Source of the DNA: an uncultured Bacteriovoracaceae bacterium
Lineage (GTDB): Bacteria; Bdellovibrionota; UBA1018
Assembly (NCBI GenBank): GCA_964364175.1
Contig: CAYILR010000002.1
Coordinates: 69,357-133,356 of the forward strand
Direction of reading: 5' to 3'
DNA length: 64,000 bases
The notes beneath the pieces were generated by a model, which saw only the letters and a program-made list of their open reading frames with translations, was not told the DNA's origin and searched no databases. How positions within the stretch are numbered: position 1 is the first letter of the stretch; every line of letters begins with the position of its first letter. Both the position numbers and the translations under genes were made by a program. Below, one piece after another: positions 1 through 64,000 of the stretch.

Positions 1-495
1 GAGCTTGTTGAACTTTGTGGATATAGCGTGGGCGACGTCAATTCATCACTCGCCTATGGGGCATTGCTTATCGAAGAAGGGGCAAAAGAAGACGGCAAAA
101 AAATTATGTTAACTGCTCTTAAAAAAGCACCTCCAGATTACTACACTCTTGCACGGATCGGACGACTGTTACAGGAAGTTGGACTTGATGAATTTGCTGA
201 TGAAGCTCTGAGTAAATCCATTGAATTGAGGCCTAACGCATTTTTACATTACGACTATGTTGGAAGTATTTATCTTAGCGCGAATCGACACAAAAAAGCT
301 CAAACTAATTTTGAAAAAAGTCTGCTTGTAAAACCATATCTTCGACACATTCAAGCGAAATATTTGTATTCTAGATTGCCGACCAAATTTAGGGATAGTG
401 GAATTTTTGGAGTTGCCGAAGATATTCCGCTAGTCTTTCAGAGAAGGCAGGATTTCTATCACGATTTGGGATTGACTAATAAACCGAATTTTTAG
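1..495 (+). CDS. TPR-repeat protein, C-terminal part (reading frame open from base 1, so the 5' end is truncated by the window edge)
   Basis: Frame 1 is open from position 1 with no upstream stop. The translation has TPR-like helical repeats (AYGALLIEEG...ALSKSIELRPNAF...YDYVGSIYL). Confidence 0.55.
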   Translation, partial: ELVELCGYSVGDVNSSLAYGALLIEEGAKEDGKKIMLTALKKAPPDYYTLARIGRLLQEVGLDEFADEALSKSIELRPNAFLHYDYVGSIYLSANRHKKAQTNFEKSLLVKPYLRHIQAKYLYSRLPTKFRDSGIFGVAEDIPLVFQRRQDFYHDLGLTNKPNF

Positions 496-529
496 TCTCA
501 TTCACAAAAAGCAAGTTAAGCAGTAAAAA

Positions 530-558
530 TTGACATTTTTTTTTGACTTCAGTATGGT
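530..558 (+). promoter_or_regulatory. candidate sigma70-type promoter (TTGACA, 17-bp spacer, TATGGT)
   Basis: TTGACA at 530-535, then a 17-bp T-rich spacer and TATGGT at 553-558, directly upstream of ATG 567. The short distance to the ATG and the weak -10 keep confidence low. Confidence 0.25.
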
Positions 559-566
559 CGGTTGAA

Positions 567-1808
567 ATGGTTACCTTGGTTAAAAAAGCTCTAAGACGAG
601 TGCGTTACCGTTATCTACCTCGCGTTGCAGCAGCACTAATGTTTGTTCCCTTTCTTTTTTTGTTAGTCCCCGTGCTCTATGTATTCGAACTATTTAGACC
701 TGTTAGAATTGCAAACCTCGACAGCATGAGGGTGGGTCACTTTACAGGTCCGCTTGATATTTTTTTAAGAAAAATTGAACTAAAAAAAATCCGTAGCGAC
801 TGTTTTTACATTTTTACAAGCCCAAGGCCTGCTGCAAACCAAACAGTAATGAATCTATTCAAGAAAAAGCTGAATATTATTGAGAGTACATTTTTGTCTT
901 GGATTCACCAGACAATGCTTCCCTACTTACGTTACACTCGCTTTCATCATGACCTTTCATATGACTATTCCGCCTACGAAGTCTATGATAAGGGAACTGT
1001 GCCCGTAGCATTCAGTGACGAGGAAGAAAAACTGGGACAGCAAAAACTCAGGGAGATGGGCATTGGCCCCAATGATTGGTTTGTTTGTTTCCATGCTCGT
1101 GATGCTAACTATGTTTATAAATGGTTCAATCAGGCCGCTCATTCAGGGAAATATACGCAAGCTGATTTTGCATTTAGTGACTATAGAAATGAAAATATCC
1201 TCACTTATCTTAAAGCAATGAGGTACATTTCGAAGCAGGGTGGGTACGCTCTGAGAATGGGGGCAATAGTCGAAAAACCGCTTCCTCAGACCGGAGATCC
1301 GAAAATCATTGATTATGCCACACAGTGGCGCAGTGATTTTATGGACACGTACTTGTTGGCAAAATGTAAATTCCTACTCTTTGATTCAGCCGGACTTTAC
1401 ACAATATCTACTCTTTTTAACCGCCCAGTAGTGCTTGCAAATTATCTTTTGTCAAGTGTTCCAGTAGGCCTAAAAATTTTTTTCCAATATAAAAAATTTT
1501 GGGACAAAAAACAAAACGCTTACGTTTCATTTAATGAACTTCAAAGGCAAGGAGTGGCTAGTGGGATGAAGCATGGTGATTTTTTGAGGCACCTGATTAA
1601 AAATCGTGGAAAATTCATTAGTAATACTGATGACGAAATTCTTAATCTGGTCGTTGAATCCAACGAAATCTTAGATGGTGTGCGCACACCCAACGCTCCT
1701 GCACAAAAGGCAATACGTGGTTTTTATAATTCAGGTTACTCAAAATTCGATCAAATGGCGATCTTAAGTGGATTGTATTTTGAAAAAAATCGGGAGCTTT
1801 TCGAATAG
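567..1808 (+). CDS. hypothetical protein, possibly a glycosyltransferase-associated (GT-B-like) protein; the ATG at 567 is the more probable start than the TTG at 543
   Basis: Long ORF with no family I can recognise with certainty. It sits between a TPR protein and a GT-C-like membrane protein, and its moderately hydrophobic N-terminus suggests a membrane anchor. Confidence 0.35.
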   Translation: MVTLVKKALRRVRYRYLPRVAAALMFVPFLFLLVPVLYVFELFRPVRIANLDSMRVGHFTGPLDIFLRKIELKKIRSDCFYIFTSPRPAANQTVMNLFKKKLNIIESTFLSWIHQTMLPYLRYTRFHHDLSYDYSAYEVYDKGTVPVAFSDEEEKLGQQKLREMGIGPNDWFVCFHARDANYVYKWFNQAAHSGKYTQADFAFSDYRNENILTYLKAMRYISKQGGYALRMGAIVEKPLPQTGDPKIIDYATQWRSDFMDTYLLAKCKFLLFDSAGLYTISTLFNRPVVLANYLLSSVPVGLKIFFQYKKFWDKKQNAYVSFNELQRQGVASGMKHGDFLRHLIKNRGKFISNTDDEILNLVVESNEILDGVRTPNAPAQKAIRGFYNSGYSKFDQMAILSGLYFEKNRELFE

Positions 1809-1827
1809 CAGCTCCTTGGGATTTTTC

Positions 1828-3396
1828 ATGCTTATGAAGTCACAAAAATATTTACGCCCATTCTTGCTCTGTCTCTTTCCAATGTGTTTTTTGCTAGCTC
1901 TTCCTTCCATCATCAACTGGCGCGGTCCGTACTACCTGGGAGGAAATTCGGACCCGGATTACGCCTATCTTATGAATTCAATGGCGGTTCGCCATGGATT
2001 TCCACCCGGCCATTGGGATCACCCAGGGACCACAATACAAGGTCTGGGTGGAATCACGCTTCTGCTTGGACATTTGGGGAACTCAGCGGATCAAATTCTC
2101 GCCCAGGTTGTACACAATCCGGAAAAAATCATGCTCGAACTCGTTTGGACCCTTTCGGTCATATGTGCTGCCATCATTTTTGCTTCAGGATGGTTGATGA
2201 CGATCGCAACAGGCAACGTATCATTGGGGATTTTTTTTCAACTGGTCCCATTTTTAGTTCGGTCCACCTGGGTTCAGGTGGGGAGATTGACTCCAGAAAT
2301 TCTAACTCTATCGCTCACGATGCTCCTTGCTTCTCTCACTTTTCACAAGGTCTATAGTCGACGAGGCTGTTGGTACAATAGTCCCTATTTCCTGGGGGTC
2401 ATCACGGGACTCGTCCTAACCACCAAAATTACTGGCCTACCATTGATCATTTTGCCTCTTTATTTCATTCGCAATAATTTACGTGCCTTAATCAAATTCT
2501 CTGTCGGAGCCACACTCTGCGGGCTTTTAGTGATTCTCCCTGTCATCAACACAGCGATCAAAACTTTTGTTTATTATTTTGGGCACTGGATATTCACAAT
2601 TGGTACTCACCAGGGGAGTTATGGCGAGGGTAGCGGGATCAAGGCTTTGTCTCTGGAGACAGTCATTCGATCATTGGAAAGCCTTGCTATTTCTGCGCCC
2701 TTTTTAACCGGGACCCTTCTTTTTGGGATCATTTGGCTGATAGTTTTTCGTTATTCTAGGTCAGTTTTTTTAAAAATTCCTGAGAATAGACAACTGCTCA
2801 TTGCAACTGTTTTGGCTGGCGTTGGCCAGTTTTTGATGGTTTCCAAACAGCCCAACATCCGATACCTCATCCCTGGATTTGTGGCTCAAGGCCTCATCTT
2901 GGTGCTTGCTTTACGAACCTTTAAGAACACCTTTATTAGAGGCGGTTTGACTCTGACAGCATTTTTTCTAGCCATCTGGATACCCTTCGTAAGTCTCGGA
3001 GGAGCGGAAAATGAAAAATTACAACGTGATCAAGACCTGGCACTGATTGACTCCACTCTTAAATTCGCTGGATGTTTTGAAATTCCAACCTACCGCTCGA
3101 CTTCAGTGCCTTTTGCCCTGAGTTTTGGCAATAATTTTACAGGTCTGCGCTTTTCAAAAGCACTTGCAGAAGCCTACCCCGATTACCTCAGCTACAATCC
3201 AAGCGAAGGACTCCTCGATTTTGACAGAAGAGTTCTGAACCCAGAGAAAATAAAATCGTCAGGTCGAAAATTTTGTATACGGGGTTGGAAGTCAACCGTT
3301 CCCCCAAAATCCGTTTCAAATTTTATGACCTACCAAGAGATTCTCACTACTCAATCAGATGACTCTTTGTTTTTGGTTGAATGGAAATCAAACTAG
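1828..3396 (+). CDS. polytopic membrane protein, GT-C (ArnT/PMT, GT39/83)-like glycosyltransferase; start moved to ATG 1828 (the ORF track starts at GTG 1768, overlapping the upstream gene)
   Basis: Many predicted TM helices. Acidic loop 'GGNSDPDYAY' after TM1. Large size. Lies in a locus rich in polyprenyl-P-sugar synthases. Confidence 0.45.
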   Translation: MLMKSQKYLRPFLLCLFPMCFLLALPSIINWRGPYYLGGNSDPDYAYLMNSMAVRHGFPPGHWDHPGTTIQGLGGITLLLGHLGNSADQILAQVVHNPEKIMLELVWTLSVICAAIIFASGWLMTIATGNVSLGIFFQLVPFLVRSTWVQVGRLTPEILTLSLTMLLASLTFHKVYSRRGCWYNSPYFLGVITGLVLTTKITGLPLIILPLYFIRNNLRALIKFSVGATLCGLLVILPVINTAIKTFVYYFGHWIFTIGTHQGSYGEGSGIKALSLETVIRSLESLAISAPFLTGTLLFGIIWLIVFRYSRSVFLKIPENRQLLIATVLAGVGQFLMVSKQPNIRYLIPGFVAQGLILVLALRTFKNTFIRGGLTLTAFFLAIWIPFVSLGGAENEKLQRDQDLALIDSTLKFAGCFEIPTYRSTSVPFALSFGNNFTGLRFSKALAEAYPDYLSYNPSEGLLDFDRRVLNPEKIKSSGRKFCIRGWKSTVPPKSVSNFMTYQEILTTQSDDSLFLVEWKSN

Positions 3397-3408
3397 AGAA
3401 GAGAAGGC

Positions 3409-4794
3409 CTAACCAATCTTCCTCGCCACCTCATACCCCATCTTCATAGCAATATGTGTATTGACATAAGCAAACTGCCCTTGGCGACCAATCGAGTGGA
3501 TGTTTTCATACTGAGATAAACCAGTCAGTACCGTATCCAGATTTTTTTCATAACCAACCGTATAAATGGGATACCCATGCTCAGCATGAAACGTATGCGC
3601 CTCCAAAACATCGGCTGGGGTCAAAAGGTTTTCCTCATACAATTCCTGCAGAACTGTCTTGATCGCCAATTCCTGATTCTTCCAAATCTCATCTGTAGGC
3701 TGACATGTGATTTCAGCAACCAAGAGCGTGGCACCCGGAGGTTTAACTTCAACACTAAATTTTCCCAAATCCGTGATGCGGTTAAAACTCTTGTCTCTGA
3801 AATACATAAATGACGCTGGCAGTACCTCAGCCTTGTTGACAAGTACGCCCACAAAAAGAACACCTCTAAATTTCAGCAGAGCTGCTGCATCCAAAATCTC
3901 TTTTGAGCACGTGGGTTGGATGAGAGCTGGAAACTCGCTAATTGGAATGGTGGATATGAAATGATCACAGGCGAGTGTTTCTACTTCTGTAGCTGATTTG
4001 ACTTCAACACCGACACATCGAGAGTTTTGAACTTTGACCGAACGCAATTCAGTATTGAATTGCAAAACGCCCCCGTTGGCTTTGAATTCGTTAGCAAAAG
4101 ATTCGACAATCAAAGAGAATCCTTTTTTCGTCGTGTAATTCTCTCCCTCGACCTTCTCTACGTAGTCTTTCGTGGAAACTTCTTTTTTCTGATGACCAAA
4201 AATCATGATCTTGATCTTGTTGATCAACTCCAATAAATCGAGTTTAGGAATTCTTTGATTCGCAAACGAAGGAGCCATCGCGACAGGTTCGATTCCCCAA
4301 ACCTTGGCAATATAGTCCTTAAAAAAAATCCGATAAAGCACATCCCCATAGAGACGCTGGAGCACTTTCTCGCTGTTAATTAAAGCTTTTTTGCCTTCAA
4401 TAGCACCGATTAAAAAATACTTACAAAAACTCAATCCAGCTTGAATCACTGTCAACTTGGGAAGTTTGCTCAAGATGTCTTTGAGTGTCAGAGGAAATGC
4501 AAAATAGTTCCCCAGAAATTTAATCTGAATCGTTTTCTCAAAATGGATCAGATGCTTGCCAGCGATTCTTTTGACGTCCTCCATGACTTCTGGATCAGTC
4601 GTATGAAAAATATGAGGGCCATACTCGTAGGTATTGCCAGCGATCTCGATTCCGCCTGCTAGCCCACCCACACGATTGAGTTTTTCAATGATTGTGACTT
4701 TAAATCCTTTTTTTTGAAGAGCAATCCCGGCAGCCAAACCCGCACAACCGGCACCGGCAATCACTACTCGACCGGAATGGGCTTTGTCACTCAA
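3409..4794 (-). CDS. FAD-dependent oxidoreductase of the UDP-galactopyranose mutase / amine-oxidase fold (larger than canonical Glf)
   Basis: N-terminal Rossmann 'VIAGAGCAGLAAG'. 'YGPHIFHT' matches Glf 'YGAHIFHT'. C-terminal 'GRQGQFAYVNTHIAM' resembles Glf 'GRLAEYKYYDMHQVI'. 4-bp overlap with the upstream aminotransferase. Confidence 0.55.
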   Translation of the reverse strand: MSDKAHSGRVVIAGAGCAGLAAGIALQKKGFKVTIIEKLNRVGGLAGGIEIAGNTYEYGPHIFHTTDPEVMEDVKRIAGKHLIHFEKTIQIKFLGNYFAFPLTLKDILSKLPKLTVIQAGLSFCKYFLIGAIEGKKALINSEKVLQRLYGDVLYRIFFKDYIAKVWGIEPVAMAPSFANQRIPKLDLLELINKIKIMIFGHQKKEVSTKDYVEKVEGENYTTKKGFSLIVESFANEFKANGGVLQFNTELRSVKVQNSRCVGVEVKSATEVETLACDHFISTIPISEFPALIQPTCSKEILDAAALLKFRGVLFVGVLVNKAEVLPASFMYFRDKSFNRITDLGKFSVEVKPPGATLLVAEITCQPTDEIWKNQELAIKTVLQELYEENLLTPADVLEAHTFHAEHGYPIYTVGYEKNLDTVLTGLSQYENIHSIGRQGQFAYVNTHIAMKMGYEVARKIG

Positions 4795-5924
4795 ACTTTG
4801 GACTCCCTAAACTCTTTCAATGCGCTCAAAATCCGACTTACATCGTCATTCGTCATTCTTTGGTGCAAAGGAATGTTTAATCCAGTCTCATTCAGCTTTT
4901 CCGAAACAGGAAGACGATCTGAGCTTCCATAAATCGCGTTCAAGTGCAGAGGATGATATCTCAAGCTCGTGTAGATTTTTTTCTCAAAAAGAAAGTGCGC
5001 TAGCTCGTCTCGGTTCCCTTTTTTCAAACGAATCAAATAAGTAAAGTACGAATGTTTTTCGTGAGACTCAGCTTCTGCCGGAATATCCAACCAAGTATTT
5101 GCCCAAGACTCGGTTCGGAAACACTTACTATATTGATTCCAAATTTCTTTACGTCTGGACTGGAACTGATCCAATTTTTTGAGCTGCTCAATTCCCATCG
5201 CAGCAGCCATGTCGGTGTTCAGCATTTTAGGGAAAAAATCGTGAATCTCATACTCCCACCAGCGATTTTTAGTGGTCGTAGACTCAAAACCTGATTTGGC
5301 GATTCCACAATATCTCAGCTTTCTTGCGTAATCGAGTTTGGATGTGTCTTGGGAAAGCAAACCTCCACCTTCACCCGTAGTAATATTTTTGACAGCATCA
5401 AAACTAAAAATCCCTAAACTCCCGATCGCACCACAATGCTTGCCTTTGTAATAAGAATCCACCGCATGTGCCGCGTCTTCGATCACTGGCAAATCCAAAT
5501 CCATAATAGGATCCATATCCACGGGTTTTCCGGCATAGTGGACCACCATAACGGCCTTGGTTTTTTTGGTGATTTTGGCTTCAACGGTCTCTCGAGTCAC
5601 ATTGGCTGTATCCAGATCCACATCGCAAAAAACAGGAACTAATCGATTGAGTTTAATGGCGTTGGCACAAGCGATCCAAGTAAATGAAGGTAGAATGACT
5701 TCGGATCCTTCGGGCAAATTCAAAAGTCGCACGGCAAGCTGCAATGCATTGGAACCGCTGTTTAAAAAAACAAAAGAAGGAATCCCTGTCTTGGAAGCAA
5801 TTTGTTTCTCAAACTCAGTTGTCTCTTTCCCGATTCCGACCCATTGCTTTTCAAAGGTTCGAGCAACCGCACCTACTTCTTCCTTGCCCACGGACGAACC
5901 AAACAAAGTGATCATGTCAGCCAT
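4791..5924 (-). CDS. DegT/DnrJ/EryC1/StrS-family PLP-dependent sugar aminotransferase
   Basis: Family-typical 'PVIEDAAHAVDSYYKGKHCGAIGSLGIFSFDAVKNITTGEGG' block. Resembles WecE/QdtB-type NDP-ketosugar transaminases. Confidence 0.85.
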   Translation of the reverse strand: MADMITLFGSSVGKEEVGAVARTFEKQWVGIGKETTEFEKQIASKTGIPSFVFLNSGSNALQLAVRLLNLPEGSEVILPSFTWIACANAIKLNRLVPVFCDVDLDTANVTRETVEAKITKKTKAVMVVHYAGKPVDMDPIMDLDLPVIEDAAHAVDSYYKGKHCGAIGSLGIFSFDAVKNITTGEGGGLLSQDTSKLDYARKLRYCGIAKSGFESTTTKNRWWEYEIHDFFPKMLNTDMAAAMGIEQLKKLDQFQSRRKEIWNQYSKCFRTESWANTWLDIPAEAESHEKHSYFTYLIRLKKGNRDELAHFLFEKKIYTSLRYHPLHLNAIYGSSDRLPVSEKLNETGLNIPLHQRMTNDDVSRILSALKEFRESKV

Positions 5925-5933
5925 GGAAAACAG

Positions 5934-6431
5934 CTATAGCTTAAGCGTCATTTCAAAAAAAGTTTTTTCTTCTCGAATGGTTATAAACCCCTGTCTGAGA
6001 TACCAGGCCACGCCACGCTGATTCGACTTCAAAACCTCGAGATGAATTTGTGAAATCCCTTTGGACTGAAGTGCCATTCGTGTGGAGTCAAAAAAGGTCT
6101 TCATTAATCCAGAACCTTGGTACTCTGGGGCACCGCAAATCAAATTGAAAAGCTCCACATCTCGCTGAGTCTTTCCATAACGATAGCCCACACACGCTAC
6201 AGGGCGTTCCTGCAAAAATAGGATATATATCTGACTGTTTTTATCTAAGACGAATTTTTCAAACCAAGCCTTCTGCTGTGAGGAAGAAATCACTTCCTGG
6301 TAATGGAATGAAAAGCGATTTTCGTTCTTCCAGTTTCTTAAATATTCCAACTCATTTTCGGTCGCTGGTTGAACACAGAACTCTTTTCCTTGAAATTCAA
6401 ATTCCTGTGTAAAATCTAAGCTCTTTGTCAT
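5934..6431 (-). CDS. GNAT-family N-acetyltransferase, likely amino-sugar N-acetyltransferase (WecD-like role)
   Basis: GNAT core motif 'LFNLICGAPEYQGSGLMKTF'. Lies immediately upstream of, and co-directional with, the DegT aminotransferase. Confidence 0.7.
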   Translation of the reverse strand: MTKSLDFTQEFEFQGKEFCVQPATENELEYLRNWKNENRFSFHYQEVISSSQQKAWFEKFVLDKNSQIYILFLQERPVACVGYRYGKTQRDVELFNLICGAPEYQGSGLMKTFFDSTRMALQSKGISQIHLEVLKSNQRGVAWYLRQGFITIREEKTFFEMTLKL

Positions 6432-6444
6432 ATGACCTCAGCCA

Positions 6445-8058
6445 ATGGCCATCCTGTGGAAGCGGATTCAGTTATTGGATAGGTATAAATTATCTTTATG
6501 GCTTTTACCCTTCCTATTTTCATTTATTTTCATTCGAATTTACAATTCTTGGGATGTTTTCCTTCTCCCGCACGAAGGTGATGATGGAGGCTATTTTGCT
6601 TACAGTACAGCCCTGCTCCAAACTCACCACTTGAATTGGTGCGCGCCCGAATTTGCAGACAATCCTGGCTTTGCTTCCACCTGTCAGCAACAGGGCAAGC
6701 CTTATAATAACTACTCACCAGGTCCTGCCATCACACTTTTGCCGTTTCAGATTTTTGGTGTTTTGTTGTCCAAATTTGGAATTTTTACACCTACTCAAAC
6801 CAGTCCCTTGATGTTCTGGTGGATTATTGGAAGTTTTTTCCTGCTTTTTTTCTCCGTTTTACTTCTTTTTGAAATAGCCAATTTGCTAGTTAAAAATCGT
6901 TCTTATGCGTTTTGGACCACGGTTTTTTTTTCTACCGGTAACATTGTTCTTTATTACGTTTACCGAAGACCACTGATGGCTCATTGCTCTGAGTTTTTTT
7001 TGTTTTTCTTATCCGTTTATCTATTACTCAAAAACAGGATGTTCGTTTTGGGTTTGTCGATCGGTCTTTTGATCATCACTCGATACAACAACGCTTATTT
7101 GGGATTGATGGCAGCAGCGTTGGTTTTTTTCGCTCAAACCTCGCCCCAGAAAAAAATTCAAAATCTTACTTTTCTCGCCCTGGGAGTTTTGCCTGCGATT
7201 TTTGTTTTTTTCCTCAACCAATATCTTCAAACGGGATCCCTGATTTATAAAACTACTCAATACGGACCCGAATTTTCACTATTGGGAATGTTAGCCTTGC
7301 GAGCTTCAAATATTCGAAGAATTTTTGATTTTTTTATGGGACCTCACTGGGGAGTGTTTTGGTTGATGCCATTTTTTTTCATCGAAGTTTGGATACTCGC
7401 TAGAATTGCAAAGAAAAGTTCTTCTCGAATCTGGAAAAACAAAACCACTCTGATTTCTCTGATTTTGATTAATTTTTTTTATTTAAACATGATTGCCAAC
7501 TTGCCTAATCACATGTCTTACGGATTCAGAATTCTCATTCCCACGTATTGTACGCTGCACCTGGCATTTCTTTGGGTGCTCTCGTTTCAATCACCTCAAG
7601 AAGCATTTCCGAAAAAATATATCTTTGCAGGATGTGTGACTGCAGTGCTTGCGATTTTCAATCTCAATAACTTCGAATCCAACTCAGATACATTGACCCT
7701 GACTCCTCACCCATCCATTGAGGCTGGGGTTTACCGACAAGAGTTCAGAGACCGTGTTGTAATCGATGCCCCCAACTATGCATTTCACTCACTCAAGCAT
7801 ACCATCACCGGAAAGGCTTTGACCTCACTCGCAGTCACTCCACTGGCTGCATATCCTCTGATGGCTGTTGCAGAAAACCCAAGGATTCAAGGAAATGCCC
7901 TGGCTTCAAAGACATTGGCTTACTATCAGTCACCCAAAAGAAAAATCGAGGATCTGAAAGATCTGACTCTTTTGTTTCAGTATCAAATTGTTTTTTTAGT
8001 TTTTCTAATTCTGGGTGGACTATTTCTTATTTTGTCCAAAATCATAATCAGAAAATGA
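6445..8058 (+). CDS. polytopic membrane protein, GT-C-like glycosyltransferase candidate
   Basis: More than 10 hydrophobic segments. Acidic loop 'LLPHEGDDGGYFAY' after TM1. 537 aa. Confidence 0.4.
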   Translation: MAILWKRIQLLDRYKLSLWLLPFLFSFIFIRIYNSWDVFLLPHEGDDGGYFAYSTALLQTHHLNWCAPEFADNPGFASTCQQQGKPYNNYSPGPAITLLPFQIFGVLLSKFGIFTPTQTSPLMFWWIIGSFFLLFFSVLLLFEIANLLVKNRSYAFWTTVFFSTGNIVLYYVYRRPLMAHCSEFFLFFLSVYLLLKNRMFVLGLSIGLLIITRYNNAYLGLMAAALVFFAQTSPQKKIQNLTFLALGVLPAIFVFFLNQYLQTGSLIYKTTQYGPEFSLLGMLALRASNIRRIFDFFMGPHWGVFWLMPFFFIEVWILARIAKKSSSRIWKNKTTLISLILINFFYLNMIANLPNHMSYGFRILIPTYCTLHLAFLWVLSFQSPQEAFPKKYIFAGCVTAVLAIFNLNNFESNSDTLTLTPHPSIEAGVYRQEFRDRVVIDAPNYAFHSLKHTITGKALTSLAVTPLAAYPLMAVAENPRIQGNALASKTLAYYQSPKRKIEDLKDLTLLFQYQIVFLVFLILGGLFLILSKIIIRK

Positions 8059-8469
8059 AACGGGCCAATCATCCGGCTCTTCGGGAGTCCATGCGGGTGA
8101 TGGCATGTTGAGAATGTAGGCATCATTGTTTCCAATATTCACTAGTGCCGAGGGAACATCCGCCGGAACTTGAATCGTGGCAAATCCATGGTCCTCACCA
8201 CTGAAATATTCTTGGTACTCATTATTCACGCGGGTAACAATTTTGATATTTCCTTTGATGCAGGTAAAAAGACCCCATCTTTTCTTATGTAAGTGTGGTC
8301 CTTTAATCTCTCCCGGTGTCGCCACTGTGCAATACACCTGCCAAGGCCACTGATCTTTTTCTGTGAAATTTTCATGCCGGTTGAAAACAGGAATCAAAAA
8401 ACCATTTGGCTTACCTTCAATGTTTTTTGTCACGATCTTAGGATTAGTTTTGGTTTTAATTCCAGCCAT
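8020..8469 (-). CDS. WxcM/FdtA-like cupin, putative NDP-4-keto-6-deoxy-sugar 3,4-ketoisomerase
   Basis: Small cupin carrying 'KGPHLHKK', matching the FdtA/WxcM 'RGxHxHK' motif. Last gene of a GT2-aminotransferase-GT2 operon on the minus strand. Confidence 0.55.
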   Translation of the reverse strand: MAGIKTKTNPKIVTKNIEGKPNGFLIPVFNRHENFTEKDQWPWQVYCTVATPGEIKGPHLHKKRWGLFTCIKGNIKIVTRVNNEYQEYFSGEDHGFATIQVPADVPSALVNIGNNDAYILNMPSPAWTPEEPDDWPVSFSDYDFGQNKK

Positions 8470-8476
8470 AAAAAAA

Positions 8477-9280
8477 CTACGTCAACCTTTCTGAAACATG
8501 AGGAGGATGGGCTGAATCATACTTGTCGGGCAGAGCCTTGAGAAATACTTCCGAAGGTGACGTCAATAGATTAAATCTTACCAAATGAAATAGTGCGGCT
8601 ATTCCATCTTTCCAATTAATTTTCTTACCCTGCAGCTTGGTTCGCGGATAGTAGTGAATGGGCAATTCAAAAATACGTGCTTTTGTTTTGGCTACATATG
8701 CTGTGAGTTCAATCTCAATCCCAAATCTTTTGGATCTAAGATTCATGGTCTTGATTAAATCCGATTTAAAAACCTTGTAGCAAGTCTCCATATCAGTCAG
8801 GTAAATCCCGGACAAAAGATTGCTGAGAAAAGTCAAAAATCGATTCACAAAATAATGATAAGTTCGATGCACCTGCATCACATTTTGTTTAAATCGACTT
8901 CCATAAACCACGTCTGCTCGATTGGATAAAATAGGTTCCAGCAATAAAGGAATATCCCTCGGATCATACTCAAAATCTGCGTCCTGGATAATAATGATGC
9001 TTCCCGAAGCTTGACTCACTCCTTTTGCAATTGCACTTCCTTTGCCCTGATTTCTCTCTTGCTCAAGAAGTATGAACCCATACTGCTGCTGCTTCGTTCG
9101 CAAAATTTCTCGCGAATTATCCGTGGAGCAATCATCAATAAAAATCCACTCGCGCTGAATCGGACAGGGCGCTTGCATCAAATAGTCGATAACCTCGGGT
9201 AAAACACTTTCTTCGTTGTACACAGGAACGATCACAGACAGTGTGTGCAAATCACCTGCTGTATTTTTACCAGACTCCAT
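8477..9280 (-). CDS. glycosyltransferase family 2 (DPM1/ArnC-like polyprenyl-phosphate sugar synthase type)
   Basis: 'LSVIVPVYNEE' N-terminal signature. 'DADFEYDP' and 'VVYGSRF' motifs typical of GT2 DPM1-like enzymes. Confidence 0.8.
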   Translation of the reverse strand: MESGKNTAGDLHTLSVIVPVYNEESVLPEVIDYLMQAPCPIQREWIFIDDCSTDNSREILRTKQQQYGFILLEQERNQGKGSAIAKGVSQASGSIIIIQDADFEYDPRDIPLLLEPILSNRADVVYGSRFKQNVMQVHRTYHYFVNRFLTFLSNLLSGIYLTDMETCYKVFKSDLIKTMNLRSKRFGIEIELTAYVAKTKARIFELPIHYYPRTKLQGKKINWKDGIAALFHLVRFNLLTSPSEVFLKALPDKYDSAHPPHVSERLT

Positions 9281-10378
9281 TTAGCTCACCGCTTTTCGAA
9301 CCATTTTTATAACTTGATCTTGATCGGTCTCACCCAAATACGGATGCATCGGCAGACTTAAGACACGCTGAGCCGCTGCCTCGGAGACAGGCAACGACCC
9401 CACTGGAAATCGATCCGAACGGAACGCTGGCTGCATGTGCGCTGCTAGCGGATAGTGAACTGCAGTGGGAACCCCCTGTTCGTTGAGTCTTTTGGAAACC
9501 ACGTCCCTCTCGTCAACCTGAATCGTATACTGAGCGTAAACATGTGTATTGCCGGGTGCAATCGCAGGAACAACAACCCCTTTTATTTTTGCTAGCTCCG
9601 CAGAATACCGCGCTCCAATTTTTCCACGGCTTTCCACTTCGCTCTCCAAAACTTCTAGTTTCGCCAAAAGTATCGCTGCTTGAAGAGTATCAAGACGACT
9701 ATTCATTCCCAATATCCGATGGTAGTAGCGTTTCTCTTGTCCATGTGTACGAATCGACCTCATCCGAGCCGCCAATCCGTCATCATAAGTAAAACACGCT
9801 CCACCATCGCCATAACACCCCAAGGTCTTCGAGGGGAAAAAACTCGCAGTGGAAACCAAAGTCATCGAACAAGAACGTTTCCCCTGATGTTTGGCTCCAA
9901 AGCTCTGAGCCGCATCCTCGATCACAGGTATTCCATGTTTTTTTGCTATCGGCGTGATCGAAGAGAAATCCGCACATTGACCATACAGGCTCACTGGCAT
10001 AATCGCCTTGGTTCGAGGCGTGATGGCCGCTTCGATTTTTCGGGGATCCAAGTTGTAGGTCGCGGGATCAATATCTACAAAAACAGGCGTCGCACCCACC
10101 ATTAAAATCATCTCGGCATTGGCTGCAAACGTGAACGAAGTGGTGATCACCTCATCCCCCGCTCCAATTCCCAATGCCATCAGAGCGATCTGAATCGCAT
10201 CGGTGCCATTTGCAACTCCGACGCAATGTTTGATCCCCACATACTCCGCGAGCTTTTGCTCAAGCTCGGCAACTTCGGGACCCATGATGTACTGCCCATG
10301 ATCCAAAACACGCCGCATTCTCTCGTCCAGACGTGAGCGGATTTTTTTCTGTTGTGTGGCTAGATCGATGAAGTCCAT
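9281..10378 (-). CDS. wbpE: UDP-2-acetamido-2-deoxy-3-oxo-D-glucuronate aminotransferase (WbpE-like DegT-family enzyme); start taken at MDFIDL (10378)
   Basis: Near-colinear match to WbpE from memory: 'FIDL..Q...I', 'DHGQYIMGPEV', 'ITPRTKAIMPVSLYGQCADF', 'IPVIEDAAQSFGA', 'NSRLDTLQAAILL', 'VPTAVHYP', 'SLPMHPYL'. Confidence 0.8.
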   Translation of the reverse strand: MDFIDLATQQKKIRSRLDERMRRVLDHGQYIMGPEVAELEQKLAEYVGIKHCVGVANGTDAIQIALMALGIGAGDEVITTSFTFAANAEMILMVGATPVFVDIDPATYNLDPRKIEAAITPRTKAIMPVSLYGQCADFSSITPIAKKHGIPVIEDAAQSFGAKHQGKRSCSMTLVSTASFFPSKTLGCYGDGGACFTYDDGLAARMRSIRTHGQEKRYYHRILGMNSRLDTLQAAILLAKLEVLESEVESRGKIGARYSAELAKIKGVVVPAIAPGNTHVYAQYTIQVDERDVVSKRLNEQGVPTAVHYPLAAHMQPAFRSDRFPVGSLPVSEAAAQRVLSLPMHPYLGETDQDQVIKMVRKAVS

Positions 10379-10397
10379 TTGCCTGCTTCCTCTCTTG

Positions 10398-11144
10398 CTA
10401 AGAACGAGTGAGAGCACCCCGTAAATCCGGTTTAGCCGGAGAAAAAAATGCTCCCCGGATAATGGCGAGCAAAACAGGGATCATATGATGGGCTCGGATC
10501 TTCTTACCCTCTTCGTAAGATCTCCCATGATAGTTGATCGGAGTTTCATAGAAAGATTTCCCCCTAGAAACAACCAAGGTCAATATTTCAGCATGCTGCT
10601 CCCAACCTCGTGTTCGCAGCTCGGACGGAACAATCAACTCACGCCTGAACAAAGCATAGCAAGAGTAAATATCAGTGAAGGTGGTATTGAATAGAATATT
10701 AAAAACAAAATTTAAAACACGGTTCCCGAATCGGTGCCAATAATAAAAAACTCGAGTATAGGAAGGGGCCAAAAATCGGCTCCCAATCACCAAATCAGCA
10801 TTGAACTCTACTACTGGCTTCAATAATTTATAATACTCGCTGGGGTCATACTCCAAGTCCGCATCTTGGAACAAAACATAGTCCCCGGTTGCTGCCTCTA
10901 GCCCCGCAATAACCGCGGCCCCTTTTCCACCATTTTTTGGAAGTGCGATGAACTGATCGTAAAGCTGCGGGTTGGCTCGAAGCAACTTTGCTGACTGATC
11001 GGTGGAGCCATCGTCGACGGCAATGATTTCGGTATGGAAATCCTCTGACTTCTGCTCACGAACACGGGTCAATATTTCTAAAACTGTCTTTTCTTCGTTG
11101 TACAGGGGTACGATGACCGATACTTTGACAGAGGTGTTTTTCAC
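10398..11144 (-). CDS. glycosyltransferase family 2 (DPM1/ArnC-like)
   Basis: 'VSVIVPLYNEE', 'VDDGSTD', 'QDADLEYDP' and 'VIGSRF' motifs. Confidence 0.8.
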   Translation of the reverse strand: MKNTSVKVSVIVPLYNEEKTVLEILTRVREQKSEDFHTEIIAVDDGSTDQSAKLLRANPQLYDQFIALPKNGGKGAAVIAGLEAATGDYVLFQDADLEYDPSEYYKLLKPVVEFNADLVIGSRFLAPSYTRVFYYWHRFGNRVLNFVFNILFNTTFTDIYSCYALFRRELIVPSELRTRGWEQHAEILTLVVSRGKSFYETPINYHGRSYEEGKKIRAHHMIPVLLAIIRGAFFSPAKPDLRGALTRS

Positions 11145-11202
11145 GGGAAAGGGATAACATTCTGGGCTAGCCTCGTCACTTGAAATGTTGTAGGCATTCA
11201 GA

Positions 11203-11604
11203 ATGAACCATCCTAAAAATCCAATTGTCGTACTTGAAACTCCCTTTGAAGATGCAAGAGGCGGAATTCAGCCGCTAGTGGACGAAGATATGAAGAGCGC
11301 CGTCCTGATCAGCTCAAAAAAAGGCACGATCCGGGCCAATCACTATCACAAAACAGATTGGCATTATTGCTACGTCCTCTCTGGATCCATCGATTATTTT
11401 TATCGCGCTGTAGGAAGCACGGATAAACCTCAGCGAGTTCTGATCCAACCGAAACAGCTTTTTTTCACGCCTCCGATGCTGGAACACGCCATGTGCTTCC
11501 CGGAGGATACTGTTTTCCTTTGCTTGGGAAAGAATTCACGTGAACAAAAATCCTATGAGGCTGATATCGTCCGGGTCCAACTGGTTCCCCAATATCCGCT
11601 GTGA
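11203..11604 (+). CDS. WxcM/FdtA-like cupin (second copy), putative sugar ketoisomerase or epimerase
   Basis: 133-aa cupin with 'RANHYHKT' (the HxHK motif). Translationally coupled by a 4-bp overlap to the C-methyltransferase. Confidence 0.5.
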   Translation: MNHPKNPIVVLETPFEDARGGIQPLVDEDMKSAVLISSKKGTIRANHYHKTDWHYCYVLSGSIDYFYRAVGSTDKPQRVLIQPKQLFFTPPMLEHAMCFPEDTVFLCLGKNSREQKSYEADIVRVQLVPQYPL

Positions 11605-12851
11605 GTAGCCCATTGAGTTTTCAACGAAAAACCTGCAGGCTTTGTGATTCGAAAAAAATCAAGCTTGCGCTTTCGCTAGCCAAGACCCCGCCCGCGAACG
11701 CTTTTGTTCCGGCCAATCAGTTGCAGCACGAGCAAGATCGATATCCGTTGGATATAGGTTTTTGTGAGTCTTGCCAGCACGTTCAGCTACTAGAAGTCGT
11801 CAGCCCCGAGGTGCTTTTTAGAGACTACGTTTATGTCTCAGGAACATCACCTGTGTTCGTTGAACACTTCAAAAAATACGCTGAATACGTTCAATCTGAT
11901 TTCAAACTTTCACCCAGTGCGTTCGTATTTGAAATTGGCAGCAACGATGGCACGTTGCTCAGCTTCTTTAAAAAGTCAGGGTGTTCCGTCTTGGGTGTCG
12001 ATCCTGCATTAAAAATTGCAGAAGACGCCACCGCTCGAGGGATTCCAACTTTGCCTCGCTTTTTCTCGTCCAGCCTCGTCGATGAGGTCCTGACAAACCA
12101 TCCTCAACCGAAAGTCATTATCGCGAACAACGTATTTGCTCACATTGATGATCTCGATGAGGTTGCCAGAGGCGTCTGCAAGCTCTTGGACCCAAACGAG
12201 GGAATTTTCGTCATTGAATTTTCCTATTTGGCGGATGTGATTGAAAAAAATCTTTTCGATACCATTTATCACGAACACCTTTGCTATCACTCGCTCAAAC
12301 CCCTGCGTCAGTTTTTTCAAAAACATGGCATGGAAGTCATCGATACGCTCCGGGTTCCTAGTCATGGAGGTTCGCTTCGCGTAGTTGCACAGGTGAAGGG
12401 AGCCCGACGACCTGTTTCTGACCGAGTAGAAAGCCTAATTGCGTTCGAGAAGACTGCAGGGTTGTATGAATTTTCCACTTTTCAAAATTTCGGAAAATCA
12501 ATCGAGCGAATTGGCATCGAGTTAAAAGGAATACTAACTCAATTAAAATCCCAAGGGAAATCCATTGCGGGATTCGGGGCACCAGCCAAGGCAACCACAC
12601 TCATGTATCAATTTGGCATCGGACCTGAGATCGTGGATTTCATCATCGACGATAGTCCGCTCAAGCAGGGTTTGTTCACTCCGGGATTTCATATTCCCGT
12701 TTTGTCATCGAATGCCATTCGAGAACGAAAGCCTGATTACTTGGTTTTGTTAGCTTGGAATTTTGCTGATTCAATTATTGCAAAAAATTCGGACTATTTG
12801 GCTCAGGGAGGGCATTTTATTGTGCCTCTTCCACGAGTTCAAGTAGTGTGA
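11601..12851 (+). CDS. NDP-hexose C-methyltransferase (TylCIII/EvaC-like): zinc ribbon + class I SAM MTase + C-methyltransferase C-terminal domain
   Basis: N-terminal 'CRLCDSKK...CESCQHV' zinc-binding pair. SAM motif 'VFEIGSNDGTLL'. About 410 aa, typical of sugar 3-C-methyltransferases. Confidence 0.75.
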   Translation: MSSPLSFQRKTCRLCDSKKIKLALSLAKTPPANAFVPANQLQHEQDRYPLDIGFCESCQHVQLLEVVSPEVLFRDYVYVSGTSPVFVEHFKKYAEYVQSDFKLSPSAFVFEIGSNDGTLLSFFKKSGCSVLGVDPALKIAEDATARGIPTLPRFFSSSLVDEVLTNHPQPKVIIANNVFAHIDDLDEVARGVCKLLDPNEGIFVIEFSYLADVIEKNLFDTIYHEHLCYHSLKPLRQFFQKHGMEVIDTLRVPSHGGSLRVVAQVKGARRPVSDRVESLIAFEKTAGLYEFSTFQNFGKSIERIGIELKGILTQLKSQGKSIAGFGAPAKATTLMYQFGIGPEIVDFIIDDSPLKQGLFTPGFHIPVLSSNAIRERKPDYLVLLAWNFADSIIAKNSDYLAQGGHFIVPLPRVQVV

Positions 12852-12867
12852 CAGAAGGGATCATACG

Positions 12868-13929
12868 ATGAATGGTTTTTTTATTCCCAATGACATTCGT
12901 GAAATTACAGACGGTCTGAGTGATTGTGCCTCGCTTTTGGAGGGCAAAACAATCATTCTGACCGGCGGAAGAGGATTTTTGGGGCGCTACTTTGTTGAGG
13001 TTTTTCGCGATCTCAATCAACGCGTCCTGAAGAAGCCCTGCAAAATCATTGTCTTTGACAATCTCATCACCGCTGGAAAAACAGGTGAAGCGATTCAGGA
13101 TCTCGAGGGCGTTCAATTCTTGAAACAGGATGTGATTCAACCATTCACCTATGACGGCCCTGTCGATTACATTTTGCACGCAGCTGGGATCGCCAGCCCT
13201 TATTATTACCGTGCGTATCCTCTTGAAACTCTGGACGTCGCCATCACAGGAACCCGCAATGCGCTGGAACTGGCTCGCAAAAAGCACGCTCGCTTCGTGT
13301 TTTTCAGCAGCAGCGAAATTTATGGCAATCCGGATCCTGCAAATGTTCCAACGACCGAGAGTTACAATGGATACGTCTCCTGCCTGGGAGCTCGGGCCTG
13401 TTATGACGAGAGTAAACGCGTGGGGGAAACACTTTGCACGATTTACCACGGCCAGTTTGGCGTTCACACGAATATGATCCGCCCGTTCAATGTCTTTGGC
13501 CCAGGAATGCAGGAAAGTGACTATCGAGTACTTCCTAATTTTGCGTCCAGAATTGCCGGCAAGAGGCCATTGAAAATTTATGGGGATGGAACTCAGACCC
13601 GAACGTTTTGTTACATCACCGATGCAATCAATGGCTTTATCCGCGTGATGGTGAAGGGTGTAGCTCGAGAGCCCTACAATATCGGGAACCCGACTCCAGA
13701 AATTTCCATGGTAGATCTGGTCAAAGAAATCGAAAAAATCAAAAAAACACCCGTTCAACTCGACTTGATTGCCTATCCGGATTCCTATCCAGCCGATGAG
13801 CCACTGAGACGCTGTCCGGATATCAAAAAAGCAAAGCTGCAATTGAATTATGCTCCCCAGGTTTCGTTGCAGGAAGGGTTGAGCCGGTTTCTTTCTTGGA
13901 CGACCGAAAACTACACGGGACAGCAGTAG
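12868..13929 (+). CDS. UDP-glucuronate decarboxylase (UXS / ArnA-decarboxylase family SDR)
   Basis: 'GGRGFLG' Rossmann. 'SSSEIYG'. 'GARACYDESKRVGETLC' matches UXS 'GPRACYDEGKRVAETMC'. 'RCPDIKKAKLQLNY' matches UXS 'RKPDIKKAKLMLGW'. Confidence 0.85.
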   Translation: MNGFFIPNDIREITDGLSDCASLLEGKTIILTGGRGFLGRYFVEVFRDLNQRVLKKPCKIIVFDNLITAGKTGEAIQDLEGVQFLKQDVIQPFTYDGPVDYILHAAGIASPYYYRAYPLETLDVAITGTRNALELARKKHARFVFFSSSEIYGNPDPANVPTTESYNGYVSCLGARACYDESKRVGETLCTIYHGQFGVHTNMIRPFNVFGPGMQESDYRVLPNFASRIAGKRPLKIYGDGTQTRTFCYITDAINGFIRVMVKGVAREPYNIGNPTPEISMVDLVKEIEKIKKTPVQLDLIAYPDSYPADEPLRRCPDIKKAKLQLNYAPQVSLQEGLSRFLSWTTENYTGQQ

Positions 13930-13937
13930 GCTCTCTG

Positions 13938-14873
13938 GTGCTTCCTCTCGGACTAATCGGCGCAGGGCCTTGGGGTCAAAACTTCATCAAAACCATCGCC
14001 CGTCTCCCTGGTTTTGAGTTGATCACGTTGGCATCTCAAAATGAACATGCTCAGTCTTGGGTCACTCCTTCGTGCACAGTAACCCCGGATTGGCACGAGG
14101 TTCTTGAAAATCGGCGCTTAGCTGGGGTGATTATCGCAACACCTCCCCATTGCCGGGCCGAGATCATGAAAGCCGCAATTGAGAAACGAATCCCGATTCT
14201 GGCCGAAAAACCTGTCACTTTGTCTCTGGCGGAAATCCAGGAGCTTGAAGCGCTCGAAAAGAAGTTTCAGTCAAAAATCCTGGTTGATCATATTCATCTT
14301 TTTCATCCCGCATATAAAAAACTGAAGCAAACACTCTCGGATCGGGGACTCTCTATCCTCAAGGTGGCTTCTGAGGGAGGAAATCACGGTCCCCTTCGCA
14401 ACTATTCCAGCTTATGGGATTGGGGGCCTCACGATCTTGCTTTTGGCTTTGATTTAGCGGGAACAACCTCTCTCGCTCAAAAAAAAGTCTCTTCATACGG
14501 AGAAAATCCCGCCGGAAATGCTTTCGCAGGAAATTTCCTCTTCACACTGGATTTTGAAAATGAAATTCACACCGAACACAAATTTGGCAATTTATTCACG
14601 GAAAAAACCAGGAAGCTTTCCGTCGAAACAGATCGTGGCACGTTCCTATTGAATGATCTATCCATTGACAGGAAACTCACGTTTCAAGGTGAAAAAGGAG
14701 ATTCCACTGTTTTGGATTTTGAAGCCGGATCGGCAATGGAGCATCTTTTGCTCGAGTTCAAAAAAGGCATTCTCGAGAAGCCTTCATCCCGATTTGGACT
14801 ATCCCTGGCAACACAGATCAGCTATCTTTTGTCGTGGGCAGAAAGTAGGTTGAAACGTAATGAGCCGCGATAG
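13938..14873 (+). CDS. Gfo/Idh/MocA-family NAD(P)-dependent oxidoreductase; start taken at GTG 13938 (the ORF track uses an in-frame ATG at 13896 that overlaps the UXS gene)
   Basis: 'LIGAGPWGQNF' dinucleotide-binding N-terminus and an 'AEKP' motif typical of the family. Confidence 0.65.
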   Translation: MLPLGLIGAGPWGQNFIKTIARLPGFELITLASQNEHAQSWVTPSCTVTPDWHEVLENRRLAGVIIATPPHCRAEIMKAAIEKRIPILAEKPVTLSLAEIQELEALEKKFQSKILVDHIHLFHPAYKKLKQTLSDRGLSILKVASEGGNHGPLRNYSSLWDWGPHDLAFGFDLAGTTSLAQKKVSSYGENPAGNAFAGNFLFTLDFENEIHTEHKFGNLFTEKTRKLSVETDRGTFLLNDLSIDRKLTFQGEKGDSTVLDFEAGSAMEHLLLEFKKGILEKPSSRFGLSLATQISYLLSWAESRLKRNEPR

Positions 14874-14912
14874 TGTTTTGCTTAATTTAGCTATTTTGTT
14901 GGGCGGCCTGGG

Positions 14913-16520
14913 TTGGATCCTCTACAGAGCATGGGCTTTTTTCCCAAAACTGAGATAATGCTCACCCTCGCATATTTTCCGACACTTCTTTGGTTTTTAG
15001 GTTTTTTAGAATTTCACATCCAAATTCTTTTTTTTGGCCCCACACAACACGCTACTGGAGTCAGCGTTTATCTTTCACTTCTCTGCGCACTATTTTTCGC
15101 GATTAAAAAATATCCGAACATTCGAGCGGATTTTAATAAAATCCGTTCTGAAGTGATCTCCGCACCGATTTGGTTTTGGCTTTTGTTAGTCATCACCATT
15201 CTCATTGTGCTGATGGGAGGCTTTGAGTCCCGACTGCCGCCGCATCTCATTCAAGAAAGAGATGCAATCAATTACCACATGACTATTCCTTATCAGCACT
15301 TGCTACAGGGCAGTCTTGCTCATCTCAAGTGGTCTGTTGCTGATCTATGGCCCATGTCGATCCAGTTTGGATTAACTCCGGCTTGGACAATGACCCGGCA
15401 TTTTCAAAAATTTCCGCAATATATTTTTTCTGTCTGGTCGCTCTGGCTTGCCATCAGCCTCGGCCGTAGACTGTATCCTCACTCTTATTTGGGTTGGATC
15501 CCGGCACTCGCCGTATTCACGACCCATGGAGTATCCATGTGGTTTGGGAACGCCACATTGGAGCTCGTCAATTTCTATTTTCTATTGGCATTCGTTCATA
15601 GTTTTTTTATCTCACCCTGGATTGCCGCTTTGCACCTCGCTCTGTTTGCAACAGCCAAAGTCATTAATATTTTCTTTGTGGGATTCAGCTGCGTCATGAT
15701 CACCACGTTTTATTTTTTCACTCAAAAAGAATTACTCTATCTATTCATAAAAAAAAATATTCGTATATTTTTGATCGCTTTTGTTTTCGCACTAATTCTA
15801 TTGTCTCGCTCGATGTGGGTCAGCTTGGAGCGTGTGGGAACGCCCGTTTTTCCCTTCGCTCCTTGCTTGTTTTCCTCTTTTCCAGGCTGCCAAGGCCCAT
15901 TGCTGAAAGAGAGCCTCTATGCGGCAGAGCTGATGGTCCGAGCGCGAGATGGTTTTGGAGTGGCAACTGCTGGTAGAAATCTCACTGGTTTTTTAACTCA
16001 TCTCTGGAAGGTCTCTGTGCCCGATTGGGGAAGTACAACCAATGAGTTTGTTCACCCTCTGGGAATGGCTTGGGTGCTTTGGGTCATCTTGGCCTTTGCT
16101 CATTTGTGGGGGTGGATCAAAAAGAAGCAAGCCCTCGGTTTTTATTTTATTTTAGCTATTTCATTTTGGGGGATCTGGTGGCTGGGTAGCCAACAAGCAC
16201 GCTGGCTCATCCCAACGCTTTTCTTGGGTTGGCTGGGCACTAGCCACTTACAAAAAAAAATCCATCCACTTCTCTTGGGAATATTGATCACAGCCTCAGC
16301 AAGCTTCTCCCTGATCTCTTTGGTCCGTGCCTATGGCTGGGCTCAAAACGATCCATCGGTACGTCTATTGGCCACCTCTGAGGAAATTGAGGCTCAGGAA
16401 AAAAGCAAATTGGTTTGGGATCCAAAGACGGGATACATTACTTCAGAAGAAATACTCTACGTTTCAGAGCCTGTGATTCATCATGGCAGCCGTCAAAGAG
16501 TATGGTTCTTCGAAAACTAA
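14913..16520 (+). CDS. polytopic membrane protein, GT-C-like glycosyltransferase candidate
   Basis: 535 aa with more than 10 hydrophobic segments, an acidic loop 'QERDAINYH' early on, and a C-terminal soluble region. Confidence 0.4.
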   Translation: MDPLQSMGFFPKTEIMLTLAYFPTLLWFLGFLEFHIQILFFGPTQHATGVSVYLSLLCALFFAIKKYPNIRADFNKIRSEVISAPIWFWLLLVITILIVLMGGFESRLPPHLIQERDAINYHMTIPYQHLLQGSLAHLKWSVADLWPMSIQFGLTPAWTMTRHFQKFPQYIFSVWSLWLAISLGRRLYPHSYLGWIPALAVFTTHGVSMWFGNATLELVNFYFLLAFVHSFFISPWIAALHLALFATAKVINIFFVGFSCVMITTFYFFTQKELLYLFIKKNIRIFLIAFVFALILLSRSMWVSLERVGTPVFPFAPCLFSSFPGCQGPLLKESLYAAELMVRARDGFGVATAGRNLTGFLTHLWKVSVPDWGSTTNEFVHPLGMAWVLWVILAFAHLWGWIKKKQALGFYFILAISFWGIWWLGSQQARWLIPTLFLGWLGTSHLQKKIHPLLLGILITASASFSLISLVRAYGWAQNDPSVRLLATSEEIEAQEKSKLVWDPKTGYITSEEILYVSEPVIHHGSRQRVWFFEN

Positions 16521-17269
16521 TTCCACTCTGTAACGGCCAACAAAGATTGCCCGATAGGCACCTTGAGTGAACGATGAATCCACTGATCTACGCCCTTGAT
16601 ATAAGGGCACAGCCTATCGAATAGATCAATACTGGTAGGATCAATGATCTGCTTGCTGAGAATTTTTCCGCTCACCAACCAACCGAGCAGCCCCACCAAA
16701 TTGAAATATTGAAAAGTCGTTTTTGCATGCACCGGAACTACTGTTTTCAGCAGGGCATCCAAGCCTTCTGCAGAATAGCGCCTGAAATGTCCATAATTCT
16801 TGTCAAAAGATCCATAGGCCCACTGATGGGCTGGCACGAATGTAATGATTTTTTTTATATTTTTTTGGTTTGGGTTCTCTAGAATACAAACCAGTTTTTG
16901 TAAAACTTCTCGATCATTTTCGATATGCTCCAGAACATTGAAAGAAATAATCGTATCCAGGTTTTCTTTTTTTAAAATATTCAGATCATCTCTGGTTAAA
17001 TCAAATTGGATCACTGATGAGCGTGAATTGCTGAGCAATGCAGAATTTTGCTCAGCATGATTGAATTGCTGGATTAAATTCGGATCACGCTCAGAAACAA
17101 TCAACCGTTCGCGGATGGGCAGCCATTTAGACATATTACCGATGCCAGCCCCGATTTCTAAAATCCTTTCTCCCAAATACGGCTGAATCGTTTCAAAAAT
17201 CCATTTTTGATAATTTTCTGCCCTGGCCAATGAATCCAGTTCGAAAGGTAAATCTGAAGCTGTTTCCAT
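16517..17269 (-). CDS. class I SAM-dependent methyltransferase
   Basis: 'ILEIGAGIGNMS' motif I and 'ISFNVLEHI' motif. Confidence 0.7.
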   Translation of the reverse strand: METASDLPFELDSLARAENYQKWIFETIQPYLGERILEIGAGIGNMSKWLPIRERLIVSERDPNLIQQFNHAEQNSALLSNSRSSVIQFDLTRDDLNILKKENLDTIISFNVLEHIENDREVLQKLVCILENPNQKNIKKIITFVPAHQWAYGSFDKNYGHFRRYSAEGLDALLKTVVPVHAKTTFQYFNLVGLLGWLVSGKILSKQIIDPTSIDLFDRLCPYIKGVDQWIHRSLKVPIGQSLLAVTEWN

Positions 17270-17271
17270 GG

Positions 17272-17886
17272 CTATTGATTTCTCTTCAAAATACTGGGCT
17301 CAACCTCCACATAGCGAGTCTGAGTTTCAGGACACACCCACTCTCCAGATTTTGAACCAGGGACCAACCGCTCACCATATTCGCCCATCCATCCTATCCG
17401 TCGTGCGGGTACGCCCACCATCAATCCGTAAGCTGGAACATCTTGAGTCACCACTGCCCCGGCTCCGACAAACGCATGCTCACCAATAGTCACACTGCAG
17501 ACCACTGTGCAATTTGCTCCGAGTGTGGCTCCCCGACGCACCACTGTATCCAGATACTGATCTTTTCTCGATACCGCTGAACGAGGATTAATCACATTGG
17601 TAAAAACCATGCTAGGTCCGCAAAAAACATCATCTTCAAGTGTCACATTGTCATACACAGAGACGTTGTTTTGAATTTTGACATTGTTTCCAATGACAAC
17701 TTTGTTGCCCACAAAAACGCCTTGTCCCAAAGAACAACGCTCACCAATTCGAGCGCCACCACAGATATGCGCCCAATGCCAAATTCGAGTCCCCGCACCG
17801 ATTTGAGCGCCTGGATCCACAATTGCCGTAGAGTGAACTTGAAAGTCGTCAGCCATGCCACTTTCTAGCCCATTTTGAAAAACCAA
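17272..17886 (-). CDS. wbpD: left-handed beta-helix (hexapeptide) N-acetyltransferase, WbpD/PglD-like (UDP-2-acetamido-3-amino-2,3-dideoxy-glucuronate N-acetyltransferase candidate); true start may be the internal ATG at 17856
   Basis: Tandem hexapeptide repeats ('[49 protein letters not shown]') and a size of about 190-200 aa. Confidence 0.7.
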
Positions 17887-17929
17887 CCAACTGGATAATC
17901 AGTTTACAGGGGGGTTCGATTCACGCTAT

Positions 17930-19306
17930 GTGACAAGGGTGCATACGGAAACTCAGGTCAATGTTGCAGCGGACTACCCTCGTTGGAGACACTATCTCTA
18001 TTCGATCATCGCTGCCGAGATTTCAGGCATCACACGGTATTATGATCAACTCATTCAGTGGAAACCTCGTTCTGATGACCATGGATTGCTGCTCGCATCG
18101 GTGGACTGCCCTAGCAAAAAAATAGCTGATTCCATTTCTTCACTTCCCGAATTGGGAACTGAAAAGGAAAAAAGAACAGCAGTCCTTCTCAATGGTTCCA
18201 TTAATCACAGCCTCGACATTCAAGCTTTACTCGTCGAGTTGAAGACAAGGCTTTCACGAACCTCTCGTGTCTTAGTAGTTGCATATAACCCCTATCTCTC
18301 TTGGTTGTACCGTTTGGCCAATTTTTTGGGATTCAGACGAGGGGAGCTTCCTTCGACCTTCATTACACAAGTCGATATTCAAAATCTGACTCGTTTGGCG
18401 GGATACGACTTCGTTCAAATGCGTGCCATGTGTTTTTTCCCTTGGAGGCTCTTGGGACTTGGAAATTGGATCAATCGAGTGCTTCCGAGCGTACCGCTTC
18501 TGAACTGGATGAGCTTTGCTCAACTCTTTGTTCTCCGACCTGTCATTCCAGAACTCACTTCCCAACGTCCTTCACTCTCGATCGTAATTCCCGCGCGTAA
18601 CGAAAAAGGGAATATTGAAAATGCGCTCAAACGCATGCCTGACTTAGGCACTTCACTGGAAATTATTTTTGTGGAAGGCCATTCATCGGATGGCACTTGG
18701 GAAGAAATTGAACGAGTTCGAGTCGCTTATCAAGACCGTTTTAAAATCAAGACCCTGCAGCAAACTGGAAAGGGCAAAGCAAACGCGGTGCACGTCGGAT
18801 TTGCAGTAGCCACGGGGGATTTGCTCACCATTCTTGACGCCGACCTGACAATGCCCCCAGAACTTCTGGGACGATTTTACACCGCTTATTGCGACGGGTT
18901 GGCTGATTTTATCAATGGAACTCGCTTGGTCTATCCGATGGAAGGCGATGCAATGCGCTTTCTGAACCGACTCGGCAACATCTTTTTTGCAAAAGCATTG
19001 TCGCACGTCTTGGGAACCAAAATCAGCGATTCACTCTGCGGAACCAAGTTGGTATCCCGTCACGATTACGCTCGATTTCAAGCCTGGAAAAAAGACTTTG
19101 GTGACTTCGACCCTTTTGGAGATTTTGAGCTGATTTTTCCTGCTGCGATCCTGGGATTGGGAATTGTGGACATCCCCATTCGGTATCTTGCTCGCACTTA
19201 TGGCAGCACTAACATCAGCCGGTTTCGTCATGGACTGATGCTTCTCCGAATGACCCTAATCGGATTTTTTAGAATCAAAATGGGACGTACATTCAAGTCG
19301 CTATGA
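17930..19306 (+). CDS. glycosyltransferase family 2 with an ~210-aa N-terminal domain of unknown function
   Basis: C-terminal half carries 'LSIVIPARNE', 'LDADLTMPPE' and 'CGTKLV' GT2 motifs. N-terminal half has no recognisable family. Confidence 0.65.
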   Translation: MTRVHTETQVNVAADYPRWRHYLYSIIAAEISGITRYYDQLIQWKPRSDDHGLLLASVDCPSKKIADSISSLPELGTEKEKRTAVLLNGSINHSLDIQALLVELKTRLSRTSRVLVVAYNPYLSWLYRLANFLGFRRGELPSTFITQVDIQNLTRLAGYDFVQMRAMCFFPWRLLGLGNWINRVLPSVPLLNWMSFAQLFVLRPVIPELTSQRPSLSIVIPARNEKGNIENALKRMPDLGTSLEIIFVEGHSSDGTWEEIERVRVAYQDRFKIKTLQQTGKGKANAVHVGFAVATGDLLTILDADLTMPPELLGRFYTAYCDGLADFINGTRLVYPMEGDAMRFLNRLGNIFFAKALSHVLGTKISDSLCGTKLVSRHDYARFQAWKKDFGDFDPFGDFELIFPAAILGLGIVDIPIRYLARTYGSTNISRFRHGLMLLRMTLIGFFRIKMGRTFKSL

Positions 19307-20046
19307 ACAAACAGCATCTGGATGACGTCAGCCGCATTCATGAAATCCAAGATACAATTGCTCGCAAGCCTGCGCTTCGTCAATTTTATGCTGACATGTA
19401 TTCGCGGTATCAGCGATGCCTGGATACCTGCCCCAAGGAAGGCATCGCCCTCGAACTAGGCTCGGGCGGTGGATTTCTCAAGCAAGTGATTCCAGAAATT
19501 GTTACATCCGATGTGCTGGCCTATCCGAATGTGGATCAAGTGGTCAGCGGAACAGCGATGCCTTTTGAAAACGAAAGCCTGCGGGCGATTTTCATGCTCA
19601 ATGTTTTTCATCACATCCCCGATGTCGGGGCTTTTTTGTCGGAGGCCCAACGATGTCTCAAGCCGGGTGGGAAAATACTGATCATCGATCAAAACATGGG
19701 ATGGTTCAGTAAACCTATTTATAAATACCTTCACCACGAGCCGATGGACATTCATGCACAGGATTGGAAGTTTGAGACCACAGGTCCTTTGTCCGGAGCG
19801 AATCAAGCGTTAGCTTGGGTTGTTTTTAGGCGAGATCTCAAAAAATTCGAAACCCTTTTTCCTAAACTACAGCTCTTGAAATATCAGCCGCACACACCTT
19901 TGCGCTACTGGCTCTCTGGAGGGTTGAAAAGCTGGACGCTCATCCCACCCTGGGCAAATTCATGGGTTACGACAACTGACCGTTTGCTGGTCAAACTTGT
20001 CCCGAGCATGGGAAGTTTTGTGGATATCGAAATTAGAAAAATCTGA
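19303..20046 (+). CDS. class I SAM-dependent methyltransferase (Methyltransf_11-like)
   Basis: 'ALELGSGGGFL' motif I and 'LKPGGKILIID'. 4-bp overlap with the upstream GT2. Confidence 0.7.
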   Translation: MNKQHLDDVSRIHEIQDTIARKPALRQFYADMYSRYQRCLDTCPKEGIALELGSGGGFLKQVIPEIVTSDVLAYPNVDQVVSGTAMPFENESLRAIFMLNVFHHIPDVGAFLSEAQRCLKPGGKILIIDQNMGWFSKPIYKYLHHEPMDIHAQDWKFETTGPLSGANQALAWVVFRRDLKKFETLFPKLQLLKYQPHTPLRYWLSGGLKSWTLIPPWANSWVTTTDRLLVKLVPSMGSFVDIEIRKI

Positions 20047-20078
20047 GTGATCTATTGTCCTGTCAGAGCAACAAACCA

Positions 20079-21062
20079 TCAGTAGTCGGCTATGGCCCGG
20101 TATCGATCCTTTACACAGTTCAAGTATTTTTTCTTAAGATCCTCATTTAAATAACTAGTATTAATGAGATCAAACACTTGGTCTTTAAGACTCATGGTTT
20201 TTCCTAAAAACGGCACTATTGCGATACTCGGCACTCCAACACGTCGACCAAGCTCAAAGAAATCATGCTGAGTATAAAAACCAAACTTTTCGTATTGAGG
20301 CGTGTTAGTGCCATCAATAAATAATTCTTGTAGTGCAAATTGCTGCTCTACTGGGTTGTAAATATTGGTGTTAACACTATCGTAGTTGGGTGAAAGATCC
20401 TGATATTTTCCGTCTTCTGTAAGTGCGACTAAACTAATATTTTTTAGATGATAATCACCATTTCCGATGAGGAAGTTGTAAATAAGTCTCTCTAGAAAAC
20501 GCAACAGAACAGCCTTTTTACCACCGCAAGCTTTAAGAATTGTATTCCCGACTTCTTCATAACTACCAGAATACTTGAAATTACCACCATCATCACGCTC
20601 TCTACCTAGTATTTGCGCAAGGTCTTCCTGATCAATCTTTTGTCCTTGAACGCGGTCAAAGCGCTTTACAATATATGCATTTTCCCCATTCTTAAAGGTA
20701 ATAAGACCAGACTCTGCCGTTTGGATTCCGAGAAGTTTTCCTATTTGCATCGAAAGATGTTCATTTTCGCTCAACTCTTCGTATTCCTGTGGGGTTGGTT
20801 TAAGGATGTATGTACCACCCACATCTGTCGGTACAATTTGTGTACCCTCAATCTTCACAGAAAGTTTTTGCTGCATTCCAGAAATCGACATTTTTTGTGT
20901 ATATTTCCGTGCCATTGTTGAACTAAACTCTTTTTTATCGAAAGAAAGAGTTGGGGAAATTTCGGACGATCCAAAAAGCGCAAGAATACATTTGTCGTGA
21001 TATCCTGCAAACTTAGTCTTTTGATTTATGAGCACTTGCCTTAAACAAATTTTGCAGATCAT
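20079..21062 (-). CDS. hipT: HipT-like serine/threonine kinase toxin (HipA C-terminal kinase core only)
   Basis: 'ISGMQQKLSV' matches the HipA 'AGxQxK' loop. 'FLIGNGDYHLKNISL' matches the HipA catalytic motif 'GNxDxHxKN'. Low GC relative to flanks. 4-bp overlap with the upstream small gene. Confidence 0.7.
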   Translation of the reverse strand: MICKICLRQVLINQKTKFAGYHDKCILALFGSSEISPTLSFDKKEFSSTMARKYTQKMSISGMQQKLSVKIEGTQIVPTDVGGTYILKPTPQEYEELSENEHLSMQIGKLLGIQTAESGLITFKNGENAYIVKRFDRVQGQKIDQEDLAQILGRERDDGGNFKYSGSYEEVGNTILKACGGKKAVLLRFLERLIYNFLIGNGDYHLKNISLVALTEDGKYQDLSPNYDSVNTNIYNPVEQQFALQELFIDGTNTPQYEKFGFYTQHDFFELGRRVGVPSIAIVPFLGKTMSLKDQVFDLINTSYLNEDLKKKYLNCVKDRYRAIADY

Positions 21063-21391
21063 ATTTTATTTTCTGGATCAGCCAACACAGAAACCGCTCC
21101 AACCAGATCCTGTCCATTATTTATTAAAAGTGAAAAAAAATCACGCTCATCAATTTTCTGAATTCTCGACTGCTGGTGCTTGAGCCAACCCTCAGCAATT
21201 AATCCATCAAAAAATGGAAAAAGCCGCTCAGAAAAAAATGGTTCGACCTGCAAGGGAAACGAAATGCTGATTGGATGTGCTTCACTAGACGCCAAATAAT
21301 CAGCATTATAGCGAAACTCATAAGACGATTCGCCATGTTTCACCAATTCACCAGCCACCGCATTATTGTGTAAAACTTTTGCTCTCATCAT
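21059..21391 (-). CDS. hipS: HipS-like small protein (homolog of the HipA N-terminal subdomain)
   Basis: 110 aa, 'LHNNAVAGELVKHGESSYEFRYNADY' resembles the HipA N-terminal (couple_hipA) domain. Sandwiched between hipB and hipT with 4-bp overlaps, which is the HipBST order. Confidence 0.6.
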   Translation of the reverse strand: MMRAKVLHNNAVAGELVKHGESSYEFRYNADYLASSEAHPISISFPLQVEPFFSERLFPFFDGLIAEGWLKHQQSRIQKIDERDFFSLLINNGQDLVGAVSVLADPENKI

Positions 21392-21696
21392 TTAATCCAG
21401 AATGATTTTCCTAGTGCGGACAACACCTTCTCAACATTTTCAAAAGACACTCTTCGATTTCCTGCTTCAAGTTTTGCAATCGTCAAAGTACTCAGGCCAG
21501 TTAACGCGGCAAGTTGTTTTTGGCTGAGGCTTTGGTCTGCGCGAGCAATTTTGATGGCTTTTCCTAAGTTACTAGTAGGTTCAAAACTGCTTTTGTTCAC
21601 CATCGATATTTGAGTGTTTTGCTGCTTTATAGCTTGGTCTAGTTGCTTAAGCAGATCATTAAGATTTATCTGTTTATTTTTTTCCATAGTTTCCAT
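21388..21696 (-). CDS. hipB: HipB-like XRE-family HTH protein
   Basis: 'LSQKQLAALTGLSTLTIAKLEAGNRRVSFENVEKVLSALG' is a classic HTH_XRE. First gene of the three-gene module. Confidence 0.7.
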   Translation of the reverse strand: METMEKNKQINLNDLLKQLDQAIKQQNTQISMVNKSSFEPTSNLGKAIKIARADQSLSQKQLAALTGLSTLTIAKLEAGNRRVSFENVEKVLSALGKSFWIK

Positions 21697-21699
21697 CAG

Positions 21700-21840
21700 T
21701 TAAACCTATATGCCTATTTAAAATCAGGCATCACACTAGTCAACTCTAATACAATTAACCATTAGTATACTATGAAATAGATTTAAAATCTTTCCATACT
21801 AAAAGATGGAAAAACAACCTTTTAGTATGTATACTGTTAT
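21700..21840. promoter_or_regulatory. AT-rich promoter/operator region upstream of hipB with several palindromes
   Basis: ATGCCT-N10-AGGCAT at 21709-21730 overlaps a candidate -10 (TAAATA on the minus strand). On the minus strand, TTGACT (21738-21743) lies 17 bp upstream of that -10. TAGTATACTA is a perfect palindrome at 21764-21773. CATACTAAAAG...CTTTTAGTATG (21795-21829) and AGTATGTATACT (21824-21835) share the AGTAT/ATACT half-site. Confidence 0.4.
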
Positions 21841-21906
21841 TAAAGTTAGTATTTTACAAATAAAAATATAGATTCTGTTTCAGGCTTTCTAGGGGACGTA
21901 GGCAGT

Positions 21907-22962
21907 CTATTGATTGAGAAGAATTTCTTCCCCAGTTCGTGCCGACATCTGGATTCCCACCAAAAGCTCCATCGTGCGCAGCCCTTCGCGACCATCGGTT
22001 TCTGGCTCAGCCTCGCCTCTCAATACGCGAATGACATTGTCGTAGTAAAGTGGGTGGCCAAATCCATAGACGGAAGTTGTTTCGTAGCTGGCCTCTTTTA
22101 CACTTGCGTCTTCAGGCCTTCGATCCGCAAAATCCCAGACTTGGATTTCGTTGACGGCGACGCCGCCAATGCGTGCTGTGCCTTTTTCACCTAAAATCGT
22201 AATCGAGCCTTCGAGGTTTTTGGGATAGGTCAACACGGTGGCCATCATCGTTCCCAAGGTTCCGGATTTCCATTTGAGGTTCACTACGCCTGTGTCTTCG
22301 GTCTCGATCTTGCGCTCAAACGTCTGATAGTAAGCATGGATTTTTTCGACCGGGCCGATGAGCCAGTGTAGAAGATCGACGTAATGGCTCGCTTGGTTGA
22401 AAAAAATCCCACCGTCCATTTTCCAGGTCCCACGCCACGGGGCTTGCTCGAAATACGAATCCGGCCGAGACCAGAGAACGTTCACATTGACCAGGTAGAT
22501 TTTTCCGAACCGTCCTTCGTCCACAGCTTTCTTGAGCAATTGCAAAGTGGCATTGCGACGATTTTGCTTCACTACAAAAAGTCGGCGCCCTTCCTGCTCG
22601 CAAACCCGAATCATCTCGCGCGCATCTTCGAGATTCGTCGACATCGGTTTTTCGGAAACCACGTGTCTGCCAGAGCGTGCAATCTGGATCGAATGCTCGG
22701 GATGCAATCCACTCGGCGTACAAACCGAAACCACGTCGAGATCTGCCTCTTTCAACATTACGTCAAGACTCGAAAAACCTCGCGCACCAGTCTGCAAGAC
22801 GGCCGCATCCAAAGCAGCTCGATCAATGTCACAAACGGCGACCAGTTCTGCTCGGTCCGAATGCTTTTTCAATGACGCAAAATGATTCGCGGAAATTCTT
22901 CCGCATCCCACAACACCGAATTTGATTTTGCGACCCTGAATCACAGATGGTGCACGATTCAT
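21907..22962 (-). CDS. wbpB: Gfo/Idh/MocA oxidoreductase, WbpB-like (UDP-N-acetyl-glucosaminuronate 3-oxidase candidate)
   Basis: 'KFGVVGCGRISANH'. 'SVCTPSGLHPEHSIQIARSGRHVVSEKP' parallels WbpB '[28 protein letters not shown]'. 'HYVDLLHWLIG' parallels 'HFYDMLHFIFG'. Adjacent to the wbpA-like gene. Confidence 0.75.
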   Translation of the reverse strand: MNRAPSVIQGRKIKFGVVGCGRISANHFASLKKHSDRAELVAVCDIDRAALDAAVLQTGARGFSSLDVMLKEADLDVVSVCTPSGLHPEHSIQIARSGRHVVSEKPMSTNLEDAREMIRVCEQEGRRLFVVKQNRRNATLQLLKKAVDEGRFGKIYLVNVNVLWSRPDSYFEQAPWRGTWKMDGGIFFNQASHYVDLLHWLIGPVEKIHAYYQTFERKIETEDTGVVNLKWKSGTLGTMMATVLTYPKNLEGSITILGEKGTARIGGVAVNEIQVWDFADRRPEDASVKEASYETTSVYGFGHPLYYDNVIRVLRGEAEPETDGREGLRTMELLVGIQMSARTGEEILLNQ

Positions 22963-22964
22963 GG

Positions 22965-24281
22965 CTACGCTCTCACAATATGCGGAGCGGGTTCACGATA
23001 GCGTCCGCGCGTATCTACGATCAAATCGGCGTTCTCACGAATCAACGCAAAATCAAATTTATCGTGATCGGTTGCCAGAACAACGCAATCCATCGACTTC
23101 AAAAGCTGCGCTGTCACAGCAACGCTTTTCAATTCAAAATGGTGTTTACGCATTCGGGGGAAAACAGGCACATGGGGATCCGAGTACTGAATCACAGCAC
23201 CCTTGTCCGCCAAGAGTTCCATCACTTCGACTGGAGGCGACTCGCGCATATCATCGACGTTCTTCTTGTAGGCAATTCCTAAAATCAGGATTTTTGAATT
23301 CTTGATCGACTTGCCTCGTTCGTTCAAAGCTTCGGCCACTTTGCCAATCACGTAATGCGGCATCGAGCTGTTGATCTCTCCAGCCAGTTCAATAAATTTG
23401 GTATTCACTCCATAAGCTCGCGCTTTCCAAGTCAGATAGAACGGATCAATGGGAATGCAATGCCCGCCCACACCCGGACCTGGATAGTAGGCAGTGAATC
23501 CAAATGGTTTAGTCGCTGCTGCTCGAATGACTTCGAAAATATCGATTCCCATTTTGTCAGCGACAATTTTCATCTCATTCACTAGACCAATATTGACTGA
23601 ACGATGAATGTTTTCCAAAAGCTTGGTCATCTCCGCCGCACGGGTCGAACTCACAGACACCACTCGATCAATCACTTGATCATAGAGAGCAACTCCTGCC
23701 TTCAAGCAGTCGGGAGTCACACCTCCACAAACTTTGGGAATCGTTCGGGTGTTGAAATCTGGATTTCCCGGATCTTCTCTCTCGGGAGAAAACACCAAGA
23801 AAAAATCTCCCCCCACTTTGAACCCAGCCTTTTCGATTCTAGGCTGCAATTCCTCATCCGTTGTTCCTGGATAAGTCGTGCTTTCCAGAGACATGACTTG
23901 GCCTTTGCGCAAGTAGGGAACCAAGGCGTCGACGGTATTTAAAACAAAACTCAAGTCCGGCTCACGATACGGGTTCAGTGGCGTAGGAACACAAATGATC
24001 AGAGCATCTGCATCTTTGGCCTTAGAAAAATCGGTCGTGGCAAGAAATCCTTTTTTCAGAGCAGACTGGATCGAGCCGGAGGAAATATGTTCGATGTAAG
24101 ACCGGCCCTCATTCAGTGCTTTGGTTTTCCCGGGATCGATATCAATCCCCAAGACCTTGTAGCCGACTTCGTTGAAACGAAGCATCAGCGGCAAACCGAC
24201 ATAACCTAAACCCACAATACCGATGGTGGCAGATTTGCCCTTCAGGCGACCCAACAAATTTTCTAAAATGCTAGATGACAT
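22965..24281 (-). CDS. wbpA: UDP-N-acetyl-D-glucosamine 6-dehydrogenase (WbpA/TviB/WecC-family nucleotide-sugar dehydrogenase)
   Basis: '[13 protein letters not shown]', 'VPTP', '[11 protein letters not shown]', '[12 protein letters not shown]' and '[12 protein letters not shown]' all match the WbpA family. Confidence 0.8.
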
Positions 24282-24312
24282 ATGCCCACCTTTACATCAT
24301 TCTAGGGGCAAA

Positions 24313-25509
24313 ATGAAGGTATTGATTGCACATATTCCTTATCTTTCGCGGGGTGGCGAGGATGTTCACGTGGAGATTCTCACCGAGGTCTACCGTTCGA
24401 TTGGGATTCAGCCGATTCTTTATCCCGATACCCGCGCTGCTGAACCTGTGAATCCTCTCCGTGCGTTTCGCTCCATCTTCAGCAACCATCCTCCTGATGA
24501 TTTTTTGAAGCTATGGGAACGAGAGCAGCCTACGCTCATTCACGCGCACAACCTTTTTCCGATCCTTGGCCCCGCTTTTTTGAGCTGGGTGATTCGCGAG
24601 AAAATTCCTCTTTTGATGACGATTCACAATCATCGTTTTTTTTGCACGAATGGACTCGCCCTTCGTGAGGATCGGATTTGCAAAGAATGTTTCCACTCCA
24701 AAGTCTATTGGAAACCCATCGTACATAACTGCAACCGATCCTATGCAAAAACAGCTTACCACTCACTCAGTTTGACCCGTCTGCGTCTTCAAAATCTATA
24801 CAACCGAGCAGTCACACGATTTATTGCACCATCCCCCTACATTCGAAACGAATTGGTTCGTCACGGAGTGGATGAAAAGAAAATCGAAGTCATGATTAAT
24901 CCCATCATTGGGCAGGGCCTAGAAAAAGATGCCGAACTGCCCGAGGCAGAAAACGTCCCGGCTCGAATCGACGTTTTATACTGCGGTCGTCTCTCCATCG
25001 AAAAAGGAATTCGGCAGCTGATTCAAACCGTTGCTTTGCTCCCAGACTTGACCTTTGTCATTGCTGGAGATGGACCAGAAAAACCAGTCGTCACACAAGC
25101 TGCTAAAAATCTAAAAAACCTGGTCTACCTGGGGCAAGTGAACCAAAAAACCGTGCGTGCCCTCATCGATCGTACCAAATGCGGAATCATCCCCTCCATT
25201 TGCAATGAAATCCTTTCCTCTTTCGCCATTGAAAGTTTTTATGCGGGTAAACCCTGCGTAGTCCCTGACATGGAATCCACCAATTGGTTCACGGAAAAAC
25301 CCTTCTTGGGAATCAATGCCAACACGGATCGTCCAGAAACCATGAAGGAAGCCATTCTCAAAGCAGTTTCGACCGTTTTTCCCGATCAAAAACATCTGAC
25401 TGATCTCCGCACTCTGATGGATCCTGGATTTTTCTCTCAGAAACTGAAAACTCTCGTCGAGGAATTGGTTGTGAAACACTCGTCTCAGGAAACTTCCGTC
25501 AATGGCTGA
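24313..25509 (+). CDS. glycosyltransferase family 4 (GT-B); start moved to MKVLIAH (24313), which has an AGGGG Shine-Dalgarno upstream
   Basis: GT4-like N-terminus 'KVLIAHIPYLSRGGEDVHV' and a C-terminal Rossmann half with E-x7-E-like spacing. Confidence 0.75.
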   Translation: MKVLIAHIPYLSRGGEDVHVEILTEVYRSIGIQPILYPDTRAAEPVNPLRAFRSIFSNHPPDDFLKLWEREQPTLIHAHNLFPILGPAFLSWVIREKIPLLMTIHNHRFFCTNGLALREDRICKECFHSKVYWKPIVHNCNRSYAKTAYHSLSLTRLRLQNLYNRAVTRFIAPSPYIRNELVRHGVDEKKIEVMINPIIGQGLEKDAELPEAENVPARIDVLYCGRLSIEKGIRQLIQTVALLPDLTFVIAGDGPEKPVVTQAAKNLKNLVYLGQVNQKTVRALIDRTKCGIIPSICNEILSSFAIESFYAGKPCVVPDMESTNWFTEKPFLGINANTDRPETMKEAILKAVSTVFPDQKHLTDLRTLMDPGFFSQKLKTLVEELVVKHSSQETSVNG

Positions 25510-26821
25510 TTTTTTGATCTGCGCGGCATTCCTTGCCATTGCCGCGAGGGGTAAAGCTCCAGCCGCCTATCACTGGGGGCCCATCTATACTTTGGAATGG
25601 GTTTTCATGATCTGGTTTGCAACCTATTTCTTTTGGCTAAAAAAAAACTGGCTTACCTTGCTCAAGCACCTCAAACCGTGGCTGTTTTTCTTGACCTGGG
25701 GAGTGGCGTTGGCGCTCTTCGATGTGTTCACTCAACCCGACCTATTGCAATTGCAAAATAAGTACTCGTTGCAGCGTTTTATTCAGCATTGTGTTTTGTT
25801 TGTTTACCCGATTCTTTGGACAACCGTGGGTTATACTTTCGGACAAAATCGACGCAATTGGATCTCTGGGCTTTTGTACGGACTTTGCGTCGTTTCCGCA
25901 TATACGCATCTTGCTAACCTCTGGTTCAACAACGATTCCAATATGAGTATCACTTGGACGTCGGACGGTTGGGCAGCCAACACTGCTCTCGGACCCCTCA
26001 GTCTTTTCCCCCTTCTGGCACTCGGCTGGAAAGCCTTCTGGGTTGGAAATATTGCGTTCGTTGCACCTCTTGTCACCCAATGGGAGATTTATGTTTCTCG
26101 CACCTACCTTCTAGCGATTTTGCTGGATTTGGGCATCGCAGTACTTTTCATTCGACAAAAACTCATTCCCAAAGCCGCAGTCATTGGACTCACTTTCGCA
26201 ATCGGTCTGATCTCTTATCTGACGTTGACCCCCGTGCCATCACTGATCAAAACCAAAGCTCAAAAACAAGAATCTGTCTCACTTCAAGATCGAGCGACAT
26301 TCGCTCTCCAACATGCTGACGATGTCAAGCAGCCGGGCAAGGCTGATCAAGCTTCTACAACCCCCTCTTCACGACCCATTATTCAAGCTCGTTTTCGACT
26401 GTTTAATTGGAAAACAGCGATCCAAGACTGGAAAGTCAGTCCCGTATTTGGAAGGCGCTTTATTCCAGAAATTCCTTCATTTGTAATGCCGGAGTGGCCA
26501 AATACTCGTGGCCTCGAGTCTGCAACAGCGCCGCCAGTAGCAGGACCTCACAACTCTTATCTCACTGTCTTGACTCGAATGGGAATCCCAGGCGTAGTGC
26601 TGATGGGGTGGATACTTCTCTCCTGGTTCCAGGCGTGGAGAAAAATTTCTGATTTTTCCGAAACGGTGCGTATGCTGCTTTTTTTTGTTCCTTTCAACGG
26701 ACTGCTCTATGCCGCATTGAACATCGGCCTAGAGAGCCCCCATCAATGCGTCATCCTATGGTTCATGATGGGGCTCGGAGTTTCTCTCGCCAAAGGACCG
26801 CTTGAATTCGAAGCCACGTGA
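25502..26821 (+). CDS. O-antigen ligase / Wzy_C-domain membrane protein (ligase or polymerase)
   Basis: Polytopic. Large periplasmic loop. 'GPHNSYLTVLTRMGIPGVVLMGW' motif shared with two paralogs in the window. Confidence 0.55.
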   Translation: MADFLICAAFLAIAARGKAPAAYHWGPIYTLEWVFMIWFATYFFWLKKNWLTLLKHLKPWLFFLTWGVALALFDVFTQPDLLQLQNKYSLQRFIQHCVLFVYPILWTTVGYTFGQNRRNWISGLLYGLCVVSAYTHLANLWFNNDSNMSITWTSDGWAANTALGPLSLFPLLALGWKAFWVGNIAFVAPLVTQWEIYVSRTYLLAILLDLGIAVLFIRQKLIPKAAVIGLTFAIGLISYLTLTPVPSLIKTKAQKQESVSLQDRATFALQHADDVKQPGKADQASTTPSSRPIIQARFRLFNWKTAIQDWKVSPVFGRRFIPEIPSFVMPEWPNTRGLESATAPPVAGPHNSYLTVLTRMGIPGVVLMGWILLSWFQAWRKISDFSETVRMLLFFVPFNGLLYAALNIGLESPHQCVILWFMMGLGVSLAKGPLEFEAT

Positions 26822-27542
26822 GCGAGTAAAAAATCTGATTTAAACCACTGAGCAGCCTAGGATATCGTGAGCCGAGGTTTTTTTGGACAGCCCTGAATTC
26901 ACTGAGCACGTCTTGGTATCGACTCGACCTTCCGCCTAAATAGAACCCAGCAAACGGTTGACTGATGAAACTGACGCGAATCTTTGGATCTAATTGGCAT
27001 TTCCAAAGAAATTCATAGTCAGACGCAAGTTTGAATCCTTCGTTGTACAAACCTAGTTTTTTGAAAACCTGGGCTTGAAACAAGGTCGCCTGATGACAAA
27101 TTCGATTTTCTCCTAATAGGTTCAAGATCAGTCGGTTGGAAATTTTTTTGACCTTTGCCTCTCGTGCAGAAACCACTTGGACGGGACTGATCAGCACATC
27201 AGCGACTTGCTCTTTCATTTGATCCAGTGCGAGTTTCAAATTCTGCGCATCGACCAGGATATCACCCGAGTTCAAAAACCAGATCACTTCTCCGCAACTT
27301 TGTCCAATCCCCAGATTCATCGCAGGATAAACCCCCTGAGGAGAACAAATGATGTGTTTGAGCGGCCAATTCTCCTGCTGGAGAGTCTGAATTAGCTTTT
27401 CGTTTTCTTGGGGTGATGAATCAACAATCAAATGCTCCCATGAAAACGGAGGGCTGCCTTCTGTCAGCGACTTCAACGATAAACAGGTTTTTTTGAGCCC
27501 CTCAGTGTCATGAAAAACCGTGGTAATAATGGTCAGCTTCAC
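26763..27542 (-). CDS. glycosyltransferase family 2
   Basis: 'KLTIITTVFHDTEGL' N-terminus and 'NSGDIL' (D-x-D-like). Its 3' end overlaps the convergent ligase gene by 59 bp. Confidence 0.65.
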   Translation of the reverse strand: MKLTIITTVFHDTEGLKKTCLSLKSLTEGSPPFSWEHLIVDSSPQENEKLIQTLQQENWPLKHIICSPQGVYPAMNLGIGQSCGEVIWFLNSGDILVDAQNLKLALDQMKEQVADVLISPVQVVSAREAKVKKISNRLILNLLGENRICHQATLFQAQVFKKLGLYNEGFKLASDYEFLWKCQLDPKIRVSFISQPFAGFYLGGRSSRYQDVLSEFRAVQKNLGSRYPRLLSGLNQIFYSLTWLRIQAVLWREKLRAPS

Positions 27543-27596
27543 TTTACTCTTTTAATTGACGACATGCCCTAATTCAAAGTACAAAAAAACATCTTT

Positions 27597-29030
27597 GTGA
27601 CCTCTTTAAAGAATTCCTTCTGGGTAAAAACAGCTTGGTTCACACTACTAGCCTATTTCATAGGTCTTGCGGGAGGTTCTAAGGAATTTTCCTATTTTCA
27701 TTTCAAAATTGGCCCCATTCCTGTTTTTATTGGTGAACTTGCCCTTTTTCTGTCACTGGTTTTGACCTGGGTACATCGCGACACAGTTTTGTCGAAAATC
27801 CCCAAGGCATTTCGATATGCTCTCTTGGTCTATCTTGGCTGGGGAGCGGTCCTACTTCCTATCTCAATTTTAAAGAAAGACGCTGAAATTGAGATGGTTC
27901 AAATTTTAAGAGATTCTGCTCTTTTCTATCAAGCTTTATGGATTTTGTTCGGACTCATGCTCACTCAGACACGATGGAAAACTTGGCTCACTGCCTGCCT
28001 CATCGGTGTTGGAGCTGCTCAATTCATTGGTTGGTCTCACTATGCTTTTTATGGATTAGTCTATCGAATGAGCATGTCTGGCTTTTTTGGATTTATTTAT
28101 GGAAATGAGTCGTTCAGCTACCTTTTTCCTTTCACGATTGTTCTCTGGCCAACGATTTGGGCTCTATTGCTCACCTTTGCTTACGGTGATGCGATTTTGG
28201 GGCTTTTTATTATTTATTTTAAAAAAACCTGGATTTTAAACATTCTGGCGATTGCTGTCCCTGCAACAATCTGGACCACCTACAAAAAATTTGGACTCAA
28301 ACTTGGGGTCAAAAAAATATCTGCTCTGGCTACTTCTCTCACCATTGGACTAGTTTTGGCTGGCTACGTTGCTCAAAACGTTGCGATACTTGACTATCAA
28401 CGCCAGAAGGAAGACGTAGAACAATGGCTTTACGAAAAGGCCCAAAGGCACGGGGCTAAAAGGCCTTATCTGGAAGGAAAAAGCGAATTAACAAAACCCA
28501 TGTCGATCATGGAGCAAATTCGCACCAGAACTAAAGATCCCACCTCATTTTTCTTTCATGGAGAGGTCGACGAAAAAGAAAAAGTACACCCATTTGTGGC
28601 TTATGTGGCTTGGAGAGCCTTTCTGTGGAAACAAGCCTGGCAAGGTTTTTTAGCACACCCTTTTCTGGGAAATGGCTATGGCCCCAGAGTAGTTCACACG
28701 CAACTCAACGGCCTACCGACAGTATGGGAGGGCAAATGGATATCTGGACCTCATAATAGCTTTCTCACCGTTGCATTTCGCGGTGGGATCATCGCGATCA
28801 TCAGCTTGTTTGTGCTTTTGTTCTCAGCCATTTGGGAATGGATCAAAACTCTGAAACTATCTCGCTCTCTTCCATTGGAATCTAACCTGGCATTGGCAGC
28901 CTTACTGATTCAGGTCGTTTCTATTTTATTCAATGTGGTTCTTGAAAATCCACAGAATGGTACTCTCTTCTGGGTATTGTTGGGATCCCTCATTCGACTC
29001 ACACATCCACCCGACCATGAAGTTATCTAG
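27597..29030 (+). CDS. O-antigen ligase / Wzy_C-domain membrane protein (paralog of 62625..63941)
   Basis: 'ISGPHNSFLTVAFRGGIIAI' motif. About 50% positional identity along its length to the ORF at 62625..63941. Confidence 0.6.
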   Translation: MTSLKNSFWVKTAWFTLLAYFIGLAGGSKEFSYFHFKIGPIPVFIGELALFLSLVLTWVHRDTVLSKIPKAFRYALLVYLGWGAVLLPISILKKDAEIEMVQILRDSALFYQALWILFGLMLTQTRWKTWLTACLIGVGAAQFIGWSHYAFYGLVYRMSMSGFFGFIYGNESFSYLFPFTIVLWPTIWALLLTFAYGDAILGLFIIYFKKTWILNILAIAVPATIWTTYKKFGLKLGVKKISALATSLTIGLVLAGYVAQNVAILDYQRQKEDVEQWLYEKAQRHGAKRPYLEGKSELTKPMSIMEQIRTRTKDPTSFFFHGEVDEKEKVHPFVAYVAWRAFLWKQAWQGFLAHPFLGNGYGPRVVHTQLNGLPTVWEGKWISGPHNSFLTVAFRGGIIAIISLFVLLFSAIWEWIKTLKLSRSLPLESNLALAALLIQVVSILFNVVLENPQNGTLFWVLLGSLIRLTHPPDHEVI

Positions 29031-30390
29031 GGCACTTCTCTATTTCTCTCCTCTGTTTGTGGTGCTTTTCATGATTCTGTACAAACAGCCTTATTTTGGA
29101 TTGATGGACGACGCTTCTATGCTCAACGGGTATCTGAATGATCCTGTAAGTCTTGTAGCACTACCGCAGCAAGCATGGTCTCAGGCTGTCATCGATCTCC
29201 ATGGAGGGTTTTTTCGCCTACTCTATCCTTTCATGACCTGGATCCTCTATTCTCATTCGCCTGATCATCCTGGCGTCCTTTTCGCATTGAATTTTTTTTT
29301 GGTTGTGTTCTCCTCCTTACTTTTTTTAGCTTCACTCATCACCGCAACGAGTTCAAAAAACGATCCTCTTTTTTTTGAAAAACTAGGACTTTCGTTGCTC
29401 ATCACCTACTCAATTCCATGGATGTACGATTTGTTCATCCATCCCTCTCTTCAAGAAAAACTGATTCTTTCAACCGCGGCAATTTGTTTTTTTTGGTTTT
29501 CGAGGCGATTGCCTAGAGCTTCGCTAGTTGAAGTATTCCTTGCAATTCCAATATTTTTTGCTCTAGGTGCCTGCTCCAAATCGCAGTTTGTCATTTTTTT
29601 CCCAGCTTTTTTGATTCTAGCTTGGGTTAAAAAAAATGTTTTTTTGAATTCTAAAATAGTTTTGCTCTATTCGCTTTTCTGGGCAGGACTCCTGACTATG
29701 GGACTGGTTTGGATTGGGCAAAAAGGCTCTTATACTGGGGGAATTCGATTTTCTATTTCAGATTTTTTTCACAACAAAACCAAAATTTTGCTCTTAGCAG
29801 TCGCGATTTTTGGATGCATTTTGCTTTATTTAGATTGGATCAAAGCAAAAGATATCTCTAGGATACTACATCGATCCTTACCGGTTGTCCTCATTTTTTC
29901 GTATCTCGCCGTTTTCTTCAGCTGGAATCTTGTTGGCTATTTAATTTCCCTGATTGCACCTGTCGTTGGAGTTTTAGTTGCTCACTGGATTTTTCAGTGG
30001 GCGAAAAAATACAAAACAGTATTTGTTATTCTTTTTTTGATTTCATCTTTCGGCATTTCAACGTGGCGGTCAGATCTCTATTTTCAAAAATTGGCTGATA
30101 TTCGAAATCTGATCCTGGATCCCACTTTTTCAAAAATTCTGAAAGATACCCCCCCCCTGTATATCAATTGTATGGAGGGTGTCTTTTCGTTCAAATTCTT
30201 CACTACTCGACTTTTAGGCCAGACTCTACATATGGAGGAACTCAATACTAGAAAAGAGAAAATGTTTTTCGTCATCCATGAATCAAAGCTGTGTCCAGCT
30301 CCCCAGTATATTGCCCTTGCTCCGAAAAAAATAATCCTATCGCCAAGCGGCAGCAAGAGTTTTGAACTATGGCAAGTCGAATTGCCTTAG
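29017..30390 (+). CDS. polytopic membrane protein, GT-C-like candidate; start moved to MKLSRALL (29017, 14-bp overlap with the upstream gene)
   Basis: Many TM segments. Acidic loop 'GLMDDASMLNGY' after TM1. Confidence 0.4.
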   Translation: MKLSRALLYFSPLFVVLFMILYKQPYFGLMDDASMLNGYLNDPVSLVALPQQAWSQAVIDLHGGFFRLLYPFMTWILYSHSPDHPGVLFALNFFLVVFSSLLFLASLITATSSKNDPLFFEKLGLSLLITYSIPWMYDLFIHPSLQEKLILSTAAICFFWFSRRLPRASLVEVFLAIPIFFALGACSKSQFVIFFPAFLILAWVKKNVFLNSKIVLLYSLFWAGLLTMGLVWIGQKGSYTGGIRFSISDFFHNKTKILLLAVAIFGCILLYLDWIKAKDISRILHRSLPVVLIFSYLAVFFSWNLVGYLISLIAPVVGVLVAHWIFQWAKKYKTVFVILFLISSFGISTWRSDLYFQKLADIRNLILDPTFSKILKDTPPLYINCMEGVFSFKFFTTRLLGQTLHMEELNTRKEKMFFVIHESKLCPAPQYIALAPKKIILSPSGSKSFELWQVELP

Positions 30391-31598
30391 AGCCTGTTTG
30401 GAAAGGGGGGTTCCGTCATGCAGGAAACAAATTTACCCAGATCTTTGACATCCAAATCTTGAAATGCTGTCTTCACTGTAGGTTCTAAATTTTCTTTGAA
30501 ATAACGACCCGCTTCACCCACTGAAGTAATCCATGCACCTTCCTTCTGGGCTAAATCCAAAAGGAACTCATAAGCTTTCAGGTACATTTCAGCATACTCT
30601 GGATCAACAGCTGCAATCGTGTTGGGGTGCCACAACACAGTCATGACTCCTCCGACGTTTGCCACTCGCTGCATGATTTGCCCGATCAATTCTTTTGCGG
30701 CAGTAAGCCCTAATCCCATGGCAGAAAGGTGCCTAAACATCGACACATCCTGAATAATCAGCGGCAATTCTAGAGTAGTTGAATCTTGAAAATAAAATGG
30801 AAAAGATGTCCCCGCCCTAAATCCAACCTGTTTATTAAATCCATACGTGGAATCAAACGAAAACCCTGCTCGACTGTGAATTTGAGGCGTTGTCATGGGG
30901 TCGAACATCAAAAAATGCTGCCTGACGGATTGAATGGGCTGCGGCAGAATCTTGTCGATCATTTTTTTTTGCTGCTCAAGTAGCGCGAGATTTTTATGAG
31001 TTTGTATCGCAGGATGGAGGCCAACCTCCCAGCCTCTCTGATTCAGCTGACGCATCAGGTCTGTCACCTGGATCTTCTCGCCATCAAACTGCAAATAGTC
31101 CTCCAGCAAATACGCACAATCCTCAATCTCTTGAAGTTCGAGCGGCACTGGGGTTGAGAAAAAAAACGTGGATTTAGCTCGATATCGATCCTCAATCTCT
31201 AGCCATTTTTCAAAACAATGGTAGGGATCGGTTCGCGATAGTACCTTGTTTTTCGCTCCTCTCCCCCACTGAAGACAAGAACGGATCAAAGCGACGACTC
31301 CGGCCTTTTTCAAACCTCTGGCCTGACTTAAAGACCTTTTGATCATATTCAATTTTTCGGACAGGCTGTAATAGCCAATGTTGTCTACATCATGGCTGAG
31401 TGCTAGGCAGAATCGCTTGCCTTGTGGCCACTGAACGGATGGGATCAATCCGTTTTTCTTGAGGTATGCATCAAAATAAGGGAAAAGCGTCAGGTGATAC
31501 GCTGAAGCTCTATGGTTATAACAGTCCAGCGTGCCCCACTCTGTTTTGAAAGAATGGTCTTCGAGTGATCGAAAATCAAACATGCCCATTTTAATCAC
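30387..31598 (-). CDS. putative polysaccharide deacetylase-like (CE4-like) protein; low confidence
   Basis: 'LALSHDVDNIGY', later 'GLHPAIQTH', and a soluble ~400-aa size. Family assignment is tentative. Confidence 0.3.
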   Translation of the reverse strand: MIKMGMFDFRSLEDHSFKTEWGTLDCYNHRASAYHLTLFPYFDAYLKKNGLIPSVQWPQGKRFCLALSHDVDNIGYYSLSEKLNMIKRSLSQARGLKKAGVVALIRSCLQWGRGAKNKVLSRTDPYHCFEKWLEIEDRYRAKSTFFFSTPVPLELQEIEDCAYLLEDYLQFDGEKIQVTDLMRQLNQRGWEVGLHPAIQTHKNLALLEQQKKMIDKILPQPIQSVRQHFLMFDPMTTPQIHSRAGFSFDSTYGFNKQVGFRAGTSFPFYFQDSTTLELPLIIQDVSMFRHLSAMGLGLTAAKELIGQIMQRVANVGGVMTVLWHPNTIAAVDPEYAEMYLKAYEFLLDLAQKEGAWITSVGEAGRYFKENLEPTVKTAFQDLDVKDLGKFVSCMTEPPFPNRL

Positions 31599-31662
31599 AT
31601 TTATAGTTGCGATTTACAATAGACTTCCGACCAATAAGGATTTCTATTACCATGAGTAGCGC

Positions 31663-32784
31663 ATGAACTCACTCAAACTAGCTGTTTTTACTCCAGTCTA
31701 TCCTAGCCCTGAACGTCCCAAGGGAAATATTTTTGTTAAAAGTCGTGTCGATGAATATGCCAAAAAAGGGTACCATATTACTGCGTTTGGCTATGGCCCT
31801 CAAAACCGAAGTTTTCAAATGGATGGCATTCAGGTTTACGAGGGCTCATGGGATTATGTTTCCACGCAATTGGATCAATACCCGTTTGATCGTTTTTTAG
31901 TTCATCTGATTGACCGTCGGGTAGCTCTTTATATCTTAAAAAACCGATGTTTCCACAAATGCATCCTTTGGATTCATGGCTTTGAGGCGCTGGGATGGTA
32001 TCGTGATGTCCTTCATTGGAAGTTCAGTTTTTCGTTCTTTAAGCAGCGACTCATTCGTGCATTCAGAAACATGCTCGAACTGGCGACTTTCAGGTACTTG
32101 ATTTTTCGATCACAAGGGCAGATCAAATATATTTTTGTCTCAAAATGGATGAGACAGATGGCTCAAATCGATTTGCTGTATCCGTTTTCTGATTACAAAA
32201 TCATTCCTAATCCTATTGATACACGGTTTTTTGATTATCAAATAAAACCGGCTGAACAAAGACTGAAGATCTTGTTTATCCGTGCTTATAATCATCCTAA
32301 ATATGCTGCTGATCTTGCGCTTCAAAGTATTTTAGAATTCTCTAAGCATCCGTTTTTTTCAAAATTTGAGTTTTTTATTGCGGGCGGAGAATGTCATCAG
32401 CTGGTTTCAAGCTTGGAGTCTTTTCCGAACGTCACTATCCGAAATGGTTTTTTAAACCACGACGAAATGAAAGCACTTTGTCATCAGTATGGGGTTTACC
32501 TTTGCCCCAGTCGGCAGGATGCCCAAGGCGTGTCCATGTGCGAGGCGATGTCCTGCGGTATGTTGGTCATTGGCTCTCAAACAACCGCTATCCCAGAATT
32601 CGTAAAGCACATGGAAACAGGTATATTGACTCGCTCTGTCCAAGATATTGTGCAAGCGTATATTCAACTGTATGAAAAACCAGATCAGTTCCAAAAATTT
32701 TCTGAATCCGCTGCAAAATGGATTCGTGAAAACATCGATATGCCAAAATTAATTCAACAAGAATTGGATGAGATCATAAAATAA
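31663..32784 (+). CDS. glycosyltransferase family 4 (GT-B)
   Basis: C-terminal 'CEAMSCGMLVIGSQTTAIPEFVKHMETGIL' is a GT4 signature. Confidence 0.8.
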   Translation: MNSLKLAVFTPVYPSPERPKGNIFVKSRVDEYAKKGYHITAFGYGPQNRSFQMDGIQVYEGSWDYVSTQLDQYPFDRFLVHLIDRRVALYILKNRCFHKCILWIHGFEALGWYRDVLHWKFSFSFFKQRLIRAFRNMLELATFRYLIFRSQGQIKYIFVSKWMRQMAQIDLLYPFSDYKIIPNPIDTRFFDYQIKPAEQRLKILFIRAYNHPKYAADLALQSILEFSKHPFFSKFEFFIAGGECHQLVSSLESFPNVTIRNGFLNHDEMKALCHQYGVYLCPSRQDAQGVSMCEAMSCGMLVIGSQTTAIPEFVKHMETGILTRSVQDIVQAYIQLYEKPDQFQKFSESAAKWIRENIDMPKLIQQELDEIIK

Positions 32785-32785
32785 A

Positions 32786-33904
32786 ATGAATACTTTCTAC
32801 TCTCGAATCATTGCTACTTGTATTTTAGTCTTTGCAAAATTGGGTTTGAGATCTCGATTTTTGCACGTTCTTTTATATGGCAGCGATGCTCGCAACCTTT
32901 GTCTTGCTAGAGGGGCCTATATTTTATGTGATCAGCTGACAGTTCAAGGCATGGTTCAAGTGGGAGCCCACTCGAAAATCATTGGTCAAACAGTGACTCT
33001 CGGCAAAGCCATCCGGATTGATCAACGAGTCACGATTCGCGCTAAACGAATTGCACTGGGCAATCAAGTCATCATCGAGAGTGACAATCAATTTGAAGGA
33101 ATGCAGCTTCAAACCTCAGCCCTGGAGCTTGGGAATGAAGTCTGGATTTTTCAACAATGTTACCTGAACACATCGGCAGGATTGTATATTGGAGATGGAA
33201 CTGGTGTAGGTGGATTTTCGATGATTTGGACTCACGGATCCTGGCAGTCTTATGTCGAAGGTTATTCGGTTTCTCATGCTCCTACGTACATCGGAAAAAA
33301 TGTTTGGATCCCTTGGCATGTCATCATTCTTCCAGGAGTGAAAATTGGAGACAATGCTACTATATGGGGAGGCTCTGTTATTTCAACTGACATTCCGGAC
33401 AATTCATTGGCAGTTGGAACTCCTGGAGCGCCTCTCAAGGTTTTTAAATCTGGAACAGCTGAGTGGCCAAGAACCTTGGATGCGAACGAATCTCTCAAGC
33501 GCCTGCGAACTATTATGGATGAATTTAGCGCCTGGGTGGGAGGAGAATTTGATTCAAAACGGCTCACGATTTTTGGAAATACAAAAAAATCCATCCGTTT
33601 AATGAGTCAATCACAAGATCAATACTCCTTTGAATCGGGAGCAGGTGAGATTTTTCAAATCTTACTTTCCAGCAAAGCCAGCCCCATGGGAAAAGTAGAT
33701 CTGCATGAAAAAAATTCGATTCGCCTTTGGGTGGCTTTAGACACCGAAATTCCCACTGAGGCAGCAAACTGGATTAACCTCAAAACAAAAACGATATCCA
33801 CTGAACAGTCACACGTATTATTTGACAGGCTTGTTTCGTTTATGACTTTTTATGGTGTTCGATTGCGCGATGCCAAAACAGGATTACTCTGTTTTTTTGG
33901 CTAG
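32786..33904 (+). CDS. hexapeptide-repeat (LbH) acyl/acetyltransferase with an ~150-aa C-terminal extension
   Basis: Repeats 'VWIPWHVIILPGVKIGDNATIWGGSVIS' and 'AVGTPGAPLKV'. The C-terminal 150 aa are unassigned. Confidence 0.6.
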   Translation: MNTFYSRIIATCILVFAKLGLRSRFLHVLLYGSDARNLCLARGAYILCDQLTVQGMVQVGAHSKIIGQTVTLGKAIRIDQRVTIRAKRIALGNQVIIESDNQFEGMQLQTSALELGNEVWIFQQCYLNTSAGLYIGDGTGVGGFSMIWTHGSWQSYVEGYSVSHAPTYIGKNVWIPWHVIILPGVKIGDNATIWGGSVISTDIPDNSLAVGTPGAPLKVFKSGTAEWPRTLDANESLKRLRTIMDEFSAWVGGEFDSKRLTIFGNTKKSIRLMSQSQDQYSFESGAGEIFQILLSSKASPMGKVDLHEKNSIRLWVALDTEIPTEAANWINLKTKTISTEQSHVLFDRLVSFMTFYGVRLRDAKTGLLCFFG

Positions 33905-33914
33905 ACCACCCCAC

Positions 33915-35024
33915 TTATAAACTAGCATCCCCGTCAAAAAGGGTGGGTTCCCAAACGATCGGTTGCGCCAATTCAAGCTCCAGTCCCGCAATCTGTGATC
34001 GATAAAAATAAGGCCAGCTTTCCAGCTGACGTCGATACGGTGCGGTTTTTTCAAGTGTAGTGCGAACCGTTCCATTGAATCCTACTACTTCCAGCATGTG
34101 GAATCGGTGGGTGCGAAACAGCAGAACTGCTCTTTGAATCACTTGATTGAGCACATCTGCAGTCTGCGAATCTGACTCACAGATGCTTTGAAAATCAACG
34201 AGTCGGATACGTTTCAATCCAAAACCCGGGTGATCTTGGCGGAAAAAAACTGCATAAGCAACTAATCGGCCGGCTTGCTCACAGGTAGCGACCCATGCCC
34301 GATTTTGATCAATTGCACGCTGAAAATGCTGAGTGAGAGCCTCGCGATCGCGTGAACCTAAAAGAATTTTTGATTTTTTCTGGAGCAGCTCCTTCCAAAA
34401 AACATCAAATTTTATGTCGAACGATTTGATCCATTGTATGCTCAAACCACCGGCTAGGCGTGCGCGACGTTCGGTTTTGCCCATCAGCTTTTCTGCAACT
34501 GAAATTCCGTGCTCTGCTAGGAAAGAAAAGGAAGAAAGAAATCCCAGATTTTTCTTTTTCAAAAAGCTTTTGAAAAATCCTTGTCGATCGAGAATCCAGA
34601 ATAGAGCTTGCTGGAAATTTTCCACCGGCATTTTTTTGTGCTTGAGCGCGAGATAGACTTGATCGGCCGGAGGACGCGCGGTGGTGTGGATCACCAGATC
34701 AACCCCAGGCTCTGAGAGGAGTTTATGAATCAACATCGTCGAATAGGTGCGATGTTCGGGAGCGACCACCCATGCGGTGGGGCAAGAGACTTTCAACTCG
34801 CGGCCGTTGAGAAAATATTTTGCAAAGTAGGTACCCACAGAGCCGACGATTTCGCCGCTGGGGGTTTCGAGTACATAGTTCACATCTGGCATCCGAGCTT
34901 CGGCGCCGAAGCTGGTCGGGGTTTCGTCGATCGAGGCAGGAGCTAGGCCATTTTCCGCTCCCAGTTTGAGGATTTTGGGGAAATCTGCTGGTGTAGCTTT
35001 TCGGAGTTGAACTTTCGTCTTCAT
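33915..35024 (-). CDS. GNAT/FemAB-like (Acetyltransf_6-type) protein; start moved to MKTKVQL to remove the overlap with the ATPase gene
   Basis: About 370 aa with a two-lobed layout typical of FemAB/CelD-like GNAT proteins found in polysaccharide loci. Family call is tentative. Confidence 0.35.
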   Translation of the reverse strand: MKTKVQLRKATPADFPKILKLGAENGLAPASIDETPTSFGAEARMPDVNYVLETPSGEIVGSVGTYFAKYFLNGRELKVSCPTAWVVAPEHRTYSTMLIHKLLSEPGVDLVIHTTARPPADQVYLALKHKKMPVENFQQALFWILDRQGFFKSFLKKKNLGFLSSFSFLAEHGISVAEKLMGKTERRARLAGGLSIQWIKSFDIKFDVFWKELLQKKSKILLGSRDREALTQHFQRAIDQNRAWVATCEQAGRLVAYAVFFRQDHPGFGLKRIRLVDFQSICESDSQTADVLNQVIQRAVLLFRTHRFHMLEVVGFNGTVRTTLEKTAPYRRQLESWPYFYRSQIAGLELELAQPIVWEPTLFDGDASL

Positions 35025-35031
35025 CGCGTCC

Positions 35032-36507
35032 CTAAAACAAGGCATCCAAAGTCAAATCGGAATGCACAAATTTCCCATAGTACATGTTTTTAGCCACACC
35101 TCGCGTGGTGATCATTGTCAAGAAAACCTGCTTTCGAGTTCTATGTTTCTTCCGAAAAATTTCGATTTTTCTCTCTAATTCCGTGGCATACGCCTTGTCG
35201 ATAACGAATTCACTTTCGCAATGCTTAATCTCACATAACGTAATCACTCCATCACTTCGATCAAAAAGCAAATCAACTTGCGCGCCATGCTCCTTCGCTT
35301 TCTTTGGCGGCATGAATCGCCAAGATCCCGTTTCACAGTCAATTGTCTCGATTCCCAGTGCAGCACGGATACTCTCCGCATGTTTGAGGCAAATTCCCTC
35401 AAAAGAATACCCTGCCCAAGCTCTCCAAGCAGGGCTCCCACGCTTTTGCTCCCAATACCGCGAAGATGATCCGGTAAAAATCCCTTTCGGTGCACCAGCA
35501 ATCCATTTAGAGTGAAAATAACAATATTCATCTATGGCACGATAGAAAACCTCCTTCCGCTTATTACCGTACGGTATGAGAGCTGTGATGAATCCTGCCT
35601 CCTCAAGCTCATGAATGCGCTGGTTGAATCTGCCCCCCGAAGGAAGGTCCAATTTTTCAATGAGTTCCGTCCGGCTCATTCCGCTTCGTTGTCTGGAAAT
35701 TTCCCGAAAGATGCCCAAGTGAACCTCTGAATGCGTGAAAAGCGAAGGGAAAAGACGCTCAAACTCATCACGAAGGGTCCCGTTTTTAGAGAAGCAGGCC
35801 CGGTTGATGATCTGAGCTGCAGACTTGCCCTTTTCAGCTTCTTTGAGATAAAAAGGAACACCCCCAAAAGCCATGTAAAGCTCAACAATCTGGGCGCGTT
35901 CGAGTGAGATTCCTCGGCCCCGGAGAAAAATTTCTGTTTCGAATAAAGTAAAAGGCTGAAGGTGCATCCTTTGCGTAATTCTGTTGTGGAGCCCCCCTTT
36001 TGCATGAATGAGATGCTCCAGCATCCACGAGGCGGCAGACCCGCAAAGAACCACTTTCAGATTAGACAGCTTGCTCCACTCAGTGTTCCAATAATGATCC
36101 AGAGCCTGTAATAACCCGGACTTTGGCGTTGAAAGCCAGGGCAGCTCATCTAAAAACAGCACAAACTTTTGATTTTTTCTGAGCTTTTTCATTTCCGCAG
36201 TGAAAAGCTGAAACGCTGCATTCCAGGTACGCATGGGCTGAATCGGCACGCCCCCAAAAAAGATCTCTTGAAAAGACTGGCTAAAGATCGCTAACTGCTC
36301 CTCCATCGAACCGTCTTTGAGGCCAGTCACTTCCATGTACCCACCCTTCTCTTGAAGGATACTCCTGATCAGGTAAGTTTTTCCTATGCGCCTGCGCCCA
36401 TAAATCGCGATGAGCTCCGCCTCCTCGGATGACCATGCCTTTCGAAGGCGTTCCGATTCGGCTTTTCTCCCTGCCAAGGGCATTTCTTTGCGTGCGGATA
36501 TCAGCAT
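35032..36507 (-). CDS. ATP-binding protein, Arch_ATPase (PF01637)-type P-loop NTPase with a DUF234-like C-terminal domain
   Basis: Walker A 'IYGRRRIGKTYLIRS', 'VLFLDELPWL' Walker B, then a C-terminal alpha/beta region. Confidence 0.7.
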   Translation of the reverse strand: MLISARKEMPLAGRKAESERLRKAWSSEEAELIAIYGRRRIGKTYLIRSILQEKGGYMEVTGLKDGSMEEQLAIFSQSFQEIFFGGVPIQPMRTWNAAFQLFTAEMKKLRKNQKFVLFLDELPWLSTPKSGLLQALDHYWNTEWSKLSNLKVVLCGSAASWMLEHLIHAKGGLHNRITQRMHLQPFTLFETEIFLRGRGISLERAQIVELYMAFGGVPFYLKEAEKGKSAAQIINRACFSKNGTLRDEFERLFPSLFTHSEVHLGIFREISRQRSGMSRTELIEKLDLPSGGRFNQRIHELEEAGFITALIPYGNKRKEVFYRAIDEYCYFHSKWIAGAPKGIFTGSSSRYWEQKRGSPAWRAWAGYSFEGICLKHAESIRAALGIETIDCETGSWRFMPPKKAKEHGAQVDLLFDRSDGVITLCEIKHCESEFVIDKAYATELERKIEIFRKKHRTRKQVFLTMITTRGVAKNMYYGKFVHSDLTLDALF

Positions 36508-36523
36508 TTATTTATGATTACTT

Positions 36524-36617
36524 GATTTGGCCGAAAATAGATACATTAAAAGTGGCCAAATCAGTAATTTAATGTGGTCGATTTGGCCGAAAATAAAAAT
36601 CTATAACCGGCCAAATC
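36524..36617. repeat. array of four GATTTGGCC/GGCCAAATC 9-mers in alternating orientation, including a 16-bp direct repeat GATTTGGCCGAAAATA x2
   Basis: GATTTGGCC at 36524-36532. GGCCAAATC at 36554-36562. GATTTGGCC at 36580-36588. GGCCAAATC at 36609-36617. Lies in the intergenic region upstream of the ATPase gene. Confidence 0.5.
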
Positions 36618-36638
36618 TATCGAAAGACGCCCCAACCC

Positions 36639-37868
36639 TCAACTCAGCGTCGCCCACCGAACCATCCGATCCATGACTTTCATGCTGTCCCAGTAGGCGT
36701 CAAAGTTGTGCATTGAACCGATTTCGCAGAGGCGGGAGACGCCTAAGAGGGCGGCGGATTCGGTGAAGCGGCGTTTTTTCTCAGCGTCGAGAATTGCGAC
36801 TCCGATGGTTTGAATTTTCGGGGTGACCCACGGAAGTGCTTCGTCGAGGGATTTTACGGCTTTCACAAAAACTGATCGGTATTGCAAACCCTCGGGCAGG
36901 TCGGGTTTTTGATCAATCAAGATGGTGTACTGCAGATCAGCTGGGGCTTTGAGGTCTTTGTCCTGGGACAATCCGTAATCTGTGCGTGCGCGAAGAATAG
37001 CTGCTGAGTTGGCTTCTTCGATTTGTGTGAACGGACGAGTGTCTGCCATTCGCTTGAGTTCGACTTGTAGCAGATCGCAGAGGGGTTGCACTTCTTGGAA
37101 TGAACCTTCCACAAAAACTACATGAGGAGACGAGCAGGCTTGTTGATCGAAGGCTGCGAGATCGCGTGCGAGGGCTCGTACCAAAGTCGGGAGTTTGTCC
37201 TGGTTTTTGATTGCGTCGCGGTCCATCACGCAGAAGGAATACTTGGGTCCAAAAACCACATCCGTTGCGTGATCCATTCGAGGCAATGCGGTGACTGCAG
37301 CTACGGCATCTGCGCCCCCCCAAACGACTCGCAAATCCGAGACGGTGGAGAGTTGCTTGTTGAGTTCCAAGCGATCACTCGGGAACGTTACCCATGCGGT
37401 GGATTTCACGATGGGGTGTTGTTCGAAATCTTGGAAGATTTTGAGTAGAACGGAAAAAACTCCCACCGATCCGCTCGAGACTCGAATCAAATTAGCGTTC
37501 TTGCACATGGCCGATAGCGCCCATGAGAAAAATCCTAGGGTCGGAACGTTGCCAGCAATCCAATGCGTGGCAAGACCCGCAGGCGCTGCTCGCACTTGAA
37601 ATCCTGACAAAGGCAGAAACTGATCGAGCGCCAAGGCTTGATTGCCGAGTTGATTTTCCAATAATCGCTGTAGATTTTTTTTCGTCAGCCAGCTGGCCAA
37701 AAATGCGATTCCTGGAACCGTGGCGTAGTCACGCGAGATTAATTTTTTGCCGAGTTGATCCAAAAATTCGATGATCTCGGCTTCCGGCATCGTGCGCAGT
37801 GATTCTTGCGAAACTCGCAGACGTTTAGCGATTTCAGTAATTTCGGAAGGAGATTGAATTTTGATCAT
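36639..37868 (-). CDS. LuxC-like acyl-CoA/acyl-protein reductase (PF05893 family)
   Basis: 'HWIAGNVPTLGFFSWALSAMCKNANLIRVSS' parallels the LuxC 'AGNVP...K.SS' region. 4-bp overlap with the upstream LuxE-like gene. Confidence 0.65.
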   Translation of the reverse strand: MIKIQSPSEITEIAKRLRVSQESLRTMPEAEIIEFLDQLGKKLISRDYATVPGIAFLASWLTKKNLQRLLENQLGNQALALDQFLPLSGFQVRAAPAGLATHWIAGNVPTLGFFSWALSAMCKNANLIRVSSGSVGVFSVLLKIFQDFEQHPIVKSTAWVTFPSDRLELNKQLSTVSDLRVVWGGADAVAAVTALPRMDHATDVVFGPKYSFCVMDRDAIKNQDKLPTLVRALARDLAAFDQQACSSPHVVFVEGSFQEVQPLCDLLQVELKRMADTRPFTQIEEANSAAILRARTDYGLSQDKDLKAPADLQYTILIDQKPDLPEGLQYRSVFVKAVKSLDEALPWVTPKIQTIGVAILDAEKKRRFTESAALLGVSRLCEIGSMHNFDAYWDSMKVMDRMVRWATLS

Positions 37869-39019
37869 CCGATCACCCTCGACGCAGCTTGCACATCACC
37901 ACATCCACGCAACTCAGACGCTTCCACGCGCGAACGAAACTGAAAATACGTGCCCTTCTGCCCGCACTTGCAGTTATCCTCGCCGATCAAAGTTCCCACA
38001 TCATCCGTCAAAATCGCATGCCCCGGATAACTCGTGGGTAGAATACTCACGACCTCGATCAACCCCACCTGCCCGGGCTTCACGGGTTTTAAAGTGGTAA
38101 AATCCCGAATCACAACCTCCGCAAATCCGGGCGCATGCTTGTAACCTTGCGAGCAATCCAGAAAAATCACACCAACTTGTTCGGCCATTCCATAGAAATT
38201 TCGCACTTGAGTTGCAGGCATTCCAAAAACATCCGAGGCAGCTTGGGCAAAAACTGAATTGTTGACACTCATTTCGATGAGTTTTTTCCAACCCCCACCG
38301 TGTAGAAGCAATCCCTGGCGTGATGAAAAGGAAACTCCCAATTTCTTGAGCGGCAGAATCACATCCATCCACGCGCTGAACGTCATGCCCGCGATCAGGT
38401 ACTCCTGATCCCCGACTTCTTTGAAAAAAGCCCGAATCGCTTCGACATCCAACTCAGGCGTCGCAGTAGCAGACGCGGCCTTCATCGCGTAAACCATCTT
38501 GGAAGCAAACGGCGCCAATCCACGAATCACAGCATCACGCGCAGTGATCGAGTCCTGACTCTGCATCCGCGCAGAGGAATCCAAAACCAAAAAAGGGCGA
38601 CGCTTGGAGCCGATCACGGAAATCAAAGAACCCGCCAGAGCTTTGGTCTGACGAAACAAAGTGGGTTTATCTAAAAAGATTTTGCTGGGTTGAGAAGTGG
38701 ACGTCCCACTCGACTGCAGTACACGCGTCACTTGATCTTTGGGTACCAGGCAAAGCTCGTGTCCCTTGAACGCCGATACATGAAAATAAGGAATGTCGGC
38801 ATAATCATGGATGCGAGACGAATCCGTAAACCCGGATTTTTTCAAAAACCCGGCATACGCAGGCAAGACCGCTTGGTTCCTGCGAACGTGCTTTTCAAAA
38901 AGCGGCAGGAGTTTTTCCTTCTTGCCCCCAGACGAAGCCGACACCAACGCCTCCATGCCCGCCAGCACTTGGTCGATCTCAGTCTGGAGTTCTTGTTGAA
39001 GCAAATCCGTTTTCTCCAC
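37865..39019 (-). CDS. LuxE-like acyl-protein synthetase (PF04443 family)
   Basis: 'DIPYFHVSAFK...SSGTSTSQPSKIFLD', 'LLLHGGGWKKL' and 'LTDDVGTL' parallel LuxE 'DIPVFPTSVFK...SSGTNGLKSQVARD', 'IITGGGWKSY' and 'VTDDVGII'. Confidence 0.7.
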   Translation of the reverse strand: MEKTDLLQQELQTEIDQVLAGMEALVSASSGGKKEKLLPLFEKHVRRNQAVLPAYAGFLKKSGFTDSSRIHDYADIPYFHVSAFKGHELCLVPKDQVTRVLQSSGTSTSQPSKIFLDKPTLFRQTKALAGSLISVIGSKRRPFLVLDSSARMQSQDSITARDAVIRGLAPFASKMVYAMKAASATATPELDVEAIRAFFKEVGDQEYLIAGMTFSAWMDVILPLKKLGVSFSSRQGLLLHGGGWKKLIEMSVNNSVFAQAASDVFGMPATQVRNFYGMAEQVGVIFLDCSQGYKHAPGFAEVVIRDFTTLKPVKPGQVGLIEVVSILPTSYPGHAILTDDVGTLIGEDNCKCGQKGTYFQFRSRVEASELRGCGDVQAASRVIG

Positions 39020-39096
39020 AGCAAGCCTGACCGTACAACAGATAAATTCGTCTAATCAAGCGTTACTCCAGCTATTTTTGAATCATCACCAATCTA

Positions 39097-40065
39097 CTAC
39101 TGCATCTGATCCAGCCACAGAAGAGCGCCAGGAGTTTCCTTCCAAGCTCTCAGGGCCTCATCCACGTAAATCACCGCTTCTTCTCTGCTGCCCAGGGAGT
39201 ACGAATCCGGCCTCCACGGAGGAAGCTTGGACTTGCCTAGAAGATATTTTGGGACATGCACATTTCCTTGCACCGCTACTACAATTTGCTTCACTGCTTT
39301 TTTTGATTCCGAGCCCTGTTTTTTAAAAAGAAAAAGCGCCTTGTTAAACGCATGGAACGCACCAAAATCGTTTTTGTAGCGCCTGAGAATTTTCTCGACT
39401 TCATCCAGTTCGTTTTTGATGAGCAAGCAATTCACCAGCACATCTCGAAGTCCCTGATTGTCCTTGGGATTGAGTCGCAGGCAATCCTGATAATGAGTGA
39501 TGGCTTCCTTCTCACGACCCAGCTCCCACAAAAAATCAGCGAGGCTTGCTTTGGCCCTCATGTAGGGGCGGCTTTCGGTCATACCCCAAAAATGTCCCTC
39601 ATTTTCTTTGAAAAATTCCTCGCCCAGGTCTTTCTCTCCCGCCTCGACGGCGCGCTCAAAGCAAGAAAGCGCCTCCTCGGGTGTGCGCGAATCTTCACCG
39701 AGCATGATCCAAGCATCCGGTAGATGCGGATAAAGTTTCAAAGCCTGCTGGATGATTTTACGGCGTTGGCTCGACCGATCTTCCTCAAACGCATCATCCA
39801 TGAGGATCTGAGCTCGATCTCGATCCGACAGATCTTCGCGATCCTGGAACTCGGCGTTGATGTCGTCCATTTTCCGACCCATCAAGCTTTGCAAATACTG
39901 GTTGGCCTCCTCCATCGATAGATTTTTTGATTCAATCACCTTGCCGATATTTCCCAGCATCTGCTCCATTCCCCGACGAATTTTCGCTGGATTTACGGGA
40001 ACAGAGGTTTGAGCCATCAGCTCATTAACGGGGCAGGAATCATTGCGTCCCTGTTTCGTACTCAT
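39097..40065 (-). CDS. TPR-like helical repeat protein
   Basis: Repeated helix pairs ('AITHYQDCLRLNPKDNQGL', 'ALSCFERAVEAGEKDLG') and no catalytic motifs. Confidence 0.4.
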   Translation of the reverse strand: MSTKQGRNDSCPVNELMAQTSVPVNPAKIRRGMEQMLGNIGKVIESKNLSMEEANQYLQSLMGRKMDDINAEFQDREDLSDRDRAQILMDDAFEEDRSSQRRKIIQQALKLYPHLPDAWIMLGEDSRTPEEALSCFERAVEAGEKDLGEEFFKENEGHFWGMTESRPYMRAKASLADFLWELGREKEAITHYQDCLRLNPKDNQGLRDVLVNCLLIKNELDEVEKILRRYKNDFGAFHAFNKALFLFKKQGSESKKAVKQIVVAVQGNVHVPKYLLGKSKLPPWRPDSYSLGSREEAVIYVDEALRAWKETPGALLWLDQMQ

Positions 40066-40451
40066 GCATGAATCTCCTCGGCTTCATTTTCGGTTGGGTC
40101 AACGGTTTTTGTTCTGAGTAAATACTGTGCATGAAGTCGAGCCAGATTCAGGCCACGTGATGCGCATTGCTTCAAACTCAGAGTATTTTTGTAAGAAAGA
40201 TAGGTATCGGTAGTTTTCAATAAAGCTTCGGCCTTTGAAAAGGTAGTCTGAGTATCTTTTTCCATCTCAGCGACGAGGATGCGATTGCAATGCACTTCCT
40301 CTGCGGCTTGAGCTTGATCGAGATTGCTGATGATCGAGGACAAACTTGCCATGAGCTGCATGACGTCCTCATAGGTCAAGGCGGTGAGCCGATTCAAAAT
40401 CAGCTCTTGTTTCTCGATCACAGCGGCTCGGAGTTTCAACGGATCTGCCAT
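40062..40451 (-). CDS. hypothetical small protein (129 aa), translationally coupled to the TPR-like gene
   Basis: 4-bp overlap with the downstream gene on the same strand. Helical, no recognisable family. Confidence 0.35.
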   Translation of the reverse strand: MADPLKLRAAVIEKQELILNRLTALTYEDVMQLMASLSSIISNLDQAQAAEEVHCNRILVAEMEKDTQTTFSKAEALLKTTDTYLSYKNTLSLKQCASRGLNLARLHAQYLLRTKTVDPTENEAEEIHA

Positions 40452-40646
40452 AGTTTATGGGAAATACTGCGTTTCTTTGAAATTGACCAGGGGGTACCCA
40501 GAAAAAATCGGCCGTTCTTTAATCTGTGAGCACGGATTTGGAAGGTTTTCTACCAAATCGAAGGTCACAGACCCTTTGCAACCCCTCAAATGGAAGGATT
40601 CCTTCCAAATCACAGGCCACAGATTTTCTTACCTTCCGAAAATTTA

Positions 40647-42158
40647 TCAAAAATCTGTAACTTGTTTTCTAAGTTCACCCTTGAGTACTTTGCCCGAACC
40701 TGTTTTCGGCAAAGCCTCCAGGATCTGCACCTTTTTGGGCTGCAGATAGGGCGGCAAGGCCTTCTTCAAGTATTCCAAAAACTGCTCCATCACAAATCCT
40801 TCTTGCACACAAACGAACGCGGCCACGGCCTCACCCAAAAGCTCATCCGGCATCGCGACAACGGCACATTCCTTCACAGTCTCGAATTTGCGCATCGCCG
40901 TCTCAACATCCAACGCACTCGCCCGATTGCCTGCGCACTTGAGGATATCGCTTTTTCGGCCCTGAAGGAACAGATACCCATCTTCGTCGAGCCGGCCCAA
41001 ATCACCGGTGTGCAGCCATCCGTCCGAGAAAACCTGCGTGGTTCGGGCTTCGTCTCGGTAATAACCTTGAGAAATATTGGCTCCTTGTGCGGTGACTTCT
41101 CCATAACCGCTTGGAGCGTCATCATCGGGCAAAATGCGAATTTTTACACCCGGAATAGCCTTCCCCGCCGAACCCAGTTTGTTCTTCAATTCCTCGGGAG
41201 GCAAAATCGTCAGCCGAGCCGTCGCCTCCGTTTGGCCATACATCACATAAATCAGCGCTCCCGGAAAAACCGGTTCCAACTCCAGAATATCCGCCTGCGC
41301 GAGTTTCCCACCCGCCTGCAGCAAGTACCGCAAAGGAATCGGAGGTTTCTTCTTTAAACTCGAATTTTTGAGAAGAATCTGAAACGTCGAAGGCACACCC
41401 GCAAAACCCGTGCAAGGCACCTTGACCATTTCCTCGAGAACACGATCGGCGAACATAAATTGATTGTTGATCACGATGCACGCACCTGCTTTGAGGTGTG
41501 TGTGCAAAATCGAAGCACCGAAAGAATAGCAGAACGGCAGCACATTCATCACGACGTCGCTCGGGAGAATCGGCGCCGCCTGCAAAATTGCCTGCGTGTT
41601 GGCCAAGAGGTTTCCGTGACTGATCACCACACCCTTGGGATCGCCGGTCGATCCTGACGTAAACAGAATCAATGCTGGATCAGTGTCCAGTACGTCTGCA
41701 GCAGGCTCCGTTGATGTTTTGGAATTCGACTGAACAAAAAGTGCTTCCAACCTCTGAACCGGAACACCCAACGACTCCAAAGCCTGAGCATTCCGTCCCG
41801 CCACCAAATCCGAAACTAAAAATAGCTTCGGCTCCGCCAGCTTCACCACCGCCCGAATTTTTTCCGCCGAAGAATCCGCCGGCAAAGGCACGCAAACTAA
41901 CCCCGAACGCATGAGCGCCAGGTAGCTCACCACCCAGGCAAACGAATTTTCACCCTGCAGACAAACAAGACTACCCGGCTGAATTCCTTGCTTTTGAAAA
42001 TATGAAGAAAGACTCTCAACCCGCTGAATCAGCTCCGCACGCGAAATCACCTGATCTTTAATTCGAAGCGCGGGAGAGTTCCCCGGAATCGAATCTTCGC
42101 TGAGAATAGTTTCTGCGAAGTTCATTCGCTGAGTCCGTCCATTTTCCTTCCCTCTCAA
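40647..42158 (-). CDS. AMP-dependent synthetase/ligase, DltA-like stand-alone adenylation enzyme (acyl/aminoacyl-carrier-protein ligase)
   Basis: 'LILFTSGSTGDPKGVVISHGNLL' AMP-binding motif I, cf. DltA '[22 protein letters not shown]'. 503 aa with no condensation or thioesterase domains. Confidence 0.8.
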   Translation of the reverse strand: MRGKENGRTQRMNFAETILSEDSIPGNSPALRIKDQVISRAELIQRVESLSSYFQKQGIQPGSLVCLQGENSFAWVVSYLALMRSGLVCVPLPADSSAEKIRAVVKLAEPKLFLVSDLVAGRNAQALESLGVPVQRLEALFVQSNSKTSTEPAADVLDTDPALILFTSGSTGDPKGVVISHGNLLANTQAILQAAPILPSDVVMNVLPFCYSFGASILHTHLKAGACIVINNQFMFADRVLEEMVKVPCTGFAGVPSTFQILLKNSSLKKKPPIPLRYLLQAGGKLAQADILELEPVFPGALIYVMYGQTEATARLTILPPEELKNKLGSAGKAIPGVKIRILPDDDAPSGYGEVTAQGANISQGYYRDEARTTQVFSDGWLHTGDLGRLDEDGYLFLQGRKSDILKCAGNRASALDVETAMRKFETVKECAVVAMPDELLGEAVAAFVCVQEGFVMEQFLEYLKKALPPYLQPKKVQILEALPKTGSGKVLKGELRKQVTDF

Positions 42159-42478
42159 CCCGCAGTTTTTAACTTCAAAACATCTTTTTTCTTGAAGCGA
42201 AAGTCTTTGCCATTGGGTTTGGTGAACTTGATTTTCTTTTCTTTCACTTTTCTGCGCATCGTGGATTCAGAGATCCCCAAAAGCTGACAGGCTTCCGCCA
42301 AGGTAATTGTGTCTCCACTCAAAAACAATTTAGAAGAATCGGTAATATCCAACCCGATGACATTGGATGATTTATCCAGGCGAACAATCATTCCGTCCTT
42401 AAAAAAACTGCGGGCCTCTATTTCATCCTTAAAATCGATCGAAATATAATCGACGTCGGGTCGGTGATAAACTTTCAC
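42155..42478 (-). CDS. DUF2283-like protein with a C-terminal HTH (putative antitoxin)
   Basis: N-terminal 'MKVYHRPDVDYISIDF' is typical of DUF2283. C-terminal 'TLAEACQLLGISESTMRRKVKEKKI' is HTH. 4-bp overlaps on both sides. Confidence 0.5.
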   Translation of the reverse strand: MKVYHRPDVDYISIDFKDEIEARSFFKDGMIVRLDKSSNVIGLDITDSSKLFLSGDTITLAEACQLLGISESTMRRKVKEKKIKFTKPNGKDFRFKKKDVLKLKTAG

Positions 42479-42729
42479 GGGGCACCTCCTTCGTGAGTTG
42501 AGAATCTGTGCATCACAGTCAATATTTCATAAACCTGATCCAATGCTCGGACTGCAACGACAGCGATTTGATTGTCGGTACGACTGGAAATTAACTTATA
42601 ATAAATCACTTTGTCTTGAGACTGCTGGATGGTTCCACCAGGACTATTCATAACTTCCTCGACATCTTGAGTAGATATTTGCCTTGCCTGCATTCGTTCA
42701 ACAGCATGTGAAGAGTAGACGAGACGCAC
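42475..42729 (-). CDS. DUF4258-like small protein (putative toxin partner of DUF2283)
   Basis: 84 aa starting 'MRLVYSSHAVERMQARQIS', typical of DUF4258, immediately upstream of the DUF2283 gene. Confidence 0.5.
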   Translation of the reverse strand: MRLVYSSHAVERMQARQISTQDVEEVMNSPGGTIQQSQDKVIYYKLISSRTDNQIAVVAVRALDQVYEILTVMHRFSTHEGGAP

Positions 42730-42785
42730 TTTGTTAGTGTTCGATTTTTTTCACAACTTGTCAATAACTATTTTTAAATAGTCAT

Positions 42786-43112
42786 TCAATTACCTAGGCG
42801 CTCATCCGACGTCCCCGTCAACGCCTCGGACAGCGAATGTCCAAAGTGATTGCTCAGTTTTTTCAGATGAATCACGGTGTCGGTGGGATATGCCCCGTGC
42901 ATCCATCCATGGAGAACTGAGGGTGAGCAACCAGCGATCTTGCAAGCTTCGCGGATCGTTAGGCTCTTTTCACTCAAAAGCTTCTGGAGAAAAATACTCA
43001 GCGGCGTTCGGAATTCAAAGCGATGCACCCTGGGTTCTGCGACCCTCCAAGGAGTTATAAAACTTAAAAGCATTTCGTCTTTGGTTAGAATCCTGAGTTG
43101 TGGAGTTTTCAT
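42786..43112 (-). CDS. small HTH DNA-binding protein
   Basis: 'LTIREACKIAGCSPSVLHGWMHG' is HTH-like. Lies in the low-GC segment. Confidence 0.4.
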   Translation of the reverse strand: MKTPQLRILTKDEMLLSFITPWRVAEPRVHRFEFRTPLSIFLQKLLSEKSLTIREACKIAGCSPSVLHGWMHGAYPTDTVIHLKKLSNHFGHSLSEALTGTSDERLGN

Positions 43113-43154
43113 TTACGTTACCGAACTTGCTTCTCTCCCAAAATCTCCGCTAAC

Positions 43155-43805
43155 TCAACTGATGTTCACATTTCCGAACAACTCATGGGAAATAATGATC
43201 GGAGAATTTGTGGGTCGATATTCCTCCGTACAACTTGACGCATTCACATATTGAGTTTTGCCCAAGGTCACCTGACCATATCCATGATGGAGATGCCCGA
43301 AAACATGGATGTGAGGTTGAATTTTTTGAACTACTTTAAGCAATTCCTCGCACCCACAATGTTCACTAGTAATGACAAAATCTAAAATTCCATGCGGCGG
43401 ACCATGAGTCACGAGAATATCTACCTGTTCGGGAATTTGCCCCCATTTTTTTGCGATCGCCTTGCCTCGATCGACATTAAAAGCCCAATTACAAAATGTG
43501 GGCTGCCAAGGTGAGCCAAAGATCCGAGTAGATTGAATCGTGATTTCCTGATCGATCAAAACTGTCACATCAAGTCCCATGATTTCGCGTGCAAGCGTTT
43601 CCTGCTCCTCAAAAAGCCAGTCGTGGTTACCGGGAACAAAAACCTTGTGTGGATGTGGCAAGGCGCGAAACTCTTTAGAAAATGTAATGACTTCCTGGAG
43701 AGTACCCATACTTGTTGCATCACCAGCATGAATCAAGAGATCCCCCTCTGGGATTTTCATTTTGGAGAGCTGGTTGTGAGTATCTGAAATACAAATGATT
43801 TTCAT
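43155..43805 (-). CDS. calcineurin-like metallophosphoesterase
   Basis: 'ISDTHN', 'GDLLIHAGD', 'VPGNHD' and 'THGPPHG' motifs. Coding sequence is AT-rich relative to the locus. Confidence 0.8.
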   Translation of the reverse strand: MKIICISDTHNQLSKMKIPEGDLLIHAGDATSMGTLQEVITFSKEFRALPHPHKVFVPGNHDWLFEEQETLAREIMGLDVTVLIDQEITIQSTRIFGSPWQPTFCNWAFNVDRGKAIAKKWGQIPEQVDILVTHGPPHGILDFVITSEHCGCEELLKVVQKIQPHIHVFGHLHHGYGQVTLGKTQYVNASSCTEEYRPTNSPIIISHELFGNVNIS

Positions 43806-44779
43806 AAAATCCTTCCGGATGATTTTCTGAACAAAATTTTCTTGGAATCAAAATCATAGTCAACCAGCTTCCCCTGAAATAAATATTTCGTTTTTTGTAA
43901 ATCCTCACGATAATTTCCAGTCAGCTCCCAACTAATCAGTCGAAGGCATTTGCTTTCATCCACGAATTTAAACTCATTCATCGAACTATGCTCAAAATAA
44001 TAGGTGGGAATTTCAAAATCATAATCATGCTCAAGCATTGCGAAAGTATGTGAGAGCAACCCATTTTCATAACGTTGATGAGAGCCTCCGCTTCCTCCTT
44101 TGGTCCATGCGATGTGATCTCCTTGATCAATAAAGAAATACTGCTGCCAGGGGTTTCGATGATCCCAATAGTTAAAGGGTTTAGGTGTATTGGGATAAAC
44201 CCTCTCGTAGGTTGCACTCACTCTCGGAAGATGGATTTCTTTGAGCCGTTTTTCCCAACGTTTTTTTGCTGCGCTCTTTGTGAGTCGAATCTCGTCTCCA
44301 GTCTCTTCATCGTAGTCGTACTTACACATTTCTTTAAATAGAGCCACCACATCCGGGTAATATTCGAATGCTTGAGATTGAAAAATAGCATCCGTGATTT
44401 GATGCTCAATTTCTCTCTTAGGATCAGTTTTCCAATTATACGTTTTTCTGGGATATTCACGCTCTTTGAATATTTTCTCTAATTCATCTGAACTATAATA
44501 ACTGCGCTCTACCCGGTCCCGGGCTTCTTCTTCAACTTCGCTGACCAGTAAATGATTTGTGATTTGCAAGTGAGAGGGGTCTTCGTATAATTTTTCATCC
44601 AGATGCTCCTCGGTCATCATCACAAGACAACATTTGTATTGATGCTCGGAGAAAATTTTAGCTAGAGCAGAGTGAGTATCGTCCTTAACCCCTTTTGAAT
44701 ATTTGGAGAAGTAGTCGAGTGATTTATTGAATACTAGGTTTTTTATGATGCTAGTCTTGGTTTTTTCAAAAGTGAACAT
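43802..44779 (-). CDS. hypothetical protein (325 aa), translationally coupled to the metallophosphoesterase
   Basis: 4-bp overlap with the downstream metallophosphoesterase gene. AT-rich. Contains 'TKGGSGGSHQ' glycine-rich loop. No family recognised. Confidence 0.4.
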   Translation of the reverse strand: MFTFEKTKTSIIKNLVFNKSLDYFSKYSKGVKDDTHSALAKIFSEHQYKCCLVMMTEEHLDEKLYEDPSHLQITNHLLVSEVEEEARDRVERSYYSSDELEKIFKEREYPRKTYNWKTDPKREIEHQITDAIFQSQAFEYYPDVVALFKEMCKYDYDEETGDEIRLTKSAAKKRWEKRLKEIHLPRVSATYERVYPNTPKPFNYWDHRNPWQQYFFIDQGDHIAWTKGGSGGSHQRYENGLLSHTFAMLEHDYDFEIPTYYFEHSSMNEFKFVDESKCLRLISWELTGNYREDLQKTKYLFQGKLVDYDFDSKKILFRKSSGRIL

Positions 44780-44971
44780 TTGAGCAGTATAGAGGGTTTT
44801 TTCTGTGTTGGAATGGATTTTCAGAAGTCTGAACAGACAGCAAAACTGGCCGCAGAAATCAAAATCAAAGAAATTCTCTTTTTGGATTATTTACGTGAGA
44901 TTGATCGACGCGAGTTGTACAAAATTCGCACTTCAGGACGTAGCTATATTCTCAATCGGTCCAGAAGCAAC

Positions 44972-45208
44972 TCAGCTCAACCCACGCTCCGACAAAACAC
45001 CGTAGATGGCTTTAACGCTGTCCATTTTCATGATCTCTTCGACTTGAAACTCGACGGTGAACTCGGTCTGAAGAGCGTTCACCAAATTCAGATGCCCGAG
45101 TGAATCCCAGCCCGCGACATGTTCGGGCAAAACGTCATCGTTGTACTCAAACTTGGCTTCGGGGAACGCGGTCTCGAATGCTTTTTTTACTTTCTCGTTC
45201 ATTGCCAT
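44972..45208 (-). CDS. acyl carrier protein (phosphopantetheine-binding, DltC-like)
   Basis: 78 aa with 'AGWDSLGHLNLVNALQTEF', an ACP serine attachment motif. Confidence 0.75.
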   Translation of the reverse strand: MAMNEKVKKAFETAFPEAKFEYNDDVLPEHVAGWDSLGHLNLVNALQTEFTVEFQVEEIMKMDSVKAIYGVLSERGLS

Positions 45209-45229
45209 AAATCTTCCTTTTAAGTCAGC

Positions 45230-45952
45230 TTAGGTCAGCGCTAGTCCGCCATCCAAAACCCAGTTGCTGCCGGTCGCGTACGATCCGGTCTCGCCCAGCA
45301 AGGTCACGACTACTTTCGCGATTTCTTCCGGCTTGCTCAATCGTTTCAACGGAATTTTGCGCGCAATCATCGCCATCAGAACCTTGTTCATCAGATCGGT
45401 CTCCACAATCCCGGGGCTGATCGACACGGCGCGAATCCCGCGATCGGCGTACTCTGCCGCAATCGATTGGGTGAAATGCATAAGCGCCGCTTTCATCGCT
45501 GCGTAGGCCGTCATTTTTGCCGACGGACGCATGCCTGCGACTGACGTCATATTGATGATGATGCCACTTTTTTGGGTGATCATTTTGGGGAGCAATTCGC
45601 GGGTCAAAAAGTACGGTGCGCGGAACAAAACTTCGATTTCTTGGTCCACATCGGCCATCGGCATCGTGTGGGTATCTGCGATCTTCATGAGGCCTGCATT
45701 GTTCACTAACGCGACCAGCTCGTCGGGTTGATTGCGAATCATTTCAACGGCTTCCTGGAGTTGTCCACGATTTGCCAAATCACATGTGAATGGTGTGAAT
45801 TGCTGTGGATAAGTCTCGGCGAGCTTTTGGAGCAGGTCGTGCCGTCGCGCCAGTCCGTACACATGAAATCCAGCCGCCACAACTTGGTGAACACAGGCCA
45901 AACCAATGCCGCTTGTCACCCCGGTAATCACCACACTTTTTCGTGCATTCAT
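45230..45952 (-). CDS. SDR-family oxidoreductase (FabG-like 3-oxoacyl-ACP reductase type); start taken at MNARKS
   Basis: 'VVITGVTSGIGLA' with 'NNAG' and 'YAAMKAAL' (the Y-x3-K catalytic motif). Confidence 0.8.
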   Translation of the reverse strand: MNARKSVVITGVTSGIGLACVHQVVAAGFHVYGLARRHDLLQKLAETYPQQFTPFTCDLANRGQLQEAVEMIRNQPDELVALVNNAGLMKIADTHTMPMADVDQEIEVLFRAPYFLTRELLPKMITQKSGIIINMTSVAGMRPSAKMTAYAAMKAALMHFTQSIAAEYADRGIRAVSISPGIVETDLMNKVLMAMIARKIPLKRLSKPEEIAKVVVTLLGETGSYATGSNWVLDGGLALT

Positions 45953-45978
45953 GGCCCCAGCATTATACGGTTTCGGGC

Positions 45979-46743
45979 ATGTCCGCAACCCGCTATCTCA
46001 CTCTCAGCATCGATGATGGCTACCCGGGTGACCTGAGAACCATCGAGATGCTCAAGAAGTATGGCTTGAAGGCGACTTTCTATGTTCCGGGGCTGAATCC
46101 CGAGCGGCCGAAACTGCCCGATGCACAGGTTCGTGAGATTGCGCAGGATCCTGATTTTGAAGTGGGTGGCCATACCTACAGCCATACTTCGCTGCATGTG
46201 AAGAGCGATGCTGTTGCGTACGAAGACATCGTCAGAGGCAAAGATTGGCTCGAGAACGTGATTGGGAAGAAAACCGTTTCGTTCTGCTATCCCCAGGGCA
46301 AATTCAACTCCCGGACTCCGGGGCTTGTAGAAAAAGCCGGATATCTGGGTGCGCGGACTTGCATGCTCAACTTGAATAGCTATCCAAAAACTCCATTTCT
46401 CTGGGGTGCGAGTACTTTGGGGTATTCGTTGCCACCGCTGATCCAAATTAGACACGCACTGATTGAGGGAAATTTTGAGGGAACTTGGAATTACTTCAAA
46501 AAATTTCGCCTCACTCAGGATTGGGCCCAGCACTTTCGGATCGCTCTGGACGATGTAGAACAAGACGGCGGGATCGCTCATCTGTTTTTTCACACCTGGG
46601 AAATCGAGGCTCTGGATCAGTGGAATTTGCTGGATGGGATTTTGAAAGAAATTTCGACCCGTAAGTCGCTTAAACGGGTGACAAACGGAGAGCTTTTTGC
46701 CAAATTTCATTCGGAATATGCAAAAGGCAGTCTCTCGACTTGA
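45979..46743 (+). CDS. polysaccharide deacetylase (NodB-homology, CE4)
   Basis: 'LTLSIDDGYP' is motif 1 (D-D). 'GGHTYSHTSL' is motif 2 (H-x4-H). 'CYPQG' follows. Confidence 0.8.
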   Translation: MSATRYLTLSIDDGYPGDLRTIEMLKKYGLKATFYVPGLNPERPKLPDAQVREIAQDPDFEVGGHTYSHTSLHVKSDAVAYEDIVRGKDWLENVIGKKTVSFCYPQGKFNSRTPGLVEKAGYLGARTCMLNLNSYPKTPFLWGASTLGYSLPPLIQIRHALIEGNFEGTWNYFKKFRLTQDWAQHFRIALDDVEQDGGIAHLFFHTWEIEALDQWNLLDGILKEISTRKSLKRVTNGELFAKFHSEYAKGSLST

Positions 46744-48007
46744 GAAATTATTTCAAATCCTGATTTCGATTGGACTCGCTGCCGGTTTTTACTATGTTGC
46801 GCGCTACCAGAGCCCGCCTGGAAAAGTTTTTCTCCTTGGAAAAAACGTCCTTTCGCTAGCCGCATTGGGAATTTGGGTGGGGCTACTGCTCCTTTGGATT
46901 CTTTTTCTCACCCGAAGTCACAAGAAAATCAGTATCCGCTGGCGTGCTGCGATCTACGCTCTGTTACTCGTCGAGTGCACACCCTACCTTTTTAGTTTTG
47001 GAATCATCTGGCCTCATCACTGGCCCCGAAGTTCACCCAACGACATGCCCGGGCACGAGTGGTGCTATCCCGGATATATTTTCCTGAGACAAGAGTACAA
47101 CGTTTGCGGAAAGCAAAATGCTGAGGGTCGGTACGATCAGGAATTTTCGCTAACACCTGCGCCCGGAGTATACCGCGCCGCTTATCTGGGCAACTCGCAC
47201 GTCGAGGGACGATCGATTCCACTGGAGAAAAAAGCGTCCAAGCTGGCGCAAGCCTCGCTCAATCAGCAATTGACGAGCCATCGATTTGAAATCATGGATT
47301 TCTACATTCCGGCGATGCGTGCGTTGGAAATTCTCACTACCACTCGGGGCGATTTGCAAAAGCACGGCGTTCAACATGTCATTTTAAAATCGATGGGCGT
47401 CGAGGACGAATTACTGAAACCTGTCTCTGCTGAAGACGCGCCTCCGACCGGACTTTATCAAAACGCTTTTCTTCAACGCCTGATTCACGTTCCGTTTTCG
47501 AATCTGCTCTCCCTTCTCGCTTGGAACGGATTACGAATGTACATCGAACTCTACAATCCTGGAGTCGCAACGATTTCGTCCGAACCCGCTCCAACACCAC
47601 AGCTCAAGGAGTGGGTGCAATCCCAGTGCGGAATTGAAAATCCCAGAATGATTCATAAACTCGCCGTTTATCTTCAGGGAATTCAACGATCCTATCAAAG
47701 TTTCAAGTCTGTTGATCTAGGTTCACAAAAGATGACGATCGTTCAAATTCCTCAACTCGAACCCTTGATTCTCTCGAATGCAGTTCTCAATAAATACGAA
47801 ACCTGCCAAACGGAAATTCATCAGCGAGCATTTGAGGAGGCCTTCGCTGGATCCAAAACTGTTAATTTTGTCGATGTCACTCCGATGTTGGCTCAATATC
47901 ACACTCATGTTTCAGAAATTTATTTTCCAGCAGACAGACATCTGAATCAGTTGGGCAATCAGATTGTTGGTGAGGCTATCGCTCAGGGGACAAAATGGTA
48001 TTTCTAA
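46697..48007 (+). CDS. DltD/AlgJ-like putative SGNH-fold acyl-transfer accessory protein with an N-terminal TM anchor (tentative)
   Basis: Single N-terminal TM region and then a soluble domain. Overlaps the MBOAT gene start. Family call is by context. Confidence 0.35.
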   Translation: MPNFIRNMQKAVSRLEKLFQILISIGLAAGFYYVARYQSPPGKVFLLGKNVLSLAALGIWVGLLLLWILFLTRSHKKISIRWRAAIYALLLVECTPYLFSFGIIWPHHWPRSSPNDMPGHEWCYPGYIFLRQEYNVCGKQNAEGRYDQEFSLTPAPGVYRAAYLGNSHVEGRSIPLEKKASKLAQASLNQQLTSHRFEIMDFYIPAMRALEILTTTRGDLQKHGVQHVILKSMGVEDELLKPVSAEDAPPTGLYQNAFLQRLIHVPFSNLLSLLAWNGLRMYIELYNPGVATISSEPAPTPQLKEWVQSQCGIENPRMIHKLAVYLQGIQRSYQSFKSVDLGSQKMTIVQIPQLEPLILSNAVLNKYETCQTEIHQRAFEEAFAGSKTVNFVDVTPMLAQYHTHVSEIYFPADRHLNQLGNQIVGEAIAQGTKWYF

Positions 48008-49158
48008 CCTCCTGGTTCTTTGCATTTCTGCTGGTTGCAGTTTTGACGTACATTTTTCTCCCGCGTGCTTGGAGAAAATACTGGCTCCTCGCTATCAGCA
48101 TGGTTTTCCACGGACACTTCGCAGGGCCGGCTGGAGTTTTGCCCATTGTGATTTTGGGTGTGACTGTCTATCTCGCTGCGCTCGCCATTGAAAAATGGAA
48201 AATTGCCACGCCGATGTGGACTGTAGGCGCTGTCTGTATATTAGCGTTGATTTACTATAAATACACGGGGTTCTTGTTAGAACTCGTAGGAATCTCCCCA
48301 GAAAAAACTCCCGTCGCACCGCTTGCGATTTCATTTTTTACTTTTGAATTCGTCCACTACCTGATCGAAGTCAAAAAAGGCGGTCCTGCTCTCAAGAACC
48401 CGATCGATTTTTGGTTATTCGCCGTATTTTTCCCCACCATTGCCAGCGGACCGATCAAACGCTATCGAGATTTTCAAGCGCAGCTCGATGCGCTCCCTAA
48501 AAAGAAAATCACAGCGCCTGAGATTCACGAAGGACTTTATCGAATTACCTCGGGGCTTTTCAAAAAACTCATCATTGCCGAGTGGGCCGTCGATCACATC
48601 CATCGTATCGAGCCCTGGTTGCACGATTCGTCCCTTTCTTCCGGATATCTTTGGGCCTTGGTCGGCTTGCAAACCACTCGCATCTATATGGATTTTGCTG
48701 GTTACAGTGACGTGGCAATTGGAATTGCGCTGCTATTGGGAATTCGCGTGCCCGAAAACTTTAATTGGCCGTACATAGCACACAACCTGAGTGACTTCTG
48801 GACACGTTGGCATATCTCACTCAGCTCGTGGATTCGAGACTATATCTATATTCCACTGGGTGGCGGCCGTGTCTCGGCCCCACGCAAGGTTTTCAATGGC
48901 TTCAGCGCCATGGTTCTTTGTGGAATTTGGCATGGACCGGCTTTGCATTTTGCTGCATGGGGAATTTATCATGGTTTGGGATTGGCGCTGCAAGAACCCA
49001 TTTCTAAGATAGTGCGTCCTCTTTTCCCCTCCGAAAAAATCTACCGGAGTTGGACGCGCGCATGGACTTTTCTCTTTGTGGCACTCGGTTGGTTAATCTT
49101 CTTTTATGAATGGAGCGATTTGAAATGGATTTTGGCAAGAATGATCGGTCTGAGCTAA
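47995..49158 (+). CDS. MBOAT-family membrane-bound O-acyltransferase (DltB/AlgI-like)
   Basis: 'FTFEFVHY', 'IASGPI' and 'WHISLSSWIRDYIYIPLGG' with the conserved His are MBOAT hallmarks. Confidence 0.85.
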   Translation: MVFLTSWFFAFLLVAVLTYIFLPRAWRKYWLLAISMVFHGHFAGPAGVLPIVILGVTVYLAALAIEKWKIATPMWTVGAVCILALIYYKYTGFLLELVGISPEKTPVAPLAISFFTFEFVHYLIEVKKGGPALKNPIDFWLFAVFFPTIASGPIKRYRDFQAQLDALPKKKITAPEIHEGLYRITSGLFKKLIIAEWAVDHIHRIEPWLHDSSLSSGYLWALVGLQTTRIYMDFAGYSDVAIGIALLLGIRVPENFNWPYIAHNLSDFWTRWHISLSSWIRDYIYIPLGGGRVSAPRKVFNGFSAMVLCGIWHGPALHFAAWGIYHGLGLALQEPISKIVRPLFPSEKIYRSWTRAWTFLFVALGWLIFFYEWSDLKWILARMIGLS

Positions 49159-49193
49159 TTCAGGCAGCCCAGACGTGAATTTTTAATAACCAC

Positions 49194-50657
49194 ATGTTGA
49201 AAAAATACCAATCAAAACTTTGGGTTTTCCTTGGACTAGGTATTTGCACGATCCTTCTCGCGAGCTGGATCCAACTCGCTCTGCATAAACGACTCTGGAC
49301 TGATGAGGGAAATGAAATTTTGTCGAATTGCCCTCAGGGATGGCTATCGTTAGCGCAAGGCGCGGACACACAATGCAGTCCCTCTCCGCTCTATTATTTC
49401 TTTCTTAAGTTAACCGTTTTACCGATCCATGTTTTTGATCAAACTATTTTGCTGAGTTATCGGAGTGTTTCTCTGGGGGCAGCTTTTGCTTTAGGAGTGG
49501 TATTTTTTTTATATCTAGGCTTTCGCTGGGGTTGGGCAAGCGGGTTGATTGGTCTTTTGGCCTTGGCTCAACAGGGGTTGTTTCACCAATACGCGGCTGA
49601 AAATCGACCTTATATGCTTTGGCTTTTGGTGTTTTTTGTTCATCTTTGTTGTTTTTCAGATCTTTGGACAACGGCCCAGGACAGGACTCGGACATTAAAA
49701 TCCGCAGGGTTTGTTGCTCTATCCTCATTGGCGCTGACTGCTATTGCGGGACCAGGGATGCTCCAGGTTTTTTGTAGCGCGGCTAGCGTGCTGCTATTCG
49801 CACTTGTTTTTCGCCAAACTCACCGATTTCGCTCATGGTGGCGCTTTTTGGCCATTGTAACTCTGGCTTGTTTAGGAATAGGAGTCTTCTATTCTCTAAA
49901 AAGCTGCAAATATGAAAACGCAGGTGATTTCGATTTACTCTATACTCGCGATATCAATCTGGTTCTGGGTGTAATTCGCCTATTTTTGCCTAAAAGCGTT
50001 TTTCGCTTCCCTGATACTGCTTTGGTCTTCAATGGATTCTTTTTATTTGGCGTCTGGACGGCTTTGCGCCGCCTACTCAAACGACAAGAAAAGCTGGAGG
50101 CAGGTGGTATTCTGGCTTACCTCTCACTGTTTCAACTCGGATTGGCATTTCCAATAGCGATACTTATAGCTGTGAAACACTACTATTTTCTGCAGAGAGT
50201 TTTTATTTTTATTTTGATCCCATGGGCGATTTTGGCGTCCTATGGCGCCCGTGAATTACTTCACTTAGGTTGGGTTCAAAAATTCAAGGTTCTTCCCCTG
50301 CTTCTCCTGATTCTTTCGATCCCTCGCGTGGTGACATTGGAAGCAAATGCCAGGACTCCTTTTTATGACATCGAATGCGATATGATTCAGGACGTCCAGT
50401 TTACTTCGATTTATCTAGATCGGTTGCCATATCCAGATGTTCAAGCCAACGTTTTAGTGGATTTAGATCGCGCCTACCGAAAATGCGGATATGATCCAGC
50501 AAAGGCCACAAAAGCTTCTCTTTTGATCCATTTTGAGCCTACCTTGCCACAGCTTTATCGTTTAGAAAAACTAAGCGCATCCTCACAGCCATTGCCCAAG
50601 TGGATTTCTCTAGAGCAGTGCGGAAAACAGATTCGCGATATACCTCAGAGGTACTGA
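49194..50657 (+). CDS. GT-C (ArnT/PMT-like) polytopic membrane glycosyltransferase candidate
   Basis: TM1 then 'RLWTDEGNE' (DE motif). More than 10 TM. First of three tandem paralogous genes. Confidence 0.5.
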   Translation: MLKKYQSKLWVFLGLGICTILLASWIQLALHKRLWTDEGNEILSNCPQGWLSLAQGADTQCSPSPLYYFFLKLTVLPIHVFDQTILLSYRSVSLGAAFALGVVFFLYLGFRWGWASGLIGLLALAQQGLFHQYAAENRPYMLWLLVFFVHLCCFSDLWTTAQDRTRTLKSAGFVALSSLALTAIAGPGMLQVFCSAASVLLFALVFRQTHRFRSWWRFLAIVTLACLGIGVFYSLKSCKYENAGDFDLLYTRDINLVLGVIRLFLPKSVFRFPDTALVFNGFFLFGVWTALRRLLKRQEKLEAGGILAYLSLFQLGLAFPIAILIAVKHYYFLQRVFIFILIPWAILASYGARELLHLGWVQKFKVLPLLLLILSIPRVVTLEANARTPFYDIECDMIQDVQFTSIYLDRLPYPDVQANVLVDLDRAYRKCGYDPAKATKASLLIHFEPTLPQLYRLEKLSASSQPLPKWISLEQCGKQIRDIPQRY

Positions 50658-52069
50658 TGAACATTTTTGAAAAATATATTGAGTCTGATGCAGATAGAAT
50701 TCACCGTTGGGTTCTATTATTCGTTGCAATTACTTTATTTGCCACGCTCAACGATGCGTCGCTCTGGCTGGATGAAGTGGCAACCGTGAGCGCCTCTGGG
50801 CTGGTTGATTTCAAATCGGGTTTCATCGAAGCATTCCACGATGGTCAGATGCCTTTTGTTTATTTTTCGATTTTTGTTTCTCGCCTGCTTTTTGGTAGCA
50901 ATGAGTTTGCCTCAAGATTGCCTATTGTTCTTTTTGCTCTAGGGTTTTTATGGGTCTTGCCGCGGCTTTACAGGCAAGCGGGCTATAAGCCAATTCTAGC
51001 AACCGTTGCAGCGGTCCTTTTGGCGTTTCATGGGAAATTTATTTTTTATGCACAAGATGCACGCTTTCACATGCCAGGGGTCTGCGCCTTGTTTATCTGG
51101 GCAGCCTATCGCAAATCAGGATCCTGGAAATCTTTTAGCGCCTGCTTGATAGCTCTTTTTACACATACTTTTTCTGTGATCACGGTGGGCGCCACTCTGG
51201 GTATCGATATTTTCTCTGAATGGTATTTCGAAAAAAAATCATTTAAAGAGCTGTTTTTAAAATATGCCCCGAACTTCACTGCTTTGCTCCTGTTTTCTCC
51301 CGCCTACTTATTTCTCATCACTTTGATGCGGAAATCCCGCCTCCAAGGAGTCGGAATTACTGACTTTACTCAGCAGGTTTTTTCCAGCCTTGAAATCATT
51401 AAAAACGCATGGCTTTTCTTTTTTGATTCTCGAAGTACTATTTGGATTGTTTTGAGCCTGATTTCAATCTTTGCAATTATTTTTCGCCGCAATTCACTCA
51501 CCAATTTTCTGCTTGCTGCTGTCTGCGCAGTGCTGTTTCAAGCGCTGATTTTTGGCTTCACTCAACAATGCTTTTTTCCAAGGTATCTATTGCTGCTATT
51601 GCCGCTTGTGATTGTGGGTTCGGTGACTTTGCTACAATTGACTGCTCTATGGGGAAAGCTGTTAGTACCTGTGATCTTTTTGTCTCTTTATTTTCTACCC
51701 CACCTTTCCTTTCAAATCCGACCATGGCCAGGGGTTTTGGCTCAGCTTTTTCCAATGACGGCTCAAGAACTCAGTACGACACACAAAGAAAACTGGCGTG
51801 ATATGACTAAAACCCTCGCTTGGCTAGCTAAGCCAGGGGAGAGCATCGGCCCATCATCCGATTGCGGTGGAGACTGCTCCAAATATCCCATTCTATTTTA
51901 CGGAGGCAATGAACCGGTGATTCAATCCCTGACTTGGATTGATCGTATAGAAACTTGTGCCAGCTGGATCGTTTCCACCCATTCCAATCTCTCTGAAGTC
52001 CGTGGCTGCAAGGAGATTAAACCCGTTGGGAATTTCTCGACTCTTTTTCTTTACCAAGGAAAGCCATGA
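50657..52069 (+). CDS. GT-C (ArnT/PMT-like) polytopic membrane glycosyltransferase candidate; start at the ATG overlapping the upstream stop (TGATG)
   Basis: 'ASLWLDEVATV' DE motif after TM1 and more than 10 TM. Confidence 0.5.
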   Translation: MNIFEKYIESDADRIHRWVLLFVAITLFATLNDASLWLDEVATVSASGLVDFKSGFIEAFHDGQMPFVYFSIFVSRLLFGSNEFASRLPIVLFALGFLWVLPRLYRQAGYKPILATVAAVLLAFHGKFIFYAQDARFHMPGVCALFIWAAYRKSGSWKSFSACLIALFTHTFSVITVGATLGIDIFSEWYFEKKSFKELFLKYAPNFTALLLFSPAYLFLITLMRKSRLQGVGITDFTQQVFSSLEIIKNAWLFFFDSRSTIWIVLSLISIFAIIFRRNSLTNFLLAAVCAVLFQALIFGFTQQCFFPRYLLLLLPLVIVGSVTLLQLTALWGKLLVPVIFLSLYFLPHLSFQIRPWPGVLAQLFPMTAQELSTTHKENWRDMTKTLAWLAKPGESIGPSSDCGGDCSKYPILFYGGNEPVIQSLTWIDRIETCASWIVSTHSNLSEVRGCKEIKPVGNFSTLFLYQGKP

Positions 52070-53880
52070 TTTTTTATCTCATTCTCATTTGTTTTTTAGT
52101 GGTCTACGGCTTTTCAACCACTCTTTTTTCAGCATTCACAATGGGCATCACTCGCGATGAACCCTTCTACAAAGAAATGGGCACTCTGTATCTCAAACTT
52201 TTTGACTTCGGAATCAGCATGGATCACCCGCCCTTTGCAACCTGGTTCGGGGCGCTGATTCCCCATTTTCTCAATTTGCAGCAGATGTTTTTTTTCCGGA
52301 TTGCTCATGTAGCTCTCTATACGCTCGCCGGTATTTTTTTTATTTATTACTTTTATAAAAATAAGAAAACATTCGCTGCCCTGATTTTTTCCATGCTTTT
52401 TTTCCTGGATCCAAACATGAAGGCAACAGCTTCCCTCAATGTCATTGATGCGGATTTGGCGATATGGATGGCCTTGGCTTTTTTTTATATTTGGCGGTTC
52501 TTGCGGGAGAAGCCTTCGAATGAAAAACCTGCCCTCCCTTTTTTAATCGGCCTTTTGTCTGGGCTGGCAGCCAATTCAAAAATAACAGGACTGCTGGTCA
52601 TGTTCTGCGGGGCAATCGTAGTAGGGTTGAAAATTTCAAATCCTGCATTGAAGGGGCGCAAACTTGTCGCTCGAGTTTCACCCGGACTATTTTTTGCTGG
52701 AGGAGTCATACTCTCTTTTTTGATAGCCTATCTATTCCATCCTTCTCAGATTCTTCTGTACAAAAAGAACATTGGATTCCAGCTAGTTCACAATTCATTT
52801 GGCCAGCCAGGATACATGCTGGGAAAACATTCTGAAATGGGGTTTTGGTACTTTTACCTAGTCTCTTTTTTTCTGAAAGAGCCCCTTGCGTGGTTGATAC
52901 TTCTTTTCATTCCCATTTTATTCAGCAGAAAGCATCTCGACCGAGCTACAGCACTTGTTTTTTTCGCCCCTGCCGCCATCATGCTTCTGGTTTTTTCGCT
53001 AGGCCACGTACAAATTGGAATCCGATATTTTTTGCCAGGCATGCTGCTCTTAGAATTGGGAGCAGCCATCGTTTTTGATCAATTCGTTCAGAATCTGAAT
53101 CAACGGTACAGACAAATGACACTTGCTGTGTCACTCGCGTTGGGGATCATTCTTTTGGGAGTTGATTTTTCCACAGTTGCATATGGATCGTATCTATCTT
53201 TTTTTAATACCCTAGCTCCAACTCCATCGAGAAATTTTACAGAATCCAATATTGATTGGGGGCAAGGCATTCCAAAACACCTCACGCATAGATGCCAACC
53301 CACCCAGCTCGCTTTGGATGGCCCATTTTCAAACATTTTCGAATCTCAAAAATCAATCCGTTTCATTGCCCCTCCGCTGCTGATGAATTCGAATCCATTG
53401 ACAAAAAATCACTACGTTCCTCTCAAAGAGTTTCAATCTCAGAACGTGATCGCGGGCTATGAATGCTTTGAATTCAATAATAACCAATTATTTGAGTATC
53501 TCTGGGTATTAGATCACTGGAAGCTTCATGACAGTGCCCCCAAAAGCCCGGAATCCTTGCTTCATGCCATCCAACAATCGACTCAGCACTTTTGTGAGCA
53601 ACCTTCGTCGATTAAAATATCGATGCAAACCGTTCAGGTTGGACAAAAGATCACTGTCGTTCCCGGACAGCCTCAACTCCTTTTGCTCAAACGCGGACAA
53701 AAAGCTTTCGTGGTTGATTCGAATGGAACTCGAAAACCGATGATCGCGTTTGATGAAAATCGCTCGCCACTCAACGAGGTCAGAGTGTGGATTTCCGCAG
53801 TGGACCATCCCCAATCCTTCCTCTTTTCGTCGACAAAATTAGATTCGACCGGCTATTTAGTCACCCGATCTTGTCTCTAA
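52066..53880 (+). CDS. GT-C (ArnT/PMT-like) polytopic membrane glycosyltransferase candidate with a C-terminal soluble domain
   Basis: 'MGITRDEPFY' DE motif. 'ANSKITGLL' loop. About 190-aa C-terminal periplasmic-type domain. Confidence 0.55.
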   Translation: MIFYLILICFLVVYGFSTTLFSAFTMGITRDEPFYKEMGTLYLKLFDFGISMDHPPFATWFGALIPHFLNLQQMFFFRIAHVALYTLAGIFFIYYFYKNKKTFAALIFSMLFFLDPNMKATASLNVIDADLAIWMALAFFYIWRFLREKPSNEKPALPFLIGLLSGLAANSKITGLLVMFCGAIVVGLKISNPALKGRKLVARVSPGLFFAGGVILSFLIAYLFHPSQILLYKKNIGFQLVHNSFGQPGYMLGKHSEMGFWYFYLVSFFLKEPLAWLILLFIPILFSRKHLDRATALVFFAPAAIMLLVFSLGHVQIGIRYFLPGMLLLELGAAIVFDQFVQNLNQRYRQMTLAVSLALGIILLGVDFSTVAYGSYLSFFNTLAPTPSRNFTESNIDWGQGIPKHLTHRCQPTQLALDGPFSNIFESQKSIRFIAPPLLMNSNPLTKNHYVPLKEFQSQNVIAGYECFEFNNNQLFEYLWVLDHWKLHDSAPKSPESLLHAIQQSTQHFCEQPSSIKISMQTVQVGQKITVVPGQPQLLLLKRGQKAFVVDSNGTRKPMIAFDENRSPLNEVRVWISAVDHPQSFLFSSTKLDSTGYLVTRSCL

Positions 53881-55062
53881 TCGAGACTTTCTGATCAGAA
53901 GCAGAAGAAAAGCCCAAACTCCGATCAAGGTGAAAAGAGGAATGTATTTTGTAGCTACCTGAAGAGTCAACTGAATCGGTTTTGGAAACGGATTCTCACC
54001 ATAGGGAAAGCAAACCAACAGCAAAATCAAGACGAACCAGGAGCTGAATTTTGAAAAACTCTTCGAATTTTTCACCGCACCCAGTACGAAAATGGTGGGT
54101 ACCAAAACTTGGATGAACTGGTAAGATTTGATCCGAGGAAGCAAAAGTGAGTATGAAGTCAGCACCAAATAGACCGTTTCAAGCAGACTAGGTTTAAAAC
54201 GAATGATCCAAAAAAAGCTCACTCCAAAAATTGATACTGAGCTCAAAGCATATATTGTGAAAGACAAAGACGAAGGCAAGACTTTGTACCCGCTTTCCGA
54301 AAGCGTGCGGCTCAGGTCACCCATCAATGCATAAATCGACGGACTCAATGTTCCAAACTCGGTCACTCGTTGAGAGGCCTGATTCACAAATTCCGCCCAA
54401 GGCTGTGAATAAAAAATCATTTGATAGGCGATCAATCCAAGAAACACGAGGCTAGAGGCAATCAGGCAGCTGATCTTCTGGCGATTCGGCCGATACAAAA
54501 GCAGGATGAGCAAAACAATAGGCGTCAGCTTGAACAGCGAAACCAAAACTACGCACGCACCAAACAAAAAATTTCGATTCGAAATATAGCCGTAAAATCC
54601 AATCCAAAGAACTGCTTGTTCAAATAAAGTCACATTTCCGCTGGCGACATCCCAAAATAACGCGCCATTGTAACCTAGCAATAATACACACCCTGCCCAA
54701 ATTTTTTTTAAATCAGGGATGAATTTTTTCTCCCAAAAATAGAACAATCCAATCATCACAAAAAGCTGAGAGATCAGCCATAATACAGAAGCCTGTGAGT
54801 ATTTGATCAGCGACAGTGGCTTCACCAGCGCAAAGGTAATCGGCGGATAAACGTAGCTCCCCGTGACAACCGTCGCCTCTGGAGGAAGTATTTGCCGAGG
54901 ATCAAACTGATAGGGAACGAGCCCCTTGAGTAGAAGCATCGATGCGCTGTAATAAGCATTGAAATCCCAGTGGTAGGCATGGATTCGTGTACCAACAACA
55001 GAGAAAAACAGAAGAGCTAAGCCCATGTATACAATCGATGATAAATATTTCGAGCTTTGCAA
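53857..55062 (-). CDS. polytopic membrane protein, GT-C-like (DUF2029/GT87-like) candidate
   Basis: About 400 aa with about 10 TM and an architecture like polyprenyl-P-mannose-dependent mannosyltransferases. Confidence 0.4.
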   Translation of the reverse strand: MQSSKYLSSIVYMGLALLFFSVVGTRIHAYHWDFNAYYSASMLLLKGLVPYQFDPRQILPPEATVVTGSYVYPPITFALVKPLSLIKYSQASVLWLISQLFVMIGLFYFWEKKFIPDLKKIWAGCVLLLGYNGALFWDVASGNVTLFEQAVLWIGFYGYISNRNFLFGACVVLVSLFKLTPIVLLILLLYRPNRQKISCLIASSLVFLGLIAYQMIFYSQPWAEFVNQASQRVTEFGTLSPSIYALMGDLSRTLSESGYKVLPSSLSFTIYALSSVSIFGVSFFWIIRFKPSLLETVYLVLTSYSLLLPRIKSYQFIQVLVPTIFVLGAVKNSKSFSKFSSWFVLILLLVCFPYGENPFPKPIQLTLQVATKYIPLFTLIGVWAFLLLLIRKSRLETRSGD

Positions 55063-55078
55063 ACGACCTCCGGGATTA

Positions 55079-56716
55079 TTAACTAGACGAACTGCGCTTT
55101 CCGTTCAGGTAGTCATTCGGCAAATACACTTGGCAACTCTTGGGATCCCCATACTGACGTTGAGTAGAAAATCCGAGCCGCTTCAAAATACCATCCATTC
55201 TCTCACTCGCTAGCCGACAACTCACCACCGCGCCCAAACGTCGGCCTTCTAAATTCAACAACCTCAATGACTCCACCATAGTGGTACTGCCAACATCACG
55301 ATCAAAATTATCCATGATCGCTCTGCGTCCCATGTAATAGGGCAGCTCGGACGACCAATCACACCCATACATCAACAGAACTTCATCCGGATGGGTATGC
55401 TCCCGGACAAACTGAATCATCTGGTAATCCAAACCTACCCAATTGGACTCTTCCATCTGCATAGGCAAATAGGTTTTTTGAAACGACGCGTGACCACTCC
55501 AGACCACCAAAAAGCTGGTCAAAACCACAACCGAAGTCCGAAGCCATATTCTGCCGTCCTTCAATGCAGCGTTAATACAAAACACAAAAGCGGCGATAAA
55601 AAAGACGACATTTGCATACTGATAATAGTTGTGAACGATGTGAAGATTCGTAAAAATCAAATAAACACCGAAGAAACAAATCAAAGAACCTGCCGCTAAA
55701 ACTCGATCTTTCCGATCTCGGATCAAAAAAAGTGAAGTGCATCCCAAAGCGACGAAAACATACCAGTAAGTACCCATCGCCTCCCAAAACATACTGGGAA
55801 CACGATGAATCCAAATATCCAGCGATCTCCTCTGAGCAGACGTTCCAAAATTCCACAATCGCAATGCACGCGAATTGATGAATCCGTTGGCCAACGGATT
55901 TTTGATTTTCACCTGATCAGCAAAACTGGTCCACTGAACAGTCGCGAGCAGTGGTATAAAAGCCAAAATCATTCCTGCAGGAACCCACTCTCTCAACCAA
56001 GTCCCAATATTTTTAAGCCTATCCCTCTTCTGCCAAATCTGCACCAGGGTTGCCAAAAAAACTGCCAATAAAAAACCGATCCATGTCGTTGCTTTGATTG
56101 CACCGGCAAGGGCTCCAAAAACAGCCGTGAGCCCAGCGTTCGCCCAACCTCTCTTGCGCAAATATCTGAGCGCAAACGCCAGATAAGCTGCCGAGAAAAA
56201 AAGTGCAGTCGATTCGATCATCACCGTTCGGGACCAGAACAGATAACTGGGTGAAGACAATAGGAGAGACAGAAAAATCCAACGTGCCAGAATCGAAAGC
56301 CCAAGCTCAGAAACACAAACCCAAAAAAAAGGTAGACTGGCGTAGAAGAAAGCCTGCGAAACGATCCGACCCACAGGAGCGATATCCCAACCCGAAATCC
56401 ACGACGTAAATGCCACCACCCATTGGTAAAATGGAAATTCAAACGGAATCGACCAGGGAGGACCTAAAACCGGCGTTTCGTATCTGAGTAGAGGCCCGCC
56501 TTTCAAAATATATTCTGCAGAAATCAAAGTCTGGGCCTGACGAAAACCGTGAGCATCCCCAATGTAGGTCTTCCAGAGCGCAATCGGAAACTGTGTCAAA
56601 CTGAAATAAAGCGTGTAGAGAAAAAGAGAAATCCCCAGGATCAGCGGTAATTCACTGAGGACAACCGAAACCCATGTGGGAACTGATCTTTGACGAGATT
56701 GCGTCAAAGACGTCAT
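55079..56716 (-). CDS. GT-C (GT39/ArnT-like) polytopic membrane glycosyltransferase candidate
   Basis: 545 aa, multi-TM, periplasmic loops and a C-terminal soluble region. Confidence 0.45.
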   Translation of the reverse strand: MTSLTQSRQRSVPTWVSVVLSELPLILGISLFLYTLYFSLTQFPIALWKTYIGDAHGFRQAQTLISAEYILKGGPLLRYETPVLGPPWSIPFEFPFYQWVVAFTSWISGWDIAPVGRIVSQAFFYASLPFFWVCVSELGLSILARWIFLSLLLSSPSYLFWSRTVMIESTALFFSAAYLAFALRYLRKRGWANAGLTAVFGALAGAIKATTWIGFLLAVFLATLVQIWQKRDRLKNIGTWLREWVPAGMILAFIPLLATVQWTSFADQVKIKNPLANGFINSRALRLWNFGTSAQRRSLDIWIHRVPSMFWEAMGTYWYVFVALGCTSLFLIRDRKDRVLAAGSLICFFGVYLIFTNLHIVHNYYQYANVVFFIAAFVFCINAALKDGRIWLRTSVVVLTSFLVVWSGHASFQKTYLPMQMEESNWVGLDYQMIQFVREHTHPDEVLLMYGCDWSSELPYYMGRRAIMDNFDRDVGSTTMVESLRLLNLEGRRLGAVVSCRLASERMDGILKRLGFSTQRQYGDPKSCQVYLPNDYLNGKRSSSS

Positions 56717-57789
56717 GATTCACCACCAAAAATAGGTCTCAAATCCACCTCGTTTTGACGAATCCACTGGTGAATGTTTTCGACGATGTCTTTGATACTC
56801 TTTTTGGGCTTCCAACCCAAAGCCTGTGACACCTTGGTGTTGTCAGAAATATACAACGGGATATCCACTGATGTCGTTTGTGTATCCGAAGCGATCTCGA
56901 TCTTGCGCCCGGTGACCTGCTGACAAATCGCCGTCAACTCACACAACGAAGTGGACACTTCTGTTCCTCCACCCACATTGTAAACCTCTGCTGCCCCGAG
57001 CGACTGAATCTGCCGAATCTGCGTCTGAATCAAGTCAAACAAATCCAGCGGGTGCAACAAATCGCGTACTTGCTTTCCTTGTCCACCGAAACCCGTGTAC
57101 TTCAATGGTTTACCGAAATAATGATTCGCGACCCAAAGGGTAAAAACTCCTTGATCGACTTTGCCAAACTGCCCAGGGCCCGCGATGACTCCGCAGCGAT
57201 TGATTACTGCTTTCATCCCATAAGTGTCGGCATATTCTTGAATCACGAGCTCGGATGCTAATTTGGTGGCTCCATAAATCGATCGGGGTAAATGCGTGGG
57301 GAAATTTTCAGCCACGCCCTTTTCGGAGGCACCTGAGAATTTTTGATCTGCTTTCAATTCCAAGCGTGTACTTCCCTCACGCAATGCCAATTCCCTCAGA
57401 GGCTGAATGGAATACACACGAGAAGTTGAAAGAAAAACCATCATGCCTGCTCTTTTACGGGCCAACTCCAAGCAATTGAGCGTACCCGTGAGATTCGTCT
57501 GCAAAACATATGCAGGAGATCCGCTCAAACCCGCCAAAACACTGGGTTCAGCAGAAGCCTCGACAAAAACATCGAAGTTCCCCTTCAAATCGTTCAAATC
57601 ATCGGCACTGCGAATATCTCCATGAACAAATTCAATCTGATTTTTTTTAAACAAAGGGATGTTGAGTTCAGAACCCCGACGGCGCAAATTATCCAAAGCA
57701 ACTATTTCGTCCTGAGGACCGGCTTCTCGAAAAGCCAACGCAAGCCGCGATCCGACAAAACCAGCTCCACCTGTGATGAGAATCCTCAT
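56713..57789 (-). CDS. NAD-dependent epimerase/dehydratase (SDR), CDP-paratose-2-epimerase-like; start at MRILITGG (4-bp overlap with the upstream GT2)
   Basis: 'ILITGGAGFVGS', 'LSTSRVYS' and 'GKQVRDLLHPLD'. Confidence 0.75.
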   Translation of the reverse strand: MRILITGGAGFVGSRLALAFREAGPQDEIVALDNLRRRGSELNIPLFKKNQIEFVHGDIRSADDLNDLKGNFDVFVEASAEPSVLAGLSGSPAYVLQTNLTGTLNCLELARKRAGMMVFLSTSRVYSIQPLRELALREGSTRLELKADQKFSGASEKGVAENFPTHLPRSIYGATKLASELVIQEYADTYGMKAVINRCGVIAGPGQFGKVDQGVFTLWVANHYFGKPLKYTGFGGQGKQVRDLLHPLDLFDLIQTQIRQIQSLGAAEVYNVGGGTEVSTSLCELTAICQQVTGRKIEIASDTQTTSVDIPLYISDNTKVSQALGWKPKKSIKDIVENIHQWIRQNEVDLRPIFGGES

Positions 57790-58538
57790 AGAGGCGCCTC
57801 TCGCTTGCTGCGATGATAATCTCCCCGCGAAAGCCATTTCTCAATCCAACAATACAAAATAATAAATAGGTAACGAGAACCCATTTCTTTGATTTTTAGC
57901 TTCGAAATCCCAGTTTTTCGGTTGATCCAATCGTTGGGAATCACCGTATAGCTGTATCCACGCACGATGGATTTCAACGGCAACTCGACCGTGAGATTGA
58001 AATGATGGCTTAAAAAAGGCTGAATCCCTTGGATCACTTCTTTGCGATAGAGCTTAAAGGCATTGGTCACGTCGTTGTAACGAAGCCCAAAAAGAATCTG
58101 GATAATCTTGTTGGCGATCCGATTGAGAAAAAGTTTGAATCCAGGATAATCGATAATTTTTGACTCACGCATAAAACGTGATCCAAAAACACAATCTACT
58201 CCTTTTTCATTCATTGCTCGAAAAAATCGCACCAGATCTTCCGGCCGATCCGAGGCATCTGCCATAAAAACAGCAACCGCGTCCCCTTGAAAATTTTCTA
58301 GCCCCTTGCGAACCGCAAAACCAAAACCGTGAGGCGGAACATTATTGATGTAGCGAACTCCAGCTAACTCCGCTTGCAGCCTCTTTAAAATCGTTTCTGT
58401 CTGATCAGAAGAATTGTCATTGATCACCAGAATTTCGTGATCGATTTTTTCTGCCTGAAGAGTACGCGACAATGCACCTACAGTCCCCTCAATGCACCCT
58501 TCTTCATTATGTGCAGGAATCACGACCGAAAGCTTCAA
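57786..58538 (-). CDS. glycosyltransferase family 2, polyprenyl-phosphate sugar synthase type (DPM1/ArnC/GtrB-like)
   Basis: '[11 protein letters not shown]', 'INDNSSDQT', '[10 protein letters not shown]' and 'VFGSRF' with a hydrophobic C-terminus. Confidence 0.8.
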
Positions 58539-59599
58539 TTCGGCCTCTCGCGTGCAGCCTCAACCATTTCTTTCAAAATTCGCTTGAGGTCGTACTGATA
58601 TTTCCACTCCGGATAATCGGATTGGAATTTGCGAACGTCGCTCACCCACCAGATGTGATCGCCTGAGCGCGCTTGATCCGAGAGGCTGTACTGTAACTTG
58701 CGCCCGCTGATTTCTTCGGTGATTTGAATCGCTTCTAGCATCGAGCAATTGCTGTGCCGTGAACCGCCCATATTATACACCGCACCGGCGCGAGGATTTT
58801 TGTAAAAGCTCCAAAATGCACTCACAAGATCGTGTGAGTGAATGTTGTCGCGAACTTGCTTACCCTTATATCCAAAAATCGTATACGGTTTCCCATGCAC
58901 CGTGCACTTCACCAAATAAGCAAGAAATCCGTGCAATTCTGCACCAGAATGCGAAGGACCCGTGAGACAGCCGCCTCGAAACGTGCCTGTTTTCATCCCA
59001 AAGTAACGACCGTATTCTTGAGCAAGAACGTCTGCGGCCACCTTGCTCGCTCCAAAAAGACTGTGCTTGGATTGATCGATGGTCAAAGTCTCGTCGATTC
59101 CGTGCTTGGCATATGTATGCGACGGATCTAGTTCCCAACGCATTTCTTTTTCTACGAGTGGGAGAAAATTTGGAGCATCCCCATAGACTTTATTCGTGGA
59201 AGTAAAAATAAACACAGCATCAGGACAATACTTCCGGGTGTTCTCCAAAAGCACCAGCGTGCCATTCGCATTGACTGTGAAATCCGTGTACGGCTCGCGT
59301 GCGGCCCAATCATGGCTGGGTTGTGCTGCCGTGTGAACCACCAGGGAAATCTTCTTGCCCATTTCCGAAAAAACCTTCGCGATGGCCTGATCGTCTCGAA
59401 TATCAATTGAAAGGTGGGTGAAATTTTTGAAGCTCTTTTTGAGGCGCTCGGTATTCCACTCAGTCGATCCATCCTGACCGAAAAAATACTTTCGCATGTT
59501 GTTGTCGATCCCGACTACCTCGAGCCCTTGAGCGTGCAGGAATTTTACAGTTTCACTTCCGATGAGTCCTGATGAACCCGTGACTATGGCGACAGACAT
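58535..59599 (-). CDS. NAD-dependent epimerase/dehydratase (SDR), CDP-paratose/tyvelose-2-epimerase-like
   Basis: '[10 protein letters not shown]'. '[12 protein letters not shown]' matches RfbE '[12 protein letters not shown]'. '[13 protein letters not shown]' matches 'GKQVRDVLHAEDM'. Confidence 0.8.
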
Positions 59600-59701
59600 C
59601 CTAGACTCCTCTTGCAGTATAAAATGACAATCATTTGCATATGTGTTTGATATTCACTAATACGGTATTGTTCAACCCTTTTCTATGGATATGAAACGGA
59701 T

Positions 59702-61240
59702 ATGAAACTCAGCTCTCCAGCTCCTGTCAGTTTTTCCAGCTTGCGATTCTGGATGCTGATTTTGGGCGGAATTTGTCTCATTTTCCAGGTCATCAAAGCA
59801 GCCACTACAGGCCTCTGGTGGGACGAAGCTCTCATTCTCAAACCCATCTCTTCGATGCTTGCGGGCGAAGGCTGGAAAGCAATGGGCGTATTGTTTCACG
59901 AGGGCATCAGCACTGGACCGGCACTGCTCATTCCCGGACTGCTGCTCAGTTGGCTGACTCACGGGCCTGTTCCGCCTCTGCTCCACCTTCTTGCTCTTTC
60001 CCATCTTTTACTGCTTTTTTTTGGCTGGAAAAGATGGGGGGTTACCTATTTCGAAGCTGCAGTCATTCTCGGAATTTACCTCATCATTGTGACCCTTTCG
60101 CCCAAACTTTATATCACTCATTTTTTGGGAGAGTTCCCGGGTAGTGTTTGGTTTCTTTTGGGGGCTTGGCTTGCCTTCAGCCCGATCAAAAATCGCTTAC
60201 AGTTGCAATGGGCAGGCATATTTTTCATGCTCTCCATCTTGTCCAAATTCATTTTCATCATGCCGATTGCCACGTCGCTTTTTGCGTGGCTGCTGTTCCA
60301 GCGAATTCATCCTTTCACCCGGAAATTTTGGACTTTTTTCTTTAAACTTGCGTTAGGCGCTCTAGTACCCTGTAGCTTTTGGGTTTTATTTCAGTGGCAA
60401 CAGTATGGAAATCTTGTCGGCATGCAGGAGGGGTACCTGCGGTGGTTGAATCTGATTCTTCATGGAGACAATGGCGCAGGCCTACAACAATCCAGCCAAG
60501 CGGGGGGTTTGATCAAACCCATGAGAATGATTTTTCAGGATGTGCAGGGCCTGATGATTTCTGGCACTGCTCCTATACTGGTTTTAGGCTGGTTAGCTTT
60601 TCAAGTTTTCTCCATTCGTCAAGCCTGGAAAGATAGGAAGCCATCTGCTTCTTTGTGTATAGCCGTTGGCAGCACCTCTGTTTTGGCTTGGTGGGTCTTC
60701 CTTTCTCGGTTTGGTGGCGGTGGTGCGCTTTTTCGGCATGTGAGTCCAGTCATCTGGATTGGTTTGGGTGCAATGTGCAGGGACTGGTTTTTTTTCCGTG
60801 GCATGAGTCGACTGAACCAAAATCATGGGTACCCCGTTCTAGGCGCGTTACTCAGCCTCGGCCTCACAGGAGTTTTGGGCTTTCGATCCTATCAGTATGT
60901 TTTTGAACACAAGGGGCTCGGGCTTTATTCTTCGTGGTATCACCAAAACCAAATCCAAAAATGGATTATTACAAACTCAACCACTGAAAATCCCGTTCCC
61001 GTTTTAAACTGCACGGCAGATGGCCATGTTTGGTATAGCAATGTTTATCTTCCACTTGCGTCACTCACCCCTCCCGATCGCTACTTTGTCTTAGAGCCTT
61101 GTCGGCTTCCCTCAGGCTCGCTCCAGAGCAGCCGGTTCTTAGTCGGAATCGAGGCTCATCACCTGAATGATTTTGATCGAGGACTGCTGACCTTGGTCGA
61201 CGGTTCCTGGGATGGGCAAGGCCTCTATCAAATCAAATAA
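59702..61240 (+). CDS. GT-C (ArnT/PMT-like) polytopic membrane glycosyltransferase candidate
   Basis: 'TGLWWDEALILKP' DE motif after TM1, more than 10 TM and a C-terminal soluble domain. Confidence 0.5.
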   Translation: MKLSSPAPVSFSSLRFWMLILGGICLIFQVIKAATTGLWWDEALILKPISSMLAGEGWKAMGVLFHEGISTGPALLIPGLLLSWLTHGPVPPLLHLLALSHLLLLFFGWKRWGVTYFEAAVILGIYLIIVTLSPKLYITHFLGEFPGSVWFLLGAWLAFSPIKNRLQLQWAGIFFMLSILSKFIFIMPIATSLFAWLLFQRIHPFTRKFWTFFFKLALGALVPCSFWVLFQWQQYGNLVGMQEGYLRWLNLILHGDNGAGLQQSSQAGGLIKPMRMIFQDVQGLMISGTAPILVLGWLAFQVFSIRQAWKDRKPSASLCIAVGSTSVLAWWVFLSRFGGGGALFRHVSPVIWIGLGAMCRDWFFFRGMSRLNQNHGYPVLGALLSLGLTGVLGFRSYQYVFEHKGLGLYSSWYHQNQIQKWIITNSTTENPVPVLNCTADGHVWYSNVYLPLASLTPPDRYFVLEPCRLPSGSLQSSRFLVGIEAHHLNDFDRGLLTLVDGSWDGQGLYQIK

Positions 61241-62548
61241 TCATTGATGCGGCGGCTGGCATCGGTACATCAATCCATAATCTGCCTTGGGTGCTCCGCA
61301 ATTTTCGTGCAGATAAGAAAGAAACTGCCAACTCAGAAAAATTTGAGAACACAAGAAAAGCGCGAACCAAACTCGCTGCTTTTTGAAAGAAGTAAAAATC
61401 AGATAAACTAACCATAGATAAGTGAGAGGGAAAAACGTAATTAAATAGTGCCGATGCACCATCAATCTTTTCAAAGTAATGAGTAACCCAGCTCCAAATA
61501 ATGCAGCATTCAGTATAAATCGAGTTTCTGAACCAGAACCGCTCAAAAACTGCTTCAAATTTCTATATTGATGCTCCTTGAAAAAAAGTACCACCTTCTT
61601 CAAAACCAAAACCACTACGCCCAGATGCAACAGAATTGAAACTGCTTTCACGCCATATGTGAAATGCCCAAAAAACATCGGTAGTTTCTCAAATTCGGTG
61701 TAATAATCGCCAATGGCATACATCAAGCGGGTTCCCAAAGGATCCGTTGCCCACGTCCTATAAAATGGAAAAGACAAAATCTGTTTTAAATTGATTTGAT
61801 AGGAATCCAACCCACGTATTCCACCGTCAAGAAGGAGGTATTTCAGCCAGGGCAGGGCAGGCAAAACACCGATTCCCACTCCGAGGAAATAAAATTTCCA
61901 CCGGGTAGAATTCCGATCAAACAAAACTATCCACAGAAAAAAACCCGCTGCCAAAAAAAGCGGGCTCATCTGAAGCTGGAACATCAGCACGCCGATTAGG
62001 CCCCACAGCAAAGCTCCTGTTCTCTTTCCCCTCTGAAGAAAGAACAATAAGAATAAAACTGAAAAAAGTGGGAAAAGGCACTGAGGCCAGATTTTTCGTT
62101 GGAACAAAACTGCGAATGGATTGACCCACGCGACCAGCATTGCGGCCCACCAAAATTTGGCCTCCTTTTTTTCTCGAAGATAAAAGGGAATCAGCAACAC
62201 TAAGGAAGTACCGACGATATTCCAATACTGAACAGCACGAGCCAATTCCTCTGGGCGAGTGGCACCATACACCTTCCCCAAAAGGATAAACATCCAAGCA
62301 CTCAAGCCGCTGACCTTGATCCCCACACTGGAAGCCATCCCAATGAGGGGAATATCCGCCCAAGAATGAGTTCTCATCATCGCATTAAAAGACCAGATTT
62401 CATCATTCTTAAATTCGATATCGAGTGGCCAAATCAACCTAAAAATAATGCCCACCGCAATAATCACGGATGCCAGGGCGAGATCTATCCATTTCAAATC
62501 ATAGGTTTTTAAAAAACCCAGCCAGCGCTCTCTCATCTCATTTCTCAA
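61241..62548 (-). CDS. polytopic membrane protein, GT-C-like candidate
   Basis: 'WPLDIEFKNDEIWSF' acidic loop after TM1 and about 11 TM. Confidence 0.4.
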   Translation of the reverse strand: MRNEMRERWLGFLKTYDLKWIDLALASVIIAVGIIFRLIWPLDIEFKNDEIWSFNAMMRTHSWADIPLIGMASSVGIKVSGLSAWMFILLGKVYGATRPEELARAVQYWNIVGTSLVLLIPFYLREKKEAKFWWAAMLVAWVNPFAVLFQRKIWPQCLFPLFSVLFLLFFLQRGKRTGALLWGLIGVLMFQLQMSPLFLAAGFFLWIVLFDRNSTRWKFYFLGVGIGVLPALPWLKYLLLDGGIRGLDSYQINLKQILSFPFYRTWATDPLGTRLMYAIGDYYTEFEKLPMFFGHFTYGVKAVSILLHLGVVVLVLKKVVLFFKEHQYRNLKQFLSGSGSETRFILNAALFGAGLLITLKRLMVHRHYLITFFPLTYLWLVYLIFTSFKKQRVWFALFLCSQIFLSWQFLSYLHENCGAPKADYGLMYRCQPPHQ

Positions 62549-62624
62549 ACATGACTACTCCTGATTGGCAAGTGATTAGGCTTTCCTCTGTTCAAATGGG
62601 CAGGACCGGATTAGAAAAAGCTAA

Positions 62625-63941
62625 GTGGACACTTTGGATTCGCCCTATAAAAAATTCGGTTGGTATGTTCTGCTGATCTACTTTGCGTGCCTTGCTTTTG
62701 GCTCCAAGAACTTTTCTTATCTTTCTTTCTCTTTGGGTCCCATCCCGGTTTATGTCGGCGAAGTCGCGCTTTTGCTTTCTGCAATTCTCTGCTGGATCAA
62801 TAAGAAACATTTGTTTCAAGAAGTCCCAAATTGGATCAAACACTTGCTAACCCTTTATTTGGTCTGGGGCGTTTTTTTGGTCGGATACTCTTTTTGGAAA
62901 AAAACCGCGGATACCTCAGTAGTTCAAATTTTGAGGGATAGTGCACTTTTCTATCAATCGCTGTGGCTTTTGTTTGGATTGCTTCTGGCGCCCAAAAAAT
63001 GGGTTCAGTGGTTAACAATATCCTTGGTCGGAATCGGTCTTGCTCAATATTTTTGGTGGTTACGCTACATTTATTACGGCTTGGTTTATGGAATCAGCAC
63101 CTCTGGTTTTTTTGGATTTATCCACGGCAATGATTCTTTCAGTACTTTTTTCCCTCTCACTCTTGCAATTTGGCCAATTCAGTGGTCAACAGCGCTGGCA
63201 TTTGCGTATGGACATGCTGTTTTGGGACTTTTTCTCATTTATTTCAAAAAATCATGGTTCCTATGCGTTTTTGCTGTCGTCATGCCTATGGCAATCTGGA
63301 TGACTCGAAAAATCTATCCGCGGATAGTTCTCAAGAAGACCCTGTTTTTTTTCGGCGCACTTTTGATGGGATTAACGATTGCTAGCATTGGGGCAAATCG
63401 AGTTTCACAACACAAATCCATTTTTCAAGACATCAGCAAAAACGCACAAAATACAAACGCCTGGTTCTTTCACGGAGAACTCGACAGAGAGGAATCGGAC
63501 AATTCCACTGGATCCTCTTATATGGCCTGGCGATTTTTTCTATGGCGAAATGCGATCCATGGCTTTTTAGAGCATCCTTTTTTAGGAAATGGTTTCGGCC
63601 CCAAGGTTGTCACAGCACAGCAAGATGGTATGTTACCGATCACCGACGGCAAGTGGATCTCCGGCCCACACAATAGTTTTTTGACTGTTGCTTTTCGTGG
63701 TGGAGTCATCGGCATTGCCAGCCTGCTTCTACTGACTTTTATTCCAATCCTAGTTTTTTTTAAAAAGATGGTCCTTCGGTCCTACTTGCACCCGCAATCC
63801 TATTTGGCACTTGCTGCTTTGTTCACTCAGATTTTCGCGGCTTTTTTCAATGTGACCTTAGAAAATCCCCAGCATGGCACGGTCTTCTGGGTACTGCTGG
63901 GGGCATTCATTCGGCTGACTTACACCAAAGCTCCATCCTAA
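62625..63941 (+). CDS. O-antigen ligase / Wzy_C-domain membrane protein (paralog of 27597..29030); GTG start
   Basis: Colinear with the 27597 ORF: 'GSKNFSYLSFSLGPIPVYVGE' vs 'GSKEFSYFHFKIGPIPVFIGE'; 'QILRDSALFYQSLWLLFGL' vs 'QILRDSALFYQALWILFGL'; 'ISGPHNSFLTVAFRGGVIGI' vs 'ISGPHNSFLTVAFRGGIIAI'. Confidence 0.6.
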   Translation: MDTLDSPYKKFGWYVLLIYFACLAFGSKNFSYLSFSLGPIPVYVGEVALLLSAILCWINKKHLFQEVPNWIKHLLTLYLVWGVFLVGYSFWKKTADTSVVQILRDSALFYQSLWLLFGLLLAPKKWVQWLTISLVGIGLAQYFWWLRYIYYGLVYGISTSGFFGFIHGNDSFSTFFPLTLAIWPIQWSTALAFAYGHAVLGLFLIYFKKSWFLCVFAVVMPMAIWMTRKIYPRIVLKKTLFFFGALLMGLTIASIGANRVSQHKSIFQDISKNAQNTNAWFFHGELDREESDNSTGSSYMAWRFFLWRNAIHGFLEHPFLGNGFGPKVVTAQQDGMLPITDGKWISGPHNSFLTVAFRGGVIGIASLLLLTFIPILVFFKKMVLRSYLHPQSYLALAALFTQIFAAFFNVTLENPQHGTVFWVLLGAFIRLTYTKAPS

Positions 63942-64000
63942 ATTATAAATAAAACAAAGTGACATCGCCCATATCTTTGTGAGCGTGCTCGGAATAGAGC

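Follow-up and report, generated by a model that had tools for sequence, protein, structure and literature searches.

PDC-S10 is a single-gene PADLOC candidate from the guilt-by-embedding set, whose 145 PDC systems stem from genes embedded in defence systems and retain candidate status (Payne et al. 2024). Matches to PDC-S10 have been reported from jumbophages. MPPED2-type enzymes hydrolyse cyclic nucleotides (PMC10547211), PdeM is a class III phosphodiesterase with dsDNA nuclease activity (PMC4320098), and Gp48 of mycobacteriophage A10ZJ24, a metallophosphoesterase (MPE), was reported to damage host DNA and to counter defence (PMC12287305). Cas4, as described in PMC5704561, neighbours cas1-cas2, occurs in mobile and phage genomes, and is also found as solo chromosomal copies.

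Here we analysed a 64-kb stretch of DNA, referred to as the window, in which an MPE gene matching PDC-S10 overlaps a gene that we call X. The locus would give this widespread defence-candidate family a translationally coupled partner, and the partner belongs to a family that is nameless in every library searched and unlike any solved structure.

A horizontally acquired five-gene insertion

Five genes, including X and the MPE gene, separate the ACP gene from the acyl-AMP-ligase gene in the window, and comparison with syntenic loci showed that the block is absent from this position in those loci (Table 1). The SDR, ACP, and AMP-ligase genes are contiguous with the next two operon genes in L008, L009, and L014, and in L015 the ACP gene lies directly 5' of the AMP-ligase gene, with the SDR match elsewhere. 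The gap between the ACP and AMP-ligase genes is 3-134 bp in the syntenic loci, and 3-90 bp in these four, compared to 2.8 kb in the window; in the four loci the AMP-ligase gene is followed by the next operon gene after 23-107 bp. On this syntenic evidence, 42155-44971 was acquired horizontally and inserted into a conserved SDR-ACP-acyl-AMP-ligase operon. The three open reading frames described in an earlier note on this DNA (HTH protein, MPE, and X) were all found on the minus strand where it had placed them, flanked by the DUF4258/DUF2283 pair (42155-42729) on one side and the ACP gene on the other.

Table 1. Coordinates of the insertion, its genes, and its junction with the operon.
Feature	Position in window	Strand	Remarks
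Whole five-gene insertion, 2.8 kb	42155..44971	-	Co-directional with the interrupted SDR-ACP-acyl-AMP-ligase operon
DUF2283-like N-terminus plus excisionase-type HTH_17, antitoxin-like, 107 aa	42155..42478	-	Pfam, NCBIfam
DUF4258 protein, toxin-like, 84 aa	42475..42729	-	Pfam, 37.7 bits (cut-off 25)
108-aa ORF with weak Xre/Cro-type HTH	42786..43112	-	Weak matches to HTH_26 and phrog_8
MPPED1/2-type (239FB-like) metallophosphodiesterase (MPE), 216 aa	43155..43805	-	Pfam, PADLOC, and PDB matches
ATGA overlap of X stop and MPE start, 4 bp	43802..43805	-	Read from the sequence
Gene X, 325 aa, undescribed family	43802..44779	-	ORF; Gly-rich loop TKGGSGGSH at residues 226-234
Spacer from ACP stop to X start, 192 bp	44780..44971	.	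Upstream junction of the insertion
ACP gene	44972..45208		Adjoins the insertion

The block is judged foreign to its surroundings because synteny shows the interruption; composition does not show it. The GC content of the window is 0.452, compared to 0.390 for X (z -1.8), 0.435 for the MPE gene (z -0.6), and 0.489 for the HTH ORF, so that the earlier description of an AT-rich module applies clearly to X alone; the HTH ORF lies above the window mean. At 42786-44779 the GC content is 0.422, below that of the window, but approximately 14% of same-size windows are equal or lower, and the tetranucleotide distance falls at the 66th percentile. The local GC contrast reflects the flanking operon genes, which at 0.49-0.54 have the highest GC content of any in the window, and composition was accordingly set aside as a weak sign of foreign origin. 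The closest relatives of the operon's AMP ligase are approximately 41% identical at best and are spread over many phyla.

No convincing flanking direct or inverted repeats or target-site duplications were found at the insertion, nor were prophage genes, an integrase, or att repeats detected near the block. Scans for promoters and terminators around the insertion gave counts no higher than those for shuffled sequence. The window contains no tRNA or Rfam elements and no tandem-repeat arrays. It is likewise free of cas genes, of integrase genes, and of recognised defence systems, and has no relatives of the Cas1, Cas2, Cas6b, Cas7, and Cas8b proteins encoded at other X loci. A PADLOC run on the five insertion genes returned no defence system.

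Two of the remaining parts of the insertion can be separated from X. The earlier description of the 108-aa ORF as an HTH protein has weak backing: it matches phrog_8, a transcriptional regulator family, at E 2.9e-5, but its match to HTH_26 (E 0.002, 18.7 bits) is below the Pfam cut-off of 22. It precedes the MPE gene in plus-strand coordinates, as had been proposed, but follows it in the direction of transcription. The toxin-like DUF4258 gene overlaps the antitoxin-like gene by 4 bp, and the product of the latter matches HTH_17 (E 3.6e-11), the TIGR01764 excisionase domain (E 2.8e-13), and DUF2283 at 17.4 bits, below the cut-off of 23. Since no other X locus contains relatives of the HTH ORF or of the DUF4258/DUF2283 genes, both were rejected as partners of X and represent separate cargo, and the three-gene module suggested in the earlier note is borne out only partly.

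The phosphoesterase and protein X

The MPE matched Pfam Metallophos (PF00149) at 47.3 bits (E 4.3e-12, cut-off 21.5), which bears out its earlier identification as a calcineurin-like enzyme. Its motifs are DTH at residues 8-10, GD at 27-28, GNHD at 59-62, THGPP at 133-137, and GHLHH at 170-174, which together complete the DxH/GD/GNH[DE]/H/GHxH set of metal ligands; of the motifs listed previously, DTHN and GNHD are present, while 'GDxxD' reads GDATS. The nearest solved relative is rat MPPED2 (3rl4_A, E 1.2e-55; also 3rl3), in an alignment that takes in query residues 2-68 and 82-205, nearly the whole length, and GHLHH has a His where wild-type MPPED2 has a Gly. The PADLOC search suggested in the earlier note yielded a match to the PDC-S10 HMM at E 2.3e-87, over profile positions 10-216 of 223. 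By sequence, the partner of X is thus an MPPED1/2-type metallophosphodiesterase matching this defence candidate. The family is widespread, with more than 7,900 homologues, thousands of them without X, and has no link to glycan genes; the window MPE is 50-60% identical to MPEs from genomes without a known X.

Both the lack of a recognisable family for X and its Gly-rich loop, as previously reported, were confirmed, with no match for the window protein in Pfam, NCBIfam, PHROGs, or PADLOC. An exhaustive HMMER search identified 141 representatives of the X family among 1.84 billion, all from metagenomes, with 53 of the 141 at E<=1e-30 and mostly full length. A word-index protein search with X returned one homologue, and a profile rerun one more. 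There was no match in a GTDB genome scan with two X peptide patterns or in viral contigs scanned with single X proteins. Searches by tblastn were also negative, both in 50,697 phages, with three X proteins from clade A as queries, and in 72,556 plasmids, with one protein each from clades A and B. The family escaped annotation because it has no match in the deposited phage genomes and plasmids searched.

AlphaFold2 (AF2) modelled X with a pLDDT of 94.8 and a pTM of 0.84. Foldseek searches of this model against PDB and BFVD returned nothing at E<=1e-3, and a PDB profile search with X gave noise only, with E above 1. Faint echoes of Ntn hydrolases (Pfam AAT, E 0.08; proteasome subunits, TM about 0.1) were dismissed as noise. 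The remote-homology and Foldseek comparisons proposed in the earlier note therefore produced no family and no PDB or BFVD neighbour. Taken together, X is a member of an undescribed family of approximately 300 aa, and its predicted fold has no counterpart among solved structures.

An alignment of 48 family members, which have no Pfam match in common, is too diverged to yield a search pattern. R193, Q213, G228, S233, R236, T259, N268, and N289 form a core conserved in at least 91% of 137 sequences, and D206 and H244 are conserved in the alignment of 48 as well as in clade B. The family form of the loop is GGSG[GS]S followed by xR, without Lys-Ser/Thr. Searches for a Walker A motif (GxxxxGK[ST]) or an invariant Lys (KxDG ligase) in the family were negative, as were those for a known nuclease motif or fold or a PD-(D/E)xK or Fe-S cysteine signature in X, and for any resemblance of X to a Cas family in sequence or fold.

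Relatives of X and their neighbourhoods

The window protein belongs to clade A, whose genes lie mostly in phage-like contigs, near genes for NAD salvage, RNR, Tmk, and ATCase. Phage-like X contigs carry HNH, tail-fibre, NrdD, NAMPT/NMNAT, thymidylate-kinase, and ATCase genes, and in three loci (L105, L116, and L117) X shares an overlap with a gene for a DinG-like helicase. Other neighbours are more varied. The closest homologue of the window protein, 57% identical (L001), adjoins a Glyco_trans_1_2 gene; X overlaps rmlC in L100; L105 also contains a nucleotide-sugar-epimerase-like gene; and in L088, X lies just after a hydrophobic ORF and directly 5' of an ABC ATPase gene that it overlaps.

Clade B genes are found inside type I-B cas operons (cas1-cas2-X-cas6b or cas8b-cas7-cas5-cas3), co-oriented with the cas genes in approximately 15 dereplicated locus groups. 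The position of X in these operons is stable, with a 4-bp X/cas6b overlap in L126 and L133. No cas4 was seen in the X-bearing type I-B loci, and the segments retrieved around clade B genes contained no CRISPR arrays. Clade B proteins matched nothing in NCBIfam or PADLOC, including the Cas models, and belong to no named Cas family. Because the CRISPR-linked proteins form one tight monophyletic clade, they may not count as independent evidence and could stem from a single insertion passed on together with the locus. The X family occurs in a type I-B variant without a visible cas4, where it separates the adaptation genes from the effector genes, and in phage nucleotide and DNA-metabolism modules.

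In the window, the X stop and MPE start codons share ATGA, as noted previously, and this 4-bp overlap likely couples their translation. An MPE gene adjoins X or lies within about 2 kb of it in five distinct locus groups, which include several MPE subfamilies (at least three), both gene orders, and three 4-bp overlaps. The MPE gene precedes X with a 4-bp overlap in L090/L091, where the enzyme is 44% identical to the window MPE, and also in L135, where a Metallophos_2-type MPE gene is followed by a minimal X. In L155, a truncated X is followed by an MPE of another type, while in L085/L086 an MPPED-like MPE, 31% identical to the window enzyme, is encoded five genes downstream of X, and a divergent 324-aa Metallophos neighbour is also present. 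There were no MPPED-like genes in 1.08 Mb of unrelated control loci. The pairing is not obligate, since most X genes have no MPE and most MPEs have no X: by approximate counts, about 55 of 60 distinct X loci are without an MPE. Among the closest X relatives (L001, L087, and L158-L161) no MPE was seen, but these contigs are short, and four extra look-ups returned contigs of 1.6-3.5 kb, again with no MPE.

Possible roles of the X-MPE pair

The five-gene insertion is probably a phage-host conflict cassette. A role in such conflict is plausible because the block is foreign, the MPE matches PDC-S10, X occurs in type I-B cas operons and phage-like DNA, and X-MPE adjacency is recurrent. The same findings partly support the phage-defence role suggested in the earlier note, although no known defence system lies alongside in the window. 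Our preferred explanation, advanced tentatively and at somewhat less than even confidence, is that X and an MPE cooperate as a facultative functional pair, with the phosphates of nucleotides or nucleic acids as their target. X would bind a nucleotide or nucleic-acid end that carries a phosphate, or act on it, at a candidate site formed by the strand/Gly-rich loop/helix of residues 222-253 (G228, S233, R236, and H244) together with R193, D206, Q213, T259, N268, and N289; the order of predicted secondary-structure elements and the conservation pattern are what suggest phosphate binding. The MPE may then hydrolyse the substrate or product, a phosphodiester or cyclic phosphate. The pair would come from a gene pool of phage-host conflict that includes phage nucleotide and DNA-metabolism modules and host immune operons, and in this chromosome would most likely serve as a defence-type accessory, with read-through from the host operon providing its expression.

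Several other explanations could account for the arrangement. X, the MPE gene, the HTH ORF, and the toxin-antitoxin-like pair could be independent accessory genes collected by chance at a permissive intergenic site, with no cooperation between X and the MPE. The mostly separate occurrence of X and MPE genes, the clearly unrelated HTH and toxin-antitoxin cargo, and the closer similarity of the window MPE to enzymes from genomes without a known X than to the L090 enzyme all fit this account, but the start/stop overlaps in the window, L090, and L135, the presence of both gene orders and at least three MPE subfamilies next to X, and the empty 1.08-Mb control make it rather unlikely. The pair might instead be phage-derived, with the window copy a remnant of mobile DNA whose proteins serve the phage, for example in counter-defence or nucleotide salvage, or by breaking down nucleic acids of the host or nucleotide signals of immunity. 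This has an outside chance of being correct: the phage-like clade A contigs with their nucleotide-metabolism genes, the PDC-S10 matches in jumbophages, the counter-defence activity of Gp48 (PMC12287305), and the action of MPPED2-type enzymes on cyclic nucleotides (PMC10547211) point towards it, while the block lacks detectable prophage genes, integrase, or att repeats nearby, sits in a chromosomal operon beside toxin-antitoxin-like genes, and has clade B counterparts that are host-encoded within cas operons. X could also be a selfish invader of operons, like a free-standing homing endonuclease, such that its neighbours mark insertion sites rather than function. It is co-directional inside unrelated operons (ACP/AMP-ligase in the window, the ABC ATPase gene in L088, cas2/cas6b in clade B, and rmlC in L100), and its distribution is sporadic and includes phage-like, HNH-rich regions. 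We nevertheless consider this quite improbable, given that searches of X for known nuclease motifs and folds were negative, target-site duplications and flanking repeats were not found, the position in clade B cas operons is stable, and the conserved core (Arg, Ser, Thr, Asn, and Gln, with D206 as the only conserved acidic position) is atypical of metal-dependent nucleases.

Two further explanations assign the pair to specific pathways. Service in the surrounding glycan or lipid-modification pathway, such as nucleotide-sugar or phosphodiester processing, would suit a pair that is co-directional in the operon with no clear terminator, and the Glyco_trans_1_2, rmlC, and epimerase-like neighbours in L001, L100, and L105. 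It is highly unlikely, as both genes are absent from the syntenic operons of four genomes, X is also found in cas operons, in phage modules, and beside helicases, and the MPE family is widespread rather than glycan-linked. The RNA-repair cassette (kinase/phosphatase) raised in the earlier note, in which the MPE would heal 2',3'-cyclic-phosphate ends and X would be a kinase or ligase, as in Pnkp/Hen1 or T4 Pnk/Rnl, seems scarcely credible. Although the phosphatase module of Pnkp is a calcineurin-type MPE (PMC3675462) and X has a Gly-rich loop ahead of a helix, X has neither a Walker A GK[ST] nor an invariant Lys for KxDG. It is also unlike kinases, ligases, RtcB, and Hen1 in Pfam, NCBIfam, PDB sequence, and fold comparisons, no Hen1-like gene is present in the insertion or its immediate flanks, and the nearest solved relative of the MPE is MPPED2, not Pnkp.

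A bolder version of the preferred X-MPE pairing, which we regard as doubtful, is that X represents a new family and fold common to phages and host immunity, serving as an accessory in cas4-less type I-B systems, teaming elsewhere with interchangeable phosphoesterases or a DinG-like helicase, and forming with the MPE in the window a stand-alone two-gene immune or counter-immune system, whose biochemical activity on phosphates of nucleic acids or nucleotides would be new. X could then, by analogy, be an adaptation or end-processing factor in place of Cas4. If demonstrated, the function of X would extend the phage-host conflict repertoire by a new enzyme or binding fold and might explain how some type I-B systems operate in the absence of Cas4. 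The X and MPE genes are small and candidate active-site residues of X are defined, making these proposals directly testable.

Compared with known systems, the DUF4258 and DUF2283-like genes resemble DUF4258/DUF2283 pairs in matching both families and in overlapping by 4 bp, but the DUF2283 match is below the Pfam cut-off and is fused to an excisionase-type HTH, and the window pair is not linked to X elsewhere. The Pnkp-Hen1 and T4 Pnk-Rnl systems likewise combine a calcineurin-type phosphoesterase with a second protein in a setting of phage-host conflict, whereas X has no kinase or ligase motifs and no methyltransferase is encoded alongside. Like Cas4, X occurs beside cas1-cas2 in type I-B loci, in mobile and phage genomes, and as solo chromosomal copies, but it differs in lacking PD-(D/E)xK and Fe-S cysteine signatures and any Cas sequence or fold similarity; an adaptation role for X would be pure conjecture from this analogy. 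A10ZJ24 Gp48, likened here by description only, is an MPE that a phage carries and uses in phage-host conflict, but it acts alone. MPPED1 and MPPED2 (3rl3/3rl4) align with the window MPE over nearly its full length (E 1e-55) and share all metal-ligand motifs, and the catalytic His of the MPPED2 G252H mutant is naturally present in the window enzyme. In contrast, the window MPE, known here from its sequence, is a 216-aa stand-alone protein without the eukaryotic N-terminal extension and is translationally coupled, as predicted from the overlap, to an unrelated protein. PDC-S10, matched near full length, is by definition a single-gene candidate, whereas the window MPE is encoded in a biosynthetic operon with a toxin-antitoxin-like pair as its sole defence-like neighbour and appears coupled to X.

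Gene layout, composition and interruption of a conserved operon

The 325-aa protein X and the 216-aa metallophosphoesterase MPE are encoded in a run of five co-directional minus-strand ORFs filling 42155-44779, with an SDR gene and a 78-aa ACP gene upstream and an acyl-AMP ligase gene downstream. Contigs L002-L004, obtained in two sequencing runs and the "Hain_H52" assembly, match the window with 100% identity and share this layout. An earlier note had described a low-GC, three-gene module of a helix-turn-helix (HTH) protein, MPE and X at 42786-44779. Its coordinates and the 4-bp overlap of X and MPE (ATGA, common to the X stop and the MPE start, read from the sequence) were correct, but the HTH gene, said to precede the pair, follows it in transcription order.

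Features of the window and of the comparison loci (L-numbers)
Feature	Position	Strand	Remark
X, 325 aa	44779→43802	(-)	first in transcription order
MPE, 216 aa	43805→43155	(-)	second in transcription order
108-aa ORF, weak HTH	43112→42786	(-)	third in transcription order
DUF4258 protein, 84 aa	42729→42475	(-)	fourth in transcription order
DUF2283-like/HTH_17 protein, 107 aa	42478→42155	(-)	fifth in transcription order
Inverted repeat	42766-42781		ACTATTT-AA-AAATAGT, perfect, 7 bp
Insertion	42155-44971		ACP-ligase separation, 2.8 kb
Second small insert	39097-40451		129-aa ORF (orf129) and 322-aa TPR/ST7-like protein
Minimal X	L135:842-1393		183 aa
Type I-B cas operon	L127:6161-15218		cas1-cas2-X-(cas6b)-cas8b-cas7-cas5-cas3
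Type I-B cas operon	L133:23-8198		cas1-cas2-X-(cas6b)-cas8b-cas7-cas5-cas3
ORF between cas1 and cas2	L142:6809-7261		X-bearing CRISPR locus
ORF between cas1 and cas2	L147:3225-3650		X-bearing CRISPR locus
ORF between cas1 and cas2	L152:1013-1399		X-bearing CRISPR locus
NAMPT and NMNAT-Nudix fusion	L089:8172-10861		phage-like
NAMPT and NMNAT-Nudix fusion	L103:12901-15349		phage-like
261-aa ORF, X, ABC-transporter ATPase gene	L088:7117-9715		2-bp gap before X; ATPase gene overlaps X stop
X and rmlC	L100:460-1984		rmlC overlaps X stop; clade A
X and Glyco_trans_1_2 gene	L001:191-1949		convergent; clade A

We fetched 80 loci with relatives of the AMP ligase and searched them for relatives of the window's operon genes. 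The full gene set was kept in L008 (Labilithrix) and in L009 and L014 (Acidobacteriota), in the order SDR, ACP, AMP ligase and counterparts of the window's 384-aa and 409-aa ORFs; L015 kept the same genes, but with the SDR match downstream. Across these loci, 3-90 bp separate the end of the ACP gene from the ligase gene, and 23-107 bp separate the ligase gene from the next. The 2.8-kb block of the window is an insertion. Its junctions showed no flanking repeats and no tRNA or Rfam element. Promoter- and terminator-like sites were no more common than in shuffled sequence, so expression of the inserted genes by read-through from the operon is plausible. The second small insert lies between the ligase gene and the next conserved gene, and its two genes are absent from the syntenic L008, L009, L014 and L015.

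The reported AT-richness applied to X (GC 0.390, against 0.452 for the window; MPE 0.435) but not to the HTH ORF (0.489). For the interval 42786-44779 as a whole, GC was 0.422, about 14% of equal-size windows were as low or lower, and the tetranucleotide distance was unremarkable. The dip stands out locally against flanking operon genes whose GC content is the highest in the window. The HTH assignment itself was weak, with a match below the Pfam cut-off and one to a PHROG regulator family at 2.9e-5.

A perfect inverted repeat with a TTGACA hexamer immediately downstream lies within the 56 bp that separate the stop of the HTH ORF from the start of the DUF4258 gene, and may be an operator or promoter of the toxin-antitoxin-like pair. 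The antitoxin-like gene of this pair combines a weak DUF2283 N-terminus with an excisionase-family HTH_17 domain, which matched MAD1, the HTH protein of the MADS defence system (PADLOC E 1e-8; NCBIfam E 6e-4, under cut-off).

Protein X as an undescribed family

A word-index search with X returned a single homologue (P0002, 57% identity), and when 1.84 billion representatives were scanned exhaustively with HMMER, 141 family members were recovered at E<=1e-3, 53 of them at E<=1e-30; most span the full length of 290-340 aa. As the earlier note had reported, X carries a TKGGSGGSH loop and belongs to no recognisable family; it had no match in Pfam, NCBIfam, PHROGs or PADLOC. A 48-sequence alignment, whose members shared no Pfam match, revealed the conserved motifs DP, SxxEEEAR, PR…R.Y.MP.PF..WD.RN.WQQ.FF, GGSGSSGxRE..GR.AH.FA, PT, N and LxGNY. 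At least 91% of 137 sequences keep R193, Q213, G228, S233, R236, T259, N268 and N289, and D206 and H244 are conserved in the majority, the sequences of the CRISPR-linked clade among them; all ten residues fall in the C-terminal half.

An AlphaFold2 model built from the same alignment had a pLDDT of 94.8 and a pTM of 0.84. Conservation was strongest across a strand (222-229), the Gly-rich loop and a helix (233-253), predicted to form an anion- or phosphate-binding element. Foldseek comparison of the model with the PDB and BFVD gave nothing at E<=1e-3 (TM <0.15), and a PDB profile search gave only noise. By these searches, X represents a family not described before, and its fold appears to be new. 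The helical insert at residues ~80-185 (window X numbering) appears dispensable, because the natural minimal X of L135 lacks it.

Genomic contexts of X and its pairing with phosphoesterases

Loci encoding X were collected by pattern scan of JGI metagenomes (65), from IMG/VR (2) and by exact look-ups (the others), then dereplicated at 90% identity into about 60 groups. ORFs were called and searched with family and MPE HMMs, and neighbours were clustered and the clusters annotated. X was not found in 50,697 deposited phage genomes (tblastn with three clade A proteins), in 72,556 plasmids (tblastn with one clade A and one clade B protein) or by a GTDB pattern scan with two peptide patterns.

Two clades were resolved in a neighbour-joining tree of the family. 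Clade B, a tight monophyletic group that may go back to a single acquisition, lies within type I-B cas operons, in the order cas1-cas2-X-cas6b or cas1-cas2-X-cas8b-cas7-cas5-cas3-cas6b. Flanking genes were identified as Cas1, Cas2, Cas6b, Cas8b (TM1802) and Cas7 by Pfam, Cas3 by NCBIfam and Cas5b by PADLOC; in L126 and L133 the X and cas6b genes share 4 bp. The X proteins of this clade matched no Cas model, and no CRISPR arrays were found within the retrieved segments. No cas4-like ORF was found in L127, where the entire cas operon is in view, and none is in view at L133. Upstream of the L127 operon are unrelated genes, and downstream of it is a HEPN-like/MNT-like pair. In three X-bearing CRISPR loci, a conserved 128-150-aa ORF separates cas1 from cas2; by eye, its product resembles four-helix-bundle/23S-rRNA-intervening-sequence proteins.

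Clade A is deep-branching, includes the window protein and occurs mostly in phage-like DNA with runs of small co-directional ORFs. Genes near X in this clade encode, among others, HNH and homing endonucleases, a tail-fibre protein, an NrdD-like reductase, thymidylate kinase (L135) and aspartate carbamoyltransferase (L101). Two phage-like loci, L089 and L103, encode within ~1-5 kb of X both NAMPT and an NMNAT-Nudix fusion, an NAD-salvage pair of a type linked to evading NAD-depleting defences. The X stop is overlapped by a DinG/XPD-like helicase gene in L105, L116 and L117. The 261-aa ORF preceding X in L088 is hydrophobic; an OmpA-domain protein is encoded upstream, and X is again embedded in an unrelated operon. 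Glycan genes adjoin X in L100 and L001, and the window X likewise lies in a glycan/lipid cluster.

The unit that recurs is the X-MPE pair, not the three-gene module proposed earlier; the HTH and toxin-antitoxin-like genes were found in no other X locus. A phosphoesterase gene adjoins or is near X in five distinct groups. Apart from the window pair (X then MPE), the order is reversed in L090/L091, where a 208-aa MPPED-like enzyme (44% identical) precedes X with a 4-bp overlap, and in L135, where a Metallophos_2-type enzyme overlaps the minimal X by 4 bp. A Lys/Ala-rich histone-like ORF and the thymidylate kinase gene follow the minimal X. In L155 a shortened X is followed by a third phosphoesterase type, and in L085/L086 an MPPED-like enzyme (31% identical, E 8e-34) lies five genes downstream of X, which also neighbours a divergent 324-aa Metallophos protein. 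All MPE HMM matches in X loci lay within five genes of X, and the same HMM had no match in 1.08 Mb of unrelated control loci.

Possible roles of the X-MPE pair

Different phosphoesterase subfamilies, two gene orders and repeated start/stop overlaps argue for a functional link and make chance juxtaposition the less probable reading. About 55 groups show no phosphoesterase gene, including the nearest relatives of X, though the contigs of the latter are short, and X is missing beside nearly all MPE homologues; the link is facultative. We propose that X would handle a phosphate-bearing nucleotide or nucleic-acid end, and that MPE, working in the same pathway, would hydrolyse a cyclic phosphate or phosphodiester. 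The pair is probably part of the phage–host conflict pool, and service to the host is the likelier role of this chromosomal copy.

A phage counter-defence or salvage remnant, for which the phage-like surroundings and NAD-salvage neighbours of clade A might speak, has a lower probability than this host-serving role. So do a selfish X that invades operons, as the interrupted SDR-ACP-AMP-ligase operon might suggest, and a place for the pair in a glycan or lipid pathway; proximity to glycan genes could be coincidence or insertion-site preference. It is also unlikely that X represents a truly novel enzyme of the Cas-associated or conflict kind. The RNA-repair cassette suggested in the earlier note fails, since X lacks both the Walker-A and the ligase lysine and Hen1 is missing. 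The phage-defence half of that suggestion gained partial support from the links of X to CRISPR operons and phage-like DNA and from the match of MPE to the PADLOC single-gene candidate PDC-S10 (E 2.3e-87, nearly the whole profile covered). Collectively, the earlier observation was largely real and its interpretation partly supported.

By this match, MPE is a known, putative defence candidate. PDC systems were compiled in a "guilt-by-embedding" screen, which looked for genes lying inside BREX, DISARM, type I RM and Hma systems; its 145 members are untested candidates (10.1101/2024.01.29.577857). Apart from that screen, the sole mention of PDC-S10 found in the literature was of jumbophage matches. 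The motifs noted earlier in MPE were correct except that GDxxD reads GDATS in the sequence, and the protein scored above the cut-off for Pfam Metallophos. It has more than 7,900 homologues in many phyla, typically 50-55% identical and 205-220 aa long.

The contexts of X do not single out one substrate. The cas1-cas2 and helicase genes beside it suggest processing of DNA ends, while phage nucleotide-metabolism neighbours, together with the cyclic-nucleotide activity known for MPPED-type enzymes, point to nucleotides. The only solved relatives of MPE are rat MPPED2 entries (E 1e-55); its GHLHH motif has a His where wild-type MPPED2 has Gly, as in the MPPED2 G252H mutant. Published metallophosphoesterases cover both options: the phage enzyme Gp48 reportedly inflicts damage on host DNA and acts against defence (PMC12287305), PdeM cleaves dsDNA as a nuclease but has no activity on cNMPs (PMC4320098), and healing of 2',3'-cyclic ends is carried out by the phosphatase module of Pnkp (PMC3675462).

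Follow-up and report, generated by a model that had tools for sequence, protein, structure and literature searches.

In the GtrA/GtrB/GtrV systems of Shigella and Salmonella O-antigen glucosylation, and in CsbB/GtcA/YfhO of Firmicutes, a DPM1-like GT2 glycosyltransferase makes an undecaprenyl phosphate (Und-P) monosaccharide, which a GT-C enzyme then transfers outside the cytoplasm. The Arn pathway (ArnA/B/C/D/T) and the mycobacterial PpgS-GalE1(Rv3634c)-Rv3779 set follow a related scheme: an SDR tailors the nucleotide sugar, a DPM1-like GT2 attaches the tailored sugar to polyprenyl phosphate, and the lipid-linked product serves a GT-C enzyme. Modification can also take place later, since DprE1 and DprE2 epimerise decaprenyl-P-ribose at the lipid level. 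Epimerase genes lie beside makers and users of polyprenyl-P-sugars for GT-C enzymes both there and in the Citrobacter youngae O2 locus with ORF13, which are GT136 three-component pentofuranose systems (PMC11127046). In these systems the lipid-linked sugar is built from PRPP via a phosphoribosyltransferase, so that epimerisation follows loading.

The locus considered here lies in a 64,000-nucleotide stretch (the window) from an uncultured Bacteriovoracaceae bacterium. It encodes two extended SDRs (SDR1 and SDR2), a GT2, the membrane protein M545 and a GT87-like enzyme. With moderate confidence, we propose from the sequence that these five genes form the core of a Gtr/Arn-like system for extracytoplasmic glycosylation, covering synthesis of the sugar donor and transfer of the sugar. 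In the cytoplasm, the NAD-binding SDR1 and SDR2, the former a Tyr-to-Phe variant and the latter carrying a canonical Thr/Tyr/Lys triad, would make a rarer NDP-sugar from a common NDP-hexose, and their TyvE-like scaffold suggests that C-2 may be the site of reaction. The GT2 would then move this sugar from the nucleotide to Und-P at the inner face of the membrane, a step strongly supported by homology and by gene fusions. The lipid-linked sugar would be flipped across the membrane, and M545, as its fold and fusions indicate, would transfer it to a periplasmic acceptor, for example O-antigen, another surface polysaccharide or protein. Besides M545, the GT87-like enzyme and further GT-C-like proteins nearby probably take part in this transfer.

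The resemblance to the Gtr systems extends to GT2 orthologs fused to a GtrA-type domain and to a YfhO-like GT-C in one related locus. However, the present module includes two dedicated SDRs, its GT2 is without the transmembrane domain found in GtrB and carries MADASD in place of DADLQ, the window yielded no GtrA gene, and neither of the partner GT-C families (M545 and C1) belongs to a Pfam family. ArnC and PpgS are among the weak family matches of the GT2, and the structural neighbours of SDR1 include GalE1 Rv3634c. Unlike the Arn and PpgS systems, the SDRs here are TyvE-like rather than of the ArnA decarboxylase or GalE 4-epimerase type, the catalytic Tyr is missing from one of them, and the operon contains no aminotransferase, formyltransferase or deformylase.

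Operon structure and distribution of the module

Three genes on the minus strand, SDR1 (58535..59599), GT2 (57786..58538) and SDR2 (56713..57789), occupy the coordinates given in the original prediction, and independent metagenome gene calls yield products of identical length (354, 250 and 358 aa). Two 12-residue peptides quoted there are present in the SDR1 product. Translational coupling on both sides of the GT2 is borne out by the sequence: the SDR1 TGA (58537..58535) is overlapped by the GT2 TTG start (58538..58536) as TTGA, and the GT2 TGA (57788..57786) by the SDR2 ATG (57789..57787) as ATGA. The TTG start is backed by a 13-residue N-terminus conserved in 20 orthologs. The operon is nevertheless longer than had been claimed. 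The SDR2 TGA is itself overlapped by the M545 ATG (56716..56714, again ATGA), and the GT87-like gene follows 16 nt after the M545 stop, with a TTG start 5 nt after a GGAGG site. The operon thus contains five or more genes. Upstream, the ribosome-binding site AGGAG (59606..59610, minus strand) lies 6 nt before the SDR1 ATG, in a divergent intergenic region of 102 nt (59600..59701); a promoter scan of this region found no site above chance. The surroundings of the trio yielded neither a nucleotidyltransferase nor a flippase gene.

The SDR1+SDR2+GT2 trio recurs with shuffled gene order in many bacterial phyla, including Bdellovibrionota, Myxococcota, Acidobacteriota, Cyanobacteria, CPR phyla and Bacteroidota. 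Of 51 genome loci in which 5 kb or more of sequence flanks the GT2 on each side, 33 have both SDR orthogroups adjoining it, in at least six gene orders. One or both SDRs are missing within 10 kb in the other 18; in such loci the GT2 could use a common donor, with SDRs acting later, or the SDR genes could lie elsewhere in the genome. In 63 of 79 related loci, a gene no more than three away encodes a protein of 350 aa or longer with five or more transmembrane segments. A literature search found no paper on this module. The gene set is real, widely conserved and unstudied; its most likely function is to reshape an activated sugar, attach it to a lipid carrier in the membrane and hand it over to membrane enzymes for decoration of the cell surface.

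Two divergent TyvE-like SDRs and the level of sugar modification

Both SDRs match PF01370 (E values of 1.9e-37 and 6.9e-36 for the pair) and are 29% identical to each other. Their closest solved relatives by sequence are the CDP-tyvelose 2-epimerases StTyvE (1ORR) and TaTyvE (9RL0), with E values of 2e-34 to 5e-33, and they share with these the GKQVRD segment and the extended-SDR architecture. The identity to TyvE is only about 31%, compared with 60-70% among characterised TyvEs (PMC7851689). SDR1 retains the GxxGxxG motif, the TNK segment and the Lys of YxxxK, but its catalytic Tyr164 is replaced by Phe (HSLFGASK) and the VAM segment by PSH. SDR2 retains the Thr/Tyr/Lys triad (TSR...YGATK) and a DQG sugar loop, but Asn125, essential in TyvE, is Ser and VAM is PSV. 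The Tyr of the YGxSK/YGxTK motif is present in 127 of 150 SDR2 cluster representatives; 22 have no match to the motif and one has Leu. The description of these proteins as CDP-paratose-2-epimerase-like therefore holds as a best-match label only, and neither is an orthodox CDP-tyvelose 2-epimerase. Their context also differs: it is one of lipid-carrier glycosylation, not of 3,6-dideoxyhexose synthesis.

The original prediction placed the emphasis on modification of the lipid-linked sugar, by analogy with DprE2. According to this scheme, a common sugar is first attached to Und-P by the GT2, and SDR2, SDR1 or both then epimerise the Und-P-sugar, or modify it in another way, on the cytoplasmic side before flipping. 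There is genetic precedent for a GalE-like extended SDR on a lipid-linked sugar, since C. youngae ORF13 has been proposed to act on Und-P-ribofuranose (PMC11127046). A common donor would also fit the strong conservation of the GT2 (60-84% identity) together with the 18 loci that have no or only one SDR nearby, and the SDRs are tightly coupled in translation to the GT2 and the GT-C. However, genomic context speaks against it, as SDR1 alone and the SDR pair are also found where cytoplasmic Leloir glycosyltransferases are encoded but neither a polyprenyl-P GT2 nor a GT-C is. SDR1 lies beside Leloir enzymes, without a DPM1-like GT2, in L172 (with a WecG/TagA glycosyltransferase and a GT4), L112, L122 and L139. 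L093 and L138 contain both SDRs alongside GT2, GT4, Wzt and FkbM genes, yet have neither a GT-C nor a DPM1-like GT2.

The residues at the nucleotide-binding positions point the same way. In TyvE the pyrophosphate is bound by Lys126, Arg237 and Arg299, and Lys126 bridges both NDP phosphates (PMC13098431). All three are retained in SDR1; SDR2 has Arg at position 126 and retains Arg237, and position 299, Arg in at least 60% of its orthologs, is Thr in the SDR2 of the window. Such basic residues could still bind a monophosphate, but the structural neighbours of both proteins are all NDP-sugar enzymes, and neither SDR has a hydrophobic or amphipathic segment for membrane association. The DprE2 analogy is weak in other respects. 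No DprE1-like FAD enzyme is encoded in the operon or next to it, both SDRs are extended proteins of about 355 aa of the nucleotide-sugar type, and the donor synthase is a nucleotide-sugar-dependent GT2, so that an NDP-sugar is available here, while in the PRPP-based precedents epimerisation at the nucleotide level is impossible. Action of the SDRs on a soluble NDP-sugar before lipid loading is accordingly favoured by the loci with cytoplasmic glycosyltransferases and by the basic residues at the pyrophosphate positions; tailoring at the lipid level seems unlikely.

The contribution of SDR1 to this chemistry raises a further question. The Tyr normally needed for catalysis in this class is replaced by Phe in at least 90% of 57 genome orthologs, in all of the top 120 database matches (74-100% identity, mostly 75-80%) and in 70 of 70 metagenome loci, which makes a standard redox role doubtful. 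SDR1 might instead be a paralog with no catalytic role, a pseudo-enzyme or a subunit that binds NDP-sugar/NAD, which forms a hetero-oligomer with SDR2 or docks on the GT2 and so channels an unstable intermediate, with SDR2 alone performing the chemistry. Mixed oligomers are structurally conceivable, as TyvE is a tetramer built on the YxxxK-bearing helix (PMC13098431). Moreover, SDR2 is far less conserved than either SDR1 or the GT2, and the strong conservation of these two would suit an interaction partner. Against this, SDR1 is found with neither SDR2 nor a DPM1-like GT2 in polysaccharide loci L112, L122 and L172, and its most conserved blocks (QPSHDW, TNK, GGCLTGPxHSG, LHGF and R.GDHIWW) correspond to residues lining the substrate pocket of TyvE, a pattern typical of an active site. 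An AF2 model of SDR1 of moderate quality (pLDDT 72) gives top PDB matches that are all NDP-sugar SDRs, the closest being CDP-tyvelose 2-epimerase. Tyr-less SDRs can be active, as in the Met-for-Tyr 4,6-dehydratases of the CapE/PglF type. A non-catalytic SDR1 is rather improbable.

The GT2 and its predicted GT-C partners

The GT2, a soluble-type protein, matches PF00535 (E 6.5e-25), and its closest solved relatives are the Pyrococcus furiosus Dol-P-Man synthase (5MLZ, 2.6e-17), GtrB sll0501 and ArnC. Its orthologs in many phyla share 60-74% identity. In its MADASD segment the first Asp of the DXD motif is Met, and the donor chemistry may therefore be unusual. The protein ends in a hydrophobic helix (19 residues). 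Its assignment to the polyprenyl-phosphate type draws on natural fusions. Nostoc-type cyanobacterial orthologs carry an N-terminal GtrA_DPMS_TM domain (PF04138, E 1.5e-12), and proteins of 885-892 aa join an orthologous GT2 (69% identity over 249 aa) to an M545-like domain (37% over 495 aa). Eight near-full-length GT2-GT-C fusions (842-892 aa) were recovered from JGI, ENA, SRC and Logan metagenome assemblies, and one fusion gene lies directly after two adjacent Epimerase-family SDR genes (353 and 355 aa). The GT2 is thus very likely a polyprenyl-phosphate sugar synthase feeding a GT-C of the M545 family, in agreement with its earlier description as DPM1/ArnC-like. That it is an ordinary cytoplasmic enzyme adding the SDR-made sugar to a glycan or small molecule, beside unrelated membrane proteins, is very improbable: the missing DXD Asp, the absence of a predicted transmembrane segment and NCBIfam matches that all fall far below family cut-offs (mostly of polyprenyl-P type but including the non-lipid glucosyl-3-phosphoglycerate synthase) would suit it, but the two kinds of fusion, the polyprenyl-P glycosyltransferases that make up its top solved relatives and the multi-pass proteins near 63 of 79 loci do not.

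M545 (55079..56716, minus strand) is a 545-aa integral membrane protein with no Pfam match, some of whose homologs are labelled GT39/ArnT/RgtA-like by their source or match PF13231 or PF02366. Its AF2 model (pLDDT 88.5, pTM 0.90) has a GT-C fold, the top 45 Foldseek matches in the PDB all being GT-C enzymes (E down to 2.4e-8). The fold, the fusions to the GT2 and the SDR2-M545 coupling together make M545 the predicted user of the GT2 product, which upholds the suggestion that a neighbouring GT-C uses this product.

Other membrane proteins surround the operon. Its last gene (53857..55062, minus strand) encodes the 401-aa GT87-like enzyme (PF09594, E 1.3e-15), whose end is overlapped by the 3' end of a convergent gene (52066..53880, plus strand) for a 604-aa PMT-like, GT39-type glycosyltransferase (PF02366, E 1.3e-7). 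The divergent gene (59702..61240, plus strand), named as a GT-C gene in the original prediction, encodes a 512-aa multi-pass protein that gave no Pfam or NCBIfam match and no hhalign match to the M545-family profile; its seven or more hydrophobic segments and WWDEA motif make it a plausible candidate GT-C. This GT-C-rich neighbourhood also includes, from transmembrane counts, membrane proteins of 487 and 489 aa at 49194..52069, together with a 435-aa protein at 61241..62548.

The operon and its probable lipid-carrier glycosyltransferase

The three core genes lie on the minus strand and are translationally coupled. SDR1 (58535..59599, 354 aa), an extended SDR, has an ATG start 6 nt downstream of AGGAG; GT2 (57786..58538, 250 aa), a DPM1/GtrB/ArnC-like glycosyltransferase, starts with TTG within a TTGA overlap with the SDR1 stop; and SDR2 (56713..57789, 358 aa), the second extended SDR, begins at an ATGA that overlaps the end of GT2. 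Gene calls made independently on the 82-kb metagenome contig, from ENA ERZ1292616, reproduce all three proteins and, with the ORFs and overlaps, bear out the coordinates, peptides and coupling of the original prediction. The operon is, however, longer than the three genes proposed. A further ATGA overlap, with the SDR2 stop, leads into the gene for M545, a 545-aa membrane protein (55079..56716, minus strand), followed after 16 nt by a GT87-like gene preceded by a GGAGG site (53857..55062, minus strand). Five closely packed genes can thus be read over 53857..59599, and this continuation is the most informative part of the operon. A promoter and terminator scan of 53400..60100 gave counts not above those of shuffled sequence, with no site in the intergenic 59600..59701.

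The assignment of GT2 as DPM1/ArnC-like is upheld: it has a GT-A GT2 domain (PF00535, 6.5e-25) nearest to DPMS, GtrB and ArnC, with 5MLZ (P. furiosus Dol-P-Man synthase), GtrB and ArnC as best PDB matches. However, the canonical DADLQ motif of polyprenyl-phosphate GT2s (DPM1/DPMS, GtrB, ArnC, PpgS) is replaced by MADASD, in which the second Asp alone is kept; M92, A93, D94, S96 and D97 are invariant across 21 sequences. No curated equivalog is reached, the top NCBIfam score being 63 bits against cut-offs of 262-700. By sequence, GT2 is a distinct subfamily. The membrane association of polyprenyl-phosphate GT2s is represented in the window protein by just a hydrophobic C-terminal helix. Nostoc-type cyanobacterial orthologs carry an N-terminal GtrA/DPMS transmembrane domain (PF04138, E 1.5e-12), by which the subfamily would share the membrane association of these enzymes. 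A dedicated GtrA-like flippase gene, as found in the Gtr-type three-component system, was not detected in the window when ORFs of at least 80 aa were searched with an HMM derived from 16 fused orthologs and their GtrA domains.

Predicted GT-C partners of the module

M545 has no Pfam or NCBIfam match even at an E of 5, and belongs to no named GT-C family (GT39, GT83, GT87 and others). A search of PDB sequences with the profile of its family found nothing, so that a fold search was required. The AF2 model is confident (pLDDT 88.5, pTM 0.90) and its top 45 Foldseek matches, with TM values of about 0.5, are all GT-C enzymes, including STT3, DPY19, ALG9/12, AftA, PglB, AglB, Pmt, AftD and Emb. M545 is therefore predicted to have a multi-pass GT-C architecture. 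Some homologs are named GT39, ArnT or RgtA-like in their source databases, and some carry weak matches to PF13231 or PF02366. Within the first extracytoplasmic loop of the family, the motif GDAHGFRQ has its Asp in a majority but less than 90% of sequences; an invariant E93 and a nearly invariant E80 lie in this loop as well, and each of the three is a candidate for the catalytic acidic residue.

The link between GT2 and M545 is reinforced by natural fusions of 885-892 aa, in which an orthologous GT2 (69% identity, 249 aa) is joined to an M545-like domain (37%, 495 aa). Eight near-full-length sequences of this type occur in four data sources. One fusion gene comes right after a neighbouring pair of SDR genes of the Epimerase family (353 and 355 aa) and is followed by a methyltransferase gene. 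Together, the Nostoc GtrA/DPMS domain, the modelled M545 fold and these fusions indicate that GT2 almost certainly makes a lipid-linked donor used by the adjacent GT-C enzymes, as had been proposed from gene order; one of the refuting conditions named with the original prediction is thereby addressed. The Rosetta-stone fusion also provides an orphan GT-C family with a donor synthase.

Gene neighbourhoods add to this: of 79 related loci, 63 encode a large multi-pass membrane protein within three genes. Most often it belongs to an unclassified family that has a DIPYWDEWE motif and no Pfam match, a member of which comes after the trio in Cystobacter fuscus; in one Pseudomonadales locus an M545-like protein is followed by a YfhO-like protein. 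No signal emerged when the M545 family profile was aligned by hhalign with the divergently transcribed 512-aa protein (59702..61240), a putative GT-C, and with a PMT-like protein.

Lipid-carrier glycosylation, in which a polyprenyl-P-sugar synthase supplies a GT-C enzyme, is well known. The trio represents a donor-synthesis cassette of this type, and the earlier gene-order reasoning was largely right. The operon shares the logic of the Gtr and Arn systems, to which it adds two non-orthodox TyvE-like SDRs (TyvE, CDP-tyvelose 2-epimerase, is the nearest solved relative of both), a GT2 subfamily with an altered DXD and orphan GT-C partners.

Two unorthodox SDRs and their probable point of action

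Both SDR1 and SDR2 are PF01370 extended SDRs whose top solved relatives are the TyvEs 1ORR and 9RL0. SDR1 is 31.0% identical to 1ORR over 316 aligned positions and SDR2 31.2% identical to 9RL0 over 330, well below the 60-70% or so shared by characterised TyvEs (PMC7851689), and no NCBIfam equivalog is near its cut-off for either. The 2026 structure of TaTyvE defines a Thr124/Tyr164/Lys168 triad, a TNK motif with an essential Asn125 and a VAM segment, together with the pyrophosphate binders Lys126, which bridges both phosphates, Arg237 and Arg299 (PMC13098431). SDR1 retains TNK and Lys168 but has Phe at position 164 (HSLFGASK) and PSH for VAM. SDR2 has an intact triad (TSR...YGATK) and keeps the DQG loop, with TSR for TNK and PSV for VAM. 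The two are only 29% identical and form distinct orthogroups. The label CDP-paratose-2-epimerase-like consequently fits neither as an orthodox enzyme, and without Tyr164 in SDR1 the pair cannot be read as two TyvEs.

The Phe is present in at least 90% of 57 SDR1 orthologs from genome loci, in all 120 top database matches and in all 70 metagenome loci; it is no peculiarity of the source genome. Its conservation at the position of the catalytic Tyr argues against a standard SDR redox mechanism for SDR1. Since the Tyr is replaced, a very large family annotated as "CDP-paratose 2-epimerase" cannot function as annotated. A non-catalytic scaffold role for SDR1 is retained as a rival explanation. We favour a Tyr-independent catalytic role because no other protein of the module is as well conserved as SDR1 (identities mostly of 75-80% across the best 120 of more than 8000 homologs; SDR2 cluster representatives reach at most 64%), because its invariant blocks (GGCLTGPxHSG and two others of 14 and 21 residues) sit at positions lining the nucleotide-sugar pocket of TyvE, and because SDR1 is found at some loci without SDR2. 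Active 4,6-dehydratases of the CapE/PglF type that lack the Tyr provide a precedent for such catalysis. The AF2 model of SDR1 is moderate (pLDDT 72) and poorest in the family-specific active-site loops, where a replacement for the Tyr is not discernible. By analogy, a TyvE-like scaffold would point to a reaction at C-2 of a hexose.

The SDRs, for which the original prediction allowed action before or after loading onto the lipid carrier, probably act on nucleotide sugars before that transfer. Epimerisation of the lipid-linked sugar, the central idea of the original prediction, is the less likely reading and seems rather improbable. A genetic precedent beyond DprE2 exists in Citrobacter youngae O2, where ORF13, a GalE-like extended SDR, converts Und-P-ribofuranose to Und-P-xylofuranose; the donor there is built from PRPP, which leaves that epimerase without a nucleotide-sugar alternative (PMC11127046). 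Moreover, one or both SDRs are not found near GT2 in 18 of 51 loci, where GT2 could take a common donor or the SDR genes may lie elsewhere in the genome. Against this, SDR1 retains all three binders of the NDP pyrophosphate, with Lys126 in its TNK, and SDR2 has Arg at 126 and an unchanged Arg237; at least 60% of SDR2 orthologs have Arg at 299, where the window protein has Thr. Neither SDR has a hydrophobic segment. In addition, an SDR1-centred scan of metagenome contigs reveals orthologs (63-74% identical, all with Phe) in polysaccharide loci without a DPM1-like GT2 or GT-C gene. SDR1 is accompanied there by an oxidoreductase, a WecG/TagA-family GT and a GT4 (L172), by a PIG-L deacetylase and a sulfotransferase (L112), by an FkbM methyltransferase (L122) or by an ABC-2 exporter (L139). 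Two further loci (L093 and L138) contain the SDR1-SDR2 pair among Wzt, FkbM, GT2-family and GT4 genes, their neighbouring unknowns being a 442-aa protein that is soluble and a protein with 10 TM segments that has no relation to the GT-C families. At such loci the product must be a soluble donor that cytoplasmic transferases use. The analogy with the DprE1/DprE2 system is weak: the FAD oxidase DprE1, the classical SDR of about 250 aa represented by DprE2 and the PRPP-dependent polyprenyl-P-ribose synthase have no counterpart domains in the operon or its neighbours, and SDR1 and SDR2 are of the extended type.

Synthesis of Und-P-mannose from NDP-glucose would fit TyvE-like C-2 epimerisation, DPMS as the top GT2 match and the GT87 and PMT neighbours, but is not adopted here, as it leaves SDR1 unexplained.

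It is conceivable, though on balance doubtful, that all of the following hold together: the module makes an undescribed polyprenyl-phosphate sugar, other than Glc, Man, GlcNAc, GalNAc, Ara4N or GalA; SDR1 is a Tyr-independent (FxxxK) enzyme whose chemistry is unlike that of all characterised nucleotide-sugar SDRs; and the product supplies several unclassified GT-C families across a broad range of bacterial phyla, among them cyanobacteria, predatory bacteria and CPR lineages. A new sugar would be a further donor beside the few polyprenyl-P-monosaccharides known so far. Both sugar and acceptor could be identified in hosts that can be cultured (Cystobacter fuscus, Nostoc, Microcystis and Halobacteriovorax).

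Distribution of the module and its genomic setting

The module is widespread and very common and appears to be uncharacterised; a literature search retrieved no paper on the trio or on a TyvE-like SDR with Phe for Tyr. GT2 has more than 8000 homologs in the protein database at E < 1e-20, the best 120 being 71-100% identical. A scan of one genome per species gave at least 592 relatives, and the best 80 of these (60-74% identical) are from Bdellovibrionota/Oligoflexia, Myxococcota, Acidobacteriota, Elusimicrobiota, Saccharibacteria, Moranbacteria, Planctomycetota, Lentisphaerae, Cyanobacteria (Nostoc, Microcoleus, Microcystis), Bacteroidota, Chloroflexi, Armatimonadota and several proteobacterial groups. 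Among the matches listed, the closest to the window GT2 are from Oligoflexales and Pseudobdellovibrionaceae MAGs, and the source organism is presumably related to these. A scan of viral contigs yielded no GT2 relatives.

SDR content was counted in the 51 genome loci whose GT2 is flanked by 5 kb or more on each side. Both orthogroups are present in 33, SDR2 alone in 8 (all Microcoleus), SDR1 alone in 5 and neither in 5. The gene order is variable (2-1-G, 1-2-G, 1-G-2, G-2-1 and G-2-x-1, where G is GT2), which is the mark of a module kept together by function and not by inherited synteny. About 19 of 79 loci have a small class I SAM methyltransferase (about 220-230 aa) as a fourth member (for example L004, L013, L018, L022, L077, L084 and L089), and FkbM-type methyltransferases adjoin SDR1 in two loci without the trio's GT2 (L093 and L122). 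The frequent presence of the small methyltransferase suggests later methylation of the sugar. The window operon has no ortholog of the methyltransferase, the window showing just a weak 30-bit match at 19273..20043.

In Microcoleus and related cyanobacteria (L040, L045-L047, L049, L050, L052 and L055-L057), GT2 and SDR2 occur with no SDR1 nearby. Upstream lie genes for a cNMP-binding/C39-peptidase ABC exporter (about 1000 aa), an HlyD-like protein and a GT-C-like protein, and a Uma2 endonuclease gene is frequently found between GT2 and SDR2. These loci hint at a glycosylation tied to a type I-like secretion system. Two proteins that look like fusions of SDR2 and SDR1 (P0455 and P0426) arise from frame-shifted read-through between neighbouring GC-rich genes, and a GT2 duplication (P0002) stems from assembly. 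Two distant SDR2-like proteins of TNK type (P0443 and P0466, 39% identical) contain large inteins with C...HNC boundaries, inserted exactly at the conserved active-site strand NRxxC|L(A/T)GP.

The whole 64-kb window is a surface-glycan island. It also includes acyltransferases, GT4 genes and a pair of Wzy_C proteins. The operon is surrounded by six or more large multi-pass membrane proteins that are unclassified, and no nucleotidyltransferase gene was found in the window. A second lipid-carrier-type cassette, reminiscent of ArnB-ArnC, occupies 8477..11144 on the minus strand, where two DPM1-like GT2 genes (267 and 248 aa) flank one for a DegT/ArnB-type aminotransferase (378 aa). A third DPM1-like GT2, with a 200-aa N-terminal extension, is located at 17930..19306. 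Sugar-nucleotide tailoring genes at 11601..14873 and 21907..24281 encode a C-methyltransferase (Methyltransf_13/14), an SDR epimerase/dehydratase, two GFO/IDH/MocA oxidoreductases and a UDP-glucose/GDP-mannose dehydrogenase-family protein. A HipA_C kinase-toxin-like gene (20079..21062) lies in the lowest-GC stretch of the window (0.38 at 20001..22000, against about 0.45-0.50 in neighbouring stretches), and this region may be an inserted element. Genes for a LuxC-like acyl-CoA reductase, a LuxE-like acyl-protein synthetase, a TPR protein and an AMP-binding enzyme (36639..42158, minus strand) suggest an acyl or aldehyde modification pathway within the island.

A Polysacc_deac_1 deacetylase, of the family that includes ArnD, is encoded at 45943..46743 on the plus strand and is overlapped almost exactly by a long antisense ORF (45949..46710, minus strand). 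Genes for a 436-aa protein and an MBOAT acyltransferase adjoin it at 46697..49158. Finally, two neighbouring ORFs at 49194..52069 that overlap by 58 nt encode unclassified multi-pass membrane proteins (487 and 489 aa) with W(T/L)DE motifs, which are typical of the first loop in GT-C enzymes; the metagenome gene call for the second is shorter, at 470 aa.
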